This document shows, one piece after another, positions 1-64,000 of a DNA stretch of 64,000 nucleotides. The DNA comes from Spirochaetia bacterium. Lineage in GTDB: Bacteria; Spirochaetota; Spirochaetia; SZUA-6; Bin103. The notes below the pieces were generated by a model. It had not been told where the DNA came from. It saw nothing but the letters and a program-made list of their open reading frames with translations, and made no database searches. A program made the position numbers and the translations under genes. Within the stretch, counting starts at the first letter, position 1, and the number at the start of each line of letters is the position of its first letter. Location of the stretch: contig CBDBDQ010000005.1 in assembly GCA_965203905.1 (NCBI GenBank), forward strand, positions 5,440,001 through 5,504,000, written 5' to 3'.

Positions 1-577
1 AGATGATGGTGGCCACGTCATCGGGCGTTCCCTTGGCTACCTCGGCGCGAAACAGCGCCTCCTGCTGTCCCTGCTCGCCGCCGGCGCGGACCAAGTCCTC
101 CAGGGTGAGCACGTTCAGCCCGTGCCCCTGTGCCTGCTGGCGCGCGGCGTTGGTGAGCTCCGTGGTATCCAGCACGATGGCGGTGGCGAGCTCCGGCAGC
201 CGCTCCTTGATGCCGGCCAGCTTGGCCAGCTGGGCGGCGTTCTCGACGCAGGAGGTCTTGCAGTCGGCGTGGCCCAGGATGTAGGCGATCTCGTCGCCCG
301 TGGAGTCGCTGCCGCGCGGCACGTCCACGGCACCCAGCCCGAGCAGCGCCTGGTCGATCAGCAGCCACTCCTTGCGCGTGTCGCAGATCAATCCCACGTG
401 ATCGCCGCGGGCCACCCCGTTGGCCGCCAGGCCGGCCGCCACCGTGGCTATCTCGGACAGGAGTGCCTGGAATCCGGTGGGCTGGAAGGTGTCTTCGGCA
501 TCCTTGCTGAGCACCGCGACGGCATCGCGGTGGGTCTCGACGACGCGCAGAAGGCGCTGGGAAACGGTATCCGACAT
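1..577 (-). CDS. fadD: Long-chain fatty acid-CoA/ACP ligase (AMP-binding, FadD-like), N-terminal part; runs off the window edge
   Basis: Not in the ORF track. Hand translation from ATG at 577 gives MSDTVSQRLLRVVETHRDAVAVLSK...VAAGLAANGVARGDHVGLICDTRKEWLLIDQALLGLGAVDVPRGSDSTGDEIAYILGHADC...DDVATII, typical of long-chain acyl-CoA synthetases just before the YTSG motif. Confidence 0.88.
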   Translation of the reverse strand, partial: MSDTVSQRLLRVVETHRDAVAVLSKDAEDTFQPTGFQALLSEIATVAAGLAANGVARGDHVGLICDTRKEWLLIDQALLGLGAVDVPRGSDSTGDEIAYILGHADCKTSCVENAAQLAKLAGIKERLPELATAIVLDTTELTNAARQQAQGHGLNVLTLEDLVRAGGEQGQQEALFRAEVAKGTPDDVATII

Positions 578-579
578 GG

Positions 580-1011
580 TTATGCTCCGCGTAGACACAG
601 CCACTCCGCTTCGGCTGCCAACTCGTCACCGACGTACACCTTGCCGCTCTGCCTGATGGCATTGGCACTGCGCCGCCGGGTCGTGACCACGATGCGCGCC
701 TCGTCTCCGGGGCGCACCTGACGCCGAAACTTGGCTTTTTCGATGCTGGCCAGAAAGGTCACCTTGGCCTCATCATCGGCGCCGTCCTCGCCGGCGCCCA
801 GGGCGGCCACGCCGGCACCGCCACACTGCGCCATGCACTCCACCAGCAGGACCCCGGGCACCACCGGGTAGGAAGGAAAGTGGCCGGCGAAGAACGGCTC
901 GTCGGCAGCGAACCGCTTGTAGCCCACGATCTCCTCGGCATCGGCGCGTTCGATCCGGTCCACCAGCAGGAACGGGTGGCGGTGGGGAATCAGCTCGGTG
1001 ATCGGCTGCAT
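580..1011 (-). CDS. fabZ: 3-hydroxyacyl-ACP dehydratase
   Basis: IPHRHPFLLVDRI, FFAGHFPSYPVVPGVLLVE, KFRRQVRPGD motifs; 143 aa. Confidence 0.93.
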   Translation of the reverse strand: MQPITELIPHRHPFLLVDRIERADAEEIVGYKRFAADEPFFAGHFPSYPVVPGVLLVECMAQCGGAGVAALGAGEDGADDEAKVTFLASIEKAKFRRQVRPGDEARIVVTTRRRSANAIRQSGKVYVGDELAAEAEWLCLRGA

Positions 1012-1014
1012 GAC

Positions 1015-2256
1015 TCAGATGATCCCCAGTGCGCGCGCTTGCGTGGCACACACTTCCAGTGCGCGGTCCAGCTCGTCGTCGCTGTGAATCGCCATGTAGG
1101 AGGTGCGAATCAGCGCACTGCCGGGCGGCACCGCCGGACTCACCACGGGGTTGGTATACAGGCCGTTATCCATGAGCGCGCGGTAGAACTGAAAGGTCAG
1201 GGCATCGTCGCCGATGATCAGCGGCACGATCGGCGTCTCGGTGTCGCCCACGTCGAAGCCCAGGCGCTTGAACTCGCGGATCATCCGCTGCCCGATGGCC
1301 TGCAGGCGCTGGGTGTGATGGGGCTCTTCCTTCATGATGCGCAGGGCCGTGGACACCGCGGCGATGGTGGCGGGCGGCATGCTCGCGCTGAAGATGAACG
1401 AGCGCGCGTTGTGCTTGATATGGTCGACCACGTCCGCCTCGCCGGCGATGAAGCCGCCCACGGCGCCGAACGACTTGGAGAAGGTGCACATCAGGACGTC
1501 GGCCGCGTCGTAGCAGTCGAAGTGCTCCTGGGAGCCGCGGCCGGTGGCGCCGATCACGCCCAGGGAGTGGGCTTCATCCACGTACAGGCGGGCGCCGTAG
1601 CGGCGCGCCAGCTCGCCCAGCTCCGGCAGCGGTGCGATGTCGCCGTCCATGGAGAATACGCCGTCGGTGACGATCAACTTGCCGCCCCCGTCGTCCACGC
1701 CGCGCAGCAGGCGCTCCAGGTCCTCCAGATCGTTGTGATGATAGCGGTGGATGCGGGCGCCGCCGACGGTAATGCCGGCGGCCAGGAACATGCCGTCCAT
1801 CAGCGAGCCGTGGTTGAGACGGTCGGAGAACACGTGGTCGTGGCGTCCGACCAGGGCCTGCAGCGCTCCCAGGTTGGTCTGATAGCCGGTGGTGAACGAC
1901 AGCGCCGCGGGCTTGCTCACGAACTCCGCCAGCTCGGCCTCCAGCTCTTCGTGCAGCAGCAACGTGCCGTTCAGGAAGCGCGAGCCGGAACAGCTCGTGC
2001 CATATCGGCGGGTGGCTTCGATCGCCGCCTCGATGACGCGCTCATCCCACGACAGGCCGAGATAGTTGTTGGATCCGATCATGATCAACTCGCGGCCGTC
2101 GATGATCACGCGTGAACCGAGGTTCTCCTGGATGGCGGTGTAGTAGGGATAGAAGCCGATTGCTTTCACCCGCTCCGCCTTGTACTGGGCGTAGGCGCGT
2201 ACTTTCTGGAACAGGTCGGTGGTCGCGTCGCTCGCGGGTGCTTGCTGCATCGTCAT
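1015..2256 (-). CDS. PLP-dependent alpha-oxoamine synthase, most similar to bacterial serine palmitoyltransferase
   Basis: GSNNYLGL, GSRFLNGT, TDGVFSMDGD, DEAHS, TFSKS (PLP lysine), KHNARSFIFSASMPP, NPVVSPAVP; N-terminal G.YPY segment as in Bacteroidota-type SPT. Confidence 0.8.
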   Translation of the reverse strand: MTMQQAPASDATTDLFQKVRAYAQYKAERVKAIGFYPYYTAIQENLGSRVIIDGRELIMIGSNNYLGLSWDERVIEAAIEATRRYGTSCSGSRFLNGTLLLHEELEAELAEFVSKPAALSFTTGYQTNLGALQALVGRHDHVFSDRLNHGSLMDGMFLAAGITVGGARIHRYHHNDLEDLERLLRGVDDGGGKLIVTDGVFSMDGDIAPLPELGELARRYGARLYVDEAHSLGVIGATGRGSQEHFDCYDAADVLMCTFSKSFGAVGGFIAGEADVVDHIKHNARSFIFSASMPPATIAAVSTALRIMKEEPHHTQRLQAIGQRMIREFKRLGFDVGDTETPIVPLIIGDDALTFQFYRALMDNGLYTNPVVSPAVPPGSALIRTSYMAIHSDDELDRALEVCATQARALGII

Positions 2257-2340
2257 CGATTAAGCCTGACGGCATTGTGGTACACCGTATGCAACCGGAT
2301 GTAAAGCTCAGCGTCGCGAGTGGACCGTGCGCCCTGGGTG

Positions 2341-3027
2341 TCAGCCGGGCACGGGCTCACGCCTGGCCAGCGTGCGGAAGAGTTGCTCGAATTCGGGTTC
2401 GTCCCAGCTCCGGGTGCCGATGATGCGGGCCAGGATCGATCCGTCCTTGTCGATGATGTAGCTCATGGGCAGGGTGCGCGCGCCGTAGGTGGCGGCGATT
2501 TCGCCGCTGCTGTCCAGCAGGATCCGGAACGAGAGCTCCAACTCGTCTGCGAAGCCCCGCACCCGTGCGGCGTCCTCCTGCAGGTTGACCGCTATCATGG
2601 CGAACTCCGCCGTGTCGGCGAGACGTTCGTGCAGTGCCTGCATGGCCGGCATTTCGATCCGGCACGGCGCGCACCAGGTTGCCCAGAAGTTGAGGAACAC
2701 CACCGAACCGCGGTAGGAGTCGAGCGAGTGGGTGGTGCCGGCGAGATCCTGCAGATCGAAGCCCACCGCCTGTACCGCGCGGCGCGGCAACTGGAAGCCC
2801 AGTTCCTGCATCAGTGCGTCGATCGTGGCGCCGGCGCTGGGGCTGTCGCCGGCGTCGGGAACGGTGGTGGCGGCAGGCGCGGGCGGCGCTGCGCCGGGCA
2901 CCTGCTCCCTGGCCGCCTCGCGGCGTCCGAACGCCGTGGCAGTGGCGCCGGCGAGGCACACCGCGAGCAGCGCAAGCGCCAGCGTGCGCGAGGCGCCGGG
3001 CGGCCGTCGGATCGGGGGCCGATTCAT
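2341..3027 (-). CDS. TlpA/ResA-family thiol-disulfide oxidoreductase
   Basis: VVFLNFWATWCAPCRIEMP, LPMSYIID; N-terminal signal/TM segment; start chosen at MNRPP. Confidence 0.9.
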   Translation of the reverse strand: MNRPPIRRPPGASRTLALALLAVCLAGATATAFGRREAAREQVPGAAPPAPAATTVPDAGDSPSAGATIDALMQELGFQLPRRAVQAVGFDLQDLAGTTHSLDSYRGSVVFLNFWATWCAPCRIEMPAMQALHERLADTAEFAMIAVNLQEDAARVRGFADELELSFRILLDSSGEIAATYGARTLPMSYIIDKDGSILARIIGTRSWDEPEFEQLFRTLARREPVPG

Positions 3028-3115
3028 GGCGTTGGGACGGTGCGCCCAGGCGCGACGTCCGCAACCTGGTTCGAAGCATTGCATCGATCGTGTGGCATCG
3101 ATAGTAACGGAGCGC

Positions 3116-3808
3116 TCAGGCCGCGAACAAGGTGCCGGTCAGCACCGCCAGGTTGAAGGCGGCGTGGGCCCAGGCGAGGCGGTGTACGGAAGGGCGGTGG
3201 CGGTAGAGGAGGGCGAAGGCGACACCGATCAGCAGGGCGGTGACCGCGGCCAGCCAGCCCTGATACAGGTGACCGAGGGCGAACAGCAGGGCCGAGGTCA
3301 GCACCGCCAGCCACGGCGGAGTGGCGATCTCGTCCAGCACGGTGAGGAGGTAGGCCCGGAAGTAGAGCTCTTCGCGGTAGGCGCTGATCAGCACGAAACC
3401 CAGCGCCAGTGGCACCTGTGCCACGCCCTGCAGCTCCCAGCGATAGCCGCGCAGGAGCGACTCCCGCAACGGATCGGGCAGGGCGCCGGCCAGCAGTGAC
3501 GCCAGCGCCAGCGCAGCTACGATTCCGGCCGCGATGATGCCGGCCTCCGCGGCGTCACGGCCGTGGAACCGCCAGCGGAATCGCCTGCGGCCGCGATCGC
3601 GCAGCATGACCAGCACCAGCACGCCGCTCTGCAAGGCGGCCAGCGCCCCCGCGCTGACCAGCGTGCGCGGTACGCCGAGCCAACCGACCGGCAGCAGCAC
3701 CAGCAGGTACAGCAGGGCCAGCCGTCCCAGTGCCGCCGCCGGAGCGCGCGCGGAGGGAGTCGGCGGCACAGGTCCGGCCGCGGACCCCGAACCGTCGCGG
3801 GAGCGCAT
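3116..3808 (-). CDS. CPBP (CAAX/Abi) intramembrane metalloprotease
   Basis: EELYFR, FALGHLYQG, HAAFN motifs; hydrophobic. Confidence 0.9.
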   Translation of the reverse strand: MRSRDGSGSAAGPVPPTPSARAPAAALGRLALLYLLVLLPVGWLGVPRTLVSAGALAALQSGVLVLVMLRDRGRRRFRWRFHGRDAAEAGIIAAGIVAALALASLLAGALPDPLRESLLRGYRWELQGVAQVPLALGFVLISAYREELYFRAYLLTVLDEIATPPWLAVLTSALLFALGHLYQGWLAAVTALLIGVAFALLYRHRPSVHRLAWAHAAFNLAVLTGTLFAA

Positions 3809-3914
3809 GTGGCGCCATCATACCCGCTGGCGATCGGGCGCGCAGAGTGCCAGCCGACGGCGGCGGGCCAGGCAGACCAAAAAAGCGGCGGCGGAGTTCG
3901 GGCCGTTAAGAACG

Positions 3915-5339
3915 ATGATGGCTGGCGTATTCGCGCACACCCGTGCCGAACCGGCGCTAGTGGTGGCCGCCGCTGCGGTGGCGTATCTGCTGGCGGCCGC
4001 GCATGTCCTGCCCGCTACGGTGAGCGTGGGCGCGGCGCTGCTGCTGGCGGCGCCTGCACTGCTGACCGCCGCCGCTGCCGTGGCGGCGCCGGCGCGGTGG
4101 CGTGGGCGCTGGCTGCTGCTGGCGGCCGCCGCCGGCTGCGCACTGGCGGGCGGCCTGGAGTTGGGCACCCGCCTGTGGCACGCCGGCGGCGGGGCCGGGC
4201 TGCCGCTGGCCGTCGTGGACCAGCTGCACGGGGTGCTGGTCAGGGACGACCGCCCGCGGGGTGCCGCCGCCGGTTACCGCGTTGCGGTGGACCGGGTGGC
4301 GTCCACGCGCCTGGCGGCGCAGGCATCGGCCCGCTTTACCGCCGAACTCACGCTCTCCGTTGCCGGATCCGAACGCGGCTACCGCGGCCGCCGGGTAGTG
4401 GTGAGCGGCGTGACGCTGCATGGCCGGGCTCCGGGCCGCATCGCGGTCTCGGGCGGTGGCCAGCTCACCCTGGCTTCCTACGTGGGGCCGGTGGCCGCCG
4501 TTCGCGCCCGGGCCCGCGCCGCCGTCGAGCGGATGGTGCTGGACCAGGGAGGCCCCGGCGCCGCTCTGCTGCTCGCCCTGCTGCTGGGTGACCGCCATCA
4601 CCTGCGGGCGGAGGAAGTGGAGGCGTTTCGGCGTGCCGGCGCGCTCCACCTGCTGGCGCTGTCGGGACTCCACGTGGGGTTGGTGTATGCGCTGGCCGCC
4701 GCCCTGGGCCGCGGTCTCGGCACGGCCGGCATGCTGCTGGCGCCACGTTGGCAGCGCGGATGGCTGGCCCTGGCCGCGGCGGTCGGCGTGGGCGCGGTGT
4801 TCCTGTACGTGGAGCTGGCCGGCACCCGTCCCTCGCTGGCGCGGGCCACCGTGATGCTGGCGCTGGCGCGGCTGGCGGCCGGCGCGGGCCGTCCGACGCG
4901 CTCCCTCAACGTGCTCGCGCTGTCCGCCATCGTGGTGGTGGCGACCGATCCGCGGGCGGTGCAGGAGCTTTCGTTCCAGCTCTCCTATGCGGCCCTGTTC
5001 GGCATCCTGCAGCTCGGTCCATGGACCGCGCGGCGCCTTCCGGGGTGGCTGCCGCCTGCGCTGCGCTCGGCCGTGGGAATGGCGGTGGGGGCACAGGCGG
5101 CGACCCTGCCGCTGGTGCTCGCCGTGTTCGGCCGGGTGCATCCAATCGGCGTGGTGTCGGGTCTGGTGATGGTGCCGTACACGGCGCTGTTCCTGTGGAG
5201 CGGCATCGCCTGCCTGGCGCTGTCCGAGCTGAGCCGGGGCGCAATGCAGCCGCTCACCCACGACCTGCTGCACCTGTTGTATAGTGGGCTCACGATGCTC
5301 AACGATCTGTTCGGGCAGGTACCGGGTATCCGCTGGTGA
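3915..5339 (+). CDS. comEC: ComEC/Rec2 competence-domain membrane protein, short form without beta-lactamase domain
   Basis: ALLLGDR, FRRAGALHLLALSGLHVG, SFQLSY; overlaps the rsmA start (GTGA); start approximate. Confidence 0.88.
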   Translation: MMAGVFAHTRAEPALVVAAAAVAYLLAAAHVLPATVSVGAALLLAAPALLTAAAAVAAPARWRGRWLLLAAAAGCALAGGLELGTRLWHAGGGAGLPLAVVDQLHGVLVRDDRPRGAAAGYRVAVDRVASTRLAAQASARFTAELTLSVAGSERGYRGRRVVVSGVTLHGRAPGRIAVSGGGQLTLASYVGPVAAVRARARAAVERMVLDQGGPGAALLLALLLGDRHHLRAEEVEAFRRAGALHLLALSGLHVGLVYALAAALGRGLGTAGMLLAPRWQRGWLALAAAVGVGAVFLYVELAGTRPSLARATVMLALARLAAGAGRPTRSLNVLALSAIVVVATDPRAVQELSFQLSYAALFGILQLGPWTARRLPGWLPPALRSAVGMAVGAQAATLPLVLAVFGRVHPIGVVSGLVMVPYTALFLWSGIACLALSELSRGAMQPLTHDLLHLLYSGLTMLNDLFGQVPGIRW

Positions 5340-6232
5340 ACCACAACTCGCCGGCCGAGGTACGCGCCGCGCTGCGGCGCCTCGGCGTGGAGCCGAAGAA
5401 ACGCTGGGGCCAGAACTTCATGCTCAACCCACGCACCAGGAGCAAGCTGGTGACCACGCTGGGGCCGCGGGCCGGGGACACCGTGTGGGAGATAGGGCCC
5501 GGGCTCGGCGCCGTGACCGGCGAGTTGCTGCCGCGCTGTGCGCGACTGGTGCTGTTCGAGATCGACCATGGCCTGATCCGGCATCTGCAGAAGGAGCTGG
5601 CGGACCATGCTCACGTGGCAATCGTGCCGGGAGACTTTCTGCGTACCTGGCAGCAGGCCCGCGCCGAGCATGGTCGGCCGGATCGGATCATCGGCAACCT
5701 GCCCTACAGTTGCTCATCCGCGATCATCGCCGCGCTGGTGCAGCACGATGCCATTCCCGCGAACTGTGTGTTCACCGTCCAGCGCGAACTGGCCGAGCGG
5801 CTCGTGGCAACCCCGGGTACGCGCAACTACTCCTCGCTTTCGGTGCTGTGCCAGTGTCTCAGCAAGATCTCGGCGCATGGCGATCTGGCGCCGGGAACCT
5901 TTTATCCCGTGCCGGAGGTGACCTCGGCCGTCATCGAGCTGCGCCCCCGCACAGACAATCGCCGAGTGAGCAATCGCTCCGTGTTGTTCGCGCTGATCCG
6001 CGCGGCGTTCCAGACGCGGCGCAAGACCCTGCGCAACAATCTGCTGTCGCAGGGCGGCTTCGGGCTGAGCAAGGGAGAGCTTCTGGATGCGGTGGAAGCC
6101 GCCCGCGTGGATGCCGGCTGTCGGGCCGAGGAGCTGGCCCCCGCCACCGTCATCCGGCTGGCGAATGCGCTGGCCGCGGCAGGAGCGGTGGTGGAAGCCG
6201 TGGACCCGCTCGCCGAGGAAGCTCCAGACTGA
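5336..6232 (+). CDS. rsmA: 16S rRNA adenine dimethyltransferase
   Basis: KKRWGQNFM, EIGPGLG, GNLPY, FYPVPEVTS, RRKTLRNNL. Confidence 0.96.
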   Translation: MNHNSPAEVRAALRRLGVEPKKRWGQNFMLNPRTRSKLVTTLGPRAGDTVWEIGPGLGAVTGELLPRCARLVLFEIDHGLIRHLQKELADHAHVAIVPGDFLRTWQQARAEHGRPDRIIGNLPYSCSSAIIAALVQHDAIPANCVFTVQRELAERLVATPGTRNYSSLSVLCQCLSKISAHGDLAPGTFYPVPEVTSAVIELRPRTDNRRVSNRSVLFALIRAAFQTRRKTLRNNLLSQGGFGLSKGELLDAVEAARVDAGCRAEELAPATVIRLANALAAAGAVVEAVDPLAEEAPD

Positions 6233-6286
6233 CGGGCCGGCGGATCGACGCGCTGGCGATCGGTCCGCTGGCCGTGACGTTGGGGG

Positions 6287-7165
6287 TCAGTCCAGGCCGT
6301 ACTCATCCAGCACGGTGCGCAGCTTCGCCTTGGCCGAATCGGTGAGGGGAGTCATCGGCAGGCGGTAGCTCTCTTCGAGCAGGCCGGCCAGGTGCATCGC
6401 GCCCTTGAGCGGGATGGGATTGGTGTCCAGGCCCATGAGGGCACTGATCACCGGCAGCAATTCGTAGTGGACGGCGCGTGCGCCCGCGGTATCGCCGGCC
6501 AGCATGCAGTCCACCAGCGCCACCATCCGCTCCGGCAGCAGGTTGCTGGTGACCGAGATCACGCCGTTGCCTCCCAGGGCCATCAGGGGCAGGGTGATTT
6601 CGTCGTCCCCGGACAGCACCGTGAATCCCTCCGGCCGCTGCCGGATCAGATCCATCATCTGCTTGAAGTCGCCGCTGGCCTCCTTGACCCCGACGATGTT
6701 GGGGTGCTCGGCCAGCGCCAGCATGGTCTCGTTGTCGATGTTCTTGCCGGTGCGTCCGGGGATGTTGTAGACGACGATGGGCAGATCCACGCTGTCGGCG
6801 ATGAGCTGGAAGTGACGCAGGAAGCCGCTGGGCGAAGGCTTGTTGTAGTAGCCGGCAACGTGCAGGCTGGCCTCGGCGCCTACCTCCTTGGCCAGCCTGG
6901 TGTGCTCCAGTGCCTCGACCGTGTTGTTGGAGCCGCAGCCGGCGATCACCGGCACCCGACCGGCGGCCTGCTCCACCACCAGCCGGATCACCTCGTGATG
7001 TTCGTCGTTGGTCAGCGTCGGACTCTCGCCGGTGGTGCCGACCGGAACCAGGCCGGTGATGCCGGCGGCGATCTGCCGCTCCACCAGCGCCTTCAGAGTG
7101 TCCCGGTCCAACTCACCCGACGCCGTGAACGGCGTCACCAATGCGGTAAAGGTTCCTTCGAACAT
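6287..7165 (-). CDS. dapA: 4-hydroxy-tetrahydrodipicolinate synthase
   Basis: ALVTPF, GTTGES, YNIPGRTG, GVKEASG, TNPIPLK. Confidence 0.96.
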   Translation of the reverse strand: MFEGTFTALVTPFTASGELDRDTLKALVERQIAAGITGLVPVGTTGESPTLTNDEHHEVIRLVVEQAAGRVPVIAGCGSNNTVEALEHTRLAKEVGAEASLHVAGYYNKPSPSGFLRHFQLIADSVDLPIVVYNIPGRTGKNIDNETMLALAEHPNIVGVKEASGDFKQMMDLIRQRPEGFTVLSGDDEITLPLMALGGNGVISVTSNLLPERMVALVDCMLAGDTAGARAVHYELLPVISALMGLDTNPIPLKGAMHLAGLLEESYRLPMTPLTDSAKAKLRTVLDEYGLD

Positions 7166-7260
7166 AGTCTGCCTCCTCGGCGCGAAACCGGTTGTCGCCT
7201 GCGGGTACCCAGCCTAATCCGGGGACGGCTCGGCGGCAACCCGGCGCGCTCTTCAGCTCT

Positions 7261-8016
7261 TCAGCCCACCATTTCGTTGATCAGGTCGTCGATGTCGTAG
7301 ATGCCGGTCTTGCGCGGCTCGGCCGTGAGCCAGGCGGCGCCGCGCAACGCCCCGGCAGCCAGCGCGGCCCGCCCGCGCGCCCGGTGGGTCAGCTCGATGG
7401 TGTCGTCGAGGGAATCGAACACCAGCGTATGGGTGCCGGGGTCTTCGCCGCCGCGCACCGCGGCCACGTGCAGCTCGTCGGCGTCGATCTGGCGGTCCAG
7501 GCGTTCGGTCGCCACCCGCGCCTTGCGCGAGCTGGAGCCCAGCACCGCCTGCGCCAGGCTGAGGGCGGTGCCGGACGGCGAGTCCGCCTTACGCCGGTGG
7601 TGGCGCTCGAAGATGGCCAGGTCGTAGTCGTCGAACGGGTCCAGGAGGGCCGTGGCGTGCGCCGCCAGGCGCATGAACAGTTGCACCCCCAGGGAGAAGT
7701 TGGTGGCGTGCAGGTAGCCGCTGGAGCCGCCGGCGACGATGGCGCTCACCTGGTCCAGCCGCTCGCCCCAGCCGGTGGTGCCGACCACGGCGCTGAGACC
7801 GAACTCGACGTAGCGGCGGGCATTCTCGACCACGCCCTCGGCGCTGCTGAATTCGATGGCGACGTCGGCGCCGGCAGCGACGTCGGCGCTCAGCTCGGTG
7901 GCGTCGGCGTCCTCCGCGACCGGGTCGATGCGCGCCGTTACCTCGTGCCCGGCGGCCAGCGCCGCGTGGCAGGCCTCGCGGCCCATGCGGCCGTAACCGA
8001 CTATGGCGATCCTCAT
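7261..8016 (-). CDS. dapB: 4-hydroxy-tetrahydrodipicolinate reductase
   Basis: GYGRMG, VVGTTGW, NFSLGV, ERHHRRKADSPSGTA. Confidence 0.95.
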   Translation of the reverse strand: MRIAIVGYGRMGREACHAALAAGHEVTARIDPVAEDADATELSADVAAGADVAIEFSSAEGVVENARRYVEFGLSAVVGTTGWGERLDQVSAIVAGGSSGYLHATNFSLGVQLFMRLAAHATALLDPFDDYDLAIFERHHRRKADSPSGTALSLAQAVLGSSSRKARVATERLDRQIDADELHVAAVRGGEDPGTHTLVFDSLDDTIELTHRARGRAALAAGALRGAAWLTAEPRKTGIYDIDDLINEMVG

Positions 8017-8135
8017 GGCCGCCATCATACCCGGCCGCGGCGCTCCGGCCAAGGAAGCGTCATGCCGCCCGGGACGGCGGTGGAGCGGCGCCCAGCGGCG
8101 CCCGGCGCGTCTTGCGGGGGGCGGGACGCGTCCTT

Positions 8136-8906
8136 ATGATGCGGGCCGTGCAGGTGGGCATCTACGGCCTGGGGCGCTTCGGCGTGTTCTGGGCCGGGCA
8201 GTTGGCTCGTCACTTCACCGTATACGCGTACTCGCGCCGCCTCCATCGGCCCCCGGTCGGCGTCCGCATGGTGTCGGAACGCCGTGTCTTGCGCTGTCCG
8301 GTGGTGATTCTGTGCGTCGCCATTTCCGCGCTGGAGGAGGTGGTCGACCGCATCGCCCCGCATCTCGGGCCGCACACCCTGGTCATGGACACCTGCTCCA
8401 TCAAGGGCTTCGCCGCGCGGGTGATGGAGCGCCGGCTGCAACCTCCGGTGCAGATTCTCGCCACCCATCCGATGTTCGGCCCCGACTCGGCACGCAACGG
8501 GATCGCCGGCCAGCCGATGATCCTCTGTCCGGTGCGCATCTCCGGCGCGCTGTTGCGCGAGTGGCAGACGCGCTTTGCGGCCATGGGACTGCGGGTGGTG
8601 ATGATGACGGCGGAGCAGCACGACCGCGAAGCGGCGTTCACCCAGGGCATCACCCATTACCTGGGGCGGGTGCTGGCGGAGATGGGCCTGGGCGAGTCCA
8701 CCATCTCCACCGTCGGCTACCGCAAGCTGCGCGAGATCATGGAGCAGACCTGCAACGACTCGCTGCAGCTGTTCCTCGACCTGCAGCGCTACAACCCGTT
8801 CACCGCCGAGATGAGGGCGCGGCTGGAGGACGCCCTGAGCGCGGTACGCTCCCAGCTCGACACCCCGCCCGACCACCGGTCTCCCCACCATCGTTCATCG
8901 CGTTGA
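8136..8906 (+). CDS. tyrA: Prephenate/arogenate dehydrogenase
   Basis: GLGRFG, DTCSIK, THPMFGP, EQHDREAAFTQGITH. Confidence 0.9.
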   Translation: MMRAVQVGIYGLGRFGVFWAGQLARHFTVYAYSRRLHRPPVGVRMVSERRVLRCPVVILCVAISALEEVVDRIAPHLGPHTLVMDTCSIKGFAARVMERRLQPPVQILATHPMFGPDSARNGIAGQPMILCPVRISGALLREWQTRFAAMGLRVVMMTAEQHDREAAFTQGITHYLGRVLAEMGLGESTISTVGYRKLREIMEQTCNDSLQLFLDLQRYNPFTAEMRARLEDALSAVRSQLDTPPDHRSPHHRSSR

Positions 8907-8911
8907 GCGGG

Positions 8912-8941
8912 TTTACACGGCCACCGCCCCGTATCTACATT
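8912..8941 (+). promoter_or_regulatory. Putative sigma70 promoter of tRNA-Lys
   Basis: TTTACA-N18-TACATT ending 12 nt before the tRNA. Confidence 0.5.
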
Positions 8942-8953
8942 TGCACCCCATCC

Positions 8954-9026
8954 GGGCCGCTAGCTCAGTAGGTAGAGCAACAGCCTTTTAAGCTGTGGGT
9001 CGACGGTTCGAATCCGTCGCGGCTCA
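8954..9026 (+). tRNA. tRNA-Lys(UUU), CCA not encoded
   Basis: Acceptor stem GGGCCGC/GCGGCTC+A, D-arm AGCTCAGTAGGTAGAGC, anticodon stem ACAGC-CTTTTAA-GCTGT, T-loop GGTTCGAATCC. Confidence 0.97.
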
Positions 9027-10200
9027 TTCCGGCACGTGCTCGTAGATGCTCCGCATCTGCCAGCAGTCGAGAGACAGGACCACGGATTCCTGGCCTCGAG
9101 AGGTGAGCGACACCCCGGTGCTGTCGCGGCGGCCCGGGTACACTCTGACCGCGACGCACTGTCTCCCGTTCACGAACACCTCGACCACGCTGCGGTCGAC
9201 GAAGATGCGCAGCTGCACCGGTGCGCCCGGCTCGATGAGCACCGGCGCCGACTCGGGCGGCCGCGCCAGCGCGTCGGGGAGCGTCGAGGAAAACGAGTTG
9301 TCGACGGTGATCACGCTCTCGTAGCGCGCCGCCGTCGACAGGGCGGTGGACAGCACCAGGTTGGAACGAACGTCGTCCGGAAACGGCTCCCGGTATTTCA
9401 TCCCCCTCCGGTGGTAGAGACAGATGCGCGTGTACTCCTCCCGGTCGGGTGAGCGCAGCACGTCGACTTCGAACAGCGACGAGTGCCGCGGATCGACCTC
9501 GATGTTCAGCTCGATGGCGTCGCCCTCGATGCCGTCGAGCACCATCTCCCGATCCGGGGCGACCACGGTACAACCGATGTGGCGGTGGTCGTAGCGCAGC
9601 GCTTTGATGTCGCCGGCCGGCTCGATGTCGACCTCGTAGCGGTCGCGGAGGCTCAGACGCCGCGGCAGGGTCAGAATCTGGTCCCAGTCGCGGGCGAACT
9701 GCGAGCCGTCTCCCTGCTCGTGCCAGCCCTCGCGGCCGCCGAAGAATTCGGCGAGGTAGTTGTCCATCCGCCGGGTGGGCCTGGCGGGATTCATGTTGAG
9801 CATGACGATGACGCCGCCCTCGCCATCGGGGTAGGCCGTGGGCGCGTGCACGCCACCCGGAAACACCGGTCCGAAGGTGAGCAGGCCGTGGGCGTCTACG
9901 ACGAGCTTGTCGCGCTCGGTGTCGTAGTCGCCGACGAGGTACTGGCCACCGCTCAGGTGACTGAAGAACACCAGGATGTGGCGGAGCGAGCCGTCGCCTG
10001 CATTACCGATGGGCCAGAAGTAGGGGCAGGCACCGTCGTCGCCCAGCCGAGTGAACCGATCGCCCTCCACGAAGGGGTGCAGGTACTCCCAGTGCTCGAG
10101 GTCGTCCGAGCGGAACAGGAAGTTGGTGGCGAAGTGGTGGCCCTTGGGGCGGAACGGGACGATCCCCTGCGAGAGGGCGTAGTACGCGCCGTCTTTCTGC
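9024..10200 (-). pseudogene. 5'-truncated GH32-family glycoside hydrolase (end of the beta-propeller plus C-terminal beta-sandwich)
   Basis: SDDLEHWEYLHPF, ACPYFWPIG, TLPRRL, LRIFVDRSVVEVFVNG are present. Homology starts abruptly at QKDGAYY; the NDPN and xDP catalytic motifs are absent, and the in-frame upstream sequence overlaps the TA promoter region and does not look like protein. Confidence 0.75.
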
Positions 10201-10295
10201 CCTAGTATCCCATGCCGCCCGACGTGCGGACAAAGGCAGCCGCCACATTCGCGTATCCACTTCCTACCGCAGTGGTGGGTGGCGGAGGGCTGCGA

Positions 10296-10335
10296 TAGAC
10301 AGCTACGGTGAATGTGTGTAGGTTCGGTGTGTAAT
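10296..10335 (+). promoter_or_regulatory. Putative TA promoter/operator
   Basis: TAGACA-N17-TAGGTT overlapping a GTGTGTA direct repeat, followed by GGAGG. Confidence 0.4.
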
Positions 10336-10349
10336 TCGGAGGCGACTTG

Positions 10350-10589
10350 ATGGTGCGCACACAAATAATTCTCAGGGAACAGCAGCGGCGGGCCATCGAT
10401 CTACTGGCGAAGGAGCGCGCCTGCAGTATCTCGGCCGTCGTACGTGACATGATTGACTCCCAGCTTCGTGCAATGCGCGGAGAGCAACTCAGGAAGGCGG
10501 CAGAAAGACTACGTTTCGATTACCTGCACGATCCCGAGCTCACCGCGTTCTCCGTGATCGATGCTGAGACATTCGATGAAGCGAGGTGA
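10350..10589 (+). CDS. Antitoxin with RHH/CopG-like N-terminus
   Basis: MVRTQIIL...SISAVVRDMID; acidic C-terminus (DPELTAF); overlaps the downstream toxin; GGAGG RBS. Confidence 0.8.
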   Translation: MVRTQIILREQQRRAIDLLAKERACSISAVVRDMIDSQLRAMRGEQLRKAAERLRFDYLHDPELTAFSVIDAETFDEAR

Positions 10590-10914
10590 GATCTGGCGCA
10601 TCAATCTGGATCCCACCGTCGGAGCTGAGATTCGCAAGACGAGGCCCGCGTTGCTTGTGAGCGCCGATGAAGCCGGCGCATTGCCGCTTCGCGTGATCGT
10701 TCCGATCACCGGCTGGAAGAAGCATTATGCCGAGGCGGCGTGGCTCGTTCGACTTGATCCGACTGACACCAACGGGCTCCAGAGACCCTCAGCCGCGGAT
10801 GCCTTCCAGCTCAAGAGCGTATCTGTGGAACGGTTCGTCGAACGGGTGGGTAAGGTCTCTTTCGCCCAGATGGGACACGTTGAAGGAGCCGTACGGCTGG
10901 TGCTCGGGCTCTGA
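10576..10914 (+). CDS. mazF: PemK/MazF-family mRNA interferase toxin
   Basis: MKRGEIWRINLDPTVGAEIRKTRPALLVS, VPIT, NGL..PS. Confidence 0.92.
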   Translation: MKRGEIWRINLDPTVGAEIRKTRPALLVSADEAGALPLRVIVPITGWKKHYAEAAWLVRLDPTDTNGLQRPSAADAFQLKSVSVERFVERVGKVSFAQMGHVEGAVRLVLGL

Positions 10915-10989
10915 GGCCGACAGATATGGCGCCGCCCGAGACCCGCCAAGGGGTCCGCCGCCCTCCCTACGGCTGACCCGGCCCGGTGC

Positions 10990-11094
10990 GTTGCATTTCG
11001 CAACGCCCGTGGCAAACTGCGACTGGATTCCAGAATCCGTTGCAAGCCAATCACTTACGTCCGGACCCATGGTTCGGCTGTTGCACTCTGCGGC
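10990..11094 (+). promoter_or_regulatory. Putative enhancer (UAS) palindromes for a sigma54 activator
   Basis: GTTGCATTTCGCAAC (10990), GTGGCAAACTGCGAC (11009) and GTTGCA (11080), all conserved upstream of the paralog at 24872-24974. Confidence 0.6.
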
Positions 11095-11194
11095 AGTCGA
11101 GACATCGTGGCCAACCCGCGCGGGGTTCCGCCCCGATCCAATAACTGTTCAGCTCAAAGATAATTACGCTATGCCGGAGCAGCCCCGTGGAGCC

Positions 11195-11210
11195 TGGCAC
11201 GGTTGTTGCT
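11195..11210 (+). promoter_or_regulatory. sigma54 -24/-12 promoter
   Basis: TGGCACGGTTGTTGCT matches TGGCACG-N4-TTGCW exactly. Confidence 0.8.
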
Positions 11211-11244
11211 GAGAATGGGGAGTAACGCTGGGGAGGGAAACTCG

Positions 11245-12870
11245 ATGATCACGATCGTGGGCGGCCTTGCAGGCGGCTTCGGACTGTTCTTCATGGGCAT
11301 GAGGCTTCTTTCGGAGCACCTCATGCTGTTGAGCAATCGGCGCCTGCGGATGAGCGCCGCCCGCTGGACCCGAAATCGTTGGACCGGGCTCGGGTGGGGC
11401 ACGATTGCCGGCGCCGCCACGCAGACCATGCCCGCGCTGACGTTCATCCTGGTAGGCATGTTGAGGTCGGGACTCCTGTCCGTACGCCGGGCGCTCCCCA
11501 TTCTCCTCGGCGGAAACCTCGGAGTCACGCTGCTGCTGCTGGTGGTGATGCTCGACATCAAGCTGGCGGTGCTGTACGTGCTGGGGGTTTCGCAGGTCAT
11601 GGCCATGATCGCATCGCATCGGGCGATCAGGTATCGGACCATGGCCGCGGCACTGTTCGGCATGGGCATGATGATTCTCGGCTTTCTCCTGCTCAAGGAG
11701 TCGGTCGCGCCGCTGGCAGACTATCCCTGGTTCACGGACACCGTGGAGTGGGCGGGCGGCTCGCTGTTCCTGTGCCTGGCCGCCGGCCTGGTCCTGTGCG
11801 TCATCGTGCAGTCGTGCAGCGTGGTCACGATTTCCGGGATGAGCATGGCCATCGTCGGCATCTTCGATGTCGAGCAGGTCATGATGCTCCACTTCGGTGC
11901 CTGCTTCGGGTCGAGCCTGGTCCTGTTCCTGATGTCGGCAAACCTTACCGGCCGATCCCGTCAGGTGGCCATGTACCAGGTGCTGTACAACTGCCTCTAC
12001 AGCGCCATGTTCATACCGCTGGTCTATCTGGAAGGGCGTTTCGACGTGGCACTGGTCGGCGCCGCGACCGGCGTCATCGATCTCCCCCTGGAGCAGCTCC
12101 TCGGGGCATTCTTCATCGTTGCTACCCTCATCAGCAGTCTGCTGCTGATGACGTTGCTGGGGCCGGCCGCGCGGCTGCTCGACAAACTGTGGCCGACCAC
12201 GGAAGCGGAACGGCTGTCGACACCGTGGTTCGTCCACGACGGCCACCTGCAGGACGCCGCCAGCTCGTTGCGGCTCGCCGACCGCGAACAGCGGCGTCTG
12301 CTGGAGATATTGTCACGCTGTCTCGACAGCGTCCGGCAGGGCACCGAGATGGGTTCGTTGCGCGAGGCGGCGGGGACGGTGCTGACCCGTATCGAGGAGT
12401 TCCTGGACGATCTGGGACAACATTACCCGGATCAGCGTGTCGATGACCACGTTTCGATGCTGACCCGCCAGCGGCTGCTGTTCTGGCTCGATGAACGGGT
12501 GCTGGAGCTATGCGACGAGTTGCATTCCATGCCCGGGCACGCGGAGCTGGAGGATTGGCGCTCTGGCTTGGTGGAGGGCATCGACGCCGTGCTGCTGGTG
12601 CTGCAGGACATGCTGAGTTCGAGCGACGAAGCCTCCTGGCCGCTTGCCATGCAGTTGATGGAAGGTCGCGGCGAGCTGATGCGCAAGATGCGCAGCACCT
12701 ACCTGGGAGACGAATCCATCCTGAGCAGTGCACAGCGCTCCAGTGTGCTGCGAGTCACCAGCATTACCGAGCACATCTTCCTGCTTCTGTCGCGACTGGC
12801 GCACGAGTATCATCCCTCGACCGACGATGCCGCCTTGCAGAGCAGCGAAAGCGAATTGCAGGTGGTGTAG
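11245..12870 (+). CDS. Na+/Pi cotransporter family protein with PhoU-like helical C-terminal domain (copy 1)
   Basis: GGLAGGFGLFFMGM N-terminus, GGNLG and VQSCS (degenerate QSSS) repeats, GACFG, soluble helical C-terminus. Confidence 0.8.
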   Translation: MITIVGGLAGGFGLFFMGMRLLSEHLMLLSNRRLRMSAARWTRNRWTGLGWGTIAGAATQTMPALTFILVGMLRSGLLSVRRALPILLGGNLGVTLLLLVVMLDIKLAVLYVLGVSQVMAMIASHRAIRYRTMAAALFGMGMMILGFLLLKESVAPLADYPWFTDTVEWAGGSLFLCLAAGLVLCVIVQSCSVVTISGMSMAIVGIFDVEQVMMLHFGACFGSSLVLFLMSANLTGRSRQVAMYQVLYNCLYSAMFIPLVYLEGRFDVALVGAATGVIDLPLEQLLGAFFIVATLISSLLLMTLLGPAARLLDKLWPTTEAERLSTPWFVHDGHLQDAASSLRLADREQRRLLEILSRCLDSVRQGTEMGSLREAAGTVLTRIEEFLDDLGQHYPDQRVDDHVSMLTRQRLLFWLDERVLELCDELHSMPGHAELEDWRSGLVEGIDAVLLVLQDMLSSSDEASWPLAMQLMEGRGELMRKMRSTYLGDESILSSAQRSSVLRVTSITEHIFLLLSRLAHEYHPSTDDAALQSSESELQVV

Positions 12871-12901
12871 CACTACTCGAACCGCGTGCGCTGCGTCGGC
12901 T

Positions 12902-13939
12902 TCAGGCCAGCTCGATCCTGCTGCCCTCCGAACGCAGCGCCGCCTCGTAGACCCGCATCAGCTTGAGCGTGAATTCCAGCGAGCCCTGTTGCGCCGGCCG
13001 GGCCGCCAGGACGCAATCGCAGAAGTAGCGCATCTCGTTGTAGAAGCCCTGGGTGAACAGGGCCTTGTTCTCCAGGGTGGCCAGGGTATTCTGCGGCTCC
13101 CACACCACCGCCCCGGAGTCCAGGCCCTCGGGAACGAAGCTGGTGGTGCGGCCGTAGGCGAACGGAATGCCGCGCCGCACCGTGACCCGGGAGCCGTTCT
13201 CGATGCTGACGTGCCACTTTCCCCAGAACGAGTAGCGCTCCAGCGGCAGCGTCGATGCCGACACCAGGCTGAAGGTGCCTACCGCACCGCTGGCGAACTC
13301 CAGCACGCAGGCACCTACCCTTGACGCCGTGCCGTGCATCGTCACCGCCGCGACGTCGCCGCCCACCGCCAGCATCAGGGCCATGGGGTGACAGGCATCC
13401 CCGAACGTGTTGCGCAGCCCCGGATCGTCCAGCACCGCCGCGCCGTGCTCGGGCAGCCGCAGCCGGTACTCCGCCGTCATGCCTTGCAGCGGACCACCCT
13501 CGTCGCTGGACATGATCTCGATCACCTTGCGCGTGGCCGGCAGGAACGCCTTCTTCAGTCCCACCACCACCACGCGTTCACCGCGATGCCGGAGCATGAT
13601 CTCCACCTCGGAGGCGTTGACCGCGGCCGGCTTCTCCATCCAGACGTGCAGGCCGGCGTCGAGCGCCTCGCAGGCGAGCTCGGGATGCCGCCGCGCCGAG
13701 ACGCACAGGAAAACAGCGTCCAGCTCCTCGTTGCGATACATCTCGGCGCTGCTGGCGTAGCAGGCTTGCACGCCGTACTCGGCGCCGGTCCGCCGCGCCA
13801 GTTCCAGGTCCAGGTCGCACAGCGCCGTGAGCCGCACCGGCAGGAAGTGCAGCGTGGGCAGAATGTTGCGGTAGCTGTGCGAGCCCACCCCTACCACGGC
13901 GACGTTCAACCGCCGCTCGAACTCACGCTGATAGCTCAT
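12902..13939 (-). CDS. Gfo/Idh/MocA-family oxidoreductase
   Basis: [18 protein letters not shown]; start set at MSYQREF. Confidence 0.88.
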
Positions 13940-14125
13940 CGGTACCCCCGCCGATCTCGCGGCGCATGCAGGTTGGTACCCTGGATCGCACGCCGCACGC
14001 AACCAAGTCGCGGGGATTGGCCGGCGCCATGGCGGACTGAGACGATTGGGATCGATTGGGAAGCGCATCGTTGGCGGGGGAGGGGACGGTGAGTCATAAT
14101 GCGCATCCGCAGAAAAGGAGACGTG

Positions 14126-15151
14126 ATGAGGTCGGTGATCTGTGTGCACGAGCGCTTCGAGCGGATGTGGCCGTTTGCGGCCGACTACTGGCATCGGCGC
14201 TGGCAGGAGAACGGCGGCTGCGAGCTGTTTCGCACCGAGGTGGCGGGGGCACGGGCGCCCCATCTGGTGCCGGATCCCGGCTCGGTGCAGCGGCTGGCGC
14301 TGCTCGGCTTTCCGGGCGACCCGGAGGACCTGGAGCCGTTCGCAGGGCTGGAGGAGTGCTACTTCGACCGCACCTTCCGGCCTTCGGAGAAGGGACTCGA
14401 GGCGGCGGCGGAGCGCGGCGTGCGCTTCATTCGGCACCGCCGGGACATCTACTGGGGCCAGTCTGTCGCCGAGTGCGGGCTGGGCCTGACGATCTGCGCG
14501 CTACGCCGGATACCGCAGCGCTACACGGCCATGATGCAGGGGCATGACACCTGGCGCTACATACCGGAGGTCGGCAGGCCGGGGCAGCCGGGCGGGCAGA
14601 TGTGCGACGACACCAGGTTCAGCAACGGTACCATCGGGGGCAAGCGGGTGCGGGTGGCGGGCCTGGGCAACATCGGCGGCCGCTACGCATCGTGGTGCGC
14701 GGCCATGGGGGCCGAGGTTGCGGCCTGGGACCCGTTCGCGGCACAGGCCGCATTCACGCTGGCCAAGGTGGAGCGCCGCTACGAGCTGCACGACCTGGTG
14801 CGCGACGCGCAGATCTTCGCGCCCATGCTGCCGCCCACCGAGGAGACCTTTCACATCATCACCGCCGAGCTGATCGACGCCCTGCCGCGCGGCTGCCTGG
14901 TGGTGCAGGTGACCCGCGCCTTCATCTGCGATCAGGACGCCCTCTACCGGCGCGTGCTGAACGACGAGCTGGCCCTCGCCGCCGACGTATTCGCCACCGG
15001 GCCGGCGCGCCGCGGCGGCGAGCCGGTGCCGCTGGATTCGCCGCTGCTGGGACGCCACAACGTGGTGCACACGCCGCACATCGCGGGCCGTACGGTGGAT
15101 GCCAACCACGCCTGGGTCGAGGACCTGATCTCACGGTTCGAGGTACGATGA
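14126..15151 (+). CDS. D-isomer-specific 2-hydroxyacid dehydrogenase family protein
   Basis: SVAE, GLGNIG, AADVF, EP, HTPHIAG; AAGGAG RBS. Confidence 0.85.
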
Positions 15152-16083
15152 TGGACGTGATGAACGCCCCGGAGATCACGAGGCTGCCCCACGAGGTGCT
15201 GTCCGGCGAGCGCCGGGTGCGCACCGGCGTGCTCGGCGACGCCGACCTGGAACGGTTCGCGGAGCAGGGGTACGTGGTGGTTCCCGACGCCGTGCCGGCG
15301 GAGAATCTGCGCGCCATGAGGGAGCTGATCTGGCGCTTCCTGGATGCTGACGAGGAAGATCCCGAGAGCTGGTACCGTATAGCACCGCGCGAGGCCAGCG
15401 GCGAGGAGTCCCCGATCTCGCTCGCCGGGATGGTGGAGGTCTACCAGCAGCCGGAGCTGTGGGACAATCGCCAGTATCCGCGGGTGTACCAGGCGTTTAC
15501 CGACATCTGGCAGACCGAGCGGCTCTGGGTCACGCTCGACCGCGCCAACATGAAGCCCCCGGTGCACGCCGCTCATCCCGAGTGGCAGCATGGCGGCTTC
15601 ATCCACTGGGACCTGGACACCAGCCAGGACCCGGTCCCGTTCGGGGTGCAAGGGGTGCTCTACCTCACCGATACCACGGCGGACCAAGGCGGCTTCCAGT
15701 GCGTGCCGGGCTTTCCGCGTCGCTTCGCGGAGTGGGTTCGCACTCAGCCGGCCGACCGCGACCCGCGCTTTCCCGACCTCACCGGGCTGGAGGTCGATTC
15801 GATCCCGGGCCGCGCGGGTGACCTGCTGATCTGGAACTCGCTGCTGCCGCACGGCAACGGTGAGAACACCTCGCAGCGCCCGCGCCTGGCGCAGTACATC
15901 TCCATGTATCCGGCGGCGCGCGGCAGCGAGCAGGAGCGCCGCGACCGCATCGCCGCGTTTCGCGAGCGCCGTTCGGTCAGCGGCTGGCCCGGCGACCCGC
16001 GCCGTTGGGAGCAACGCCACGGGCAGCACGCGGAGCTGAACGGCCTGGGGCGCAGGCTGCTGGGGCTGGACACCTGGAACTGA
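15148..16083 (+). CDS. Phytanoyl-CoA dioxygenase (PhyH)-family Fe(II)/2-oxoglutarate dioxygenase
   Basis: FAEQGYVVV, HWD, GGFQCVPG, GDLLIWNSLLPHG, PRLAQYI; ATGA overlap with the upstream gene. Confidence 0.88.
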   Translation: MMDVMNAPEITRLPHEVLSGERRVRTGVLGDADLERFAEQGYVVVPDAVPAENLRAMRELIWRFLDADEEDPESWYRIAPREASGEESPISLAGMVEVYQQPELWDNRQYPRVYQAFTDIWQTERLWVTLDRANMKPPVHAAHPEWQHGGFIHWDLDTSQDPVPFGVQGVLYLTDTTADQGGFQCVPGFPRRFAEWVRTQPADRDPRFPDLTGLEVDSIPGRAGDLLIWNSLLPHGNGENTSQRPRLAQYISMYPAARGSEQERRDRIAAFRERRSVSGWPGDPRRWEQRHGQHAELNGLGRRLLGLDTWN

Positions 16084-16181
16084 ACGCCCGGGACTGAACG
16101 CGGCCGCTACCAGCCCGTGGTGGAACCCGGCGTCGCACGGAGAGCGGCGCTCGAATGCAGCAGGAGCTTCGCCACGGGCTG

Positions 16182-17372
16182 CTAGAGCAGGGACCGGAAG
16201 CCGCGCTCGCGGCCGAACAGGACGCGGTTGGAGTCGTGGAAGTTGCGCGCTCCGCGGGCCGCGGTGCGCACCACGTAGATCAGGTCGTCGCCGTCGAACT
16301 GCCAGTCCACGTATTGGTAGCCGGTGAGCCGCACCGAGTCTTCCGGCTCCAGCCCGCTGTCGTCCTGCAGCAGCGTCTTCACCACGCGCCAGCGGTAGAG
16401 GTCGGCCGACGCGCACAGCGCCAGCACGTTGCGCTGGCGCAGATGCACGTTGATTCCCGGCTTCTGGTAAGTCTGCCAGCGGGCGAGCAGCCACTCCGGG
16501 TCCGGCACCACGTTGGACAGGGTGAGGTAGGCTCCCGATAGCGGATCGCGGCGCAGGGTGAACTTCGCCTTGCCCCCGGGAAACGGGATGAAGCCGCCGG
16601 GGCCCGCGGCACTGGAGGAGGGGTCGAAGCTCAGGTGCCGCCCCTCATCCTCGATCTTCACCATGGCGGCGGTGTCCTGAGCCAGGGGGCGGGCTTCGAA
16701 GGTCAGCACGTCCCACAACTGGCCGTCGGGACCGGCCACCACGTTGCCCTCGCGCCAGCCCGGAATGGTCACCGCACCCCACTCTGCCGGGGTCCACTGC
16801 GGCCGGAACGGCAGCTTGTTGCTCATCCGCCAACTGGCGGCGCGCAGCAGGTCGGCGTCCGTCGGCGCGGATACCACGCAGGCCTGGAAGCCGGTGCCCC
16901 ATTGCATCGGATCGCAGTCCTCGAAGGCCCGGTAGATGCGACCCTCGTGGACCAGCACCGCAACCGGAGCGCAGTGGTAGTTGGGCGCGGAGCGGTGCGC
17001 TCCGCCGGGAAACAGCAGTCCGCTGTCGGCGTCCTCCGGGTGGGTCCAGCGGAACCCGCCGTCGTCGCTGCGGCGGATCACGATCGACCCGTACTGCTGC
17101 GAGGTCCCGAACAGGTAGACCGCGTCGCCGTGCATGAACAGGCTGCTCCAGAACGCGTTCATGACGTGGGTGACGTTGCTCCAGCTCACGCCGTCGTCCT
17201 CCGACCGGTAGACGCTGGTGAGGCCCTGTTCCGCCTCGTGGTTGAGCGGGCAGCCGCGGCCGAAGTAGTCGTGGGTGGCCAACAGGGCGCCGTCGGGCAG
17301 GCGCACGATGCTGGGGCTGCCGAGGAACGTGACGCTGCGCTCCGGCTGGTACTTGATCTCGACGGGAATCAT
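16182..17372 (-). CDS. Sialidase-like (BNR/Asp-box) beta-propeller protein
   Basis: GSPSIVRLPDG, Asp boxes SEDDGVSW and SDDGGFRW, QYVDWQFDGDD, NFHD. Confidence 0.8.
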   Translation of the reverse strand: MIPVEIKYQPERSVTFLGSPSIVRLPDGALLATHDYFGRGCPLNHEAEQGLTSVYRSEDDGVSWSNVTHVMNAFWSSLFMHGDAVYLFGTSQQYGSIVIRRSDDGGFRWTHPEDADSGLLFPGGAHRSAPNYHCAPVAVLVHEGRIYRAFEDCDPMQWGTGFQACVVSAPTDADLLRAASWRMSNKLPFRPQWTPAEWGAVTIPGWREGNVVAGPDGQLWDVLTFEARPLAQDTAAMVKIEDEGRHLSFDPSSSAAGPGGFIPFPGGKAKFTLRRDPLSGAYLTLSNVVPDPEWLLARWQTYQKPGINVHLRQRNVLALCASADLYRWRVVKTLLQDDSGLEPEDSVRLTGYQYVDWQFDGDDLIYVVRTAARGARNFHDSNRVLFGRERGFRSLL

Positions 17373-17417
17373 GGTGCGTGCCATCATCGCACGGTGAACA
17401 GCGATGCACCACGGGAA

Positions 17418-19109
17418 ATGAGCGGCGGCGAGGCGCTGGTGAGCGCCCTGGCACGAGAGGGCGTGAGCCACGTGTTCGGAGTTCCGGGAGCGGGGCAGTA
17501 CGAGGCGGTGGACCCGTTCCACGGGCGCGACGATATCCACTACGTGTCGTGCCGCAGCGAGCAGCCGACCACCTATCTGGCCGACGGCTACGGGCGGGTG
17601 GCGGGGCGGCCGGCGGCGGTCATCGTGCTGTCCGGGGTAGGGCTGCGCAACGCGGCTCCGGGGCTGGAGACCGCCCACACCTCTTCCTCGCCGGTGCTGG
17701 TGATCAGCGACCACGACACCGAGGACGCGGTGCCACCGGCGCTGGCGGGCATCGTGAAGTGGGGGGCGCGGGCGCCGCGGCCTGCCGCGCTACCCGCCCT
17801 GGTGCGCCGGGCGCTGGCCGAAGCGCGTTCCGGACGTCCGCGGCCGGTCTACCTCGGCGTGAGCCACGCGGTGTTGGCCGCCCGTGAGCCGATGGCCTGG
17901 GCCGGGTCCGCCGCGGCCGGCGGAGGCCCAGCGCCCGGCGTCGCGGTCACAGGACACTCTGTCGCCCACCGCGCCGGAGCAGGGGAGGACCGGCCCGGCG
18001 CCGGCGAAACGCACTCCGGCGCCGCGGGCGTGACGCCGGAGGCCGTCCAGGCGAACCCTGCCGCGGATGCCATGGAGCGCGCCGCGGAGTTGCTGGCGGG
18101 GGCGGCGCGCCCGGCCATCGTCGCCGGCACCGGTGTCGCACGGGCGGGTGCCGCGGCGGCGCTGTGCGCCCTGGCCGAGCGCCTGCAGGCCCCGGTCGCC
18201 ACGTCGGTGGCGGCCAAGGGCGTGTTCTCGGACGGCCATCCGCTGTGCCTCGGCGCCGTGTATCCCCCGTACCGCCCGCTCACCGAGTACCTGCGTACCC
18301 GCGACGCGGTGCTCCTGGCCGGCACCGGCTGGCCGGCGGCGGCGCTGGCCGAGGGCCCGCGGCTGTGCACCGTGCGCATCGACGTGGAGCCGCGCAGTGA
18401 CGCCGAAGTGACGGTCCAGGCGGATGTCGGCTGGGCGCTGGAGCAGCTCGCGGCGCGCTTGGACGGTGCCACCGCAGCCGGCCCGACCGCCGCGCCAGAT
18501 TCACCCGCTGCCCGCGGCGTAATGGCGGAGGTGGCGCGGCTGCGCGCGCAGCGGGCAGCGCCGGACGAGCAGCTGCAGCCGCAGCGCTCCCTGACCGAGG
18601 CGCTGCGCGCCGCGCTCCCCGAGGACGGCATCCTGGTGCACGACATGACCCAGCTCGGATACTACAGCCGCAGCTACTTCCCGGTGTACCGGCCCGACAG
18701 CTACCAGATTCCACGCGGTAACCTGGGCGCGGCACTGCCGATGGCGCTCGGCGCCAAGCTGGCGTGCCCGCGGCGCGCGGTGGTGGCGCTGTGCGGCGAC
18801 GGCGGGTTGCTGTACCACGTGCAGGAGCTGGCCACCGCCGTGCAGTATGGCATCGCCGTCGTGGTGGTGGTATGCAACGACAACGCGTACGGCAACGTGC
18901 TGCGCGCGCAGCAGGAAGAATTCGGCGGCCGGGTGGTCGGCACCCGGCTACGCAATCCCGACTTTCCCGCCCTGGCCGCGGCGTTCGGCGTCAGCGGGAC
19001 GCGCGCACCGGACGCGGACACCCTACGCCGCACCCTGGCGGCGGCCCTGGAGGCGGACGCCCCGGCGCTGATCGAGGTGCCGCTCGGGCCACTGCAGCGG
19101 CGCTACTGA
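17418..19109 (+). CDS. Thiamine-diphosphate-dependent enzyme (acetolactate synthase-like family)
   Basis: GGEALV...VFGVPG, RSEQ..YLADGY, SGRPRPV, GDGG..24..NDN ThDP motif, NPDF. Confidence 0.88.
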   Translation: MSGGEALVSALAREGVSHVFGVPGAGQYEAVDPFHGRDDIHYVSCRSEQPTTYLADGYGRVAGRPAAVIVLSGVGLRNAAPGLETAHTSSSPVLVISDHDTEDAVPPALAGIVKWGARAPRPAALPALVRRALAEARSGRPRPVYLGVSHAVLAAREPMAWAGSAAAGGGPAPGVAVTGHSVAHRAGAGEDRPGAGETHSGAAGVTPEAVQANPAADAMERAAELLAGAARPAIVAGTGVARAGAAAALCALAERLQAPVATSVAAKGVFSDGHPLCLGAVYPPYRPLTEYLRTRDAVLLAGTGWPAAALAEGPRLCTVRIDVEPRSDAEVTVQADVGWALEQLAARLDGATAAGPTAAPDSPAARGVMAEVARLRAQRAAPDEQLQPQRSLTEALRAALPEDGILVHDMTQLGYYSRSYFPVYRPDSYQIPRGNLGAALPMALGAKLACPRRAVVALCGDGGLLYHVQELATAVQYGIAVVVVVCNDNAYGNVLRAQQEEFGGRVVGTRLRNPDFPALAAAFGVSGTRAPDADTLRRTLAAALEADAPALIEVPLGPLQRRY

Positions 19110-19138
19110 GCGCCGTCGGGAGCAACAGCGAGCGCCGA

Positions 19139-20700
19139 TCACGTGGCCCCGCCTGGCGACGGCCGGTCCTCCCGATGCCGGAAGCGGTGGTGGGCTCGAC
19201 AGCGCAAGTTCCCGGGCTCCGCACCGCCGCCGAGGGCGAAGGGCACGATGTGGTCAAGCTCCAGCAGAAGCGGGACCTGCAGCGCCGCCCGCTGTGCGGA
19301 TCGACGTAACTGCAGCAGCCGCCGTCGCGGTGCCACACCTCGCGCCGCACCGATGCCGGAATGTACCGGGATCGGCACGCCCGGTGGGCCGGCTGCGCGC
19401 TGCCTCCGGAGGGGCCGGCTGCCGCCGCCTGCGGGCGCGAACGGCTATCGAGTTGCGCTCCTGCCCGCTTCGCTGGCGAAGGAGCGGTGCGACCGCGATT
19501 CGCCGCTGCCCGCGCGGTCGGCAAGCTCTGGTCTGCCCGCGGCGCCGCTGCGGGGGCGTGGGACCCACCATCCGCCACCGACTTCGCCGCCGAAGCCGCG
19601 GTGCCGGGCGCCGCCGCCGCTGGCTTGGCATTCACCGGAGTGCTGCCCCGGCAAGTCTCGCGCTCCGACCGCGCCGCGGGCAGCGTTGCCACCGGCGAGG
19701 TGCCGGCGTGGCCAATCCCGCGCGCGGGTACCTCTGCGGACAGCGCTGCCGGCGCCGGGGTGCTGCCACCGCCGATCGTGCCCTCCGGCGTCGGTGGCAC
19801 TCCGGGTTGCTCTTGCGCGCCCCGCTTCGCCGGCGAAGCAGCCCCGCCCGCCGGCCCTTCCTGCGCCTGCGGCTCCGGCGCCTGGCCCGCGCTTGCCTCC
19901 CGGCGCCCACCTCTGCGACCGCGCGGCGGGCGCCCCGGGTCGTAGCGCTGCAGGCCGTCCTGCACCAGCCGCTCCACCATCTGCCCCAGCGTCAGGTGCG
20001 GGTGCACGTGCGACAGCAGTGCCCGTAGCTGCTCGATCCCGCACTGACAGGCAGAGTCGATCACCACCTTCAACTCCCAGCGGCCCTCGCCCAGCGCCCG
20101 CATGCGATCGGCCGGCCGCGCCAACTCGGGAGCCACCCCGGCCAACAACTGCTTCACCTCGCGGGTGCTCTTGCCGCTCGCCTGCGCCACCAACTCCTGC
20201 CGCTGCGCCGCGTCCAGCGGCGGCACCGCTCGCGCTGCCGCCGCTGCCCCGGTCCCCAAAGCCCCCGCCTCCGGCGCCGTCCCCGTGCCGCCCGGCAGCA
20301 GCTCCGGTGCCGTGGGTGCCGCGCCGGGGTCAGCGGCGGCGGTCGCCGTGCGCTGCAGGAGATCGAAGGTGTTCTGCAACTGCGCCGCCGCGCTCAGGGA
20401 GAGCGAGCCGTCCTGCAGCCGCTCGCGCGTGCCGGCGGTATCGGAGCACAGGCGCATGGCCTTTGTGCGGCGCCAGGCGGCGCCTTCGCTGTAGCCCAGC
20501 TCGCGCACGGCGTAGTCGAACAGGCTGGAGAACCCGAGGCGCAGGTGGAGGTGGCGGGCGTGGATCTCGCGCAGGTGGTCGAGGACGGCGAGCTGCAGCG
20601 CCTGCTCGTGCAGGACGAGGGACCTGGTATGCGCCAGCAGTACCTGGTCGGGGAGCTCGGAGAGCGAGGAGGAGAAGCCGGCAGGGATCGCGGTAGCCAT
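19139..20700 (-). pseudogene. DUF222-like/HNH endonuclease domain protein, frameshifted inside the HNH domain
   Basis: N-terminus GFSSLFDYAVRELGYSEGAAWRR. RYIPASVRREVWHRDGGCCSY..C continues in another frame as LELDHIVPFALGG...NLRCRAHH (one base missing near 19266). Confidence 0.8.
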
Positions 20701-21210
20701 GGCGTAAATATAATCATGGCTGAGAAATGACCGGTTTCGGCGAGTCCCGGATCGGCACCGGGAAGGCCTCAAGCCGGCGCTTGTGGGGTGCTGGCGGACC
20801 TGGAGGGCGTGGCGGGATGTACGAAGGGTCGGAGGGGCCGGAACGTGCGGCAGAAGGCCGTTACGAGCAGCGCCAAACCCGTCAAGTGCCCAGCGCACTT
20901 TTTTCGACACTTTTCGCAGGATCCTGCACCGCGGCGGCGCACCGTGGCCGACTCCACCAGCAGGTGACGCCATCAAGGCTGGCTACCGCGAGAGGTCGAC
21001 CCAACGTGGCAGCAACGCACCGGGCGGAGACCGGCGAGATGCGGATGGGCAGCAACCCACTCATTCCTGGACACATAGTACGGCTAACAACCGCGCACCC
21101 TGAAGGCGGCGATCTGGCAGATACCGCCACACGGGATTCAGACGTCGTTCACCATGGGATGGCCCTGCACGCCACGAGCGGCCGGTCGACAGGAGCGGTA
21201 TGATGCCGCC

Positions 21211-23757
21211 ATGCCCACCCCCGCTTCCGACCTCCTTACGGCGCTCGACCTGAATGGGGCCTTCAACGCCGACCGCGCCGCGCTGCCCGCACCGCTCGCC
21301 CCGCCGCCCTCCCTGGAGCGGGCCTTCGGCCCCCAGGTGTTCCGCGGCATGCCGTTCCTGCTCGGCGCGGCCGGCGCACCCAACGTGCTGCTGGTCGACG
21401 GCGAGCCGGTCACCGTCGCCGCCGGCGGGTTGACCGCGCGCTACCTGGTCTTCCTCCACTACGTTGCCGACCGCCCCTCCAACTATCTGCCCGGCTTCGC
21501 CGACACCGACCACGACGGCAACGAGCTGGGCGATCACGTGGCCGACTACGTGCTGCGTTACGCGGACGGGACCGAGCACGTGCATCCGATCCGCCGCCGC
21601 TTCGCGATCCAGCAACCGCGCATCGGCTGGGGCGCCAGTCCGTTCGCCGCGGTGCCGCTGCACCCCGACCAGGTAACGGCTTCGGCCGCCGAGGATCAGG
21701 CGGTGGGGCGCACACCGGTGGCCGCCTACGGCCGCGGCGAGACCCGGCACAGCTCCGGCCGCGACGCCGGCGGCGAGTGCGCCTGGCTGTACGCCCTGCC
21801 CAATCCCCATCCGCGGCGGGCCGTCGACAGCGTCCTGCTGCGGCCCGGCGCCGAGCCCTGCGCCGTGTACGGCATGGCCGCGACCGAGCTCACCGAGCAC
21901 CCGCTACGGCCAGGCACGCGGCGCAAGCTGGTCGTGGAGCTGGCGCCGGGAATGCGTTTCAACGATGCCCACGAGCTGGAAGGGGTGGACCTGGACCTGG
22001 GTACCGTAATTTCCGCCCGGCCGGCGCTCGGCTACGACGCGGCGGCATGGCGCTCCGGTACGCCCAACGTGCAGCCGACGGCGTCCACCACGCGGGCGCT
22101 GGTGGAGTACGCCGCGCACCCGGCGGCCAAGCTGTACCTGGGCGGCCGCGCCGTGGCGCTGCAGGAGCTGGCGGGCTCGTCAGCGGTGGTGGCGACCGCC
22201 GAGCGCCCGGTGAGGATCAGGGTCACCGAACGCGGCTCGGCGCAGCCGGTGGCGGTGCGGCTGCACCTGCACGGGGCCGCGGGCGAGTACCTGCCGCCCA
22301 AGGGCTACCACCGCACGGTGAACGGCAACTGGTTCGAGGACAACTACGGCGAGTTCGTCAACGGCCTCAACCAGTACGCCTACATCCCCGGCGAGTGCGT
22401 CGCCGACCTGCCGCTGGGCGAGGTGTTCGTGGAGATCAGCCGCGGCTACGAGGTGCGGCCGCTGCGCACGCGGGTCACCGTAACGCCGCACACCGACGAG
22501 CTGTCCTTCGAGCTGGAGCGGGTGCTGCAGTGGCGCGAGCGCGGCTGGGTGACGGCCGACACCCACGTCCACTTCCTGAGCCCGCAGACCGCCCTGCTGG
22601 AGGGTGCCGCGGAGGGCGTGAACGTGGTCAACCTGCTGGCCAGCCAGTGGGGAGAGATGTTCAGCAACGTCTCCGACTTCGACGGCGCCACCACGCTGGG
22701 CGCGCGCGATTTCGGCGGCAGCGGCGAGTTCCTGGTGCGGGTCGGTACCGAGAACCGGATGCAGGTGCTGGGCCATATCTCGCTGCTCGGTTACTCCGGC
22801 GCCATGATTCAGCCGCTGTGCACCGGCGGTCCGTCGGAGTCGGCGATCGGGGATCCGCAGGAGGTGACCATGGCCGACTGGGCCACGCGTTGCCTGGAGC
22901 AGGGCGGGCTGGTGGTGATGCCGCACGGCCCCAACCCGCAGTGCGAGCGCGCCGCCGACATCGTGCTGGGGGTGGTGGACGCGATGGAGATGATGACCTT
23001 CAACCCGTGCGACGCCCAGCTCAACCCCTACGGCATCGCCGACTGGTACCGCTACCTCAATCTCGGTTACCGGCTGCCGGTGGTGGGCGGCTCCGACAAG
23101 ATGGCCGCGGCGTCCCAGTTGGGCGGCGTGCGCACCTACACCCAGCTCGGTGAGCGCGCGTTCACCTATGACAACTGGATGGCCGCGCTGCGCGCCGGCA
23201 ACACCTTCGTCACCGTGGGGCCGCTGGCCGAGTTGGCGGTGGAGGGCAGGGCGCCGGGCGCGATCGTCGAGCTGCCGCCCGGCGGCGGTACGGTCAACGT
23301 GGAGTGGCGGGTCGAGTCGGTCAGCGTTCCGATCTCAGCCGTGGAGCTGATTCACGGCGGCGTGGTCGCGGAGCAGGTGGACGCCGGCGGCGCCCTGGAG
23401 GCGGCGGGCACCGTGGCGGTCAGGGTCGAGCGCTCCTCCTGGCTGGCGCTGCGGGTGCGCGGCAGCTACCGGAGCGAGCGCTCGCTCGACATCGCGGCCC
23501 ACACCAGCGCGGTGCAGGTCCGGGTAGGGGGCGCGCGCCCCTTCTCGGCCCACGACGCGGGCCTGATCCTGGACCAGATCGAAGGCGCCCTGGCCTACGT
23601 CGACACCATCGCCCCACGCCCCGATGCGCGCCGCTATCGCCAGCTCCGCGCCACCCTGGAGGGTGCCTGGAACCGCCTGCACCAGACCATGCACCGCCAC
23701 GGCGTGTTCCACGACCACACGCCGCTGCACGACCACGCCGCCCACCACGAACACTGA
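21211..23757 (+). CDS. CehA/McbA-family (PHP-like) metallohydrolase
   Basis: GWVTADTHVH, G.ENR...GHI, WYRYLNLGYRLPVVGGSD, GNTFVTVGP, AHTS. Confidence 0.82.
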   Translation: MPTPASDLLTALDLNGAFNADRAALPAPLAPPPSLERAFGPQVFRGMPFLLGAAGAPNVLLVDGEPVTVAAGGLTARYLVFLHYVADRPSNYLPGFADTDHDGNELGDHVADYVLRYADGTEHVHPIRRRFAIQQPRIGWGASPFAAVPLHPDQVTASAAEDQAVGRTPVAAYGRGETRHSSGRDAGGECAWLYALPNPHPRRAVDSVLLRPGAEPCAVYGMAATELTEHPLRPGTRRKLVVELAPGMRFNDAHELEGVDLDLGTVISARPALGYDAAAWRSGTPNVQPTASTTRALVEYAAHPAAKLYLGGRAVALQELAGSSAVVATAERPVRIRVTERGSAQPVAVRLHLHGAAGEYLPPKGYHRTVNGNWFEDNYGEFVNGLNQYAYIPGECVADLPLGEVFVEISRGYEVRPLRTRVTVTPHTDELSFELERVLQWRERGWVTADTHVHFLSPQTALLEGAAEGVNVVNLLASQWGEMFSNVSDFDGATTLGARDFGGSGEFLVRVGTENRMQVLGHISLLGYSGAMIQPLCTGGPSESAIGDPQEVTMADWATRCLEQGGLVVMPHGPNPQCERAADIVLGVVDAMEMMTFNPCDAQLNPYGIADWYRYLNLGYRLPVVGGSDKMAAASQLGGVRTYTQLGERAFTYDNWMAALRAGNTFVTVGPLAELAVEGRAPGAIVELPPGGGTVNVEWRVESVSVPISAVELIHGGVVAEQVDAGGALEAAGTVAVRVERSSWLALRVRGSYRSERSLDIAAHTSAVQVRVGGARPFSAHDAGLILDQIEGALAYVDTIAPRPDARRYRQLRATLEGAWNRLHQTMHRHGVFHDHTPLHDHAAHHEH

Positions 23758-23784
23758 TGAACGCAATCGGCAACACTGGCTCGT

Positions 23785-24633
23785 TCAGTACAGTGACTCG
23801 TTCAGTTCAGCCAACCTGGCGGAAAGACGCTCGAACTCCCGTTCACCGATAGTGGGCTTCAGTTCCGCAAGCAGGATGCTGATGTCCTCCGTATGCCACT
23901 TGGACTCCTGGAGTTTGCCGTGGGTTACCCGGGACAACGGTCGCGACAGGGTCACCAGGGCGTCATCGGGAAGCGCTATCAGGGTCGCGATCAGGGTTTG
24001 GACAAACCCGTCGGTTTTCTCCGCGGGAGCGAGATAGTGGGACGCATAATGCGTGTATGTCGCGGACTGCAGCGCGGCGCGAAGCTCTCTCGGGTCATCG
24101 GGAAACGCGTCCTCATCATCGACCAGGGCCCCGGCTATCTCCATGAACCGCTCCACCGAGAAGCTCTGCCTAAGGATTCCATAGGAAAGATCGTGAATGG
24201 TCCTGAAGATCTGCAGTCGTCCATCCAGGCGATGGGATATGTTCTGAAGCCCGGTAAGGGCGGAATGGACACGCTCGATCGGACCGGGCTTCTGCAAGCC
24301 GGCAACTACGACGGAACGCCGTAACTGTTCGTCTCCCAGGTAGTCTCTTATTTCGTCCATGTCAGAGGACTCATCGACCCTCTGCATCAGCTCGTCGTGG
24401 ATATTCGTAGCCGCGCTTACGAACGCGCTCCCCTCCGTGACGTGGTCAAGCAACAGTTCCGACCGCTGGGCAAACGACCACAGGTCACTACGGATCTCCG
24501 CGACGCTTTCACTGCGTTCGGAGCGGGCGGTGTAGAGGAGCGTCAGCAGCGCAATCGTGGCCGCCAAAGCCGTGCCGACCGCGCCGACCGCGGTGAGCCA
24601 GCTTGACCAGGTACCTCGAAGTTGAATTTCCAC
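23785..24633 (-). CDS. Hypothetical protein with N-terminal TM helix and helical body
   Basis: Open frame; GAGGAG RBS before GTG at 24633; hydrophobic WLTAVGAVGTALAATIALLTLLY. Confidence 0.65.
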   Translation of the reverse strand: MEIQLRGTWSSWLTAVGAVGTALAATIALLTLLYTARSERSESVAEIRSDLWSFAQRSELLLDHVTEGSAFVSAATNIHDELMQRVDESSDMDEIRDYLGDEQLRRSVVVAGLQKPGPIERVHSALTGLQNISHRLDGRLQIFRTIHDLSYGILRQSFSVERFMEIAGALVDDEDAFPDDPRELRAALQSATYTHYASHYLAPAEKTDGFVQTLIATLIALPDDALVTLSRPLSRVTHGKLQESKWHTEDISILLAELKPTIGEREFERLSARLAELNESLY

Positions 24634-24871
24634 GGAGCGCTCCTCGCGCGGACTCGGCAGTAATTCGGAGCCGCACACCGCTGCGAGATATTGTAACGAA
24701 CGTTCCCAATATATCCCGCCGGATTACGGGTGAGCAACCGGCGCCCCGGCAATGCGCCACCTGCCCCGAAGTCCGAGCGCCGCCTGCAACGTTGATGCCG
24801 AACCATCATCGCATGATCGGCGTCGGCCCCGGTAACCCGTAACGGCCGATGCCGCCGCGCAGCCCGGGCGC

Positions 24872-24974
24872 GTCGCAATGCGCAACCCTGTGGCAAACTG
24901 CGACGGAGGCCATAACGCGTTCCAACACAACTACTTACATCCACGTTGCGGATTCCATCGTTGCATCTTGCCGA
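24872..24974 (+). promoter_or_regulatory. Putative enhancer (UAS) palindromes, copy 2
   Basis: GTCGCAATGCGCAAC (24872), GTGGCAAACTGCGAC (24890, identical to 11009) and GTTGCA (24960). Confidence 0.6.
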
Positions 24975-25085
24975 TTCCCCGACCGCCACAGCGGGCTTCC
25001 TGTGCCCGCCCCCGGTGCCTCCTTGGTACGTGTAATTACATATAGACACGACAATTGAAGAAAACCGAGCGCTTACTCGGAAGCC

Positions 25086-25101
25086 TGGCACGATAGTTGC
25101 T
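25086..25101 (+). promoter_or_regulatory. sigma54 -24/-12 promoter, copy 2
   Basis: TGGCACGATAGTTGCT matches the consensus exactly. Confidence 0.8.
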
Positions 25102-25124
25102 ACATATCCGACAGGGAGGGGGCG

Positions 25125-26762
25125 ATGATCGCAACTATTGGGGGCTTGGCAGGTGGATTCGGGCTGTTCTACATGGGCATGAAGCTGCTCTCGGACCACC
25201 TCATGCTATTGAGCAATCGGCGCCTGCGCATGAGCGCCGCCCGCTGGACCGGCAATCGCTGGACCGGGTTCGCCTGGGGCGCGATTGCCGGCGCCGCAAC
25301 GCAGACCATGCCGGCGCTGACGTTCATCGCGGTGGGCATGTTGAGGTCGGGACTGCTGTCCGTACGCCGGTCCCTCCCCATCCTGCTCGGCGGGAACGTC
25401 GGGGTGGCACTGCTGGTGCTGGTGGTGATGCTCGACATGAAGCTTGCGGTGCTGTACGTCCTTGGCGTATCGCAGATCATGGCCATAATGGCTACGAGAC
25501 GGGCGGTAAGACTCAGGACCATGGCCGCGGCATTGTTCGGGATGGGCATGATGATTCTGGGCTTTCTCGTGCTCAAGGAGTCGGTAGCGCCGCTGGCGGA
25601 CTATCCCTGGTTCAGTGACACCGTGGTCTGGGCGGGCGGCTCCCTGTTCCTGTGCCTGGCCGCAGGCCTGATTCTCACCATCATCGTGCAATCGTGCGGC
25701 GTGGTCACGGTTTGCGCGATGAGCATGTCCATCGCGGGCATCCTCGGCGTCGAACAGGTCATGATGCTGTTCTACGGCGCGTGCCTGGGTTCGAGCGCGG
25801 TCGTGTTCCTGCTGTCGGCAAGACTTACCGGCTGTTCCCGGCAGGTGGCGATGTACCAGGTGTTGTACAATTGCGTCCTCGTTGCCATCTTCGTTCCGCT
25901 GCTCTACCTGGAAGCGCATCTTGGCGTGCCGCTGTTCGGCGCCGTGATCGCGGTCATCGACCTCCCTCTTGAGCAGATCCTTGGGTTGTTCATCATTTTC
26001 ACGACCGTTATCACCGGTCTGGTCCAGCTTGCGGCGCTGGTCCCGGCGGTGAAGTTGCTCGACCGATGGTGGCCGACTACGGAAGCGGAGACATTGTCGA
26101 AACCGTGGTTCATTCACGACGGTACTCTGCACGACGCCGAGAGCTCGCTGGAGCTGGCGGATCGCGAGCAGCGGCGTTTGCTGGAGATATTGTCGCGCTG
26201 CCTGGACACCGTACGGCAGGGAACCGAAATGGGCGCGCTGCGTGAGGCCGCGCGGACCGTGCTGACCCGTGTCGAGGAGTTCCTGGACGACGTGGCGGAG
26301 CACTACCCTGACCACAGCATCGACCACCACGTATCGATGCTGACCCGCCAGCGGCTGCTGTTCTGGCTCGATGAACGCGTGCTGGAGCTGTGTGACGAAC
26401 TGCACGTCATGCCCCAGCAAGCCGAGCTGGACGAGTGGCGCATGGGTCTGGTGGAGGGCATCGACGCCGTGCTGCTGGTGCTGCAGGACGCGCTCGGTAC
26501 AAGCGACGAAGCCTCCTGGCCGGTTGCGCTGCAACTGATGAGCGGGCGCAGCGAGCTGATGCGCAAGATGCGAAGCACCTACCTGGGAGACGAGTCCGAC
26601 CTCAGCGGTGCCGAGCGCAAGAGCGTGCTGCGGCTCACCAGCATCACGGAGCACGTCTTCCTGCTGCTGTCGAAACTTGCGCTCGAGTACCAACCGTCGA
26701 TGGACGTCGCCAGCGTGCGGAACAATGGACATGAACGCGAGCTGCGGGTGGCAAGCGAGTGA
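25125..26762 (+). CDS. Na+/Pi cotransporter family protein (copy 2, full-length paralog of 11245-12870)
   Basis: Colinear with copy 1, with long identical stretches (HLMLLSNRRLRMSAARWT; SMLTRQRLLFWLDERVLELCDELH). Confidence 0.8.
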   Translation: MIATIGGLAGGFGLFYMGMKLLSDHLMLLSNRRLRMSAARWTGNRWTGFAWGAIAGAATQTMPALTFIAVGMLRSGLLSVRRSLPILLGGNVGVALLVLVVMLDMKLAVLYVLGVSQIMAIMATRRAVRLRTMAAALFGMGMMILGFLVLKESVAPLADYPWFSDTVVWAGGSLFLCLAAGLILTIIVQSCGVVTVCAMSMSIAGILGVEQVMMLFYGACLGSSAVVFLLSARLTGCSRQVAMYQVLYNCVLVAIFVPLLYLEAHLGVPLFGAVIAVIDLPLEQILGLFIIFTTVITGLVQLAALVPAVKLLDRWWPTTEAETLSKPWFIHDGTLHDAESSLELADREQRRLLEILSRCLDTVRQGTEMGALREAARTVLTRVEEFLDDVAEHYPDHSIDHHVSMLTRQRLLFWLDERVLELCDELHVMPQQAELDEWRMGLVEGIDAVLLVLQDALGTSDEASWPVALQLMSGRSELMRKMRSTYLGDESDLSGAERKSVLRLTSITEHVFLLLSKLALEYQPSMDVASVRNNGHERELRVASE

Positions 26763-26810
26763 CGGTTCATCGCGACCCAGCCGATCGGATCATCGTGGCT
26801 ACGGTGTGGA

Positions 26811-28283
26811 TTACAGATCGAGGCGCTGAAACTGGCAGTCGGGAGCTTCCACGGCAGTGAGCCGATCGCGCAAGAGGGCGATCATGCGCTGCTCCGGCGC
26901 CGGGTCACGCAACGGGTGCCGCTGCCCGCGATCGGTCTGGCAGTCGAACAACAGGTTGAAGTCAGAACAGTCCAACGCCGACTCTGATAGCTGCCGCCAG
27001 CGGAGCTGGGGGTAGCCGCGGTCGCTCGGGTACTTGAGGAAGTAGCCGTACTCCACGTCCAGCCGGTTCAGCGCCAGGAAGTCCTGGCTGCCGCGCGGCA
27101 TCATGGTATGATGATGCGCCCAGCTCTCGGGCAATGCCTGCCGGAAGTAACGGTAGCGGCCGTCGGTCAGGCACACGTCCTTGCCGAAGCCGCCGTACAG
27201 CACCGCCTGGTGGTGGTCCGCGTCGGCGGCCAGCAGGTGGCACAGCGAGCGGCCCTGCACCTGCTCCGGCACCGCCATGCGGTGCAACTCCAGGAAGGTG
27301 GGCATCAGGTCGACGGTGGTGGTCAGCGCGCGCTGCACGCGGCCTCCACCGGCGCCGGGTGCGCACACGATCAGCGGAATGTGCGCCAGCTCGTCGTACA
27401 GCGCCATCTGCATCTTGCCCCAGTAGCCGCGCTCACCGAGGATGTGGCCGTGGTCGGTGGTCAGCACCACCACGGTGTCGTCCCACATGCCGTGCTGATC
27501 CAGCTTGTCGAGCAGCTTGCCGAGCCAGTGGTCGGCCATCGTAAGTGCGCCACCGTAGCAGGCGCGGATGTGGCGCACCGTCTCCTCGTCGTCGAGCGCG
27601 GGATCGAGACGGCCGTACAGCGGCCAGGTGAAGTGGTAGCGGTCCCAGCGGTCGCCGTACCGTTCGCGGTAGCGCGCCGGGCAGTCGAACGGCTCGTGCG
27701 GGTCGAACACCTCCAGGTGCAGGTGCCAGTCCTGCGCGTCGTGGTTGCGCTCGATGAAGTCCAGGGCGCGCTCGAAGCAGCGCGGCGTGGAGTAGTCTTC
27801 GTCGCGCTCCATCGGCGCGTAGATCTGGTTGCGCCAGTAGCCCCAGCGGCAGGGCCCCTCCAGGCCGCGCGCGCCGTCCGGCTTGGGTGGCTCCTGCACC
27901 AGCGGGCGCCAGGTGTCGCCCTCCTGGCCGCGCACGAACTCCCACGAGCTGTAGATCGTGTTGTAACCCTCGCCGCCGGAGTGGAAGTAGTGGTAGTGGT
28001 CGGTGATCATGTGGCTGTACACGCCGCGCTCCTCGCGCAGCATGGTGGGCAGGCACTCGTCCCACGGCTGCACCGGGCTCCACGGCGTCTCCAGGAAGTT
28101 GACGCGGCCGGTGAGCATCTCCCGGCGCGCCGGCATGCAGGGCAGCGAGCCGGCGAAGTGGTTGTCGAACACCGTGCCGCGCTGCGCCAGCCGGTCGATG
28201 TTGGGGGTGATGGCGAACTCGTTGCCGTAGCAGCGCAGGTAGTGGCGGTTCAGCGAGTCCATGATGATGAAGATGGTTCTCAC
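26811..28283 (-). CDS. Formylglycine-dependent sulfatase
   Basis: IIMDSL, TPNIDRLA, CMPAR (CxPxR), DPHEPF, TTDHG. Confidence 0.92.
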   Translation of the reverse strand: MRTIFIIMDSLNRHYLRCYGNEFAITPNIDRLAQRGTVFDNHFAGSLPCMPARREMLTGRVNFLETPWSPVQPWDECLPTMLREERGVYSHMITDHYHYFHSGGEGYNTIYSSWEFVRGQEGDTWRPLVQEPPKPDGARGLEGPCRWGYWRNQIYAPMERDEDYSTPRCFERALDFIERNHDAQDWHLHLEVFDPHEPFDCPARYRERYGDRWDRYHFTWPLYGRLDPALDDEETVRHIRACYGGALTMADHWLGKLLDKLDQHGMWDDTVVVLTTDHGHILGERGYWGKMQMALYDELAHIPLIVCAPGAGGGRVQRALTTTVDLMPTFLELHRMAVPEQVQGRSLCHLLAADADHHQAVLYGGFGKDVCLTDGRYRYFRQALPESWAHHHTMMPRGSQDFLALNRLDVEYGYFLKYPSDRGYPQLRWRQLSESALDCSDFNLLFDCQTDRGQRHPLRDPAPEQRMIALLRDRLTAVEAPDCQFQRLDL

Positions 28284-28323
28284 GGGCGTGGTCCTCGGGT
28301 CGCGGTGTCGGTAGCGCGGCGCA

Positions 28324-28752
28324 TTATGCCATACTTGGCTTCTCCCATGGATTGATCACGTCCACCTCCAGGCCGTCGAAGTCCGTCACGTTCCGCGTCG
28401 CAAGAGCCAGACCGTGCGCCTTCGCGGTTCCGGCTATCAGCGCGTCGCCGAGGTGCAGAACGCGGCCCGATCGTTGTGCGTGCACCCGCAGCTCCGCGGC
28501 CGCTTCCGCCTCGCGCCGAGCCAACGGCAGGATGCGATCCGCATACTCGGCCACGAACCTGGCCACGACGGCCTGCAATCCCTCGCGCCGGCGGCCGGCT
28601 GGCAGCAAACGCAGACCGAACTCCAGCTCGTGCAGGACGATGCTCGATACCCACAGAGCCCGGTGCCGATTCAGGAATGAGATCACGCGCGCGTCCGGTT
28701 CATCCCTGGTCAGCTCGGAGATGACGTTGGTATCGAGCAGGATCCCTTTCAC
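28324..28752 (-). CDS. vapC: VapC-family PIN-domain toxin
   Basis: LLDTNVISE, DALIAGTA, LATRNVTDF. Confidence 0.92.
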   Translation of the reverse strand: MKGILLDTNVISELTRDEPDARVISFLNRHRALWVSSIVLHELEFGLRLLPAGRRREGLQAVVARFVAEYADRILPLARREAEAAAELRVHAQRSGRVLHLGDALIAGTAKAHGLALATRNVTDFDGLEVDVINPWEKPSMA

Positions 28753-29027
28753 TCGCCTTGCTCATCGATGAACGGGACCGGCCGCCCCGGTTCGTGGCGG
28801 TCCGGAGCGTCGAGGTTCGTACCCCGTGGCATGTTGTCAACCAACCATCGTCCCAGGGGCTGGGCCGAGCGGGAGTGGGCGCTCCAGAGCTCCGCGGGCA
28901 CGACGACGAACGACCTTCTCACGCCGATGCGCTGGGGGCCCTCCTGTTCGGCGCGGCGCAGCACCTCCGAGAGACGCGCCTTTGCTTCGGAAACGGTCCA
29001 GATGTGGCCGGCAGGGGAGTGTGTCAC
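28749..29027 (-). CDS. Phd/YefM-family antitoxin
   Basis: WTVSEAKARLSEVLRRAEQEGPQRI; GGAGG RBS before GTG; GTGA overlap with the toxin. Confidence 0.88.
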   Translation of the reverse strand: MTHSPAGHIWTVSEAKARLSEVLRRAEQEGPQRIGVRRSFVVVPAELWSAHSRSAQPLGRWLVDNMPRGTNLDAPDRHEPGRPVPFIDEQGE

Positions 29028-29174
29028 CAGTATGCCTCCATGTCGAGAATATAGTCTAATATGGACCATGTCGCGCATCTGGCCGATCCGGAGTGGCGGC
29101 GGGCCGCGTTATGCCATACAGTGTGAAGAACTGACGGTACCTGACGCGCAGGGCGCGCATTCGAGGAGGAAGTG

Positions 29175-31250
29175 ATGATGACCATGGGAAGACTGATGCG
29201 GCTGCCGGCCACTGCGGCGGCCTTGCTGGCGCTGGCGGCGGTGGCATTCGCCGGCGGTGCCGAGGAGGGCACGCAGGCGGCGGACGAGGCTGCCGGCGCC
29301 GCAATGGCCGCCGGCGCCGGCATGAGCTTCGACCACGAATGGGACTCGCTGCGCACGTTCGTGACGGTGTCCGAGTACACGCGCCAGACCGGCAACGCGG
29401 TCGGCGAGTACCACGAGGCGCCGGAGCTGGCGGCGCGGGTGGCGGACGGCTCGCTGGAGCCGGTCGGCGACCGGCTGCCCGATGATCCCGCGCTGGTGGT
29501 GCCCTACCACGAGATCGGCCAGTACGGCGGCACCGCCTTCATCGGCCGCATGAGCCGGTTGAACTGGTCCGACGCGCAGATGATCGGCATCAGCTACGAG
29601 CCGGTCACCCGGCTCGCCTCCGACCACCGCTCGGTGGTGTGCAACGTGTGCGAGTCGTGGCAGATGAGCGCTGATGCGCAGGCCGTGACCATCCGCCTGC
29701 GGCCCGGCATGCGCTGGTCCGACGGCGACGCCTTCGACGCCGACGACATCATGTTCTGGTACCAGGACGTGATGCTCAACGAGGAGTTGACGCCGAGACC
29801 GCCGCGCCGCTGGGCTCTGGGCGGCAGCTTCGTGCAGGTGGAAAAGGTGGACGACCACACCGTGACGCTGAACTTCGCGGCACCGTTTCCCAACTGGGCG
29901 CCGTCGATGGCTACCACCATGGGCGGCGACATGCTCCTGCCGCGCCACTACCTGGAGGGGTTTCACCCCGACTACACCGACCGCGCGAAGCTGGAGGCGC
30001 GCGCCAAGGAGGAGGGCTTCGAGGCGTGGACCCAGTACTTCGGCCAGACCAAGCAATCCTGGGCCACCATCGTGCCGCGCTACAACCCCGACCTGCCCAC
30101 CATCCTGCCGTTCTACCTCACCGAGTACTCCACCGACATCTCGCAGTGGCAGCGCAACCCCTACTACTGGAAGGTGGACCCGGCCGGCAATCAGCTCCCG
30201 TACATGGAACGCATCGTGGTCACCAACGTCGAGGACCTGGAGGTGTGGAACGGCAAGACCCTGGCCGGCGAGTACACCATGAGCGGCTTTCTCACCTCGG
30301 TGGAGGACTTCGCCCTGTTCAAGGAGAACGAGGAGACCGGTGACTACCGGGTGATCAACTGGCCCACGGCGTTCGCGGCCGCGGTCAACTACGAGCCCAA
30401 CCTCACCGCTCCCGACATGGACCTGCGGCCGATCTTCCAGGACGTGCGCTTCCGCCGCGCCCTGTCGCTGGCGATCAACCGTGACGAGATCAACCAGGTG
30501 GTGTTCTTCGGCCTCGGCGAGCCGGCGCAGATGACCCTGCTGCCTACCTCCAAGTACTACGAGGAGAGCTTCGCGCAGGCCTGGGCCGAGTACGACCCCG
30601 ACGCCGCCAACGCACTGCTGGACGAGATGGGTCTGGAGTGGGATGGGCGCAACGAGTACCGGCTGCTGCCGAACGGCAAGCGGCTTTCCTTCACCGTGGA
30701 GTACATCAACGTGGAGACTCCCAAGACGCGGGTCTCCGAGCTGGTGGCCGAGCACTGGGCGGCGATCGGCGTCGAGGCGATCCTCAAGGAGGAGGGGCGG
30801 CGGCTGGTCAACGAGCGCGTGGCCGCCAACCAGATCTCCTTCAGCCTGGCGCACGGCTTCGGCAGCAACGACCTGCACTTCGAGTCGGGGCGCATGCAGT
30901 GGTTCGTACCGTTCTCGGTCGGCTGGGCCAACCCGTGGGCGGTGGAGTGGGCGCGCTGGTATCAGACCGGCGGCGCCGAGGGAGAGGAGCCGCCTGCGGA
31001 GATCCAGGAGCTGCAGCGGCTGCGTGAGCAGTTCCTGATCGAGCCGGACGAGGTGGAACGGATCCGCATCGGCAAGCGGATTCTGCAGTCGCAGGCGGAC
31101 AACCTCTGGACCATCGGCACGGTGCGCCTGATTCCGCAGCCGCTGGTGATCAAGAACAGCGTCGGCAACTTTCCCGAGCGCGGGTTGTGGGGCTACAGCG
31201 TGATCTGGACCTTCCCGCACCACCCCGAGCAGTTCTACCTCAAGCAGTAG
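29175..31250 (+). CDS. ABC transporter family-5 (Opp/Dpp-like) substrate-binding protein, probably carbohydrate-binding subgroup
   Basis: Signal ending AFAGG; RLPDDP, IGQYGG, WSDG..F.ADD, RNPYYWKVDPAGNQLPY, RFRRALSLAINR. Confidence 0.9.
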   Translation: MMTMGRLMRLPATAAALLALAAVAFAGGAEEGTQAADEAAGAAMAAGAGMSFDHEWDSLRTFVTVSEYTRQTGNAVGEYHEAPELAARVADGSLEPVGDRLPDDPALVVPYHEIGQYGGTAFIGRMSRLNWSDAQMIGISYEPVTRLASDHRSVVCNVCESWQMSADAQAVTIRLRPGMRWSDGDAFDADDIMFWYQDVMLNEELTPRPPRRWALGGSFVQVEKVDDHTVTLNFAAPFPNWAPSMATTMGGDMLLPRHYLEGFHPDYTDRAKLEARAKEEGFEAWTQYFGQTKQSWATIVPRYNPDLPTILPFYLTEYSTDISQWQRNPYYWKVDPAGNQLPYMERIVVTNVEDLEVWNGKTLAGEYTMSGFLTSVEDFALFKENEETGDYRVINWPTAFAAAVNYEPNLTAPDMDLRPIFQDVRFRRALSLAINRDEINQVVFFGLGEPAQMTLLPTSKYYEESFAQAWAEYDPDAANALLDEMGLEWDGRNEYRLLPNGKRLSFTVEYINVETPKTRVSELVAEHWAAIGVEAILKEEGRRLVNERVAANQISFSLAHGFGSNDLHFESGRMQWFVPFSVGWANPWAVEWARWYQTGGAEGEEPPAEIQELQRLREQFLIEPDEVERIRIGKRILQSQADNLWTIGTVRLIPQPLVIKNSVGNFPERGLWGYSVIWTFPHHPEQFYLKQ

Positions 31251-31325
31251 CGCTGCGGGGAGCGGCCCGCAGTTCCGGGCCGGCGCAAGCCGTCCGGGAC
31301 TGCCGGCGGGCGCGAAGCGAGAGCG

Positions 31326-32321
31326 ATGGGCGCATACGTCATCCGGCGGGTGATCTACGCCGTGATCACGCTGCTGGTGATCTCGGTGGTGGCGTACGTC
31401 ATCATCCAGCTCCCGCCGGGCGATTACCTCACCTCCTACATCATGCGCCTGGAGATGCAGGGCGGGGAGGTGACCGATGCCGAGGTGGAGACCCTGAAGC
31501 GCGAGTACGGCTTCGACCTGCCGCCGCACCTGCGCTATTTCAAGTGGATGGCCAACCTGCTGCGCGGCGACCTGGGCCGCTCCTTCTTCTACAACCGGCC
31601 GGTGCTGGAGCTGCTCGCCGAGCGCCTGCCGCTGAGCCTGCTGGTGTCGCTGCTGGCGCTGCTGTTCACCTACCTGGTGTCGATTCCGGTCGGCATCTAC
31701 TCCGCCACCCACCAGTACTCGCTGTGGGACTACACGCTGAGCTTCGTCGGCTTCGTCGGCCTGGCCACGCCCAACTTCATCCTGGCGTTGCTGCTGATGT
31801 TCTTCTTCTTCAAGACCTTCGGGCTCAGCATCGGCGGCCTGTTCTCACCCGAGTACCTGCTGGAGCCATGGAGCTGGGGCAAGTTCGTGGACCTGCTGAA
31901 GCACCTGCCGGTGCCGGTGATCGTGATCGGCACCGCCGGCACCGCGGGTCTGATCCGGGTGATGCGCGGACTGATGCTGGACGAGATGGCCAAACAGTAC
32001 GTGGTCACCGCCCGCGCCAAGGGGGTGGGGGAGCGGCGGCTGTTGTTCAAGTACCCGGTGCGGGTATCGCTGAACCCGATTGTCAGCACCATCGGCTGGA
32101 CCCTGCCGGCGATCGTGTCGGGGCAGACCATTACCGCCATCGTGCTGAGCCTGCCCACGGTGGGGCCGCTGCTGCTCGAAGCGCTGGTCAACGAGGACAT
32201 CATCCTGGCCGGCAGCGTGGTGATGATACTGAGCTTCCTGACCGTGCTCGGGACACTGCTGTCCGACCTGCTGCTGGTGGTGCTCGACCCGCGCATCCGC
32301 TTCGAGGGCGGCAGCCGCTGA
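31326..32321 (+). CDS. ABC permease, DppB-like
   Basis: IIQLPPGD, GDLGRSF, YVVTARAKG, LDPRIR. Confidence 0.92.
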   Translation: MGAYVIRRVIYAVITLLVISVVAYVIIQLPPGDYLTSYIMRLEMQGGEVTDAEVETLKREYGFDLPPHLRYFKWMANLLRGDLGRSFFYNRPVLELLAERLPLSLLVSLLALLFTYLVSIPVGIYSATHQYSLWDYTLSFVGFVGLATPNFILALLLMFFFFKTFGLSIGGLFSPEYLLEPWSWGKFVDLLKHLPVPVIVIGTAGTAGLIRVMRGLMLDEMAKQYVVTARAKGVGERRLLFKYPVRVSLNPIVSTIGWTLPAIVSGQTITAIVLSLPTVGPLLLEALVNEDIILAGSVVMILSFLTVLGTLLSDLLLVVLDPRIRFEGGSR

Positions 32322-32340
32322 TGCGCCGGATGCCGCGGTG

Positions 32341-33471
32341 ATGAGGCGCCGAGCCGCGGCCCGTGCCGGAACGGCCGCGCCCGCCGCGAGCGAGCGCTAC
32401 TACCTGGCCTCGCAGTGGCAGCTCGCCTGGCGCAAGCTGATCCGCCACCGGCTGGCGCTGGCCGGCGGCGGCGTGCTGCTGCTGCTGTACGTGGCGGCGC
32501 TGTTTGCCGGTTTCATCGCGCCCCACGGCCCGTTTACGCGCAACAACGACTTCATCAACGCGCCGCCGACCCCGCTGCGCTTCGTGTCGCAGGACGGGCT
32601 GCACCTGCGCCCGTTCGTGTACGCGGTGCGCGGCGAGGTGGACATGGAGTCGCTGCGCCGGCGCTACGCGGAGGACACCTCGCGCCGCTATCCGGTGTCC
32701 CTGTTCGTGCGCGGCGAGCCGTACCGGCTGTGGGGTCTGATCGAGACCGACCGCCACCTGTTCGGAGTGGCGGCGCCGGGCGTGATCTACCTGCTCGGCA
32801 CCGACGACCTGGGCCGCGACATGTTGGCCCGCGTGCTGCACGCCGGCCGCATCTCGCTCTCGATCGGCCTCCTCGGGGTGGCGTTCAGCTTCGTGCTGGG
32901 GCTGCTGTTCGGCGGCCTGTCGGGCTACTACGGCGGCGCCGCGGACCTGGTGATCCAGCGCGTGGTGGAGTTCCTGATCAGCATCCCGCAGATCCCGCTG
33001 TGGATGGCGCTGAGCGCCGCGCTGCCGGCCAACTGGCCGCCGCTGCGGGTCTACTTCGGCATCACCATCATCCTGTCGATCGTCGGCTGGACCGGGTTGG
33101 CGCGGGTGGTGCGCGGCAAGCTGCTGGAACTGCGCGAGAGCGACTTCGTGATGGCGGCGCGGGTCGCCGGCGCGCTGGACGGCGCCATCATCCGGCGCCA
33201 CCTGCTGCCGTCGTTCATGAGTTACCTGATCGTGAGCCTGACGCTGGCGGTGCCCGGCATGATCCTGGGCGAGACCGCGCTCAGCTTCCTCGGCCTCGGC
33301 CTGCGCCCGCCGGTGGTGAGCTGGGGCGTGCTGCTGCAGAAGGCGCAGAACCTGCGCACCGTGGCGCTGCACCCGTGGCTGCTGATTCCCGCCGGCTTCG
33401 TGGTCGTTACCGTGCTCGCCTTCAACTTCCTCGGCGACGGCCTGCGCGACGCCGCCGATCCTTACAAGTAG
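32341..33471 (+). CDS. ABC permease, DppC-like
   Basis: LGTDDLGRD, RHLLP, ETALSFLGLG, NFLGDGLRDAADP. Confidence 0.92.
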   Translation: MRRRAAARAGTAAPAASERYYLASQWQLAWRKLIRHRLALAGGGVLLLLYVAALFAGFIAPHGPFTRNNDFINAPPTPLRFVSQDGLHLRPFVYAVRGEVDMESLRRRYAEDTSRRYPVSLFVRGEPYRLWGLIETDRHLFGVAAPGVIYLLGTDDLGRDMLARVLHAGRISLSIGLLGVAFSFVLGLLFGGLSGYYGGAADLVIQRVVEFLISIPQIPLWMALSAALPANWPPLRVYFGITIILSIVGWTGLARVVRGKLLELRESDFVMAARVAGALDGAIIRRHLLPSFMSYLIVSLTLAVPGMILGETALSFLGLGLRPPVVSWGVLLQKAQNLRTVALHPWLLIPAGFVVVTVLAFNFLGDGLRDAADPYK

Positions 33472-33555
33472 CGGCTCGGACGCAAGCGCAGCAAGACGAG
33501 TTGGCTCCGGCGGCGACTCGTGTGCTATCCTCCCAAAGCCGACCGTGCACCGACT

Positions 33556-35172
33556 ATGGCAGCACCACTGACCGCAATTGGAAGCGGCCTGCCGGTGTCC
33601 ATCGAGGATCTGATCCATGCGCGCTCCGTCGGGGACAACCGGCGCGAGTTCAAGGCCGCCTGGAATCCGGCTACCAAGGCGGCCGTCGTCCGCTCGATCT
33701 GTGCATTCGCCAATGACCTGCTGAATCTGAACGGCGGATATGTGATTCTGGGCGTCGCGACCGATGCCCGAGGGAATCCCGTTCTCCCGCCGCGCGGCTT
33801 GGAGAATGCAAACGTAGACACCATTCAGCGAGAGATACTCGGACAGTGCAACCGGATCCATCCGCGCTATCATCCCGTGCTGTTTCCTGTTCGGAGCCGG
33901 TGTTTCCGGGGGCCACGATCGACGTCGTGCAGTTCGCGGATGGGGCCGGCGGCGATCTCATCGAGGAGAAGACGTTTCGGGGACCGCTGCACCACCAGGT
34001 CAGACAGACGCTGAGCTACCTGGACTCGCTCGGCAGCACGGTGATCGAGAAAGTGCCAGGCAGAGCGGAAGTAGACAGGACGGTGACCTATCCGCACGAG
34101 GCGATTCGGGAAGCGGTGGTGAACGCCGTCTATCATCGTTCCTACCAGGAGGTCGAACCGACCAAGATCTACCTGTACCCGGATCGAATGGAGGTCACCA
34201 GCTATCCCGGACCGGTGCGGGGAATCGATCTACACCATTTCGCGCGTAACGAATCGGTGCCCGCGGTGCCGGCGAGGAACCGGCGAATCGGAGGATTTCT
34301 GAAGGAACTCAAGCTCGCCGAGTCCAGGGGGACCGGTGTACCCAAGATCCGCCGCCACATGAGCGAGAGCGGGTCGCCGGAGCCGCGTTTCGACTTCGAT
34401 GAGGCGCGGACCTATTTCCGCGTGATTCTGCCCGTTCACCCACGCTATCGGGTGATCCACGCGCTGCGCGAGAGTGCGTTGTTGTGGGCCACCGGCAAGC
34501 GCCGTGAAGCGCTCAACCACCTGTTACGGGTGGCGCAGGATCAGCCCGGCTCCGGCGCCGTCACCGGGCAGCTCATCGAGTACGCCGGGGCGCTCGAAGA
34601 CCTTGGCCTGGCGCAGACCTGCCTGGAACGTTTCGAGTCGGCAGCGGATCGAACCGAGGGCTCGCTGCCTTATCTGCGCTATGCAGCGGTGCTGCTGAAC
34701 CGGGGACAGGACGACGAAGCGCGCAGGTGGCTGAGCCGAGTTCCCGTTACCAGCGGCTACGGTGATCTTCTCGAAGCCGCGCTCCTGAGCAAGCGAGCAC
34801 GAGATTACCGCGAGGCGCATCGACTGTTTCGACAGCATCTATCCCCGTGCCAACGATGACCCCAAGGTGGTGCAGGAATTCGCTCAGACCAAGCTCGCGC
34901 TGGCCCGCGCTCTGCGCCCGCGCGGGCGCGATCTGGCCACCAAGAAGACACTCAATCGACAAGCGGTCGAACTGCTGCGCCGCGCGATCCCTCTGACCGA
35001 TGATCCGACGCGCAAGGCATGGTGCTGGTTCGATCTGGCTCAAACGCTGGCCTGGCTGCGCGATCCGAAGAGCGACGTCGAGCACGCATACCTGCAGGCG
35101 ATGGCACTCAAGCCGGACGAAGACCGGTTTCAGGAGCGTTACGATGAGTGGCGCCACAGGATTGCAGAGTAA
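33556..35172 (+). pseudogene. AlbA_2 (Schlafen-like) - HATPase_c_4 - TPR-like protein in three fragments
   Basis: EFK...SICAFAN...GGYVILGV. The frame changes near 33890 with apparent loss of the middle region. Then AIREAVVNAVYHRSY and RNRRIG..LKEL..E.RGTG follow. An extra T at CTGTTTCGAC (about 34828) separates the last helical repeats. Confidence 0.8.
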
Positions 35173-35320
35173 GGTCGCTGTTCGCTCGCTGCAATGTCGT
35201 TTCTCCGTATAAAATAGGCGGGACCGTCCAACTCGTCCCGGAAGTGAAAGAAGCCATCTTCAAGCAGGTGACTTAGAGGACCAGTAACGGTATACCATTA
35301 ATAGACCAGGATGGCGTGGA

Positions 35321-36067
35321 TCACCGTTGGTTGCCCGCTACGTTTTTCATTTTATTCTTTCTCCTCAACTCCTTTCTTAGGAAGTAATTTTTTAGAATTC
35401 CTGTTCCGTTCAGGTTTTTTATTTCATCCAATATCGGCCCCATAGGAGCCGCTGAATCGGAGAAGCTTGCATAGTAAAGATGTGGGATTCCACGTTCACA
35501 GACAAACTCGAGGAGACTTACACTGTGATTCGCTAGCACTCGATCATAATTGGACGCGGACCGCAAATCTTGTCCGCTAGGACCATCCATCCGGTACATC
35601 GAAGGATTCGGATTAGGATGGTTGTGGAAAACAACGATGGTATCTGATCGGAATGTTCTGGTGGCATCGAGCAATGAACCCATCTCCAAGAAAGACGCCA
35701 CAGTATACCGGTCTGGCCCCTTGTTCCACCATAGCATTGAAGCTCTGAAAGACCGAACAAATGCTACTACTATCCACTCGTGCTTCTTGTACTTCAGTAA
35801 TCCTGCAACGCGAGCTGGAAGATCGGTGAATCTCACATCGCAGCCGATGAACTCACCTTCGCTACGCATTGCCTTCTTCTCTTCAGCGGTTGCTGGCTGC
35901 GGTACACTGGAGAAATGGAACTTTGATAGCGCGCGGCTCCGTTGACGCTTCCTCGACAACGTCTGAACCTCCTGACGGCTGAGTGGCTTGGAGTTTAGAG
36001 CTACGTCAATCACCCAAATCAAAAGAGCTATACCGACAGTGCCAAGAAAAAAGGATAGGGCATCCAT
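35321..36067 (-). CDS. AT-rich protein with N-terminal TM helix and JAB/MPN (RadC-like) metalloprotein motif
   Basis: KHEW...FHNHP...PSGQD fits the E-HxH-S-xx-D JAMM pattern; composition is markedly more AT-rich than the flanks. Confidence 0.6.
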   Translation of the reverse strand: MDALSFFLGTVGIALLIWVIDVALNSKPLSRQEVQTLSRKRQRSRALSKFHFSSVPQPATAEEKKAMRSEGEFIGCDVRFTDLPARVAGLLKYKKHEWIVVAFVRSFRASMLWWNKGPDRYTVASFLEMGSLLDATRTFRSDTIVVFHNHPNPNPSMYRMDGPSGQDLRSASNYDRVLANHSVSLLEFVCERGIPHLYYASFSDSAAPMGPILDEIKNLNGTGILKNYFLRKELRRKNKMKNVAGNQR

Positions 36068-36180
36068 GAAACGACTCCTGCGCCTATATTCGCTCCTTCA
36101 GTCTACCATACTCTGCGCCTGTCACTTGAGCGATAGCCAATTTGGCACGGAGGTGCGGTAACATCTCGCATGTGCTAAAC

Positions 36181-36470
36181 AACGGTAGCGGCATGCCGGG
36201 ACTCGAGCGGCGATGAATTCGACCACGTCGAGGGTAGTCGTCGCCATCTCGGCTACCTATCTTGCCGACATGGGCACTCAGGCTGCGCTTCCCGCATGTC
36301 ACGCGCTTCGGCGGTGACTCTCGGAGTGGTACGGGCCGGTGGCGCAGGACTGCTTCAACCTTGATCCGGTATACGGCGCCATCGCAGATTCATCCGACTG
36401 ATGTCGGACTGCCGCGGGTGAGTTCGCGATCACGATGGTGGCCCTGCCCGACATCAGTAGCTGGGCTAGC
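36181..36470 (+). pseudogene. Decayed relic of the 5' part of a GH13-like paralog
   Basis: Aligns by eye with 36697-36985 (shared GGGACTCGA, TCGAGGGTA, CGACATGGGCA, GGTGGCGCAGGACTG, GATCCGGT, GACTGCCGCG), with indels. Confidence 0.75.
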
Positions 36471-36646
36471 ACCTCTCGACCGTCACCTGTATCGTAGGGC
36501 TCCGTCATACGTCGGTTTCGTCGCCGGCCGGTTCGTCGCCAGATGGCGGATTTCTTGTGATCGATGCGCTGCATTCCACGAAGACGAACCCGCGGTGATC
36601 CCGCCCTTGCCTCAAGCCGCCCTTCGGGCAGAGTATCGATCCCGAC

Positions 36647-38005
36647 ATGGCTAAGCCGAAAGGGTGGTGGACCACCCATCCGACGATTCTCACGGTAACG
36701 GTGGCGGGGTGCTGGGACTCGAACGGCGACGGGATCGGCGACTTCGAGGGTATCCGCCGGCACCTCGACGAGCTCATCGACATGGGCATCACCGGGCTGC
36801 GTTTCCAACACGTGACCCGATTCGACGACGACTTCGAGTGGTTCGGGCTGGTGGCGCAGGACTGGTTCGACGTGGATCCGGTGTACGGCACCATGGCCGA
36901 CTTCGAGCGGCTGATGGCCGACTGCCGCGCCCGCGACTTCAAGATCATGGTGATGGCCGTGCCGGAGTACCTGGGCTGGCGCCACCCGGACTATCTGGCG
37001 GCGAAGGAGGCGCGTGCGGCCGGCGTCGACGATCCGCGCATCGGCTGGTTCGGCTGGGAGGATGACGGCAGCGTCACCCTGACCTGGAGCCGCCCCGGGC
37101 CCGACCTCGCCAATCCCTCCTACGTGGACGCCTACCTGAAACACGTGGCGTTCTGGATGGACAAGGGCATCGCCGGCTGGGACGTCGATGCGCCAACCAC
37201 CTGGCACCACTTCAACCTGGACGCGGTGCGTGCGCTCACCCGCTGCGTCAAGGCACGCGGCGGCTTCGTGACCAGCGAGAACCTGGCGCTGGAGCACGAC
37301 ATCATCCGCCAGGGCGGATTCAACGCCGGCACCGGCGTCCGCCGCATCCAGCTCTACCACGAGGTGCAGGCGATGCTGGACCGCGACGCGGATCACATCC
37401 GCCGCGGCATGGCGCGGCGGCGGCAGCTCATCGAGGCAGGCATGTTTCCGTACCAGCAGTTCGGCGACGACATGTACGAGCAGTACAGCGGCAAGAACCT
37501 GCCCTGGAAGGTGCAGATGTTCCGCCTGCAGGTGGCCTTCAACGCCGCGCTGCCCGACCAGGTGTGGGCGTTCGCCAACACCATCGCCTTTCCCACCGGG
37601 CCGCTGCAGCCCCTGCCCTCGCTGGATTGCGTGTGCTGGGGGCAGCTCGACCTGCCGGAGATCGAACGCCAGAAGGCCGAGCCGCACTCCCCATTCGGCT
37701 TCTTCACGCGCATGATGGCGTTGCGCGCGCGGGAAAAGGCGCTGGCGATCGGCGACATGCAGGAGCTGCCCACCGACCGCCGCCGGCCGGTATTCGCGGC
37801 GCTGCGCACCAGCGAGTATGGCACGGAGCGGGCGGTGACCGTGTTCAACTTCAGCGGCGAGCCGTGCCGGGTGCGAGTCACGTTGGGGGAGGGGATCGAT
37901 ACCCTGCGCAACTACCTCAGCGGCGAGGTGATCCGGCCTGTCGGCGGGACCTTGACGGTGGATCTCGGCCGGTTCGGCTTCAAGCTGTTCGCCGTGATCG
38001 ATTGA
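36647..38005 (+). CDS. Alpha-amylase family (GH13-like) glycosidase, divergent
   Basis: DSNGDGIGDFEGI, VDPVYGTMADF, GWDVDA, C-terminal VFNFS beta domain. Confidence 0.8.
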   Translation: MAKPKGWWTTHPTILTVTVAGCWDSNGDGIGDFEGIRRHLDELIDMGITGLRFQHVTRFDDDFEWFGLVAQDWFDVDPVYGTMADFERLMADCRARDFKIMVMAVPEYLGWRHPDYLAAKEARAAGVDDPRIGWFGWEDDGSVTLTWSRPGPDLANPSYVDAYLKHVAFWMDKGIAGWDVDAPTTWHHFNLDAVRALTRCVKARGGFVTSENLALEHDIIRQGGFNAGTGVRRIQLYHEVQAMLDRDADHIRRGMARRRQLIEAGMFPYQQFGDDMYEQYSGKNLPWKVQMFRLQVAFNAALPDQVWAFANTIAFPTGPLQPLPSLDCVCWGQLDLPEIERQKAEPHSPFGFFTRMMALRAREKALAIGDMQELPTDRRRPVFAALRTSEYGTERAVTVFNFSGEPCRVRVTLGEGIDTLRNYLSGEVIRPVGGTLTVDLGRFGFKLFAVID

Positions 38006-38081
38006 CCGATAACGACGGAGTCTGAGCAGCTATCATGATGCTGGACGAACATAATGTTGTTCCGGCATAATACTTCGTGAA

Positions 38082-39482
38082 GTGAGGCTGGCTTTTCTCA
38101 ACCGACAGCGTGAGTTGACCAGGCTGCGCCGTGCGTTGGCGCGCCCGGGCGAGTCGCTGATCGTCGTCTACGGGCGGCGCCGGTGCGGCAAGTCGCGGCT
38201 GCTGCAGGAGGCGCTGCGCGAACACCGGCACGTGTACTACGTGGCCGACTTGAGCGCCGCCGGTATCCAGCGCCAGGCGCTGGCGGTGGAGATGGAGCGG
38301 GTTGTGCCGGGCTTTGCCACCGCATCCTATCCTGATTGGACAGCGCTCCTGGAAACCTGGTGTGCGCGGGCGCCTGACGGCGCCTGGCTGGTATTGGATG
38401 AGTTGCCGTATCTGGTGCAGGTCTCCCCGGCGCTTCCGAGCATCATTCAAAAGCTGATCGACGCGCCACGCACCGGGTCGCCGCGGCTGCTGCTGTGTGG
38501 TTCTTCACAACGCATGATGCACGGCCTGGTCCTGGACGAGACCGCGCCGCTGTACGGCAGAGCCGCGGAGATCATCAGGGTCACCCCCATGCCGCCTGCC
38601 GCGCTGCGGGATGCGCTGCAGCTGGACCCGGAACAGAGCGTGGTTGCGTATTCCATATGGGGAGGGTTGCCGCGCAACTGGGAGCTGGCGGCGGACTACG
38701 GCTCCACGGCGGAGGCGATCTCGGCACTCATCCTGGACCGCAACGGCGTGCTGCACGGGGAACCGTCCCGTCTGCTGCTTGACGATGGGCGCAGCATCGT
38801 ACAGGCCAACTCGCTGCTGGCACTGATCGGCGCAGAGTGCCACCGTATAAGCGAGATCGGTGGGCGTCTCGGCCAGCCGGCGACCAGCCTGACCCGTCCG
38901 CTGAGCCGGCTGATCGAGCTTGGCTACGTCCGGCGCGAACTCCCGTTTGGCGAGAGTACGCGGTCCACGAAACGCACCGCGTATCGTCTGGATGATCCGT
39001 TTCTGCTGTTCTGGTATCGATTCGTGGCGCCCAACCGTTCCCGTCTGGAGGCCGATCTCATCGCGCCGGTATACGCCGACGTGCGCACGCGACTCGCGGG
39101 CCACGTAGCGGAGGTGTGGGAGTGGCTGGCGCGAGATTCCGTGGCTCGCATGACGCTGCACGGCATGGACTGGAACCCCGCTGCGCGCTGGTGGGGCCGA
39201 GGTTCCGATGGGGTGCCACTGGAGCTCGACGTCGTGGCCGAGTCCTCTGACCGGCGCCATCTGCTCGTCGGAGAGGTGAAGTGGACGGACCGTTTCCGCC
39301 CGGCGAGCGTGCTTGCCGACCTCAAGCGCAAGGCGCAGCAGTTGCCGTTCCGCCGCGGCCGGCGGGTGCACTTTGCACTGTGGATGAAGCGCACTGCCGC
39401 CACCGCGGTGGATGGAGTGCCCGTCATCGGGCCGGACACCGTGCTGGACCGAACGGCAGGAGGGAAAGCGCGCGCTCACTGA
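38082..39482 (+). CDS. Archaeal-type AAA/DEXX-box ATPase with wHTH and C-terminal PD-(D/E)xK domain (DUF234-like)
   Basis: FLNRQREL, YGRRRCGKS, LVLDE, CGSS, DPFLLFWYRF, ELDVVA...GEVKW. Confidence 0.88.
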   Translation: MRLAFLNRQRELTRLRRALARPGESLIVVYGRRRCGKSRLLQEALREHRHVYYVADLSAAGIQRQALAVEMERVVPGFATASYPDWTALLETWCARAPDGAWLVLDELPYLVQVSPALPSIIQKLIDAPRTGSPRLLLCGSSQRMMHGLVLDETAPLYGRAAEIIRVTPMPPAALRDALQLDPEQSVVAYSIWGGLPRNWELAADYGSTAEAISALILDRNGVLHGEPSRLLLDDGRSIVQANSLLALIGAECHRISEIGGRLGQPATSLTRPLSRLIELGYVRRELPFGESTRSTKRTAYRLDDPFLLFWYRFVAPNRSRLEADLIAPVYADVRTRLAGHVAEVWEWLARDSVARMTLHGMDWNPAARWWGRGSDGVPLELDVVAESSDRRHLLVGEVKWTDRFRPASVLADLKRKAQQLPFRRGRRVHFALWMKRTAATAVDGVPVIGPDTVLDRTAGGKARAH

Positions 39483-39618
39483 GTTGGCCGTGGAGGACGA
39501 TCTGGACGTGGGACCTTCCAGAGCGTCTATCGGTCCGCACCGTCGCGCGTGGCCTGCAATGCTCCCGTGCTGTTGGGGGAGACCCTCCGGTTGGTATGAG
39601 AAAGTTGCCGATATGACC

Positions 39619-39646
39619 TCAAGGCGTTCCGGACATTTGCCGATAT
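39619..39646 (+). promoter_or_regulatory. Putative sigma28 (FliA/SigD-type) promoter
   Basis: TCAA-N16-GCCGATAT; a second GCCGATAT lies at 39607. Confidence 0.5.
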
Positions 39647-39651
39647 AGAAA

Positions 39652-39726
39652 AGTGAGGGCGTTACGCTCCTTGAGAGTTGCGAAGCCGCCGGGGTTTTTT
39701 CTTCTCCTTACCCGGCGGCTTTTTTT
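39652..39726 (+). ncRNA. Candidate small RNA of about 75 nt
   Basis: Lies between a sigma28-like promoter and an intrinsic terminator; no ORF; CU-rich anti-SD loop. Confidence 0.35.
39683..39726 (+). terminator. Intrinsic terminator
   Basis: AAGCCGCCGGG / CCCGGCGGCTT stem, 17-nt loop, T7 run on the + strand. Confidence 0.8.
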
Positions 39727-39737
39727 GTCGGTTCGGG

Positions 39738-40601
39738 TCAGCCCTTGACGGCGCCCATGGTCATGCCGGCGATGAAGTAGCGCTGGAAGAACAGAAACAC
39801 CAGCAGGGTAGGCAGGCTGGCGAGCAGCGACAGGGCGCCCTGCACCCCCCACGCAACCGTGTACTGCCCGCGCAGGGACACGATCCCCAGCATGATGGTG
39901 CGCTTGTTGTCGCTCTGGGTGAAGATCAGCGGCCACAGGAAGTCGTTCCAGATCCAGGTGAACTGCAGGGTGCCCAGCACGGCCAGGGCTGGCAGGCTGA
40001 CCGGCAGTGCGACGCGGGTCAGCACGCGCCACTCGCTGGCGCCCTCGACGATGGCGGCTTCGCGCAGCGCTCCGGGCACCGTGGCGAAGAAGTTGCGCAT
40101 CAGCAGGGTGCAAATCGGGATGCCCATGGCGACGTGGACGATGATCATCGGCCACAGGGTGTCGAGCAGGCCGAGCCGGTTGAACATGCGGAACAGCGGA
40201 ATCAGGACGATCTGCGGCGGGAAGAACATCCCCGACACGATCACGATGAACAGCAGTTCGCTGCCGCGGAAGGGCAGCTTGGAGAACACGTACCCGGCGA
40301 GGATGCCGAGCGTGATCGAGCCGGCGGTGGCCGGCGCCGTGACCAGGAACGTGTTGATGAAATAGTGCTTGACCGACGGATGCGAGAGCGCCACCGCGAA
40401 GTTGGACAGGTCGAGGGTGCGCGGGATTGCCCAAAGGGTGCCGAAGGCGATGTCGCGGGTGCTCTTCAGCGCGCTCAGGATCACCCCCAGCGTCGGCATC
40501 AGGAACAGCAGCGCCAGCAGCGTGAGGGCGCCGAGCAGCACGCCGATCCAGGGTGAGATCCGCCGCCGCCGGTCCGGCGCCGTCACCGCAACGTCAGTCA
40601 T
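39738..40601 (-). CDS. Carbohydrate ABC permease (MalG-like)
   Basis: EAAIVEGAS, WNDFLWPL, QRYFIAGMTMGAVKG. Confidence 0.92.
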   Translation of the reverse strand: MTDVAVTAPDRRRRISPWIGVLLGALTLLALLFLMPTLGVILSALKSTRDIAFGTLWAIPRTLDLSNFAVALSHPSVKHYFINTFLVTAPATAGSITLGILAGYVFSKLPFRGSELLFIVIVSGMFFPPQIVLIPLFRMFNRLGLLDTLWPMIIVHVAMGIPICTLLMRNFFATVPGALREAAIVEGASEWRVLTRVALPVSLPALAVLGTLQFTWIWNDFLWPLIFTQSDNKRTIMLGIVSLRGQYTVAWGVQGALSLLASLPTLLVFLFFQRYFIAGMTMGAVKG

Positions 40602-41475
40602 ACAGCTCGTCCAGTTTCCTGAGCTGGCGGAAGTAGATGGTGATCACGCTCAGCGTCATCAGGAACAGTATCACCGAGATCGAGCTGCCGTAGCCGATCC
40701 GGTACTTCTTGAACGACTCGCTGTACATGTACATCGCCAGGGTGTCGGAGGAATGGAACGGTCCGCCGCCGGTCATGATGAACAGGATGTCGAACGCCTT
40801 CAGCGAGTTGATCACGCTCAGCGCCACCGCCACCACCGTGGCCGGGCGCAGCAACGCCAGCACCACGTAGCGGATGCGCTGCCCGCGGGACGCGCCCTCG
40901 ATCTCCGCCGCTTCCAGCAGGTAGGTGGGAATCGAGGTGAGGCCGGCCAGAAAGATCACCATCGCCAGCCCCATCTGCTGCCACGACCAGGCGACGATCA
41001 CCGAGTAGAGGGCGGTCTCCGGCTCCGCCAGCCAGGCGAAGGTGGGCGGCGCCCCGGTCACCGCCTCGATGCCGGCGTTGAGCAGCCCCCAGTCGGGCTG
41101 GTAGATCCAGATCCAGATCTGTCCCACCACCACGGCGGCCAGGCAGATCGGCAGGTAGAAGATCGACTTGAACGCTTTGCCGAGGGGCACCTGAGTGTCG
41201 AGCATCAGCGCCAGGATCAGTCCTCCGGCGGTGGGTAGCACGATCGCCAGGGCGGTCCAGATCAGCGTATTGACCGTGGCGTTGGTGAACAGGCGGTCGG
41301 TCACCACGCCGGCGAAGTTGTCCAGCCCCACGAACCGGTAGTCGCGGCTGAAGCCGCTCCAGTCCGTGAAGCTGTAGTAGAAGCTGTTGAGCAGCGGCCA
41401 GATGACGAATGCGGCGAACACCGCCAGCGGCAGGAACAGCAGCGCGATCCGCCAGAACGCCTCTTTGCGCTTCAT
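40594..41475 (-). CDS. Carbohydrate ABC permease (MalF-like)
   Basis: SFTDW..FVGLDNF, EAAEIEGAS, TGGGP. Confidence 0.92.
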   Translation of the reverse strand: MKRKEAFWRIALLFLPLAVFAAFVIWPLLNSFYYSFTDWSGFSRDYRFVGLDNFAGVVTDRLFTNATVNTLIWTALAIVLPTAGGLILALMLDTQVPLGKAFKSIFYLPICLAAVVVGQIWIWIYQPDWGLLNAGIEAVTGAPPTFAWLAEPETALYSVIVAWSWQQMGLAMVIFLAGLTSIPTYLLEAAEIEGASRGQRIRYVVLALLRPATVVAVALSVINSLKAFDILFIMTGGGPFHSSDTLAMYMYSESFKKYRIGYGSSISVILFLMTLSVITIYFRQLRKLDELYD

Positions 41476-41570
41476 CGTCCGGCCTGGGGGAGAGGGCTGC
41501 GCCGCGCGCCGTTGCAGCCCGATTGCACGCTCGGGCGCAGCCTCTCCGGCAATCTACCTGTCTGTCCTGC

Positions 41571-42911
41571 CTAACTGTCGAACACGCCGCGGACACCCTC
41601 TTCGGTGTCGGCGAGGTGCTGCATGTAGTCAGCCGGGCTGTCCATGAAACGGGCGAACATGTCCAGGCCGAACTCCGCCGCGGGCGGCGTCGTCGCCAGG
41701 TCGTAGTTGAAGGCGAAGGTGTCGGCGTTGTTCACCGCCTCCAGGGCGCGCGTCATCACCGGTGTATAGATGCTCTCGTCCACGTTGACGTTGGGAGACA
41801 GCGCGCCCTGGATCTGCGCCCACTTGGCCTGCGACTCGGGATCGCTGGCCATGAACGCGACCAGCGCCTCGGCGTTTTCCCGGTTCTCGGCGTCGGCCGA
41901 GATCAGCCAGCCGTCCACCGGCCCTACCACCGCGTTGGCGACTCCGTCATCGATCGCAGGGAACTCGAAGAAGTCGTAGTCGTCCCCGGCCATCAGGCCC
42001 TGGCCGTTCCAGTAGCCGGTGATCCAGGTGCCCATCAGTGTCATCGCCGCATCGCCGCGCGCCACCTTGTCGGAAGCGTCGGTCCAGTCGTCGGCGTTGG
42101 CGTTGGCGGCGAAGTAGCCGGCGTCGACCAAGTCCTTCCACAACTCCATCGCCCGCTGCACCTCGGGGTCGGTGTAGGAGGCGTCGCCGGCCATCAGGGC
42201 GGCGCGGTAGTCGGGACCGGCGGTGCGCAGCAGCAGGTAGTCGAACCAGAACTGGCCCGGCCAGCGGAACTTGGAGCCGAGCGCGATCGGGGTGATGCCC
42301 TGCGCCTTGAGGTCCGCGCACAGTGCCAGGAACCCGTCCCAGTCGGTCGGGAACTCGGTAACTCCCGCCTCGGCCATCACCTTGGCGTTGTAGAACATGC
42401 CGGCGTAGTGGTAGCCGAACGGCACCAGGTAGCGGCTGCTGTTGTAGTTGGTGGCACCGTCCGCCACCGACTTGGCCACCACGGAGCCGAGACCGTACGA
42501 GGCCCACATGGTATCGATGGTGGCGAGACTGCCGCCATCGACCACGAACTGCGTCCGGGCACCGGCCCAGTAGCTGAACACGTCCGGCAGGTTGCCGCCG
42601 GCGGCGCGAACCAGGATGCCGTCCTTGAAGTCCTCGTGACCGATCGGACTGTCGACCACGGTGACCCCGGTCTGCTCCTTGAAGCTGGCGAAGATCTCCT
42701 CCAGCCCGGCGCGTCCGAGATCGCCGCCGAAGTAGTGGGTGATGGTGACTTCGCCGGGGCCGGCGCTCTCCATCTCCGCGGTCGCCCACGCGAAGCTCGC
42801 GAGCAGGCTGAACGCGCAGGCGAGTGCGGCGATCTTCGCCGCGGTCGTGACCCGCGTGCCGCCGCGGGTGCTGCCGGCGTGTCCGGCAGTGATAGACCCT
42901 GAATGTTGCAT
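41571..42911 (-). CDS. Carbohydrate ABC substrate-binding protein (family 1)
   Basis: PDVFSYW, YLVPFG..FYN, GITPIALG, AAMTLMGTW; AGGAGG RBS before ATG 42911. Confidence 0.9.
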   Translation of the reverse strand: MQHSGSITAGHAGSTRGGTRVTTAAKIAALACAFSLLASFAWATAEMESAGPGEVTITHYFGGDLGRAGLEEIFASFKEQTGVTVVDSPIGHEDFKDGILVRAAGGNLPDVFSYWAGARTQFVVDGGSLATIDTMWASYGLGSVVAKSVADGATNYNSSRYLVPFGYHYAGMFYNAKVMAEAGVTEFPTDWDGFLALCADLKAQGITPIALGSKFRWPGQFWFDYLLLRTAGPDYRAALMAGDASYTDPEVQRAMELWKDLVDAGYFAANANADDWTDASDKVARGDAAMTLMGTWITGYWNGQGLMAGDDYDFFEFPAIDDGVANAVVGPVDGWLISADAENRENAEALVAFMASDPESQAKWAQIQGALSPNVNVDESIYTPVMTRALEAVNNADTFAFNYDLATTPPAAEFGLDMFARFMDSPADYMQHLADTEEGVRGVFDS

Positions 42912-42933
42912 CGAGGGTACCCTCCTGCGCGCT

Positions 42934-42963
42934 GTTATGGTGCCGATTCGGTCCACCTGTCAA
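42934..42963 (-). promoter_or_regulatory. sigma70 promoter of the sugar ABC operon
   Basis: TTGACA-N18-CATAAC directly upstream of the AGGAGG RBS. Confidence 0.6.
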
Positions 42964-43451
42964 CGCGGGTCGAGCAGGGGCACCGTGATGCCGGCGCGTG
43001 GGGGAGCCCCCGGCACCCGCTCAGGCACGCCCGTGCCGGGCATCAGCGGCGGCCGCAGGCAGCTCTTCAGTGCTCGAACGGTAGGGGAGCCGCCACGGCG
43101 AAAGCGGACCGCCGGGCCATGCGAGTCCGGGCCAGGCACTCCTGGAAAGACTGGTAGTAGACAATTGGGATCGAATGCTCTGGCCACTTGGGTGCGAAGT
43201 TGCCGCCATAGTATGAGTGTAACCCCGGGTACGTTGTGAGCGCTTGCTCACCGCAAGAATTCCCAAAAAAACCATCCAACAATTCGTCAAAGTGCACGCA
43301 TTGGCGCCCACCGGAGGCGTGAGTAAACGCTCGGAACGGCGTGCGGCATCAGACGAATGAACCACGCATCGGGCACTGAAAGATACTCCGATAGACCCTC
43401 GCCAAGTCCACGGAGCGCTCAAGGAACCCGCGTTACGGGTCGAAAAGGAGC

Positions 43452-46400
43452 GTGGACAGTAACCAGTGGATCAAGATGCGTATCGTTATCAACGACACGC
43501 GTGAGCGCACCTCACGGCGTGTCCGTACGCCCATTGCGGCGTCTCTTTTTGGCAAGAAAACAGCTTCTCCGGTGCCCCATGGCGCAGCCGCTGACGCTCG
43601 AGACCCTTTGCCCGGTTCTTCCGGAGCGCCGGACGTATTTCCTGACAACACTTCCAGGTCGCCGTCCGGCAATTACGTAGCGGCGCACCTGCCAAGCCCC
43701 CGGATACGCTCCGGGAATCTCTGGAAATACCCTCGCGCGCGCGCATTGCGCGCCCTGCTCATGGTCGCCGCGTTCGGCGCGGGGCACGTCGTACACGCCC
43801 AACCAGATGCCGAATCCGGCCCACCGACTGCCTCGCATGCCGCGTTCGGCGGCTCCGGGATGGCGCAACTCGGCAGTCGTCCGCTGCCCCACGTGCAGCT
43901 TCCGGACAGCACGGTGCCGGGCAGCGACCTCCTGCGCCGAGCTCTGCTGACGACCGGCACCGCCGTCTCCACGACAGCCAATCCGCGGATCGTGGAGGTG
44001 AGCCTCGACTCCGACTTCGGGAACCGGCGCTGGTACCCGCCGCGGCGCCGGATCGCGGTAGCGGTGAAGTTCGACCGCCCGGTGCGGGTCAGCACATTCG
44101 CCGGAACGCCGTGGATAGGGCTCAGCCTGGGAACCCAGCCGCTCGGCCGCGCGAGCTACGTGGCCGGCTCCGGATCGAAGGAGTTGATCTTTCATCTGGT
44201 GGTCGCGGACCGGAACCAGGACCTCGATGCGGTCGCGGTGGCGGCGAACTCCTTGAATCTGAACGGCGGCCTTATCCGGCAGCGGGCTTCGCTGGTGGAT
44301 GCGAGCCTGGCTCACGGCGCGGTGGCGGGGAGACTGGACAATGCGATCACTCGGTTGGAGACCCCCTTCGTCACTGACCTGGTCGCTGGGGCGGACGGCC
44401 CGCACCACGCCGTCGAAGGTCAGCCGCCTTCGGCCGAGGTGATCTTCGGTCGGGATCTCGCGCTGGCGTCCGGCAGTGTGCGGACCCCGCTCCCCGGGCT
44501 CGACTTCCAGAGTGAAGTGCGGCTTGCCCGCCACCCTGGCGCCGCACCTGCCGGGATGGCGGCGGCGGCGACCCCTCAGGCCCACGTCGACCAGTTGCGA
44601 GCCGCCGAGTCGGTGCTCGCCGCGGCACGCAGTTACCGCGTTGCGCCCGCCGGCAGCGAAGAGGCGGCCGCAAGCTCCAACACCCTGAGGGCAGCCAGTT
44701 CCCCGCCAAGAACCCCCTTTCTGTCCGCGTTCGCATATGGACAGTCGCGGATCGCTCTTCAATGGAGCAATTTGAGGGACAACAGAGTCACCGAGTATAT
44801 GCTCGAATTCTCCGATGATGGCGAGACAACCTGGGAGACCCTGCCCTACGTGGACGGCGAGGGAACCGAGCACGACACGCATCCCCCGGCCACCCGGCCG
44901 ACGAGCAACAAGTTCGACGACGACGGACTCGACCCCGGCACCACCCGCCACTACCGGGTCAAGGCGCTTACCAGCGATCCAGCAGTAGAGAGTGAGTGGT
45001 CGCGGGTGGTGAGTGCGACCACCAATTCCATGGTGTCGGTTGCTGAATGCAGCGCGGCGTTCTGGTCGGCCGAGATTACCGTGAGCGAGTTCGGGGCGTT
45101 CAACTACCTGGGTTTCCGCATCGATGGTGGGACTCCGAATGGTGACGGATCGATCTCCGACGGCGACTTCACGCTGGGAGCGACCGAGTACACGGTCACC
45201 GAGGTCTACTTTTCTGGCGGTAGGGGATACTACAACAGCCCCCCGGACTATCACTTCGCGGCCGATGACGATCCGTCGTCGGATACCGACTTTTCGCAGG
45301 CCCAGCTCGACGAGTTCAACGACCTCGTGCTGTACGTGGGCGACGTCCGTCTTCCCTTTGCCGGCGTTACCGCCCACAGCAACCAGTCGTACGGCCACGC
45401 CTACCGGTGGACTTCATACAACTACGAAGACACCTTCGGCTCCCCGGACGGCGACTACATAGTCGGCGACCGGGTGCCGGTGTGTCTGATCGACACCTCG
45501 CCACGGGTAACGCTGAAGCTGACCCCCGATTCGATCAGCGAGAACGGCGGCGCCAGCACCGTGACGGCTACCGTGAGCAGCGCGTCGAGCACCCCGTTTG
45601 CCGTGACCGTTTCGGCGGCGGCGGTTTCGCCGGCAACTGCGAACGACTTCACCTTGAGCAGCAACAAGGTGCTGAGCTTCGCCGCCAACGCCACCGAGAG
45701 CACCGGCACCGTGACCATCACCGCGCGGAACAACACGCTGGATGCGCCCGACAAGACAATCACGGTGTCAGGCAGCGTTCCCGACAGCGCTCCGGCGAAG
45801 GCCCCGGCAGACGTGACCCTGGCTATCACCGACGACGAGGAACTGACGCTGAGCGTTACGGCGAGCCCGGACACGATCGCGGAGAACGGGGGCACAAGCA
45901 CCGTGACGGTGAGCACCGGCGGCGTGACCTTCGCCATCGCTCAGACGATCGATCTGGCCTACGGCGGCACCGCTGGCAGCGGGACCGACTACGCCGCGCC
46001 GCCGGCGTCGCTGACGCTGACCGCCGGGCAGAGCACCGTTACGGCCACGTTGCGGGCGCGGGACGACGCCATCGACGATGACGCGGAGACGATCGAGATC
46101 ACGGCCACGTACGGGGGCCAGACGGCACAGGAGACGGTAACGATCACCGACGACGACGCGGCGACGCTGAGCGTGACCGCGAACCCGGACGCGATCGCGG
46201 AGGCGGGAGGTACGAGCACGGTGACGGTGAGCACCGGCGGCGTGACCTTCACCACCGCTCAGACGATCACCCTGACCTATGCCGGTACGGCGGGCAAGGG
46301 GACCGACTACGAGGAGCCCGTGGCGAGCGTGCCGCTGCCGGTCGGGGATCACACGGCAACGCTGACGTTGACGGCGAAGGACGACACGGTCGACGACGAC

Positions 46401-49400
46401 GGCGAGACGATCGAAATCACCGCTGAGCACGGAGGCCAGACGGCGCAGGACACGGTGACCATCACCGACGACGATGAGACGACACTGAGCGTGACGGCGG
46501 TGCCGGACGCGATCGCGGAGGCGGGAGGTACGAGCACGGTGACGGTGAGCACCGGCGGGGTGACCTTCGCCACCAATCAGACGATCGTGCTGGCCTATGG
46601 CGGCACGGCGGCCAACGGAACCGACTACGAGGCACCGCCGGCGACGCTGACACTGACCGCCGGAGCAAGTACGGCGACGCTGACACTGACGGCGAAGGAC
46701 GACACGATCGACGACGACGCGGAGACGATCGAGATCACTGCCACGCACGGGAGCAACACGGCGCGGGAGACGGTGACCATCACCGACGACGACGCGGTGA
46801 GGCTGAGCGTGACGGCGGTGCCGGACGCGATCGCGGAGGCGGGAGGTACATCTACCGTGACGGTGAGCACCGGCGGGGTGACCTTCGCCACCAATCAGAC
46901 GATCGCGCTGGCCTATGGCGGCACGGCGGCCAACGGAACCGACTACGAGGCACCGCCGGCGACGCTGACGCTGACGGCGGGACAGAGCACGGCGACGCTG
47001 ACGCTGACGGCGAAGGACGACACGATCGACGACGACGCGGAGACGGTCGAGATCACTGCCACGCACGGGAGCAACACGGCGCGGGAGACGGTGACGATCA
47101 CCGACGACGACGCGGTGACGGTGTCGATAGCGGACGCGGATCCCGTGGTCGAGGGTGGCACGGCCAGGTTCGTGGTGAGTTTGAGCACGTCCAGCACGAA
47201 GCAGGTGACCGTGACCTACATGACCGCGGACGGCACGGCGCTGCAGCCTGGGGACTACACGGCGGTGCCGAGCACGACGCTGGAGTTCGCGCCCGGAGAC
47301 ACGACGAAGACGATCAGCGTCGCGACCGAGGATGACGAGCTGGACGAGGAGGACGGCGAGACGTTCAAGGTGACGCTGAAGAGTCCCGTGAATGCGACGC
47401 TGGAGGATGACGAGGCCGCGGGCTCGATCGATGACAACGACGGAGAGCCGGAGCTGTCGCTCCTATCGGTAACCCGGAGTCTGTCCGAGAGCGGCGGCAG
47501 CATGACCTTCACCGTGACCCTCAGCGCCGCCAGTGGAAAGACGGTGACCGTGGACTATGCGACCGTGGCCGACACGGCGACGGCCGTCGACGACTACGTA
47601 GAGACCAGTGGCACGCTGACCTTCAAACCCGGCGCTCCCCTCAGCAGCAGCATTCTCGTGCCGATCCAGCCGGACACGCTGAACGAGGCGGACGAGACGT
47701 TCAAGCTGCGATTGAGCAACGCGGACAACGCGACGCTCGACGGTGGCGGGAGCACGCTGGATGCGACCGGAACGATCTCGGACGATGACGCCCTGCGGGC
47801 GAGGATCAGCGAGCACGCCGACAGCGTCCCCGAGGGAACGGCGGCGACGTTTACGGTGACGCTGTCGAGCACTCCTGCCGGTGTCGAGAGCACGGCCGAC
47901 GTGGTGGTGGTCTACACGTTGGGTGGCACTGCCACCAGCGCCGACTACACCGCACCGAGCGATCTCAAGCTGACGATCGGTTCCGGGGAGTCGAGCGGCA
48001 CGATCACCATTCCGACCAGCACCGACAGCGTGCTGGACCCGGGCGAGACGATCGTGGTGACGCTGACGTCGGCAAGCACGGCGGGCGCGGTGACGGTGGA
48101 CGCGACGGCGGCGACGACGACGCTGGTGGAGGACGGCACCGAGACGGTGTCGGTGGCGGCGGCGACGGCCACCGAGGGGAACGCGGCGAATTTCGTGGTG
48201 ACGCTGTCAGGTGCGGTGAGCAGCGCGGTGGAGGTGTCCTACGAGACCAGCGACGGGAGCGCCGAGGCCGGCAGCGACTACACCGGCGTCAACGACACGC
48301 TGACCTTCAGGGTGGGCGAGAGCCTGCAGCAGACGATCGCGGTGACCACGACCGACGACACGCTCAACGAGGCAACCGAGAACTTCACGCTGACGCTGAC
48401 GTCGATTACGCAGGTGGCTGGTTTGCGCCTGGGGACGGCGAATGCGACCGGTGAGATCACGGACAACGACGCGCTGGAAGCGGAGGTGAGCGCGGATGCG
48501 ACGGAGGTGGACGAAGGCAATCCGGCGACGTTCACGGTGAGCCTGACGGCGGGAATCGAGAGCACGGCGCCGGTGGAGGTGCGCTACACGGTAGGGGGCA
48601 CGGCGGGCAGCCACGACTACACCGCACCGAGCGGCACGTTGGTGATTGCGAAGGGAGAATCGAGCGGCACGATCACGATCGCGATTGACGACGACGACGT
48701 GGTGGATCCGGGCGAGACGCTGGAGGTGACGCTGAGCGCGGCGACGACGGCGACGCGGACGGTGACGGTGGACACCACGGCAGCGGCGAGCACCACGATC
48801 ACGGACACCGACACGGCGACGATTTCGATTGCGGAAGCGGCGGCGGTGGGCGAAGGTGAGACGGCGCGCTTCGTGGTAACACTGTCGTTGCCGGTGGCGA
48901 GCGCGGTCGAGGTCTCCTATGAATCCTCCGACGGGACGGCCACGGCGGGCAGCGACTACACGCGCGCCAGCGGTACGCTGACCTTCGGACCGGGTAAGAG
49001 CCTGCAACAGACGATCGCGGTGGACGCGACCGACGACAAGCTCAACGAGGCAAGCGAGGACTTTACGCTGGCGCTGACGTCGATTACGCAGGTGGCCGGC
49101 CTGAGTCTGGGGACGGCGAGCGCGACCGGTGAAATAACGGACAACGACGCGCTGGCGGCGAGGGTGAGCGCTGACGCCACCGATGTCGACGAAGGCAGCG
49201 CGGCGAAGTTCACGGTGAATCTTACGGCCGGCATCGAGAGCACGGCACCGGTGGAGGTGCGCTATACCGTTGGGGGGACGGCGGGCAGCGACGACTACAC
49301 CGCGCCGAGCGGAACGCTGGTGATCGCGCAGGGAGACGCGAGCGGCACCATCACCATCGACATTGCGGATGATGACGTGCTGGACCCGGACGAGACGATC

Positions 49401-52400
49401 GGGGTGACGCTGACATCGGCGACGACGGCGACGCGGACGGTGGAGGTGGACACCACGGAGGTGGCGAGCACCACGATCACCGACACGGACACGGCGAAGA
49501 TCTCGATCGCGGATGCGGGGTCGGTGGACGAGGGCGACACCGCGCGTTTCGAGGTGACGATGTCGACTGCGGCAGCTCGTGACGTGGTGCTCTCCTACAG
49601 AACCTGGGACTTTTCGGCGCAGGCCGGATCGGACTACCGGGCCAAGGACGACACGCTGACGCTCGCCGCGGGCACCACGAGCGCGACGATTGCCGTTGAG
49701 ACGATCCACGACACGCACAACGAGGCCGCCGAGAACTTCACCGTGACGTTGACGCTCGACACCCAGGTGGAAGGGTTGAGCGTAGAGAACGGCAGCGCGA
49801 CGGCGGAGATTACGGACAACGATGCGTTGCGGGCGGCGATCAGCGAGCACGCCGACAACGTCCCCGAGGGAACGGCGGCGACGTTTACCGTGACGCTGTC
49901 GAGCACTCCGCCCGGTGTGGCGAGCACGACCGACGTGGTGGTGGTCTACACCGTAGGCGGCACCGCGACCAGCGACGACTACACCGCACCGAGCGATCTC
50001 AAGCTGACCATCGATTCCGGGGAGGAGAGCGGCACGATCATCATCCCGACCAGCACCGACAGCGTGCTGGACCCGGGTGAGACGATCGTGGTGACGCTCA
50101 CGTCGGCCAGCACGGCGGGCGCGGTGACGGTGGACGCGACGGCGGCGACGACCACGCTGGTGGAGCAAGGCACCGAGACGGTGTCGGTGGCGGCGGCGAC
50201 GGCCACCGAGGGAGCCGCGGCAAACTTCGTGGTGACCCTGTCGGGTGCGGTGAGCAGCGTGGTGGAGGTGTCCTACGAGACCTCCGACGGGAGCGCCGAA
50301 GCGGGCAGCGACTACACCGGCGTCAACGGCACGCTGACCTTCGGCGTGGGCGAGAGCCTGCAGCAGACGATCGCGGTGGACACGACCGACGACACGCTCA
50401 ACGAGGCAACCGAGAGCTTCACGCTGACGCTGACGTCGATTACGCAGTTGGCCGGCCTGAGTCTGGGCACGGCGAGCGCGGCCGGTGAGATCACGGACAA
50501 CGACGCACTGGCGGCGACGGTGAGCGCGGATCAGAGCAGCGTGAACGAGGGGGACGCGGCGGAGTTCACGGTGAATCTTACGGCCGGCATCACCAGCACG
50601 GCGCCGGTGGAGGTCAGCTACACGTTAGGTGGCACGGTCGGCAGCGCCGACTATACCGCGCCTGCCAGCCCGTTGACGATCGCGAAGGGAGCGGCGAGCG
50701 GCACGATCACGATCGCCGTCGCGGATGACGAAGTGCTGGATCCGGGCGAGACGCTGGAGGTGACGCTGAGCGCGGCGACGACGGAGACGCGGACGGTAGA
50801 GGTCAGCGCCACGGCGGCGAGCACCACGATCACGGACACCGACACGGCGACCGTGGCGATAGCGAACGCGACGGTAACCGAAGGCGACACGGCGAGGTTC
50901 GCGGTGACGCTGTCGCTGCCGGTGGCCAGTGCGGTCGAGGTCTCCTATCAGACCGCGCAAGGCAGCGCGCTGCCCGGCACCGGCAATGACTACCTGACGC
51001 ACAGCGGTACGTTGATCTTCAGGCCCGGTGAGAGCCTGCAGCATACCATCGAGGTGACGACGGTCGAGGACGAGCTCAACGAGGCGGACGAGATTTTCAC
51101 CGTGACGCTGACGCTGGACAGCCGGGTCGACGGGCTGACCCTGGAGACCGCCAGCGCCACGGGCACCATCGAGGACGACGACGCCGTGCCCGAGCTGGCG
51201 TTGACGTCGGTGACCCAGCGTCTGGCCGAGGGCGGCGGCAACATGACCTTCACGGTCAGCCTGGGCGCGGCCAGCAGTCGGATCGTGACCGTGGACTATG
51301 CAGCCGTAGACGGTACCGCGACGGCGGAAAAGGACTACGCCGTGACCCGCGGCACGCTGACCTTCCGCCCCGGGGAGAATCGCCAGCGCAGCATCGAGGT
51401 GACGATCCTCGACGATGACATGGACGAGGATGACGAGACCTTCGCGCTGCGGCTGAGCAACGCGACCAATGCGACGCTGGCCGGCGGCGGCGAGACCCTG
51501 GCGGCCACCGGCACGATCGAGGATGATGACGTGCTGCAGGCGGCGGTGAAGGCGGACGCGCTCACCGTGGCGGAGAGCAATCCGGCCACCTTCACCGTGG
51601 AGCTGACCGGCGGCACCAGCATGGCGGAGGTGCTGGTTGCCTATACCGTGAGCGGAACGGCCACCGCCGGCGCCGACTACACGGCGCCGGGCGGAATCCT
51701 GCGAATCACGGAGGGCGCCGCGAGCGGTACCATCACCATCCAGACGCTGGCTGACGACCTGCTGGATGCGGGCGAGACGCTTGAGGTGAAGCTGGTCTCG
51801 GCGAGCAGCGGCACGCGGCCGGTCATCGTCGACACCACGGCGGTCGCGACCACGACGATTGCGGATACGGATACGGAGACCGTCTCGATCTCGGATGCGG
51901 CGGCCGCTGAAGGCGATACCGCCAGCTTCGACGTGACACTGTCGGGCGCCGTCGCGAGTCCGGTCGAAGTGCCGTATGAGACTTCCAGCGGCACGGGAGC
52001 CACCGACGCGGGGGCGGGCGTCGACTACACCGTGACCCGCGGAACCCTGACGTTCGAACCCAACGGGGTGCGCGAGCAGTCGATCAGAGTGGCGACCAGC
52101 GAGGACAGCCTGAACGAGGCGAACGAAACCTTCACGGTGACCTTGACGAGCTCGGGTCTGCCCGACGGGGTGAGTCTGGGCACGGCCAGCGCTACCGGCA
52201 CCATCAACGATGATGACCCGCAGGAGGCGCGGGTCGGCGCCAACGCCGTGAGCGTGACGGAAGGCGGTGCGGCGACCTTTGCCGTAACCCTGACCGGCGG
52301 CACCAGCACCGCTGACGTGGAGGTCGCCTACACGGTCGGCGGCACGGCGACCGCAGGCACCGACTACACCGCGCCCGGTGGCACGCTCACGATCGCCGCC

Positions 52401-55400
52401 CGGGCGAACAGCGGTACTATCACGATCAATACCAGCACCGACAGCGTGGTGGATCCCGGCGAGACCCTGGAGGTGCAACTCACCGGCGCGACCACCGCGA
52501 CCGGGACCGTGACGGTGGACACGACGGCGGCCACGACCACGATAACGGAAGCGGACGAGGTGACGGTGTCGGTGGCGGACGCCACGAAGGAGGAAGGCGC
52601 CGCGCTGAGCTTCACCGTGGAGATGTCGGGAGCAGTGGCTACTCCGGTGGAGGTAAGCTGGGCTACCTCTTCGGAGTCGGCTGACACGGCGGTGGCGGAT
52701 ACCGACTACACTGCTGCCCGCGGCACGCTCACGTTCAACCCGGACCAGGCGCTGACCCAAACGGTCACCGTGACGACCGATGAAGATACGCTGAACGAGG
52801 CGAGCGAGACCTTCACGGTGACGCTGACGGCTTCCGACCTGCCGTCCGGTGTGAGTCTCGGAACCGCCACGGCGACGGGGACCATCACCGATGACGACCC
52901 GCTCCAGGCGGCGGTGGAGTCGATGACCCAGAACGTCCCCGAGGGCAGTCCGGCGAAGTTCACCGTGACGCTCACGGGTGGCACCAGCACGGCCGACGTG
53001 GTGGTTGCCTACTCCGTGACAGGGACCGCCACGGCCGGAACCGACTATACGGCTCCGGGCGGCCGGCTGACGCTGGCGCCCCGCGCGACCAGTGGCACGA
53101 TCACCATCGCCACGAGCACTGACGACATCCTGGACCCGGGCGAAACCCTGGTCGTGACGCTCGACACGGCGACTACCGCCGGCGCCGCGACGGTGGATTC
53201 GGGGACGGCCACCGCGACCATCACGCAGGCGGGCTCGGTCACGCTGTCGGTGGCGGACGCGGCTGCAGAGGAAGGCGAGGCCGTGACCTTCACGGTCACG
53301 CTCTCCGGTGGGGCGGCGAGCGCGGTGAAGCTGTCCTATCAGACTGCCAGCGGCACGGAGGCCACGGCAGCGGACGCTGCCTCCGACTACACGGCTGGCA
53401 CCGGGACCCTGACCTTCAATCCGAGTGCAAGCCTGGAGCAGACCATCGCGGTGGCGACGACCGAGGACACGCTGCACGAGGCGGACGAGACCTTCACCTT
53501 GACGTTGACGGGCGTGGATCTTCCGGCCGGCGTGGAGTTGGGAGACGCCACGGCCACGGGAACGATCGAGGATGACGACGACCAGCCCACGCTGGCGCTG
53601 ACCTCGGTGACCGAAAGCCTGGCCGAAGGTGGCGGCAGCATGACCTTCACCGTGAGCCTCGATACGGCCACCGGCAAGACCGCGACCGTGGATTACACGA
53701 CCGTCGATGGCACGGCGCAGGCCGGGAACGACAAGGACTACGCGGCGACCAGCGGCACCCTGACCTTCAGCCCCGGCGGCGTACGGCAGCGCAACGTTGC
53801 GGTGCGGGTCCACCAGGACGACCTGGACGAGGATGACGAGACGTTCCAGTTCGAGCTCAGCAATGCAACTGCTGCGGCGCTCGCGGGTGGCGGCAGCACC
53901 CTGGCGGTGACGCGGACCATCGTCGACGACGATGTGCTGGCGGCGGCGGTGACGGAAGTCGCCCAGAACGTGACCGAGGGCAACGCCGCGCAGTTCACGG
54001 TGACGGTGACCGGCGGCACGAGCACGGCGAACGTGGTGGTCGCCTACGCCGTGGGCGGCACCGCCACCGCCGGCGCCGACTACACTGCGCCGAGCGGCAC
54101 CCTGACGCTCACCGCGGGCGCTGCCACCGGCACCATCGCGATAACCACGTTGACCGACCAGGCGCTGGATACCGGCGAGACCCTGGAGGTGAGGCTGGTC
54201 TCGGCGAGCACCGCTACCCGGACCGTGGTGATAGATGCCACGGCCGCGGCCACCACCAGCATCGTGGACGCCGGCGCGGTGACCGTGTCGGTCGCGGACG
54301 CGACGGTAGTGGAGGGTGCGACCGCCAGCTTCACGGTGGAGCTGTCGGCCGCAGTGGCGGATCCGGTGGAGGTGACGTACGAGACCTCCAGCGGCAGCGG
54401 CGCCGGCGACGCTGCGGCGGGCTCCGATTACCCCGTGACCAGCGGTACGCTGACCTTCAGCCAGGGCGGCGCCCTGGAGCAGACGATCAGGGTGCCGACC
54501 ACCCAGGACAACCTCAACGAGCCCAGCGAGATCTTCAAGGTGACCCTGGAGGGTCCCGATCTGCCCGCGGGGGTGGTGCTCGGAGACGCCGAGGCGACCG
54601 GGACCATCACCGATGACGACCCGCTGCGGGTGACGCTGCGGGCGGAGGCGCAGAACGTCCCCGAGGGCGAGGTGGCCAGCTTCACGGTGACGGTGCGGGA
54701 CAACACCAGCACGGCCGACGTGGTGGTCGACTACACGGTGGCAGGCACGGCGGAGCAGGACGTCGACTACACGGCGCCGGACGGCAGCCTGACGATCAGG
54801 CAGGGCAAGTCGAGTGGCACCATGGCCATCACGACACTCACCGACGACCTGCTGGATCCGGGTGAGACCCTGGAGGTGACCCTGACTCGAGCCACCACGG
54901 CCGGGCGCAGCGTGACGGTAGACACCACCGCCGTGACCACGACGCTGGCGGAACAGAGCACGGTAACCGTATCGGTGCGGGCGTCGACCGGGGGCGGCGG
55001 CGCCGTCACGGCAGTCGAGGGCGAGCCGATGCAGTTCACGGTGAACCTGTCGGGCGTGGCGGCGATTGCCGTCGAGGTGCCCTACCAGACCGCGAACGGC
55101 ACGGCTCAAGCCGGCGTAGACTATGCCGCGACCAGCGGCACGCTGATATTCGCGCCCAACGAGACCAGCAAGACGGTCACGGTGCCCACCATCGAGGACC
55201 AGCTCAACGAGACGGACGAGACCTTGACCCTGACGCTGACCGAGCAAGGCTTGCCGTTCGGCGTGGATCTGGAAACCTCCAGCCTGACCGGGACCATTAC
55301 CGATGACGACCCGCTGAGCGTCCGGGTGCGCGCGCCATCCGGCAGCGTGACCGAAGGCGATCCGGTGACCTTTATGGTGGAGCTCAACGGCACCAGCACC

Positions 55401-58400
55401 GCGAACGTGGTCGTCAGCTACACGGTGACCGGGACCGCCGCGGTGGGCACCGACTACACCGCTCCCAGCGGCGCGCTGACGATTTGGACACCTGCCTCGA
55501 GTGGCACGATCACGATCCACACCATCGACGACCACGTGCTGGAAGCTGACGACAACCTCTCGGTGACGCTGATATCGGCGGCCTCGGCAGGTACGGTCTC
55601 GGTCGACGACGCCGCTGCCACGGCGACCGCCACGATCGCCGACAACGACGAGGTAACCGTGTCGATTCGACCGCGGGGATCGACTTCAGCCGGAAGATCG
55701 GCGCGAGCCGCGCAGACGGCAGGTGGCTTTACCGTGCAGGAAGGCGCCACGATGTCTTTCTCCGTGGACCTGTCGGGCCAGATAGCGGCAGGAGTGGAGG
55801 TGAAAATCGAGTACGGCACCGAGGACGGCACGGCACGGGCCAACGAGGACTACCACCCGAGCAGCGGCACGCTGACCTTCACCCACAGCGACGCCAGCAA
55901 GACGGTGACGGTACGGACGATGGAGGACCAGTACAACGAGGCGGGCGAGACCTTCGCGCTGACGATCAAGTTGGCGCCGGGCAATCCACCGGGAGTCAAT
56001 CTTGGGATACACGCCGTAACTGCAACGATCATCGATAACGACCCGCTGCAGGCAACGGTCAGAGCCGACGATGCGGTGGTGCGTGAAGGTGAGTCGGCGA
56101 CGTTCACGGTCACTATAGCGCCTGCAGACGTCACCAGCACGGCAGATGTGCTGGTCGAGTACCAGGTGACCGGCACGGCAATCAGTGGCAGCGACTACAC
56201 GGCGCCGGCGGGCAGGTTGACGATCGGGCAGGGCAGGTCGAGCGGCACGCTCACGATTGACACGCGCCGTGACAGTAATCCCGAGCGCGATGAGACCCTG
56301 CGGGTGACGTTGGTGCGGGCGAGCTCGGCGGGTGAAGTGACGGTCGGCGCAACGGACGCCGTGACGACGATAACGGAGGATGTAGAGGATGTAACGGTCT
56401 CGGCGGAAGATGTCTCGGCGCCTGAAGGCGAGGCGGCGCTCTTGGTGGTGACGCTGTCGGACCCGGTGGACCAGACGGTGGAGGTCTTCTATCGGACCAC
56501 GGGTGGCAGCGGAGCCCGCGGCGCGATTGAGGGCACGGACTATACGGGAAAGAGCGGCACGCTGATTTTCGATCCGGGCGGGACGCTGCGGCAGACCATC
56601 ACGGTGGAGACGACCGAGGACAGGCTGAACGAGGCGGACGAGACGTTTGACGTGAACTTGGTGACACAGCTCGGCGGGCCGAGCGTCGTGACGCCCGCCG
56701 TAGCTGCAACGATCGTCGATGACGACCCGCTTCAGGCGACGGTTCGCGCCGACGATGCGGTGGTGGGTGAAGGTGAATCGGCGACGTTCACGGTCACTCT
56801 AGGGCCTGCTGACGTCACCAGCACGGCAGATGTGGTGGTCAGCTACCACGTGACCGGGACCGCGACCCGCGGCAGCGACTACCCGGCGCCCGCGGGCACC
56901 TTGACCATCGGGCGGGGCATGGCGAGCGGCACGATCACGATTGCGACGCTGCCCGACACGGTGCTCGAGCTGGATGAGACCCTGCGAGTGACGTTGCTGC
57001 AGGCGACTTCGGCGGGTGAAGTGACGGTCGGCGCTGCGGCTGCGGTGACGACGATAACTGACGACGACGTCACGCTCTCAGCGGAAGATGTCACGGTGGC
57101 CGAAGGCACCGCCGCCGTCTTCGTGGTGACGCTGTCGCACCCGGTGGACCAGACGGTGGAGGTCTTCTATCGGACCACGGGTGGCAGCGGAGCCCGCGGC
57201 GCGATTGAGGGCACGGACTATACGGGAAAGAGCGGCACGCTGACCTTCGATCCGGGCGGGACGCTGCGGCAGACCATCACGGTGGAGACGATCGAGGACA
57301 GGCTGAACGAGGCGGACGAGCCGTTTGCCATGGCACTGTCGTTGGTGACTCCGGTCGGCGGGCTCAGCGTCGGGACACCTGTCGTGGTGGCGACGATCCG
57401 TGATGACGATGAGCTGCAGGCGGTGGTGCGGGCCGACAAACAGGTAGTGCGCGAAGGCGAGCCGGCGACGTTCACGGTTACTCTAGGGCCTGCAGACGTC
57501 ACCAGCACGGCAGAAGTGGTGGTCGAGTACCAGGTGACCGGCACGGCGACCAGCGGCAGCGACTACCCGGCGCCCGCGGGCAACCTGACCATCGGGCGGG
57601 GCACGGCGCGCGGCACGATCACGATTGCGACGCTGCCCGACACGGTGCTCGAGCCGGATGAGACCCTGCGAGTGACGTTGCGGCAGGCGACTTCGGCGGG
57701 TGAAGTGACGGTCGGCGCTGCGGCTGCGGTGACGACGATAACTGACGACGACGTCACGCTCTCAGCGGAAGATGTCACGGTGGCCGAAGGCACCGCCGCA
57801 GTCTTCGTGGTGACGCTGTCGGACCGGGTGGACCAAGCGGTGGAAGTCTCCTATCGGACCTCGATGGCCTCCGGAGGAGTCACGGCCGTTGTGGCCACCG
57901 ACTACACCGCAACCAGCGGCACGCTGACCTTCGATCCGGGCGGGACGCTGCGGCAGACCATCACGGTGGAGACGATCGAGGACAGGCTGAACGAGGCGCA
58001 CGAGAGGTTCGCCTTGAGACTGAACTTGGTGGCGCAGGTCGGCGGGGTCAGCGTCGGGACACCTGTCGTGGCGGCGACGATCCTGGATGACGATGAGCTG
58101 CAGGCGGTGGTGCGCGCCGACAAACAGGTAGTGCGTGAAGGTGTATCGGCGACGTTCACGGTCACCCTAGGGCCTGCAGACGTCAACAGCACGGCAGATG
58201 TGCTGGTCGAGTACCAGGTGACCGGGACCGCAACCAGCGGCAGCGACTACACGGCGCCCGCGGGCAACCTGACCATCGGGCGGGGCACGGCGCGCGGCAC
58301 GATCACGATTGCGACGCGGCCCGACACGGTGCCCGAGCTGGATGAGACCCTGCGGGTGACGTTGCTGCAGGCGACTACGACGGGTGAAGTGACGGTCAGT

Positions 58401-61400
58401 CCAGCGGCTGCGGTGACCAGGATAACTGACGACGACGTCACGCTCTCGGCGGAAGATGTCAAGGCGCGCGAAGGCGCCGCGGCAGTCTTCGTGGTGACGC
58501 TGTCGGACCGGGTGGACCAAACAGTGGAGGTCTCCTATCAAACTACGGGCGGTAGCGGAACCCGTGGCGCGGTTGAGGGCGTGGACTACCAGGGCCGAAA
58601 GGGCACGCTGACCTTCGTTCCTGGTGGGACGCTGCGGCAGACGATCAGGGTCGAGACGACCGGAGACAGGCTGAACGAGGCGGACGAGATGTTTGCCCTG
58701 AGATTGGAAGCTCACATCGCCGGGCTAACCGTTGGGACGCCCGTCGTGGTTGCGACGATCCTGGATGACGATGCGCTGCGGGCGGCGGTACGTGCGGACC
58801 AACAGGTCGTGCCGGAGGGCGAGCCGGCGACGTTCACGGTAACCCTGTCGAGCACTCCTCCCGGTGCTACGAGCACAACCGAGGTGGTGGTTGACTACGT
58901 TGTCGCCGGCTCAGCGAGCTCGGGTATCGATTACACGGCGCCAGCCGAGTCGCTGACGATCGCGGCTGGGGCGCCGAGTGGCACGATCACGATCGAGACT
59001 GTCCTCGACGGAGAGATCGAGCCCGCCGAGACGCTGCAGATAGTGCTCGAAACGGCGCGTTCGGCCGGTGAGGTGATGGTGGACACAACGCCGGCGACCG
59101 CTACGACTTCGGAGCAGGCCCCGTTGCGGGCGGAAGTGCAGGCCTTGGCCGGCAGCGTGGCCGAGGGCGAGTCCGCGCAGTTCCGGGTGACGTTGTCAGG
59201 CGGTACGAGCACCTCTGAGGTAGTTGTCGACTATCTCGTGGAGGGTACGGCCACCCCGGATCAGGACTACACGACACCGAGTGGCAAACTGACGATCGCC
59301 GCTGCGGCCGCGAGCGATACTATTACCATCGAGACACTGCACGATTTGGTGCTCGATCCCGACGAGACCCTGACGCTGCGGCTTGCCAGCGCTCGGTCCG
59401 CGACCCGGGGCGTACGGGTCGTGACGACTCCGGTAACCACGACGATCACCGATGACGGCACGGTGCTGGTGTCGGTTGCGGGTGAGCCCGTTCTCGAGGG
59501 CAGCTTGGCGTACTTCGAGGTCGCACTGGACGGCCCGGTGGCTGCAGCGGTGGAGGTGACGTACGAGACCAAGGACGGTACGGCACAGGCCGGCGCCGAC
59601 TATACCGCGACGAACGGTGTGGTAACGATTCCCGAGGGCGCACTCGGGGGCACCATTACGGTAGCGACGAGTCCGGATTCGCTGAACGAGGCGGCTGAGT
59701 CTTTTGCGCTGCAGCTGACGTTGAGACGCGATCTCAGTGGGCTGGTTCTGGCGACGGACAGGGTCACGGGAACGATCACCGATGACGACCCGCTGACGGC
59801 GACGGTAAGCGCGGCTACCGGGATCATTGCCGAGGGCGAGTCAACTACCTTCGAGGTGACGCTTACGGGCGGCACCAGCACCGCCGACGTGGAGGTCGAC
59901 TACACCGTCGGCGGCACGGCGGACGCCGGCAACGACTACACGCCGCTGAGCGGCACGCTGACGATCTTGGCTGGCGCCGCCAGTGGAGCGATCACCGTCG
60001 ACACCTACATCGACCACATCGGCGGGACGATCGATCCCGACGAGACTCTGGTAGTTACGCTGGACGCGGCAAGATCCGCCGGTGAGGTCATGGTGGACCG
60101 GACGCCCGCAACGACGACGATCGCTAGAGTTTCGGTGTCGGTGGCGGCGGCAACGGCACAGGAAGGCGAGCCCCTGAGATTCGTGGTGACCCTTGCCGGC
60201 GAAGTAACGAGGGCCGTGGCGGTGTCCTACGGGACTTCCAACGGTACGGCGCAGGCCGGCAAGGACTACACGGCGGCCAGCGGCACGCTGACGTTCGAGC
60301 CGGCCGCGCTTGAGCGGGCGTTCACGGTTACGGTCGCGACCAGCCAGGATGAGCTGGACGAGGCCGACGAGACCTTCATATTGACGCTGCGCGACCCGGT
60401 CAACGCCGAGCTCGGGGACGACTACCGTGCGCCGGGTACGATCATCGATGACGACGCCGCGCCCGAGATGACGATCGCGGACGCGGTAGCCATCGAGAGA
60501 GTGGGAACGATGGTGTTCCCGGTGAGGCTGTCGACGGAGAGCGGACGCCAGCTGGCGATCCAGTACCATACTGAAGACGTTACGACGACGGCCGGAGAGG
60601 ATTACCGGGAGGTGGCACAGCGCACCCTGACCATCGAGCCGGGGCAGACCGTCGCCGAGATCCGGATCAAGGTGCACAACGACAGCCTGGACGAGGCGGA
60701 CGAGACCTTCGAGGTGCGGCTGAGCGAGGCGCAGCATGTAGCCCTGGCCGACCGCGCCGCTACCGGCACTATCATCGACGATGACGCGCCGGTGGCACAC
60801 GTCTGGTTGTCGCGTTTCGGGCGCACGGTGGCTACCCATGTGCTGAATGCGGTGGACGATCGCCTTGCCCGGACATCGAGCCGCAGTTCCCAGGTGACGG
60901 TGGCCGGCCGGAGGCTGCAGCCGACCGCTGTTGCGGCAACGCCGCAGGAGTTCGTGGCGACCCCGTTCCGCGTGATGGAGGGTCGCGAACTGCTGAACGG
61001 CAGCTCCTTTCGCCTGGCGGTGGACTACGGGAACGAGGAGTCCTCCGCCAGCGCGGCTACGTGGACCGCCTGGGGCCGCGCCGCGGTGACGCGATTGGCG
61101 GGGGAGGAAGGTGAAGTCGACCTGAAGGGCAATGTGATCACCACCGCCCTGGGCGTCGACTACGACTGGGGCCCGGTTCTGGCCGGACTGGCACTGGCAT
61201 ACAGCGGTGGCGGAGCCGACTATGGGGTGTCGAGGCCGAAACTGGAACTGGCCGCGGGCGACGTTGGAAGCTGGCTCATCAGCGCGCATCCCTATGCGCG
61301 GGTAACGGTGATCGACGGGTTGGAGGTATGGGGCCTGCTCGGTTACGGTCTGGGCATGGTGACACAGGTCGAAGACGATGAAGACGACAAGGACGAGGCT

Positions 61401-62180
61401 GCCATTGGCCTGTCGATGGCGGCCCTCGGGGTGCGTGGAACGCTGCTTGCGGCGTCCGACTCGGGCGGCTTTGACCTCAAGCTGAAGTCGGATGGCTTCC
61501 TGGCACGCGTGAACGCTGATGCAATCGCGGCTCTGCCTGCGGCGGAAGTGGACTCGAGCCGCGTGCGGCTGGTGATGGAAGGCGCGTACGAGGCGCACCT
61601 CGGCGATGGAAGCATGCTTGTTCCGATGGTGGAGACCGCAGTTCGCTACGACATCGGCCACGCGGAGGAGGGCTTCGGTGCAGAGGTCGGCGGTGGCGTA
61701 CGGTACTTGAAGCCGGAGTGGGGCTTGACCACGATGGCGCACGGACGCTTCCTGTTGGTGCATGAGAACAACGGTTACGGAGAGTGGGGCCTGCGCGCAT
61801 CGGCGCTGCTCAATCCGACTGGGTCACGATATGGCCTCTCGGCGGCATTGAGCTCTTCGTGGGGGGTGCCGGCAAGCGGTGTGCACCGTCTGTGGTCGGA
61901 CGTCATCCCCGTGCCGGCTGCAAGCGGACGAGCCGTGGCCAGTGGCCAGCTCGATGCGGAGGTCGGCTACGGCGTGAGTGTGCACGCGCTTGGCCGAGAA
62001 GGCGTGCTGACTCCCTTCGCGGGCCTGACGCTGGGTGGTGGGAACAGCCGTGGCTATCGGCTGGGCGGGCGACTGAACCTGACGCCATCGCTCAGCCTGA
62101 GCGTGCAAGGCGAACGCCGGGAAAGCGACGCCGCCGCACCAGCGCACGGCCTCGCGCTGAGCGGCTCACTGCGTTGGTAG
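43452..62180 (+). CDS. Giant (up to 6242 aa) surface protein: Ig-like + Fn3 + roughly 45-50 Calx-beta/Ig repeats + autotransporter-like beta-barrel; true start uncertain
   Basis: Single uninterrupted frame. Fn3 motif (W...Y.LE.S..G..W...GLDPGTTRHYRVKA), recurrent T.DGTA.AG.DY..SGTLTF..G..TI.V.T.DD..E..ETF units, WLSRFGRTVA helix, TAWGR/LGVDY barrel strands and terminal SLRW. Confidence 0.9.
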   Translation: MDSNQWIKMRIVINDTRERTSRRVRTPIAASLFGKKTASPVPHGAAADARDPLPGSSGAPDVFPDNTSRSPSGNYVAAHLPSPRIRSGNLWKYPRARALRALLMVAAFGAGHVVHAQPDAESGPPTASHAAFGGSGMAQLGSRPLPHVQLPDSTVPGSDLLRRALLTTGTAVSTTANPRIVEVSLDSDFGNRRWYPPRRRIAVAVKFDRPVRVSTFAGTPWIGLSLGTQPLGRASYVAGSGSKELIFHLVVADRNQDLDAVAVAANSLNLNGGLIRQRASLVDASLAHGAVAGRLDNAITRLETPFVTDLVAGADGPHHAVEGQPPSAEVIFGRDLALASGSVRTPLPGLDFQSEVRLARHPGAAPAGMAAAATPQAHVDQLRAAESVLAAARSYRVAPAGSEEAAASSNTLRAASSPPRTPFLSAFAYGQSRIALQWSNLRDNRVTEYMLEFSDDGETTWETLPYVDGEGTEHDTHPPATRPTSNKFDDDGLDPGTTRHYRVKALTSDPAVESEWSRVVSATTNSMVSVAECSAAFWSAEITVSEFGAFNYLGFRIDGGTPNGDGSISDGDFTLGATEYTVTEVYFSGGRGYYNSPPDYHFAADDDPSSDTDFSQAQLDEFNDLVLYVGDVRLPFAGVTAHSNQSYGHAYRWTSYNYEDTFGSPDGDYIVGDRVPVCLIDTSPRVTLKLTPDSISENGGASTVTATVSSASSTPFAVTVSAAAVSPATANDFTLSSNKVLSFAANATESTGTVTITARNNTLDAPDKTITVSGSVPDSAPAKAPADVTLAITDDEELTLSVTASPDTIAENGGTSTVTVSTGGVTFAIAQTIDLAYGGTAGSGTDYAAPPASLTLTAGQSTVTATLRARDDAIDDDAETIEITATYGGQTAQETVTITDDDAATLSVTANPDAIAEAGGTSTVTVSTGGVTFTTAQTITLTYAGTAGKGTDYEEPVASVPLPVGDHTATLTLTAKDDTVDDDGETIEITAEHGGQTAQDTVTITDDDETTLSVTAVPDAIAEAGGTSTVTVSTGGVTFATNQTIVLAYGGTAANGTDYEAPPATLTLTAGASTATLTLTAKDDTIDDDAETIEITATHGSNTARETVTITDDDAVRLSVTAVPDAIAEAGGTSTVTVSTGGVTFATNQTIALAYGGTAANGTDYEAPPATLTLTAGQSTATLTLTAKDDTIDDDAETVEITATHGSNTARETVTITDDDAVTVSIADADPVVEGGTARFVVSLSTSSTKQVTVTYMTADGTALQPGDYTAVPSTTLEFAPGDTTKTISVATEDDELDEEDGETFKVTLKSPVNATLEDDEAAGSIDDNDGEPELSLLSVTRSLSESGGSMTFTVTLSAASGKTVTVDYATVADTATAVDDYVETSGTLTFKPGAPLSSSILVPIQPDTLNEADETFKLRLSNADNATLDGGGSTLDATGTISDDDALRARISEHADSVPEGTAATFTVTLSSTPAGVESTADVVVVYTLGGTATSADYTAPSDLKLTIGSGESSGTITIPTSTDSVLDPGETIVVTLTSASTAGAVTVDATAATTTLVEDGTETVSVAAATATEGNAANFVVTLSGAVSSAVEVSYETSDGSAEAGSDYTGVNDTLTFRVGESLQQTIAVTTTDDTLNEATENFTLTLTSITQVAGLRLGTANATGEITDNDALEAEVSADATEVDEGNPATFTVSLTAGIESTAPVEVRYTVGGTAGSHDYTAPSGTLVIAKGESSGTITIAIDDDDVVDPGETLEVTLSAATTATRTVTVDTTAAASTTITDTDTATISIAEAAAVGEGETARFVVTLSLPVASAVEVSYESSDGTATAGSDYTRASGTLTFGPGKSLQQTIAVDATDDKLNEASEDFTLALTSITQVAGLSLGTASATGEITDNDALAARVSADATDVDEGSAAKFTVNLTAGIESTAPVEVRYTVGGTAGSDDYTAPSGTLVIAQGDASGTITIDIADDDVLDPDETIGVTLTSATTATRTVEVDTTEVASTTITDTDTAKISIADAGSVDEGDTARFEVTMSTAAARDVVLSYRTWDFSAQAGSDYRAKDDTLTLAAGTTSATIAVETIHDTHNEAAENFTVTLTLDTQVEGLSVENGSATAEITDNDALRAAISEHADNVPEGTAATFTVTLSSTPPGVASTTDVVVVYTVGGTATSDDYTAPSDLKLTIDSGEESGTIIIPTSTDSVLDPGETIVVTLTSASTAGAVTVDATAATTTLVEQGTETVSVAAATATEGAAANFVVTLSGAVSSVVEVSYETSDGSAEAGSDYTGVNGTLTFGVGESLQQTIAVDTTDDTLNEATESFTLTLTSITQLAGLSLGTASAAGEITDNDALAATVSADQSSVNEGDAAEFTVNLTAGITSTAPVEVSYTLGGTVGSADYTAPASPLTIAKGAASGTITIAVADDEVLDPGETLEVTLSAATTETRTVEVSATAASTTITDTDTATVAIANATVTEGDTARFAVTLSLPVASAVEVSYQTAQGSALPGTGNDYLTHSGTLIFRPGESLQHTIEVTTVEDELNEADEIFTVTLTLDSRVDGLTLETASATGTIEDDDAVPELALTSVTQRLAEGGGNMTFTVSLGAASSRIVTVDYAAVDGTATAEKDYAVTRGTLTFRPGENRQRSIEVTILDDDMDEDDETFALRLSNATNATLAGGGETLAATGTIEDDDVLQAAVKADALTVAESNPATFTVELTGGTSMAEVLVAYTVSGTATAGADYTAPGGILRITEGAASGTITIQTLADDLLDAGETLEVKLVSASSGTRPVIVDTTAVATTTIADTDTETVSISDAAAAEGDTASFDVTLSGAVASPVEVPYETSSGTGATDAGAGVDYTVTRGTLTFEPNGVREQSIRVATSEDSLNEANETFTVTLTSSGLPDGVSLGTASATGTINDDDPQEARVGANAVSVTEGGAATFAVTLTGGTSTADVEVAYTVGGTATAGTDYTAPGGTLTIAARANSGTITINTSTDSVVDPGETLEVQLTGATTATGTVTVDTTAATTTITEADEVTVSVADATKEEGAALSFTVEMSGAVATPVEVSWATSSESADTAVADTDYTAARGTLTFNPDQALTQTVTVTTDEDTLNEASETFTVTLTASDLPSGVSLGTATATGTITDDDPLQAAVESMTQNVPEGSPAKFTVTLTGGTSTADVVVAYSVTGTATAGTDYTAPGGRLTLAPRATSGTITIATSTDDILDPGETLVVTLDTATTAGAATVDSGTATATITQAGSVTLSVADAAAEEGEAVTFTVTLSGGAASAVKLSYQTASGTEATAADAASDYTAGTGTLTFNPSASLEQTIAVATTEDTLHEADETFTLTLTGVDLPAGVELGDATATGTIEDDDDQPTLALTSVTESLAEGGGSMTFTVSLDTATGKTATVDYTTVDGTAQAGNDKDYAATSGTLTFSPGGVRQRNVAVRVHQDDLDEDDETFQFELSNATAAALAGGGSTLAVTRTIVDDDVLAAAVTEVAQNVTEGNAAQFTVTVTGGTSTANVVVAYAVGGTATAGADYTAPSGTLTLTAGAATGTIAITTLTDQALDTGETLEVRLVSASTATRTVVIDATAAATTSIVDAGAVTVSVADATVVEGATASFTVELSAAVADPVEVTYETSSGSGAGDAAAGSDYPVTSGTLTFSQGGALEQTIRVPTTQDNLNEPSEIFKVTLEGPDLPAGVVLGDAEATGTITDDDPLRVTLRAEAQNVPEGEVASFTVTVRDNTSTADVVVDYTVAGTAEQDVDYTAPDGSLTIRQGKSSGTMAITTLTDDLLDPGETLEVTLTRATTAGRSVTVDTTAVTTTLAEQSTVTVSVRASTGGGGAVTAVEGEPMQFTVNLSGVAAIAVEVPYQTANGTAQAGVDYAATSGTLIFAPNETSKTVTVPTIEDQLNETDETLTLTLTEQGLPFGVDLETSSLTGTITDDDPLSVRVRAPSGSVTEGDPVTFMVELNGTSTANVVVSYTVTGTAAVGTDYTAPSGALTIWTPASSGTITIHTIDDHVLEADDNLSVTLISAASAGTVSVDDAAATATATIADNDEVTVSIRPRGSTSAGRSARAAQTAGGFTVQEGATMSFSVDLSGQIAAGVEVKIEYGTEDGTARANEDYHPSSGTLTFTHSDASKTVTVRTMEDQYNEAGETFALTIKLAPGNPPGVNLGIHAVTATIIDNDPLQATVRADDAVVREGESATFTVTIAPADVTSTADVLVEYQVTGTAISGSDYTAPAGRLTIGQGRSSGTLTIDTRRDSNPERDETLRVTLVRASSAGEVTVGATDAVTTITEDVEDVTVSAEDVSAPEGEAALLVVTLSDPVDQTVEVFYRTTGGSGARGAIEGTDYTGKSGTLIFDPGGTLRQTITVETTEDRLNEADETFDVNLVTQLGGPSVVTPAVAATIVDDDPLQATVRADDAVVGEGESATFTVTLGPADVTSTADVVVSYHVTGTATRGSDYPAPAGTLTIGRGMASGTITIATLPDTVLELDETLRVTLLQATSAGEVTVGAAAAVTTITDDDVTLSAEDVTVAEGTAAVFVVTLSHPVDQTVEVFYRTTGGSGARGAIEGTDYTGKSGTLTFDPGGTLRQTITVETIEDRLNEADEPFAMALSLVTPVGGLSVGTPVVVATIRDDDELQAVVRADKQVVREGEPATFTVTLGPADVTSTAEVVVEYQVTGTATSGSDYPAPAGNLTIGRGTARGTITIATLPDTVLEPDETLRVTLRQATSAGEVTVGAAAAVTTITDDDVTLSAEDVTVAEGTAAVFVVTLSDRVDQAVEVSYRTSMASGGVTAVVATDYTATSGTLTFDPGGTLRQTITVETIEDRLNEAHERFALRLNLVAQVGGVSVGTPVVAATILDDDELQAVVRADKQVVREGVSATFTVTLGPADVNSTADVLVEYQVTGTATSGSDYTAPAGNLTIGRGTARGTITIATRPDTVPELDETLRVTLLQATTTGEVTVSPAAAVTRITDDDVTLSAEDVKAREGAAAVFVVTLSDRVDQTVEVSYQTTGGSGTRGAVEGVDYQGRKGTLTFVPGGTLRQTIRVETTGDRLNEADEMFALRLEAHIAGLTVGTPVVVATILDDDALRAAVRADQQVVPEGEPATFTVTLSSTPPGATSTTEVVVDYVVAGSASSGIDYTAPAESLTIAAGAPSGTITIETVLDGEIEPAETLQIVLETARSAGEVMVDTTPATATTSEQAPLRAEVQALAGSVAEGESAQFRVTLSGGTSTSEVVVDYLVEGTATPDQDYTTPSGKLTIAAAAASDTITIETLHDLVLDPDETLTLRLASARSATRGVRVVTTPVTTTITDDGTVLVSVAGEPVLEGSLAYFEVALDGPVAAAVEVTYETKDGTAQAGADYTATNGVVTIPEGALGGTITVATSPDSLNEAAESFALQLTLRRDLSGLVLATDRVTGTITDDDPLTATVSAATGIIAEGESTTFEVTLTGGTSTADVEVDYTVGGTADAGNDYTPLSGTLTILAGAASGAITVDTYIDHIGGTIDPDETLVVTLDAARSAGEVMVDRTPATTTIARVSVSVAAATAQEGEPLRFVVTLAGEVTRAVAVSYGTSNGTAQAGKDYTAASGTLTFEPAALERAFTVTVATSQDELDEADETFILTLRDPVNAELGDDYRAPGTIIDDDAAPEMTIADAVAIERVGTMVFPVRLSTESGRQLAIQYHTEDVTTTAGEDYREVAQRTLTIEPGQTVAEIRIKVHNDSLDEADETFEVRLSEAQHVALADRAATGTIIDDDAPVAHVWLSRFGRTVATHVLNAVDDRLARTSSRSSQVTVAGRRLQPTAVAATPQEFVATPFRVMEGRELLNGSSFRLAVDYGNEESSASAATWTAWGRAAVTRLAGEEGEVDLKGNVITTALGVDYDWGPVLAGLALAYSGGGADYGVSRPKLELAAGDVGSWLISAHPYARVTVIDGLEVWGLLGYGLGMVTQVEDDEDDKDEAAIGLSMAALGVRGTLLAASDSGGFDLKLKSDGFLARVNADAIAALPAAEVDSSRVRLVMEGAYEAHLGDGSMLVPMVETAVRYDIGHAEEGFGAEVGGGVRYLKPEWGLTTMAHGRFLLVHENNGYGEWGLRASALLNPTGSRYGLSAALSSSWGVPASGVHRLWSDVIPVPAASGRAVASGQLDAEVGYGVSVHALGREGVLTPFAGLTLGGGNSRGYRLGGRLNLTPSLSLSVQGERRESDAAAPAHGLALSGSLRW
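45849..47120 (+). repeat. Four tandem 318-bp (106-aa) intragenic repeats
   Basis: CTGAGCGT anchors at 45849, 46167, 46485 and 46803; units 3 and 4 are nearly identical. Confidence 0.9.
47793..51180 (+). repeat. Two-domain units of about 678 bp with a higher-order 2034-bp duplication
   Basis: ATCAGCGAGCACGCCGAC at 47805 and 49839; GTGAGCGC.GA at 48486, 49164 and 50520. Confidence 0.85.
56040..58770 (+). repeat. Four tandem two-domain repeats of about 684 bp
   Basis: Unit starts at 56040, 56724, 57408 and 58092, with long identical stretches. Confidence 0.88.
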
Positions 62181-62188
62181 CGAGCCAG

Positions 62189-63256
62189 ATGGACAGAATT
62201 GGAGTCGGCTTTATCGGTGCCGGTCGCATTTCCGACCTGCACGCCATCGAATACCTCAGCAATCCGCACGCGACGATCGTCGCGCTGTGCGACCGGGAGT
62301 TGGCTCTCGCCGCGGCGCGCAGGAAGGCCTGGGGAGTGAAGGATGCGGTGATCAGCACCGACTATCACGAGGTCCTGGCGCTCGACCAGGTCGACCTGGT
62401 GGAGATTCTGCTTCCGCATAACCTGCATGTGGAGGCGGCCTTGGCGGCGTTGGCGGCGGGCAAGGCGGTCTCCCTGCAGAAGCCGATGGCGACCAGTCTG
62501 GAGGGCGCCGACCGTCTGGTCGCCGCCGCCGACCAGGCAGCGGTGCCGTTCCGCGTGTTCGAGAACTTCATCTTCTACCCGCCGGTCGTCAAGGCCAAGG
62601 CGTTGGTCGAGGCCGGCGCTATCGGCACGCCGCTGACCATCCGCATCAAGAGCAATCCCTGCAGCAGGGCATGCGCCTGGGAGGTGCCGGCCGGGGCCCA
62701 GGCGTGGCGCCAGGACCGCGCCCAGGCCGGCGGCGGGCCACTGGTGTTCGACGACGGCCACCACAAGTTCGCGTTGGCGTGGTACTTCATGGGACCGGCG
62801 GAGGAGGTGCACGCCTGGATCGACAGCACCACCGCGGCGGACGGCTACGTGTTCGACGCACCGGCGATGATCTCGTTCCGCTTTCCGCGAGGGCGCTACG
62901 GCAACCTGGAAGTGGTGTACTCTCCCGATCTGGAGATCGCCACCGAACACTACGCCCAGGACGATCGGGTGGAGATCACCGGAACCGGGGGCGTGCTGCA
63001 GATCAATCGCGGCCACGGCCAGCTCGGCGACGTGGTGCCAGTGCGCCTCTACCGCGATGGCGCGTGGACCGACTACCGCGACCAGGAAACCGGCTGGGAG
63101 CGGAGCTTCGTGCACGCCACCCGCCACGCCATCGAAGCGTTGCGGCGCGGCGCGCAGCCGCGGCTCAGCGGCCGCGAAGCCCGCGAGATCCTCGGTTTCG
63201 CCCTTGCCGCCGAGGAATCGGCACGGATAGGACGCGCCGTTGCTGTGAGTCCCTGA
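62189..63256 (+). CDS. Gfo/Idh/MocA-family oxidoreductase
   Basis: GFIGAGRI, PHNLH, QKPMA, GGGPLVFDDGHH; starts 8 nt after the giant gene. Confidence 0.9.
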   Translation: MDRIGVGFIGAGRISDLHAIEYLSNPHATIVALCDRELALAAARRKAWGVKDAVISTDYHEVLALDQVDLVEILLPHNLHVEAALAALAAGKAVSLQKPMATSLEGADRLVAAADQAAVPFRVFENFIFYPPVVKAKALVEAGAIGTPLTIRIKSNPCSRACAWEVPAGAQAWRQDRAQAGGGPLVFDDGHHKFALAWYFMGPAEEVHAWIDSTTAADGYVFDAPAMISFRFPRGRYGNLEVVYSPDLEIATEHYAQDDRVEITGTGGVLQINRGHGQLGDVVPVRLYRDGAWTDYRDQETGWERSFVHATRHAIEALRRGAQPRLSGREAREILGFALAAEESARIGRAVAVSP

Positions 63257-63263
63257 CCGGCGC

Positions 63264-63989
63264 CTACATGCGGAAGTCCTGTCCCAGGTAGAACTCGCGC
63301 GCCAACCGGTTCTCCAGCACCTCGTGGCGGGTGCCGCTGACCATGATCTCTCCGAGGCGGATGATGTAGCTGCGGTGGGTGATCTCCAGGGTGTCGCGCA
63401 CGTTGTGGTCGGTGAGCAGCACTCCGATGCCGGCTTCCGCCAGGCGTTTCACGATGCTCTTGATCTCGTGCACGGCGATCGGATCGACGCCGGCGAACGG
63501 CTCGTCCAGGAGCAGGAACTTGGGTTGCGCAGCCAGGGCGCGGGCGATCTCCGTACGGCGCCGTTCGCCGCCGGAGAGGGTATAGCCGGGTTGGCGGCGC
63601 AGCTCGCTCATGCCGAGTTCGTCGAGCAGTTCGTCGCAGCGCCGGCGCCGGTCCCGCCGCGTCATCCCACGTTGCGTCTCCAGCACCGCCAGCACGTTCT
63701 GCTCGACGCTGAGCTTGCGGAATATCGACGCTTCCTGCGGCAGGTAAGAGATGCCGCGACGGGCGCGCCGAAACATCGGCAGACGGGTGATGTCGAATCC
63801 GTCCAGATAAATCCGCCCCGAGGTGGCCCGGATGAAGCCCACGATCAGGTAGAATACCGTGGTCTTGCCGGCGCCATTGGGCCCGAGCAGCCCGACGATC
63901 TCGCCGGTACGCATGGAGAAGCTCACTTCACGAGCCGCGTACTTGCGCCCGTAGCGCTTGCTCAGTCCCTCGGCGCGCAGGGTCGGCAC
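63264..63989 (-). CDS. lptB: LPS export ABC transporter ATP-binding protein
   Basis: GLLGPNGAGKTT, YLPQEASIFRKL, LSGGERRR.EIAR, DEPFAGVDP, TDHNVR, YLGQDF. Confidence 0.95.
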   Translation of the reverse strand: MPTLRAEGLSKRYGRKYAAREVSFSMRTGEIVGLLGPNGAGKTTVFYLIVGFIRATSGRIYLDGFDITRLPMFRRARRGISYLPQEASIFRKLSVEQNVLAVLETQRGMTRRDRRRRCDELLDELGMSELRRQPGYTLSGGERRRTEIARALAAQPKFLLLDEPFAGVDPIAVHEIKSIVKRLAEAGIGVLLTDHNVRDTLEITHRSYIIRLGEIMVSGTRHEVLENRLAREFYLGQDFRM

Positions 63990-64000
63990 TGCCGCTGTGC

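Follow-up and report, generated by a model that had tools for sequence, protein, structure and literature searches.

A candidate serine palmitoyltransferase gene in front of ordinary fatty-acid genes in a Spirochaetia bacterium

Layout of the locus

The window, a stretch of 64,000 nucleotides from the chromosome of a Spirochaetia bacterium, begins within a run of minus-strand genes that includes an alpha-oxoamine synthase and two genes of fatty-acid metabolism:

2..604, minus strand: long-chain fatty-acid--CoA ligase, N-terminal 192-201 amino acids of 645 (PF00501)
580..1011, minus strand: fabZ, 3-hydroxyacyl-ACP dehydratase, 143 aa (PF07977; NF000582 FabZ at 137.5 bits, above the cut-off of 113)
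1015..2256, minus strand: alpha-oxoamine synthase, Spt-like (candidate acyl-CoA-type serine palmitoyltransferase), 413 aa (PF00155 at 4e-54)
2341..3084, minus strand: TlpA/ResA-like thiol-disulfide oxidoreductase (PF00578, PF08534; NF002854 ResA at 109 bits, below the cut-off)
3116..3808, minus strand: CPBP (Rce1-like) intramembrane protease, the first possible gene of the minus-strand unit (PF02517)
3534-5339, plus strand: ComEC, divergent (PF03772)

The ligase begins at ATG 577, the likelier start, or at GTG 604, and the remainder of the gene lies to the left of the window (G000:C5:5438667-5440000, where G000 is the genome at hand). Three nucleotides (1012-1014) separate the synthase from fabZ. 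Between fabZ and the ligase the ATG 577 start leaves 2 nt, while the GTG 604 start makes the two genes overlap by 25 nt. The tight, co-directional arrangement of the three genes reported in the preliminary description is thus confirmed, with gaps of 2-3 nt given the ATG start. The TlpA/ResA-like gene, 84 nt upstream of the synthase, is possibly co-transcribed with it, which would not imply a role in a lipid pathway.

Within about 10 kb upstream lie genes for the CPBP protease, the TlpA/ResA-like protein, ComEC, RrnaAD, DHDPS, DapB, PDH_N and GH32, and within the same distance downstream AAA_26/DRTGG, MR_MLE, rhaM and an ABC permease. No bio or tdh gene is found among the genes scanned on either side, as had been claimed. 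Nor is there a gene for an acyl carrier protein in the operon, the five PP-binding matches of the genome all lying elsewhere. A scan of the operon for promoters and terminators gave no promoter-like site and three terminator-like sites, all on the plus strand and no more numerous than in shuffled sequence; the boundaries of the operon are not delimited by them. An Rfam search of the window returned one tRNA and nothing else, and the AAA_26/DRTGG protein had no match in a sequence search of the PDB.

Four relatives (L002, L003, L005 and L006), at 75-90% identity, have the same order, CPBP-TlpA-synthase-FabZ-ligase-AAA_26/DRTGG, and a fifth locus (L004), which is partial, has the last four genes of it. 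The genome is that of a spirochaete, as had been surmised: the five closest homologues of the synthase, 82-86% identical, come from metagenome-assembled genomes of Spirochaetia, Spirochaetales or Spirochaetaceae. Contigs from RNA libraries of a relative 93-96% identical span both the synthase-fabZ and the fabZ-ligase junctions, a weak indication that does not imply a single transcript, the more so as such libraries may contain DNA. In X18 and X19 most of 2341-2600 and of 2861-3900 is uncovered, as are 261-520 and 3511-3900 in X20; these gaps are not read as silence.

Affinities of the synthase

Serine palmitoyltransferase (SPT) catalyses the first step of sphingolipid (ceramide) synthesis. Among NCBIfam models the synthase best matches NF047600, SerpalmtaseCFB, at 470.7 bits (cut-off 640), and next a second SPT model, NF047599, at 380.9 bits (cut-off 500). 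Models for BioF and Kbl rank after these two, with scores of 378.3, 377.8 (bioF, cut-off 426.45) and 360.6 (Kbl, cut-off 460). The alpha-proteobacterial SPT model NF047603 reaches 295.6 (cut-off 670). No NCBIfam equivalog cut-off is passed, those of the SPT models included; the SPT models are designed for Bacteroidota and Proteobacteria. The sequence search of the PDB gives the same picture. The best match is the SPT of Sphingobacterium multivorum (SmSPT; 3A2B/8GUH) at 381.5 bits, and the next non-SPT chain is Thermus BioF/Kbl at 274.4, with Sphingomonas SPT at 247.6, Kbl at 231.8, BioF at 221.9, the cysteate fatty acyltransferase CFAT 28eh at 208.4, SulA 7u7h at 195.8, ALAS at 187.6 and CqsA at 105.1. 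SPT is therefore ahead of BioF/Kbl by about 90 bits in NCBIfam and of the highest-scoring non-SPT structure by about 107 bits, in keeping with the earlier view that the protein stands nearer to the SPT of Sphingobacterium and Bacteroidota than to BioF or Kbl.

The residues that bind PLP and L-serine in SmSPT were taken from those named in PMC10196870 and compared by eye on the alignment from the PDB search, with the numbering checked at Phe13, Ile15 and Tyr27. Fourteen of the 15 are identical (Asn52, Gly80, Ser81, Phe83, Leu84, His138, Ser185, Asp210, Ala212, His213, Thr241, Ser243, Lys244 and Phe272), and the sole difference, Met271 to Ile, is at a main-chain contact. The lysine of the TFSKS motif aligns with Lys244, the PLP-binding lysine expected of a fold-type I alpha-oxoamine synthase. 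All four motifs listed in the preliminary description, TFSKS, GSRFLNGT, KHNARSFIFSAS and NPVVSPAVP, are present in the translation, and SmSPT has the TFSKS motif and the blocks GSRFLNGT, KHNARS..FSAS and NPVVSPAVP in common with it, as well as a similar length. The window protein differs from SmSPT and NF047600 in falling short of the model's cut-off, in the one substitution and in its spirochaete host. With BioF and Kbl it shares fold and chemistry, and its homologues carry the automatic JGI name 8-amino-7-oxononanoate synthase; it differs from them in scoring below their cut-offs, in the want of bio or tdh genes around it and in the presence of a separate BioF-like protein in the same genome.

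That protein (C5:7779411-7780445), for which bioF is the best model at 339.1 bits, is one of two further oxoamine synthases in the genome, and both score only about 316-317 bits against the SPT model. In a tree of 41 rows the window synthase falls in a clade of 30 (SH-aLRT 88) that contains 7 of 13 synthases linked to a gene for a GNAT-like acyltransferase; the next sister group includes two operons of synthase, SDR and GNAT-like genes (L067 and L068), and both paralogues stand outside the clade. As no characterised Spt, BioF, Kbl or HemA sequence is among the 41 rows, the grouping with SPT depends on gene linkage and on the scores from HMM and phmmer searches.

Neighbouring fatty-acid genes and distant partners

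FabZ is the sole PF07977 (FabA/FabZ-family) match in the 8-Mb genome, and the sole match by tblastn as well. With fabH, fabG and fabF present as well, about 3 Mb distant, and no other gene of the FabZ family in the genome, it must act in general fatty-acid synthesis. The ligase, too, is without another close copy. At its full 645 aa it scores 256.6 bits with a FadD11-type model and 255.7 with the long-chain ligase model PRK06187, both below cut-off, and its PDB matches are acyl- and aryl-CoA ligases. Of 401 Spirochaetota genomes sampled, 230 have an orthologue of it, among them genomes of three families with no synthase match at all (8 of 8 genomes in f5, 75 of 75 in f20 and 35 of 38 in f25). 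In one related genome (G030) fabZ and the ligase are adjacent and spt is elsewhere. In spirochaetes more distant, at 20 loci, the synthase has neither gene next to it, the ligase appearing just once, about 4 kb off (L043). What stands beside spt is the ordinary fatty-acid equipment of the organism, fabZ and the acyl-CoA ligase each in a single copy.

Spt, the acyltransferase bCerS and the reductase CerR are described as often, though not always, clustered (PMC11087976; PMC11324152; PMC11334938); characterised examples of bCerS and CerR are CCNA_01212/CCNA_01222 and BF9343_4218/BF9343_4240 (identifiers in PMC10865984). The preliminary description had pointed to the left of the window as the place for an ACP, a ketoreductase or a ceramide synthase. 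None lies there, and candidates for the acyltransferase and the reductase are found on the same contig (the chromosome), 3.3 Mb from spt:

G000:C5:2109633-2110838, divergent to the reductase: GNAT-like N-acyltransferase, 401 aa, candidate bCerS (weak Acetyltransf_1)
C5:2108638-2109618, divergent to the GNAT-like gene: epimerase-family reductase, 326 aa, candidate CerR (PF01370 at 9e-32)

The first is the one site in the genome matched by the proteins encoded directly downstream of Spt-like genes in two other spirochaetes (G006 and G069), at 34-38% identity and E values of 2e-73 to 8e-93, and it is present in one copy. Neither protein matches a named NCBIfam model of bCerS or CerR function. The GNAT-like protein has no significant match to a solved structure in the PDB sequence search, and the ESM Atlas places it only among generic 'N-acetyltransferase' clusters; the GNAT-like proteins of two other loci (L053 and L054) match no NCBIfam family. 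The reductase is closest, below cut-off, to HpnA and to the lipid 3-oxo reductase OleD. It opens directly at its Rossmann motif, whereas a periplasmic location is reported for Caulobacter CerR (PMC11087976).

In 13 other spirochaete genomes the GNAT-like gene is found close to the Spt-like gene, at 12-150 nt in 8 loci and at 0.9-3.1 kb in 5 more. Two of these loci came from 20 picked on synthase score alone, and 11 were picked as already having both genes on one contig. Across the 401 genomes, which as relatives are not independent counts, 115 have both genes, 38 only the synthase, 17 only the GNAT-like gene and 231 neither. Where the synthase match is at E<=1e-100, the GNAT-like gene is also present in 63 of 68 genomes, again not independent of one another. 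The nearest relatives of the synthase beyond its own lineage, at 58% identity (G030, G094 and G230), come from genomes with no GNAT-like gene at E<=1e-30, so that an Spt-like enzyme of this clade can occur without that partner. The reductase is more loosely attached. Of the 21 other loci with a GNAT-like gene, only 2 have an epimerase-like gene next to it (divergent in L078 and L081), a classical SDR takes its place in L067, the 274-aa gene at the same position in L068 is probably an SDR too, and in L042 an SDR adjoins the synthase. Linkage and co-occurrence fit the known Spt-bCerS-CerR route, with the GNAT-like gene as a candidate bCerS and the reductase as a candidate CerR.

A proposed route to dihydroceramide

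I propose that the 413-aa protein is probably, to judge by its sequence, an acyl-CoA-using bacterial Spt of the Bacteroidota-like kind, that the unlinked GNAT-like and reductase genes complete the synthesis of dihydroceramide, and that fabZ and the ligase are ordinary fatty-acid genes. From L-serine and a long-chain acyl-CoA the Spt-like protein would form 3-ketodihydrosphingosine by condensation, and the acyltransferase and reductase would carry this to dihydroceramide, as in the published Spt-bCerS-CerR route. Use of acyl-CoA fits with the synthase having an acyl-CoA ligase beside it and no adjacent gene for an ACP. That ligase could supply acyl-CoA for Spt without being a dedicated partner. 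In this lineage, spt would have come to sit in front of an older fabZ-ligase unit, and if so, synthesis of the long-chain base is probably co-expressed with the synthesis and activation of fatty acids.

The ceramide genes of Caulobacter crescentus, spt, acpR, aasR (an acyl-ACP synthetase), cerR and bcerS (PMC11324152, PMC11087976), are among the closest known systems. In both organisms an Spt, here a candidate, lies near an AMP-binding enzyme that activates acyl groups, and the candidate N-acyltransferase and reductase of the spirochaete belong to the same broad classes as those of Caulobacter. The window departs from Caulobacter in having no PP-binding gene and hence no dedicated ACP in the operon, in a single-copy ligase of the housekeeping type found throughout the phylum rather than a dedicated acyl supply of the AcpR and AasR kind, in candidates for acyltransferase and reductase that are far away, and in the poor score with the alpha-proteobacterial model. 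A layout like that of Caulobacter is found in another spirochaete family, f41, where AMP-binding, ACP, Spt-like and GNAT-like genes stand together (L063 and L071).

The three genes might instead form a dedicated module, as the preliminary description had it, in which one particular long-chain acid is activated by the ligase and altered by the dehydratase (e.g. to a 2-enoyl or another unusual chain), and condensation with serine gives an unusual sphingoid or aminolipid. The 2-3 nt spacing, the gene order kept in four relatives and in part in L004, and, more weakly, the RNA-library contigs across both junctions all favor this view. It is too much to expect of it, though, that the genome's one FabZ should be given over to such a task, or that a ligase found in 230 of 401 genomes, families without the synthase among them, should be peculiar to it. 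With fabZ and ligase adjacent apart from spt in G030, and neither of them beside the synthase at the 20 more distant loci, a dedicated module is improbable.

Less easily set aside, yet still unlikely, is the view that the synthase makes something else: that it is a housekeeping enzyme of the BioF/Kbl type, a long-chain-base synthase using glycine or alanine (giving 1-deoxy bases), or the source of an aminolipid other than ceramide, the GNAT-like gene and reductase being unrelated to it. Every equivalog cut-off was missed, relatives in family f3 have no GNAT-like gene, the synthase and GNAT-like gene are 3.3 Mb apart, and SPTs are described as accepting Ala and Gly at low efficiency (PMC10196870). 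Against this stand the lead in bits over BioF/Kbl models and structures, the conserved residues that contact serine, the separate BioF-like paralogue, the absence of bio and tdh genes nearby and the GNAT-like gene carried by 63 of the 68 genomes that have a close homologue. The suggestion that the substrate is cysteate, so that the protein would be a cysteate fatty acyltransferase at the start of sulfonolipid (capnine-type) synthesis, was raised at the outset. The two enzymes belong to the same superfamily, but this reading appears very improbable. The CFAT and SulA chains score 196-208 bits against 381.5 for the serine-dependent SPT, and CFATs are described as branching separately and as having a remodelled pocket (PMC13692747), while the window protein retains the pocket residues of SmSPT.

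With fabZ and the ligase being ordinary fatty-acid genes, the locus adds one more case to a known pathway rather than a new type, and their housekeeping nature means that it gives no pointer to new chemistry. Its chief value is in correcting the view that these two conspicuous genes form part of a special pathway. Literature searches found no paper that establishes sphingolipid synthesis in Spirochaetota, which agrees with what had been supposed. For Prevotella SPTs, expression in E. coli fed palmitate has been combined with a search for 3-ketodihydrosphingosine by LC-MS (PMC10865984). From metagenomes, Ding et al. 2024 (PMC11334938) predicted Spt-like proteins in 38 bacterial phyla by an inference of the same kind as here: their Spt-like clade is one that clusters with known Spt, with bCerS and CerR nearby as a further but not required sign, and the published criteria for homology are E<=1e-30 and coverage >=50%. 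The main text of that paper contains no mention of spirochaetes; its list of phyla stands in the supplements.

A broader reading, which I offer tentatively, is that ceramide-type sphingolipid synthesis may be a widespread and unrecognised trait of free-living and symbiotic Spirochaetota, with at least three accessory layouts, and that spt has been spliced into a core fabZ-ligase unit in a sponge- or marine-associated lineage. Such splicing would tie long-chain-base synthesis transcriptionally to the bulk supply of fatty acids. If the genes work as predicted, a sizeable share of the phylum joins the bacterial producers of sphingolipids, a share that appears to exclude the sampled families with small or host-restricted genomes. 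Some spirochaetes are noted as lacking lipid A (PMC9393093). The broader reading starts from the 115 of 401 genomes that encode both Spt-like and bCerS-like proteins, and several complete genomes carry both genes; in two complete genomes, G332 and G380, the GNAT-like gene adjoins fabD- and fabF-like genes. Its accessory layouts are the acyl-CoA ligase-linked form of the window, the form linked to an AMP-ligase and ACP in f41, and the SDR-linked form in family f52.

The Spt-like synthase and its setting

The genes under study lie at the left end of the window, on the minus strand, and continue beyond it:

3534-5339, plus strand: ComEC gene, the upstream bound of the minus-strand unit
3116-3808, minus strand: CPBP protease
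2341-3084, minus strand: TlpA/ResA-like oxidoreductase
1015-2256, minus strand: alpha-oxoamine synthase (spt), 413 aa
580-1011, minus strand: FabZ, 143 aa
start at 577 or 604, extending left beyond the window, minus strand: AMP-forming long-chain acyl-CoA ligase, 645 aa
5437489-5438670 of contig C5, which bears the window (17489-18670 of excised locus L001), just left of the window, minus strand: AAA_26/DRTGG protein, 393 aa, downstream of the ligase
second gene downstream of the ligase: MR/MLE-family enzyme, opening a rhamnose/sugar block

The preliminary description was right about three genes running from synthase through fabZ to ligase with gaps of 3 and 2 nt, and all four synthase motifs it quoted are found; strand and transcriptional direction are excepted from this agreement. 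Its assignment to a spirochaete is borne out by the five nearest genome records (synthase identity 82-86%), whose titles name MAGs of Spirochaetia, Spirochaetales or Spirochaetaceae, and by the Spirochaetia names on many proteins 60-65% identical to the synthase. The window spans positions 5440001-5504000 of contig C5, and the assembly (G000; 7.99 Mb, 66% G+C, 5 contigs) is 98.7% complete with 7.9% contamination.

The likeness to serine palmitoyltransferase (SPT) is upheld. The synthase is matched best by the Bacteroidota-type SPT model of NCBIfam (470.7 bits) and then by the beta-proteobacterial SPT model (380.9), followed by models of the BioF/Kbl type (378.3, 377.8 and 360.6), all of these matches, SPT included, lying below the curated cut-offs. 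Among all PDB sequences the top match is the SPT of Sphingobacterium multivorum (SmSPT; 381.5 bits), with lower scores for Thermus BioF/Kbl (274.4), Sphingomonas SPT (247.6), Kbl (231.8), BioF (221.9) and the cysteate fatty acyltransferases CFAT (208.4) and SulA (195.8). SmSPT residues described in the accessible text of PMC10196870 were mapped by reading the PDB alignment, where chain index plus one gives the paper's numbering (verified on Phe13, Ile15 and Tyr27). Identical are Asn52, Gly80, Ser81, Phe83, Leu84, His138, Ser185, Asp210, Ala212, His213, Thr241, Ser243, Lys244 and Phe272, while Met271 is replaced by Ile. Two more oxoamine synthases are encoded in the genome, one of them best matched by bioF (339.1 bits); against the SPT model, neither scores higher than about 316-317 bits. 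The Spt-like gene of this spirochaete is genuine and well conserved. Cysteate, which had been entertained as a substrate, appears unlikely from the gap between CFAT or SulA and SmSPT in the PDB scores, and is improbable because CFATs form a distinct branch with a remodelled pocket, according to the accessible text of PMC13692747.

The adjoining fabZ and ligase

It had been suggested that spt, fabZ and the ligase make up a dedicated module. This does not survive a wider look. The window fabZ is the sole PF07977 match in the genome, and fabH (C5:2459989) and a fabF-like synthase (C5:2464252), with an SDR lying between the two, stand about 3 Mb away; the window fabZ is therefore the housekeeping dehydratase. 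No second close copy of the ligase was found in the genome, the only other match, at C5:1.688 Mb, being an AMP-binding gene of 28% identity. Orthologues of the ligase (E<=1e-100, 40-50% identity) occur in 230 of the 401 Spirochaetota genomes sampled, including 50/50 in family f2, 8/8 in f5, 75/75 in f20 and 35/38 in f25; synthase matches number 0/8, 0/75 and 0/38 in the last three. In genome G030, a fabZ (65% identical) immediately precedes the ligase and the Spt-like gene is 1.3 Mb off, and in two other loci the gene preceding the ligase is CPBP (L090) or TlpA-like (L091).

Twenty loci from distant spirochaetes, picked by synthase score (44-58% identity), have neither fabZ nor the AAA_26/DRTGG gene near the synthase; one of them (L043) has the ligase within 4 kb, and neighbours are otherwise heterogeneous. 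The order CPBP-TlpA-spt-fabZ-ligase-AAA_26/DRTGG is kept only in the window's own lineage, with all six genes in L002, L003, L005 and L006 and the last four in the partial L004. Both genes adjoining spt, for the dehydratase and the ligase, have housekeeping roles and give no sign of a new pathway. On the simplest reading, spt would have been inserted ahead of an older fabZ-ligase unit.

The AAA_26/DRTGG gene starts within the ligase, overlapping its stop by 4 nt, and holds the same position in the window's lineage (identity 79-93%); it is missing from 10 other ligase loci inspected. Its product stands alone, an AAA_26 domain with a weak DRTGG match, whose resemblance to phosphate acetyltransferase is confined to the non-catalytic N-terminal half of that enzyme, and no PDB relative was found for it.

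Elsewhere in the genome, C5:1687617-1689425 is an 825-aa frame, seemingly with AMP-binding and PP-binding matches. Open frames of 3431 and 2385 aa (C5:230865-244762 and C5:7180328-7187239) carry ketoacyl-synthase and PP-binding domains; the genome therefore has megasynthases of the polyketide or PUFA type.

Candidate partners across the phylum

The bacterial route set out in the accessible text of PMC11087976, PMC11324152 and PMC11334938 combines Spt with the acyltransferase bCerS and the reductase CerR, whose genes cluster frequently but not obligatorily. In genomes G006 and G069, the Spt-like gene is followed at a distance of 15-87 nt by a gene for a protein of 385-400 aa with a weak GNAT signature. 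Both proteins match one place in the source genome, C5:2109633-2110838 (34-38% identity, E 2e-73 to 8e-93), a 401-aa gene that divergently adjoins a 326-aa epimerase/dehydratase-family gene. For the latter, NCBIfam ranks HpnA and the 2-alkyl-3-oxoalkanoate reductase OleD highest, each scoring below its cut-off. This candidate N-acyltransferase and candidate reductase are unlinked to the window spt, 3.3 Mb away on C5. The divergent pair recurs in 2 of the 21 other loci with the GNAT-like gene (L078, L081).

Of the 401 genomes, 132 have the GNAT-like gene: 115 have it together with the synthase, 17 have it alone, 38 have the synthase alone and 231 neither, a co-occurrence whose Fisher value is too strong because related genomes are not independent. 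Where the synthase match reaches E<=1e-100, the GNAT-like gene is present in 63 of 68 genomes, the five others being G030, G094 and G230 (f3), G110 (f4) and G361 (89% complete). The distance between synthase and GNAT-like gene is 12-150 nt in 8 loci and 0.9-3.1 kb in another 5; 2 of these 13 come from the unbiased set of 20 picked by synthase score, and 11 were chosen since both genes were already placed on one contig.

Accessory genes vary from family to family. The layout of f41 (L063 6443-11093 and L071 10846-11160; genomes G291, G352 and others) has an AMP-binding ligase (610 aa), ACP (104 aa), Spt-like (397 aa) and GNAT-like (376 aa) protein, a Caulobacter-style acyl-ACP arrangement. In f52 (L067 2097-8652, G183), a family scan gives Spt-like, classical SDR (273 aa), GNAT-like, a 646-aa protein that fell into no family and a GT1 glycosyltransferase; a second locus, L068 (G258), is grouped with this layout, the family assignments being those of L067. 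The operon may serve to make a glycosylated sphingolipid, with the SDR replacing the epimerase-type reductase. In G020, a flippase-like LPG_synthase_TM gene adjoins spt, together with lpxK and kdtA, and in f11 the GNAT-like gene adjoins fabD- and fabF-like genes.

A phylogeny made quickly with IQ-TREE (L004 omitted, three over-long rows trimmed) covers 41 oxoamine synthases, all drawn from the loci compared here, and takes the BioF-like paralogue of the source genome as outgroup. The window lineage (support 100) is nested in a 30-row clade (SH-aLRT 88) containing 7 of the 13 GNAT-linked genes, with f3 and f12 its closest neighbours. Next outward comes a group with the synthases of L067 and L068, from the Spt-SDR-GNAT operons, and the six GNAT-linked genes of f41 form a separate, deeper clade (support 100). 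The second paralogue of the source genome falls outside the 30-row clade on a very long branch.

I propose that the window spt very probably encodes the enzyme that opens a ceramide-type pathway, the remaining genes of which are unlinked. The network of Spt-like, GNAT-like and reductase genes fits the Spt-bCerS-CerR route, with the GNAT-like and epimerase-family genes as putative bCerS and CerR. The interest of the window gene rests mainly on this phylum-wide distribution.

In genus g2 (about 2.8 Mb, mostly single-contig), 8 of 9 genomes (G015, G042, G065, G085, G166, G205, G215 and G284) have an unlinked synthase (40% identical) and GNAT-like gene (30% identical), the ninth having the synthase only; in the tree, the g2 synthase is long-branched and falls outside the main Spt-like clade. 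In a Cyanothece sp. record (L007, 2707-3900), a 43% identical oxoamine-synthase domain ends a frame longer than 1300 aa, flanked on both sides by short AMP-binding-like matches, and is probably PKS/NRPS-embedded.

RNA libraries, literature and the rest of the window

Contigs of three metatranscriptomic libraries from two studies cover ligase, fabZ and synthase at about 93-96% identity, and two bridge gene junctions. The sequences are a relative's and the libraries may contain DNA; at most they indicate that RNA libraries contain a locus of this kind. One sponge metatranscriptome run (X20) holds only pieces 90-96% alike.

Literature searches on spirochaetes and sphingolipids, serine palmitoyltransferase or bacterial ceramide synthase returned no report or prediction of spirochaete sphingolipid synthesis. 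In the accessible text of the matching papers, mentions of spirochaetes are limited to inositol lipids, missing lipid A and microbiome correlations. Ding et al. 2024 (PMC11334938) predict Spt-like proteins in 38 phyla, and the accessible main text does not name spirochaetes.

Elsewhere in the window, a tRNA gene (8954-9026, plus strand) is the sole Rfam match. A single open frame of 6242 aa (43452-62180, plus strand) consists almost wholly of Calx-beta repeats, with at least 37 matched stretches across its two halves. It coincides in the composition profile with a strong AT skew of 0.19-0.23 and with GC skew, and probably encodes a giant surface adhesin.
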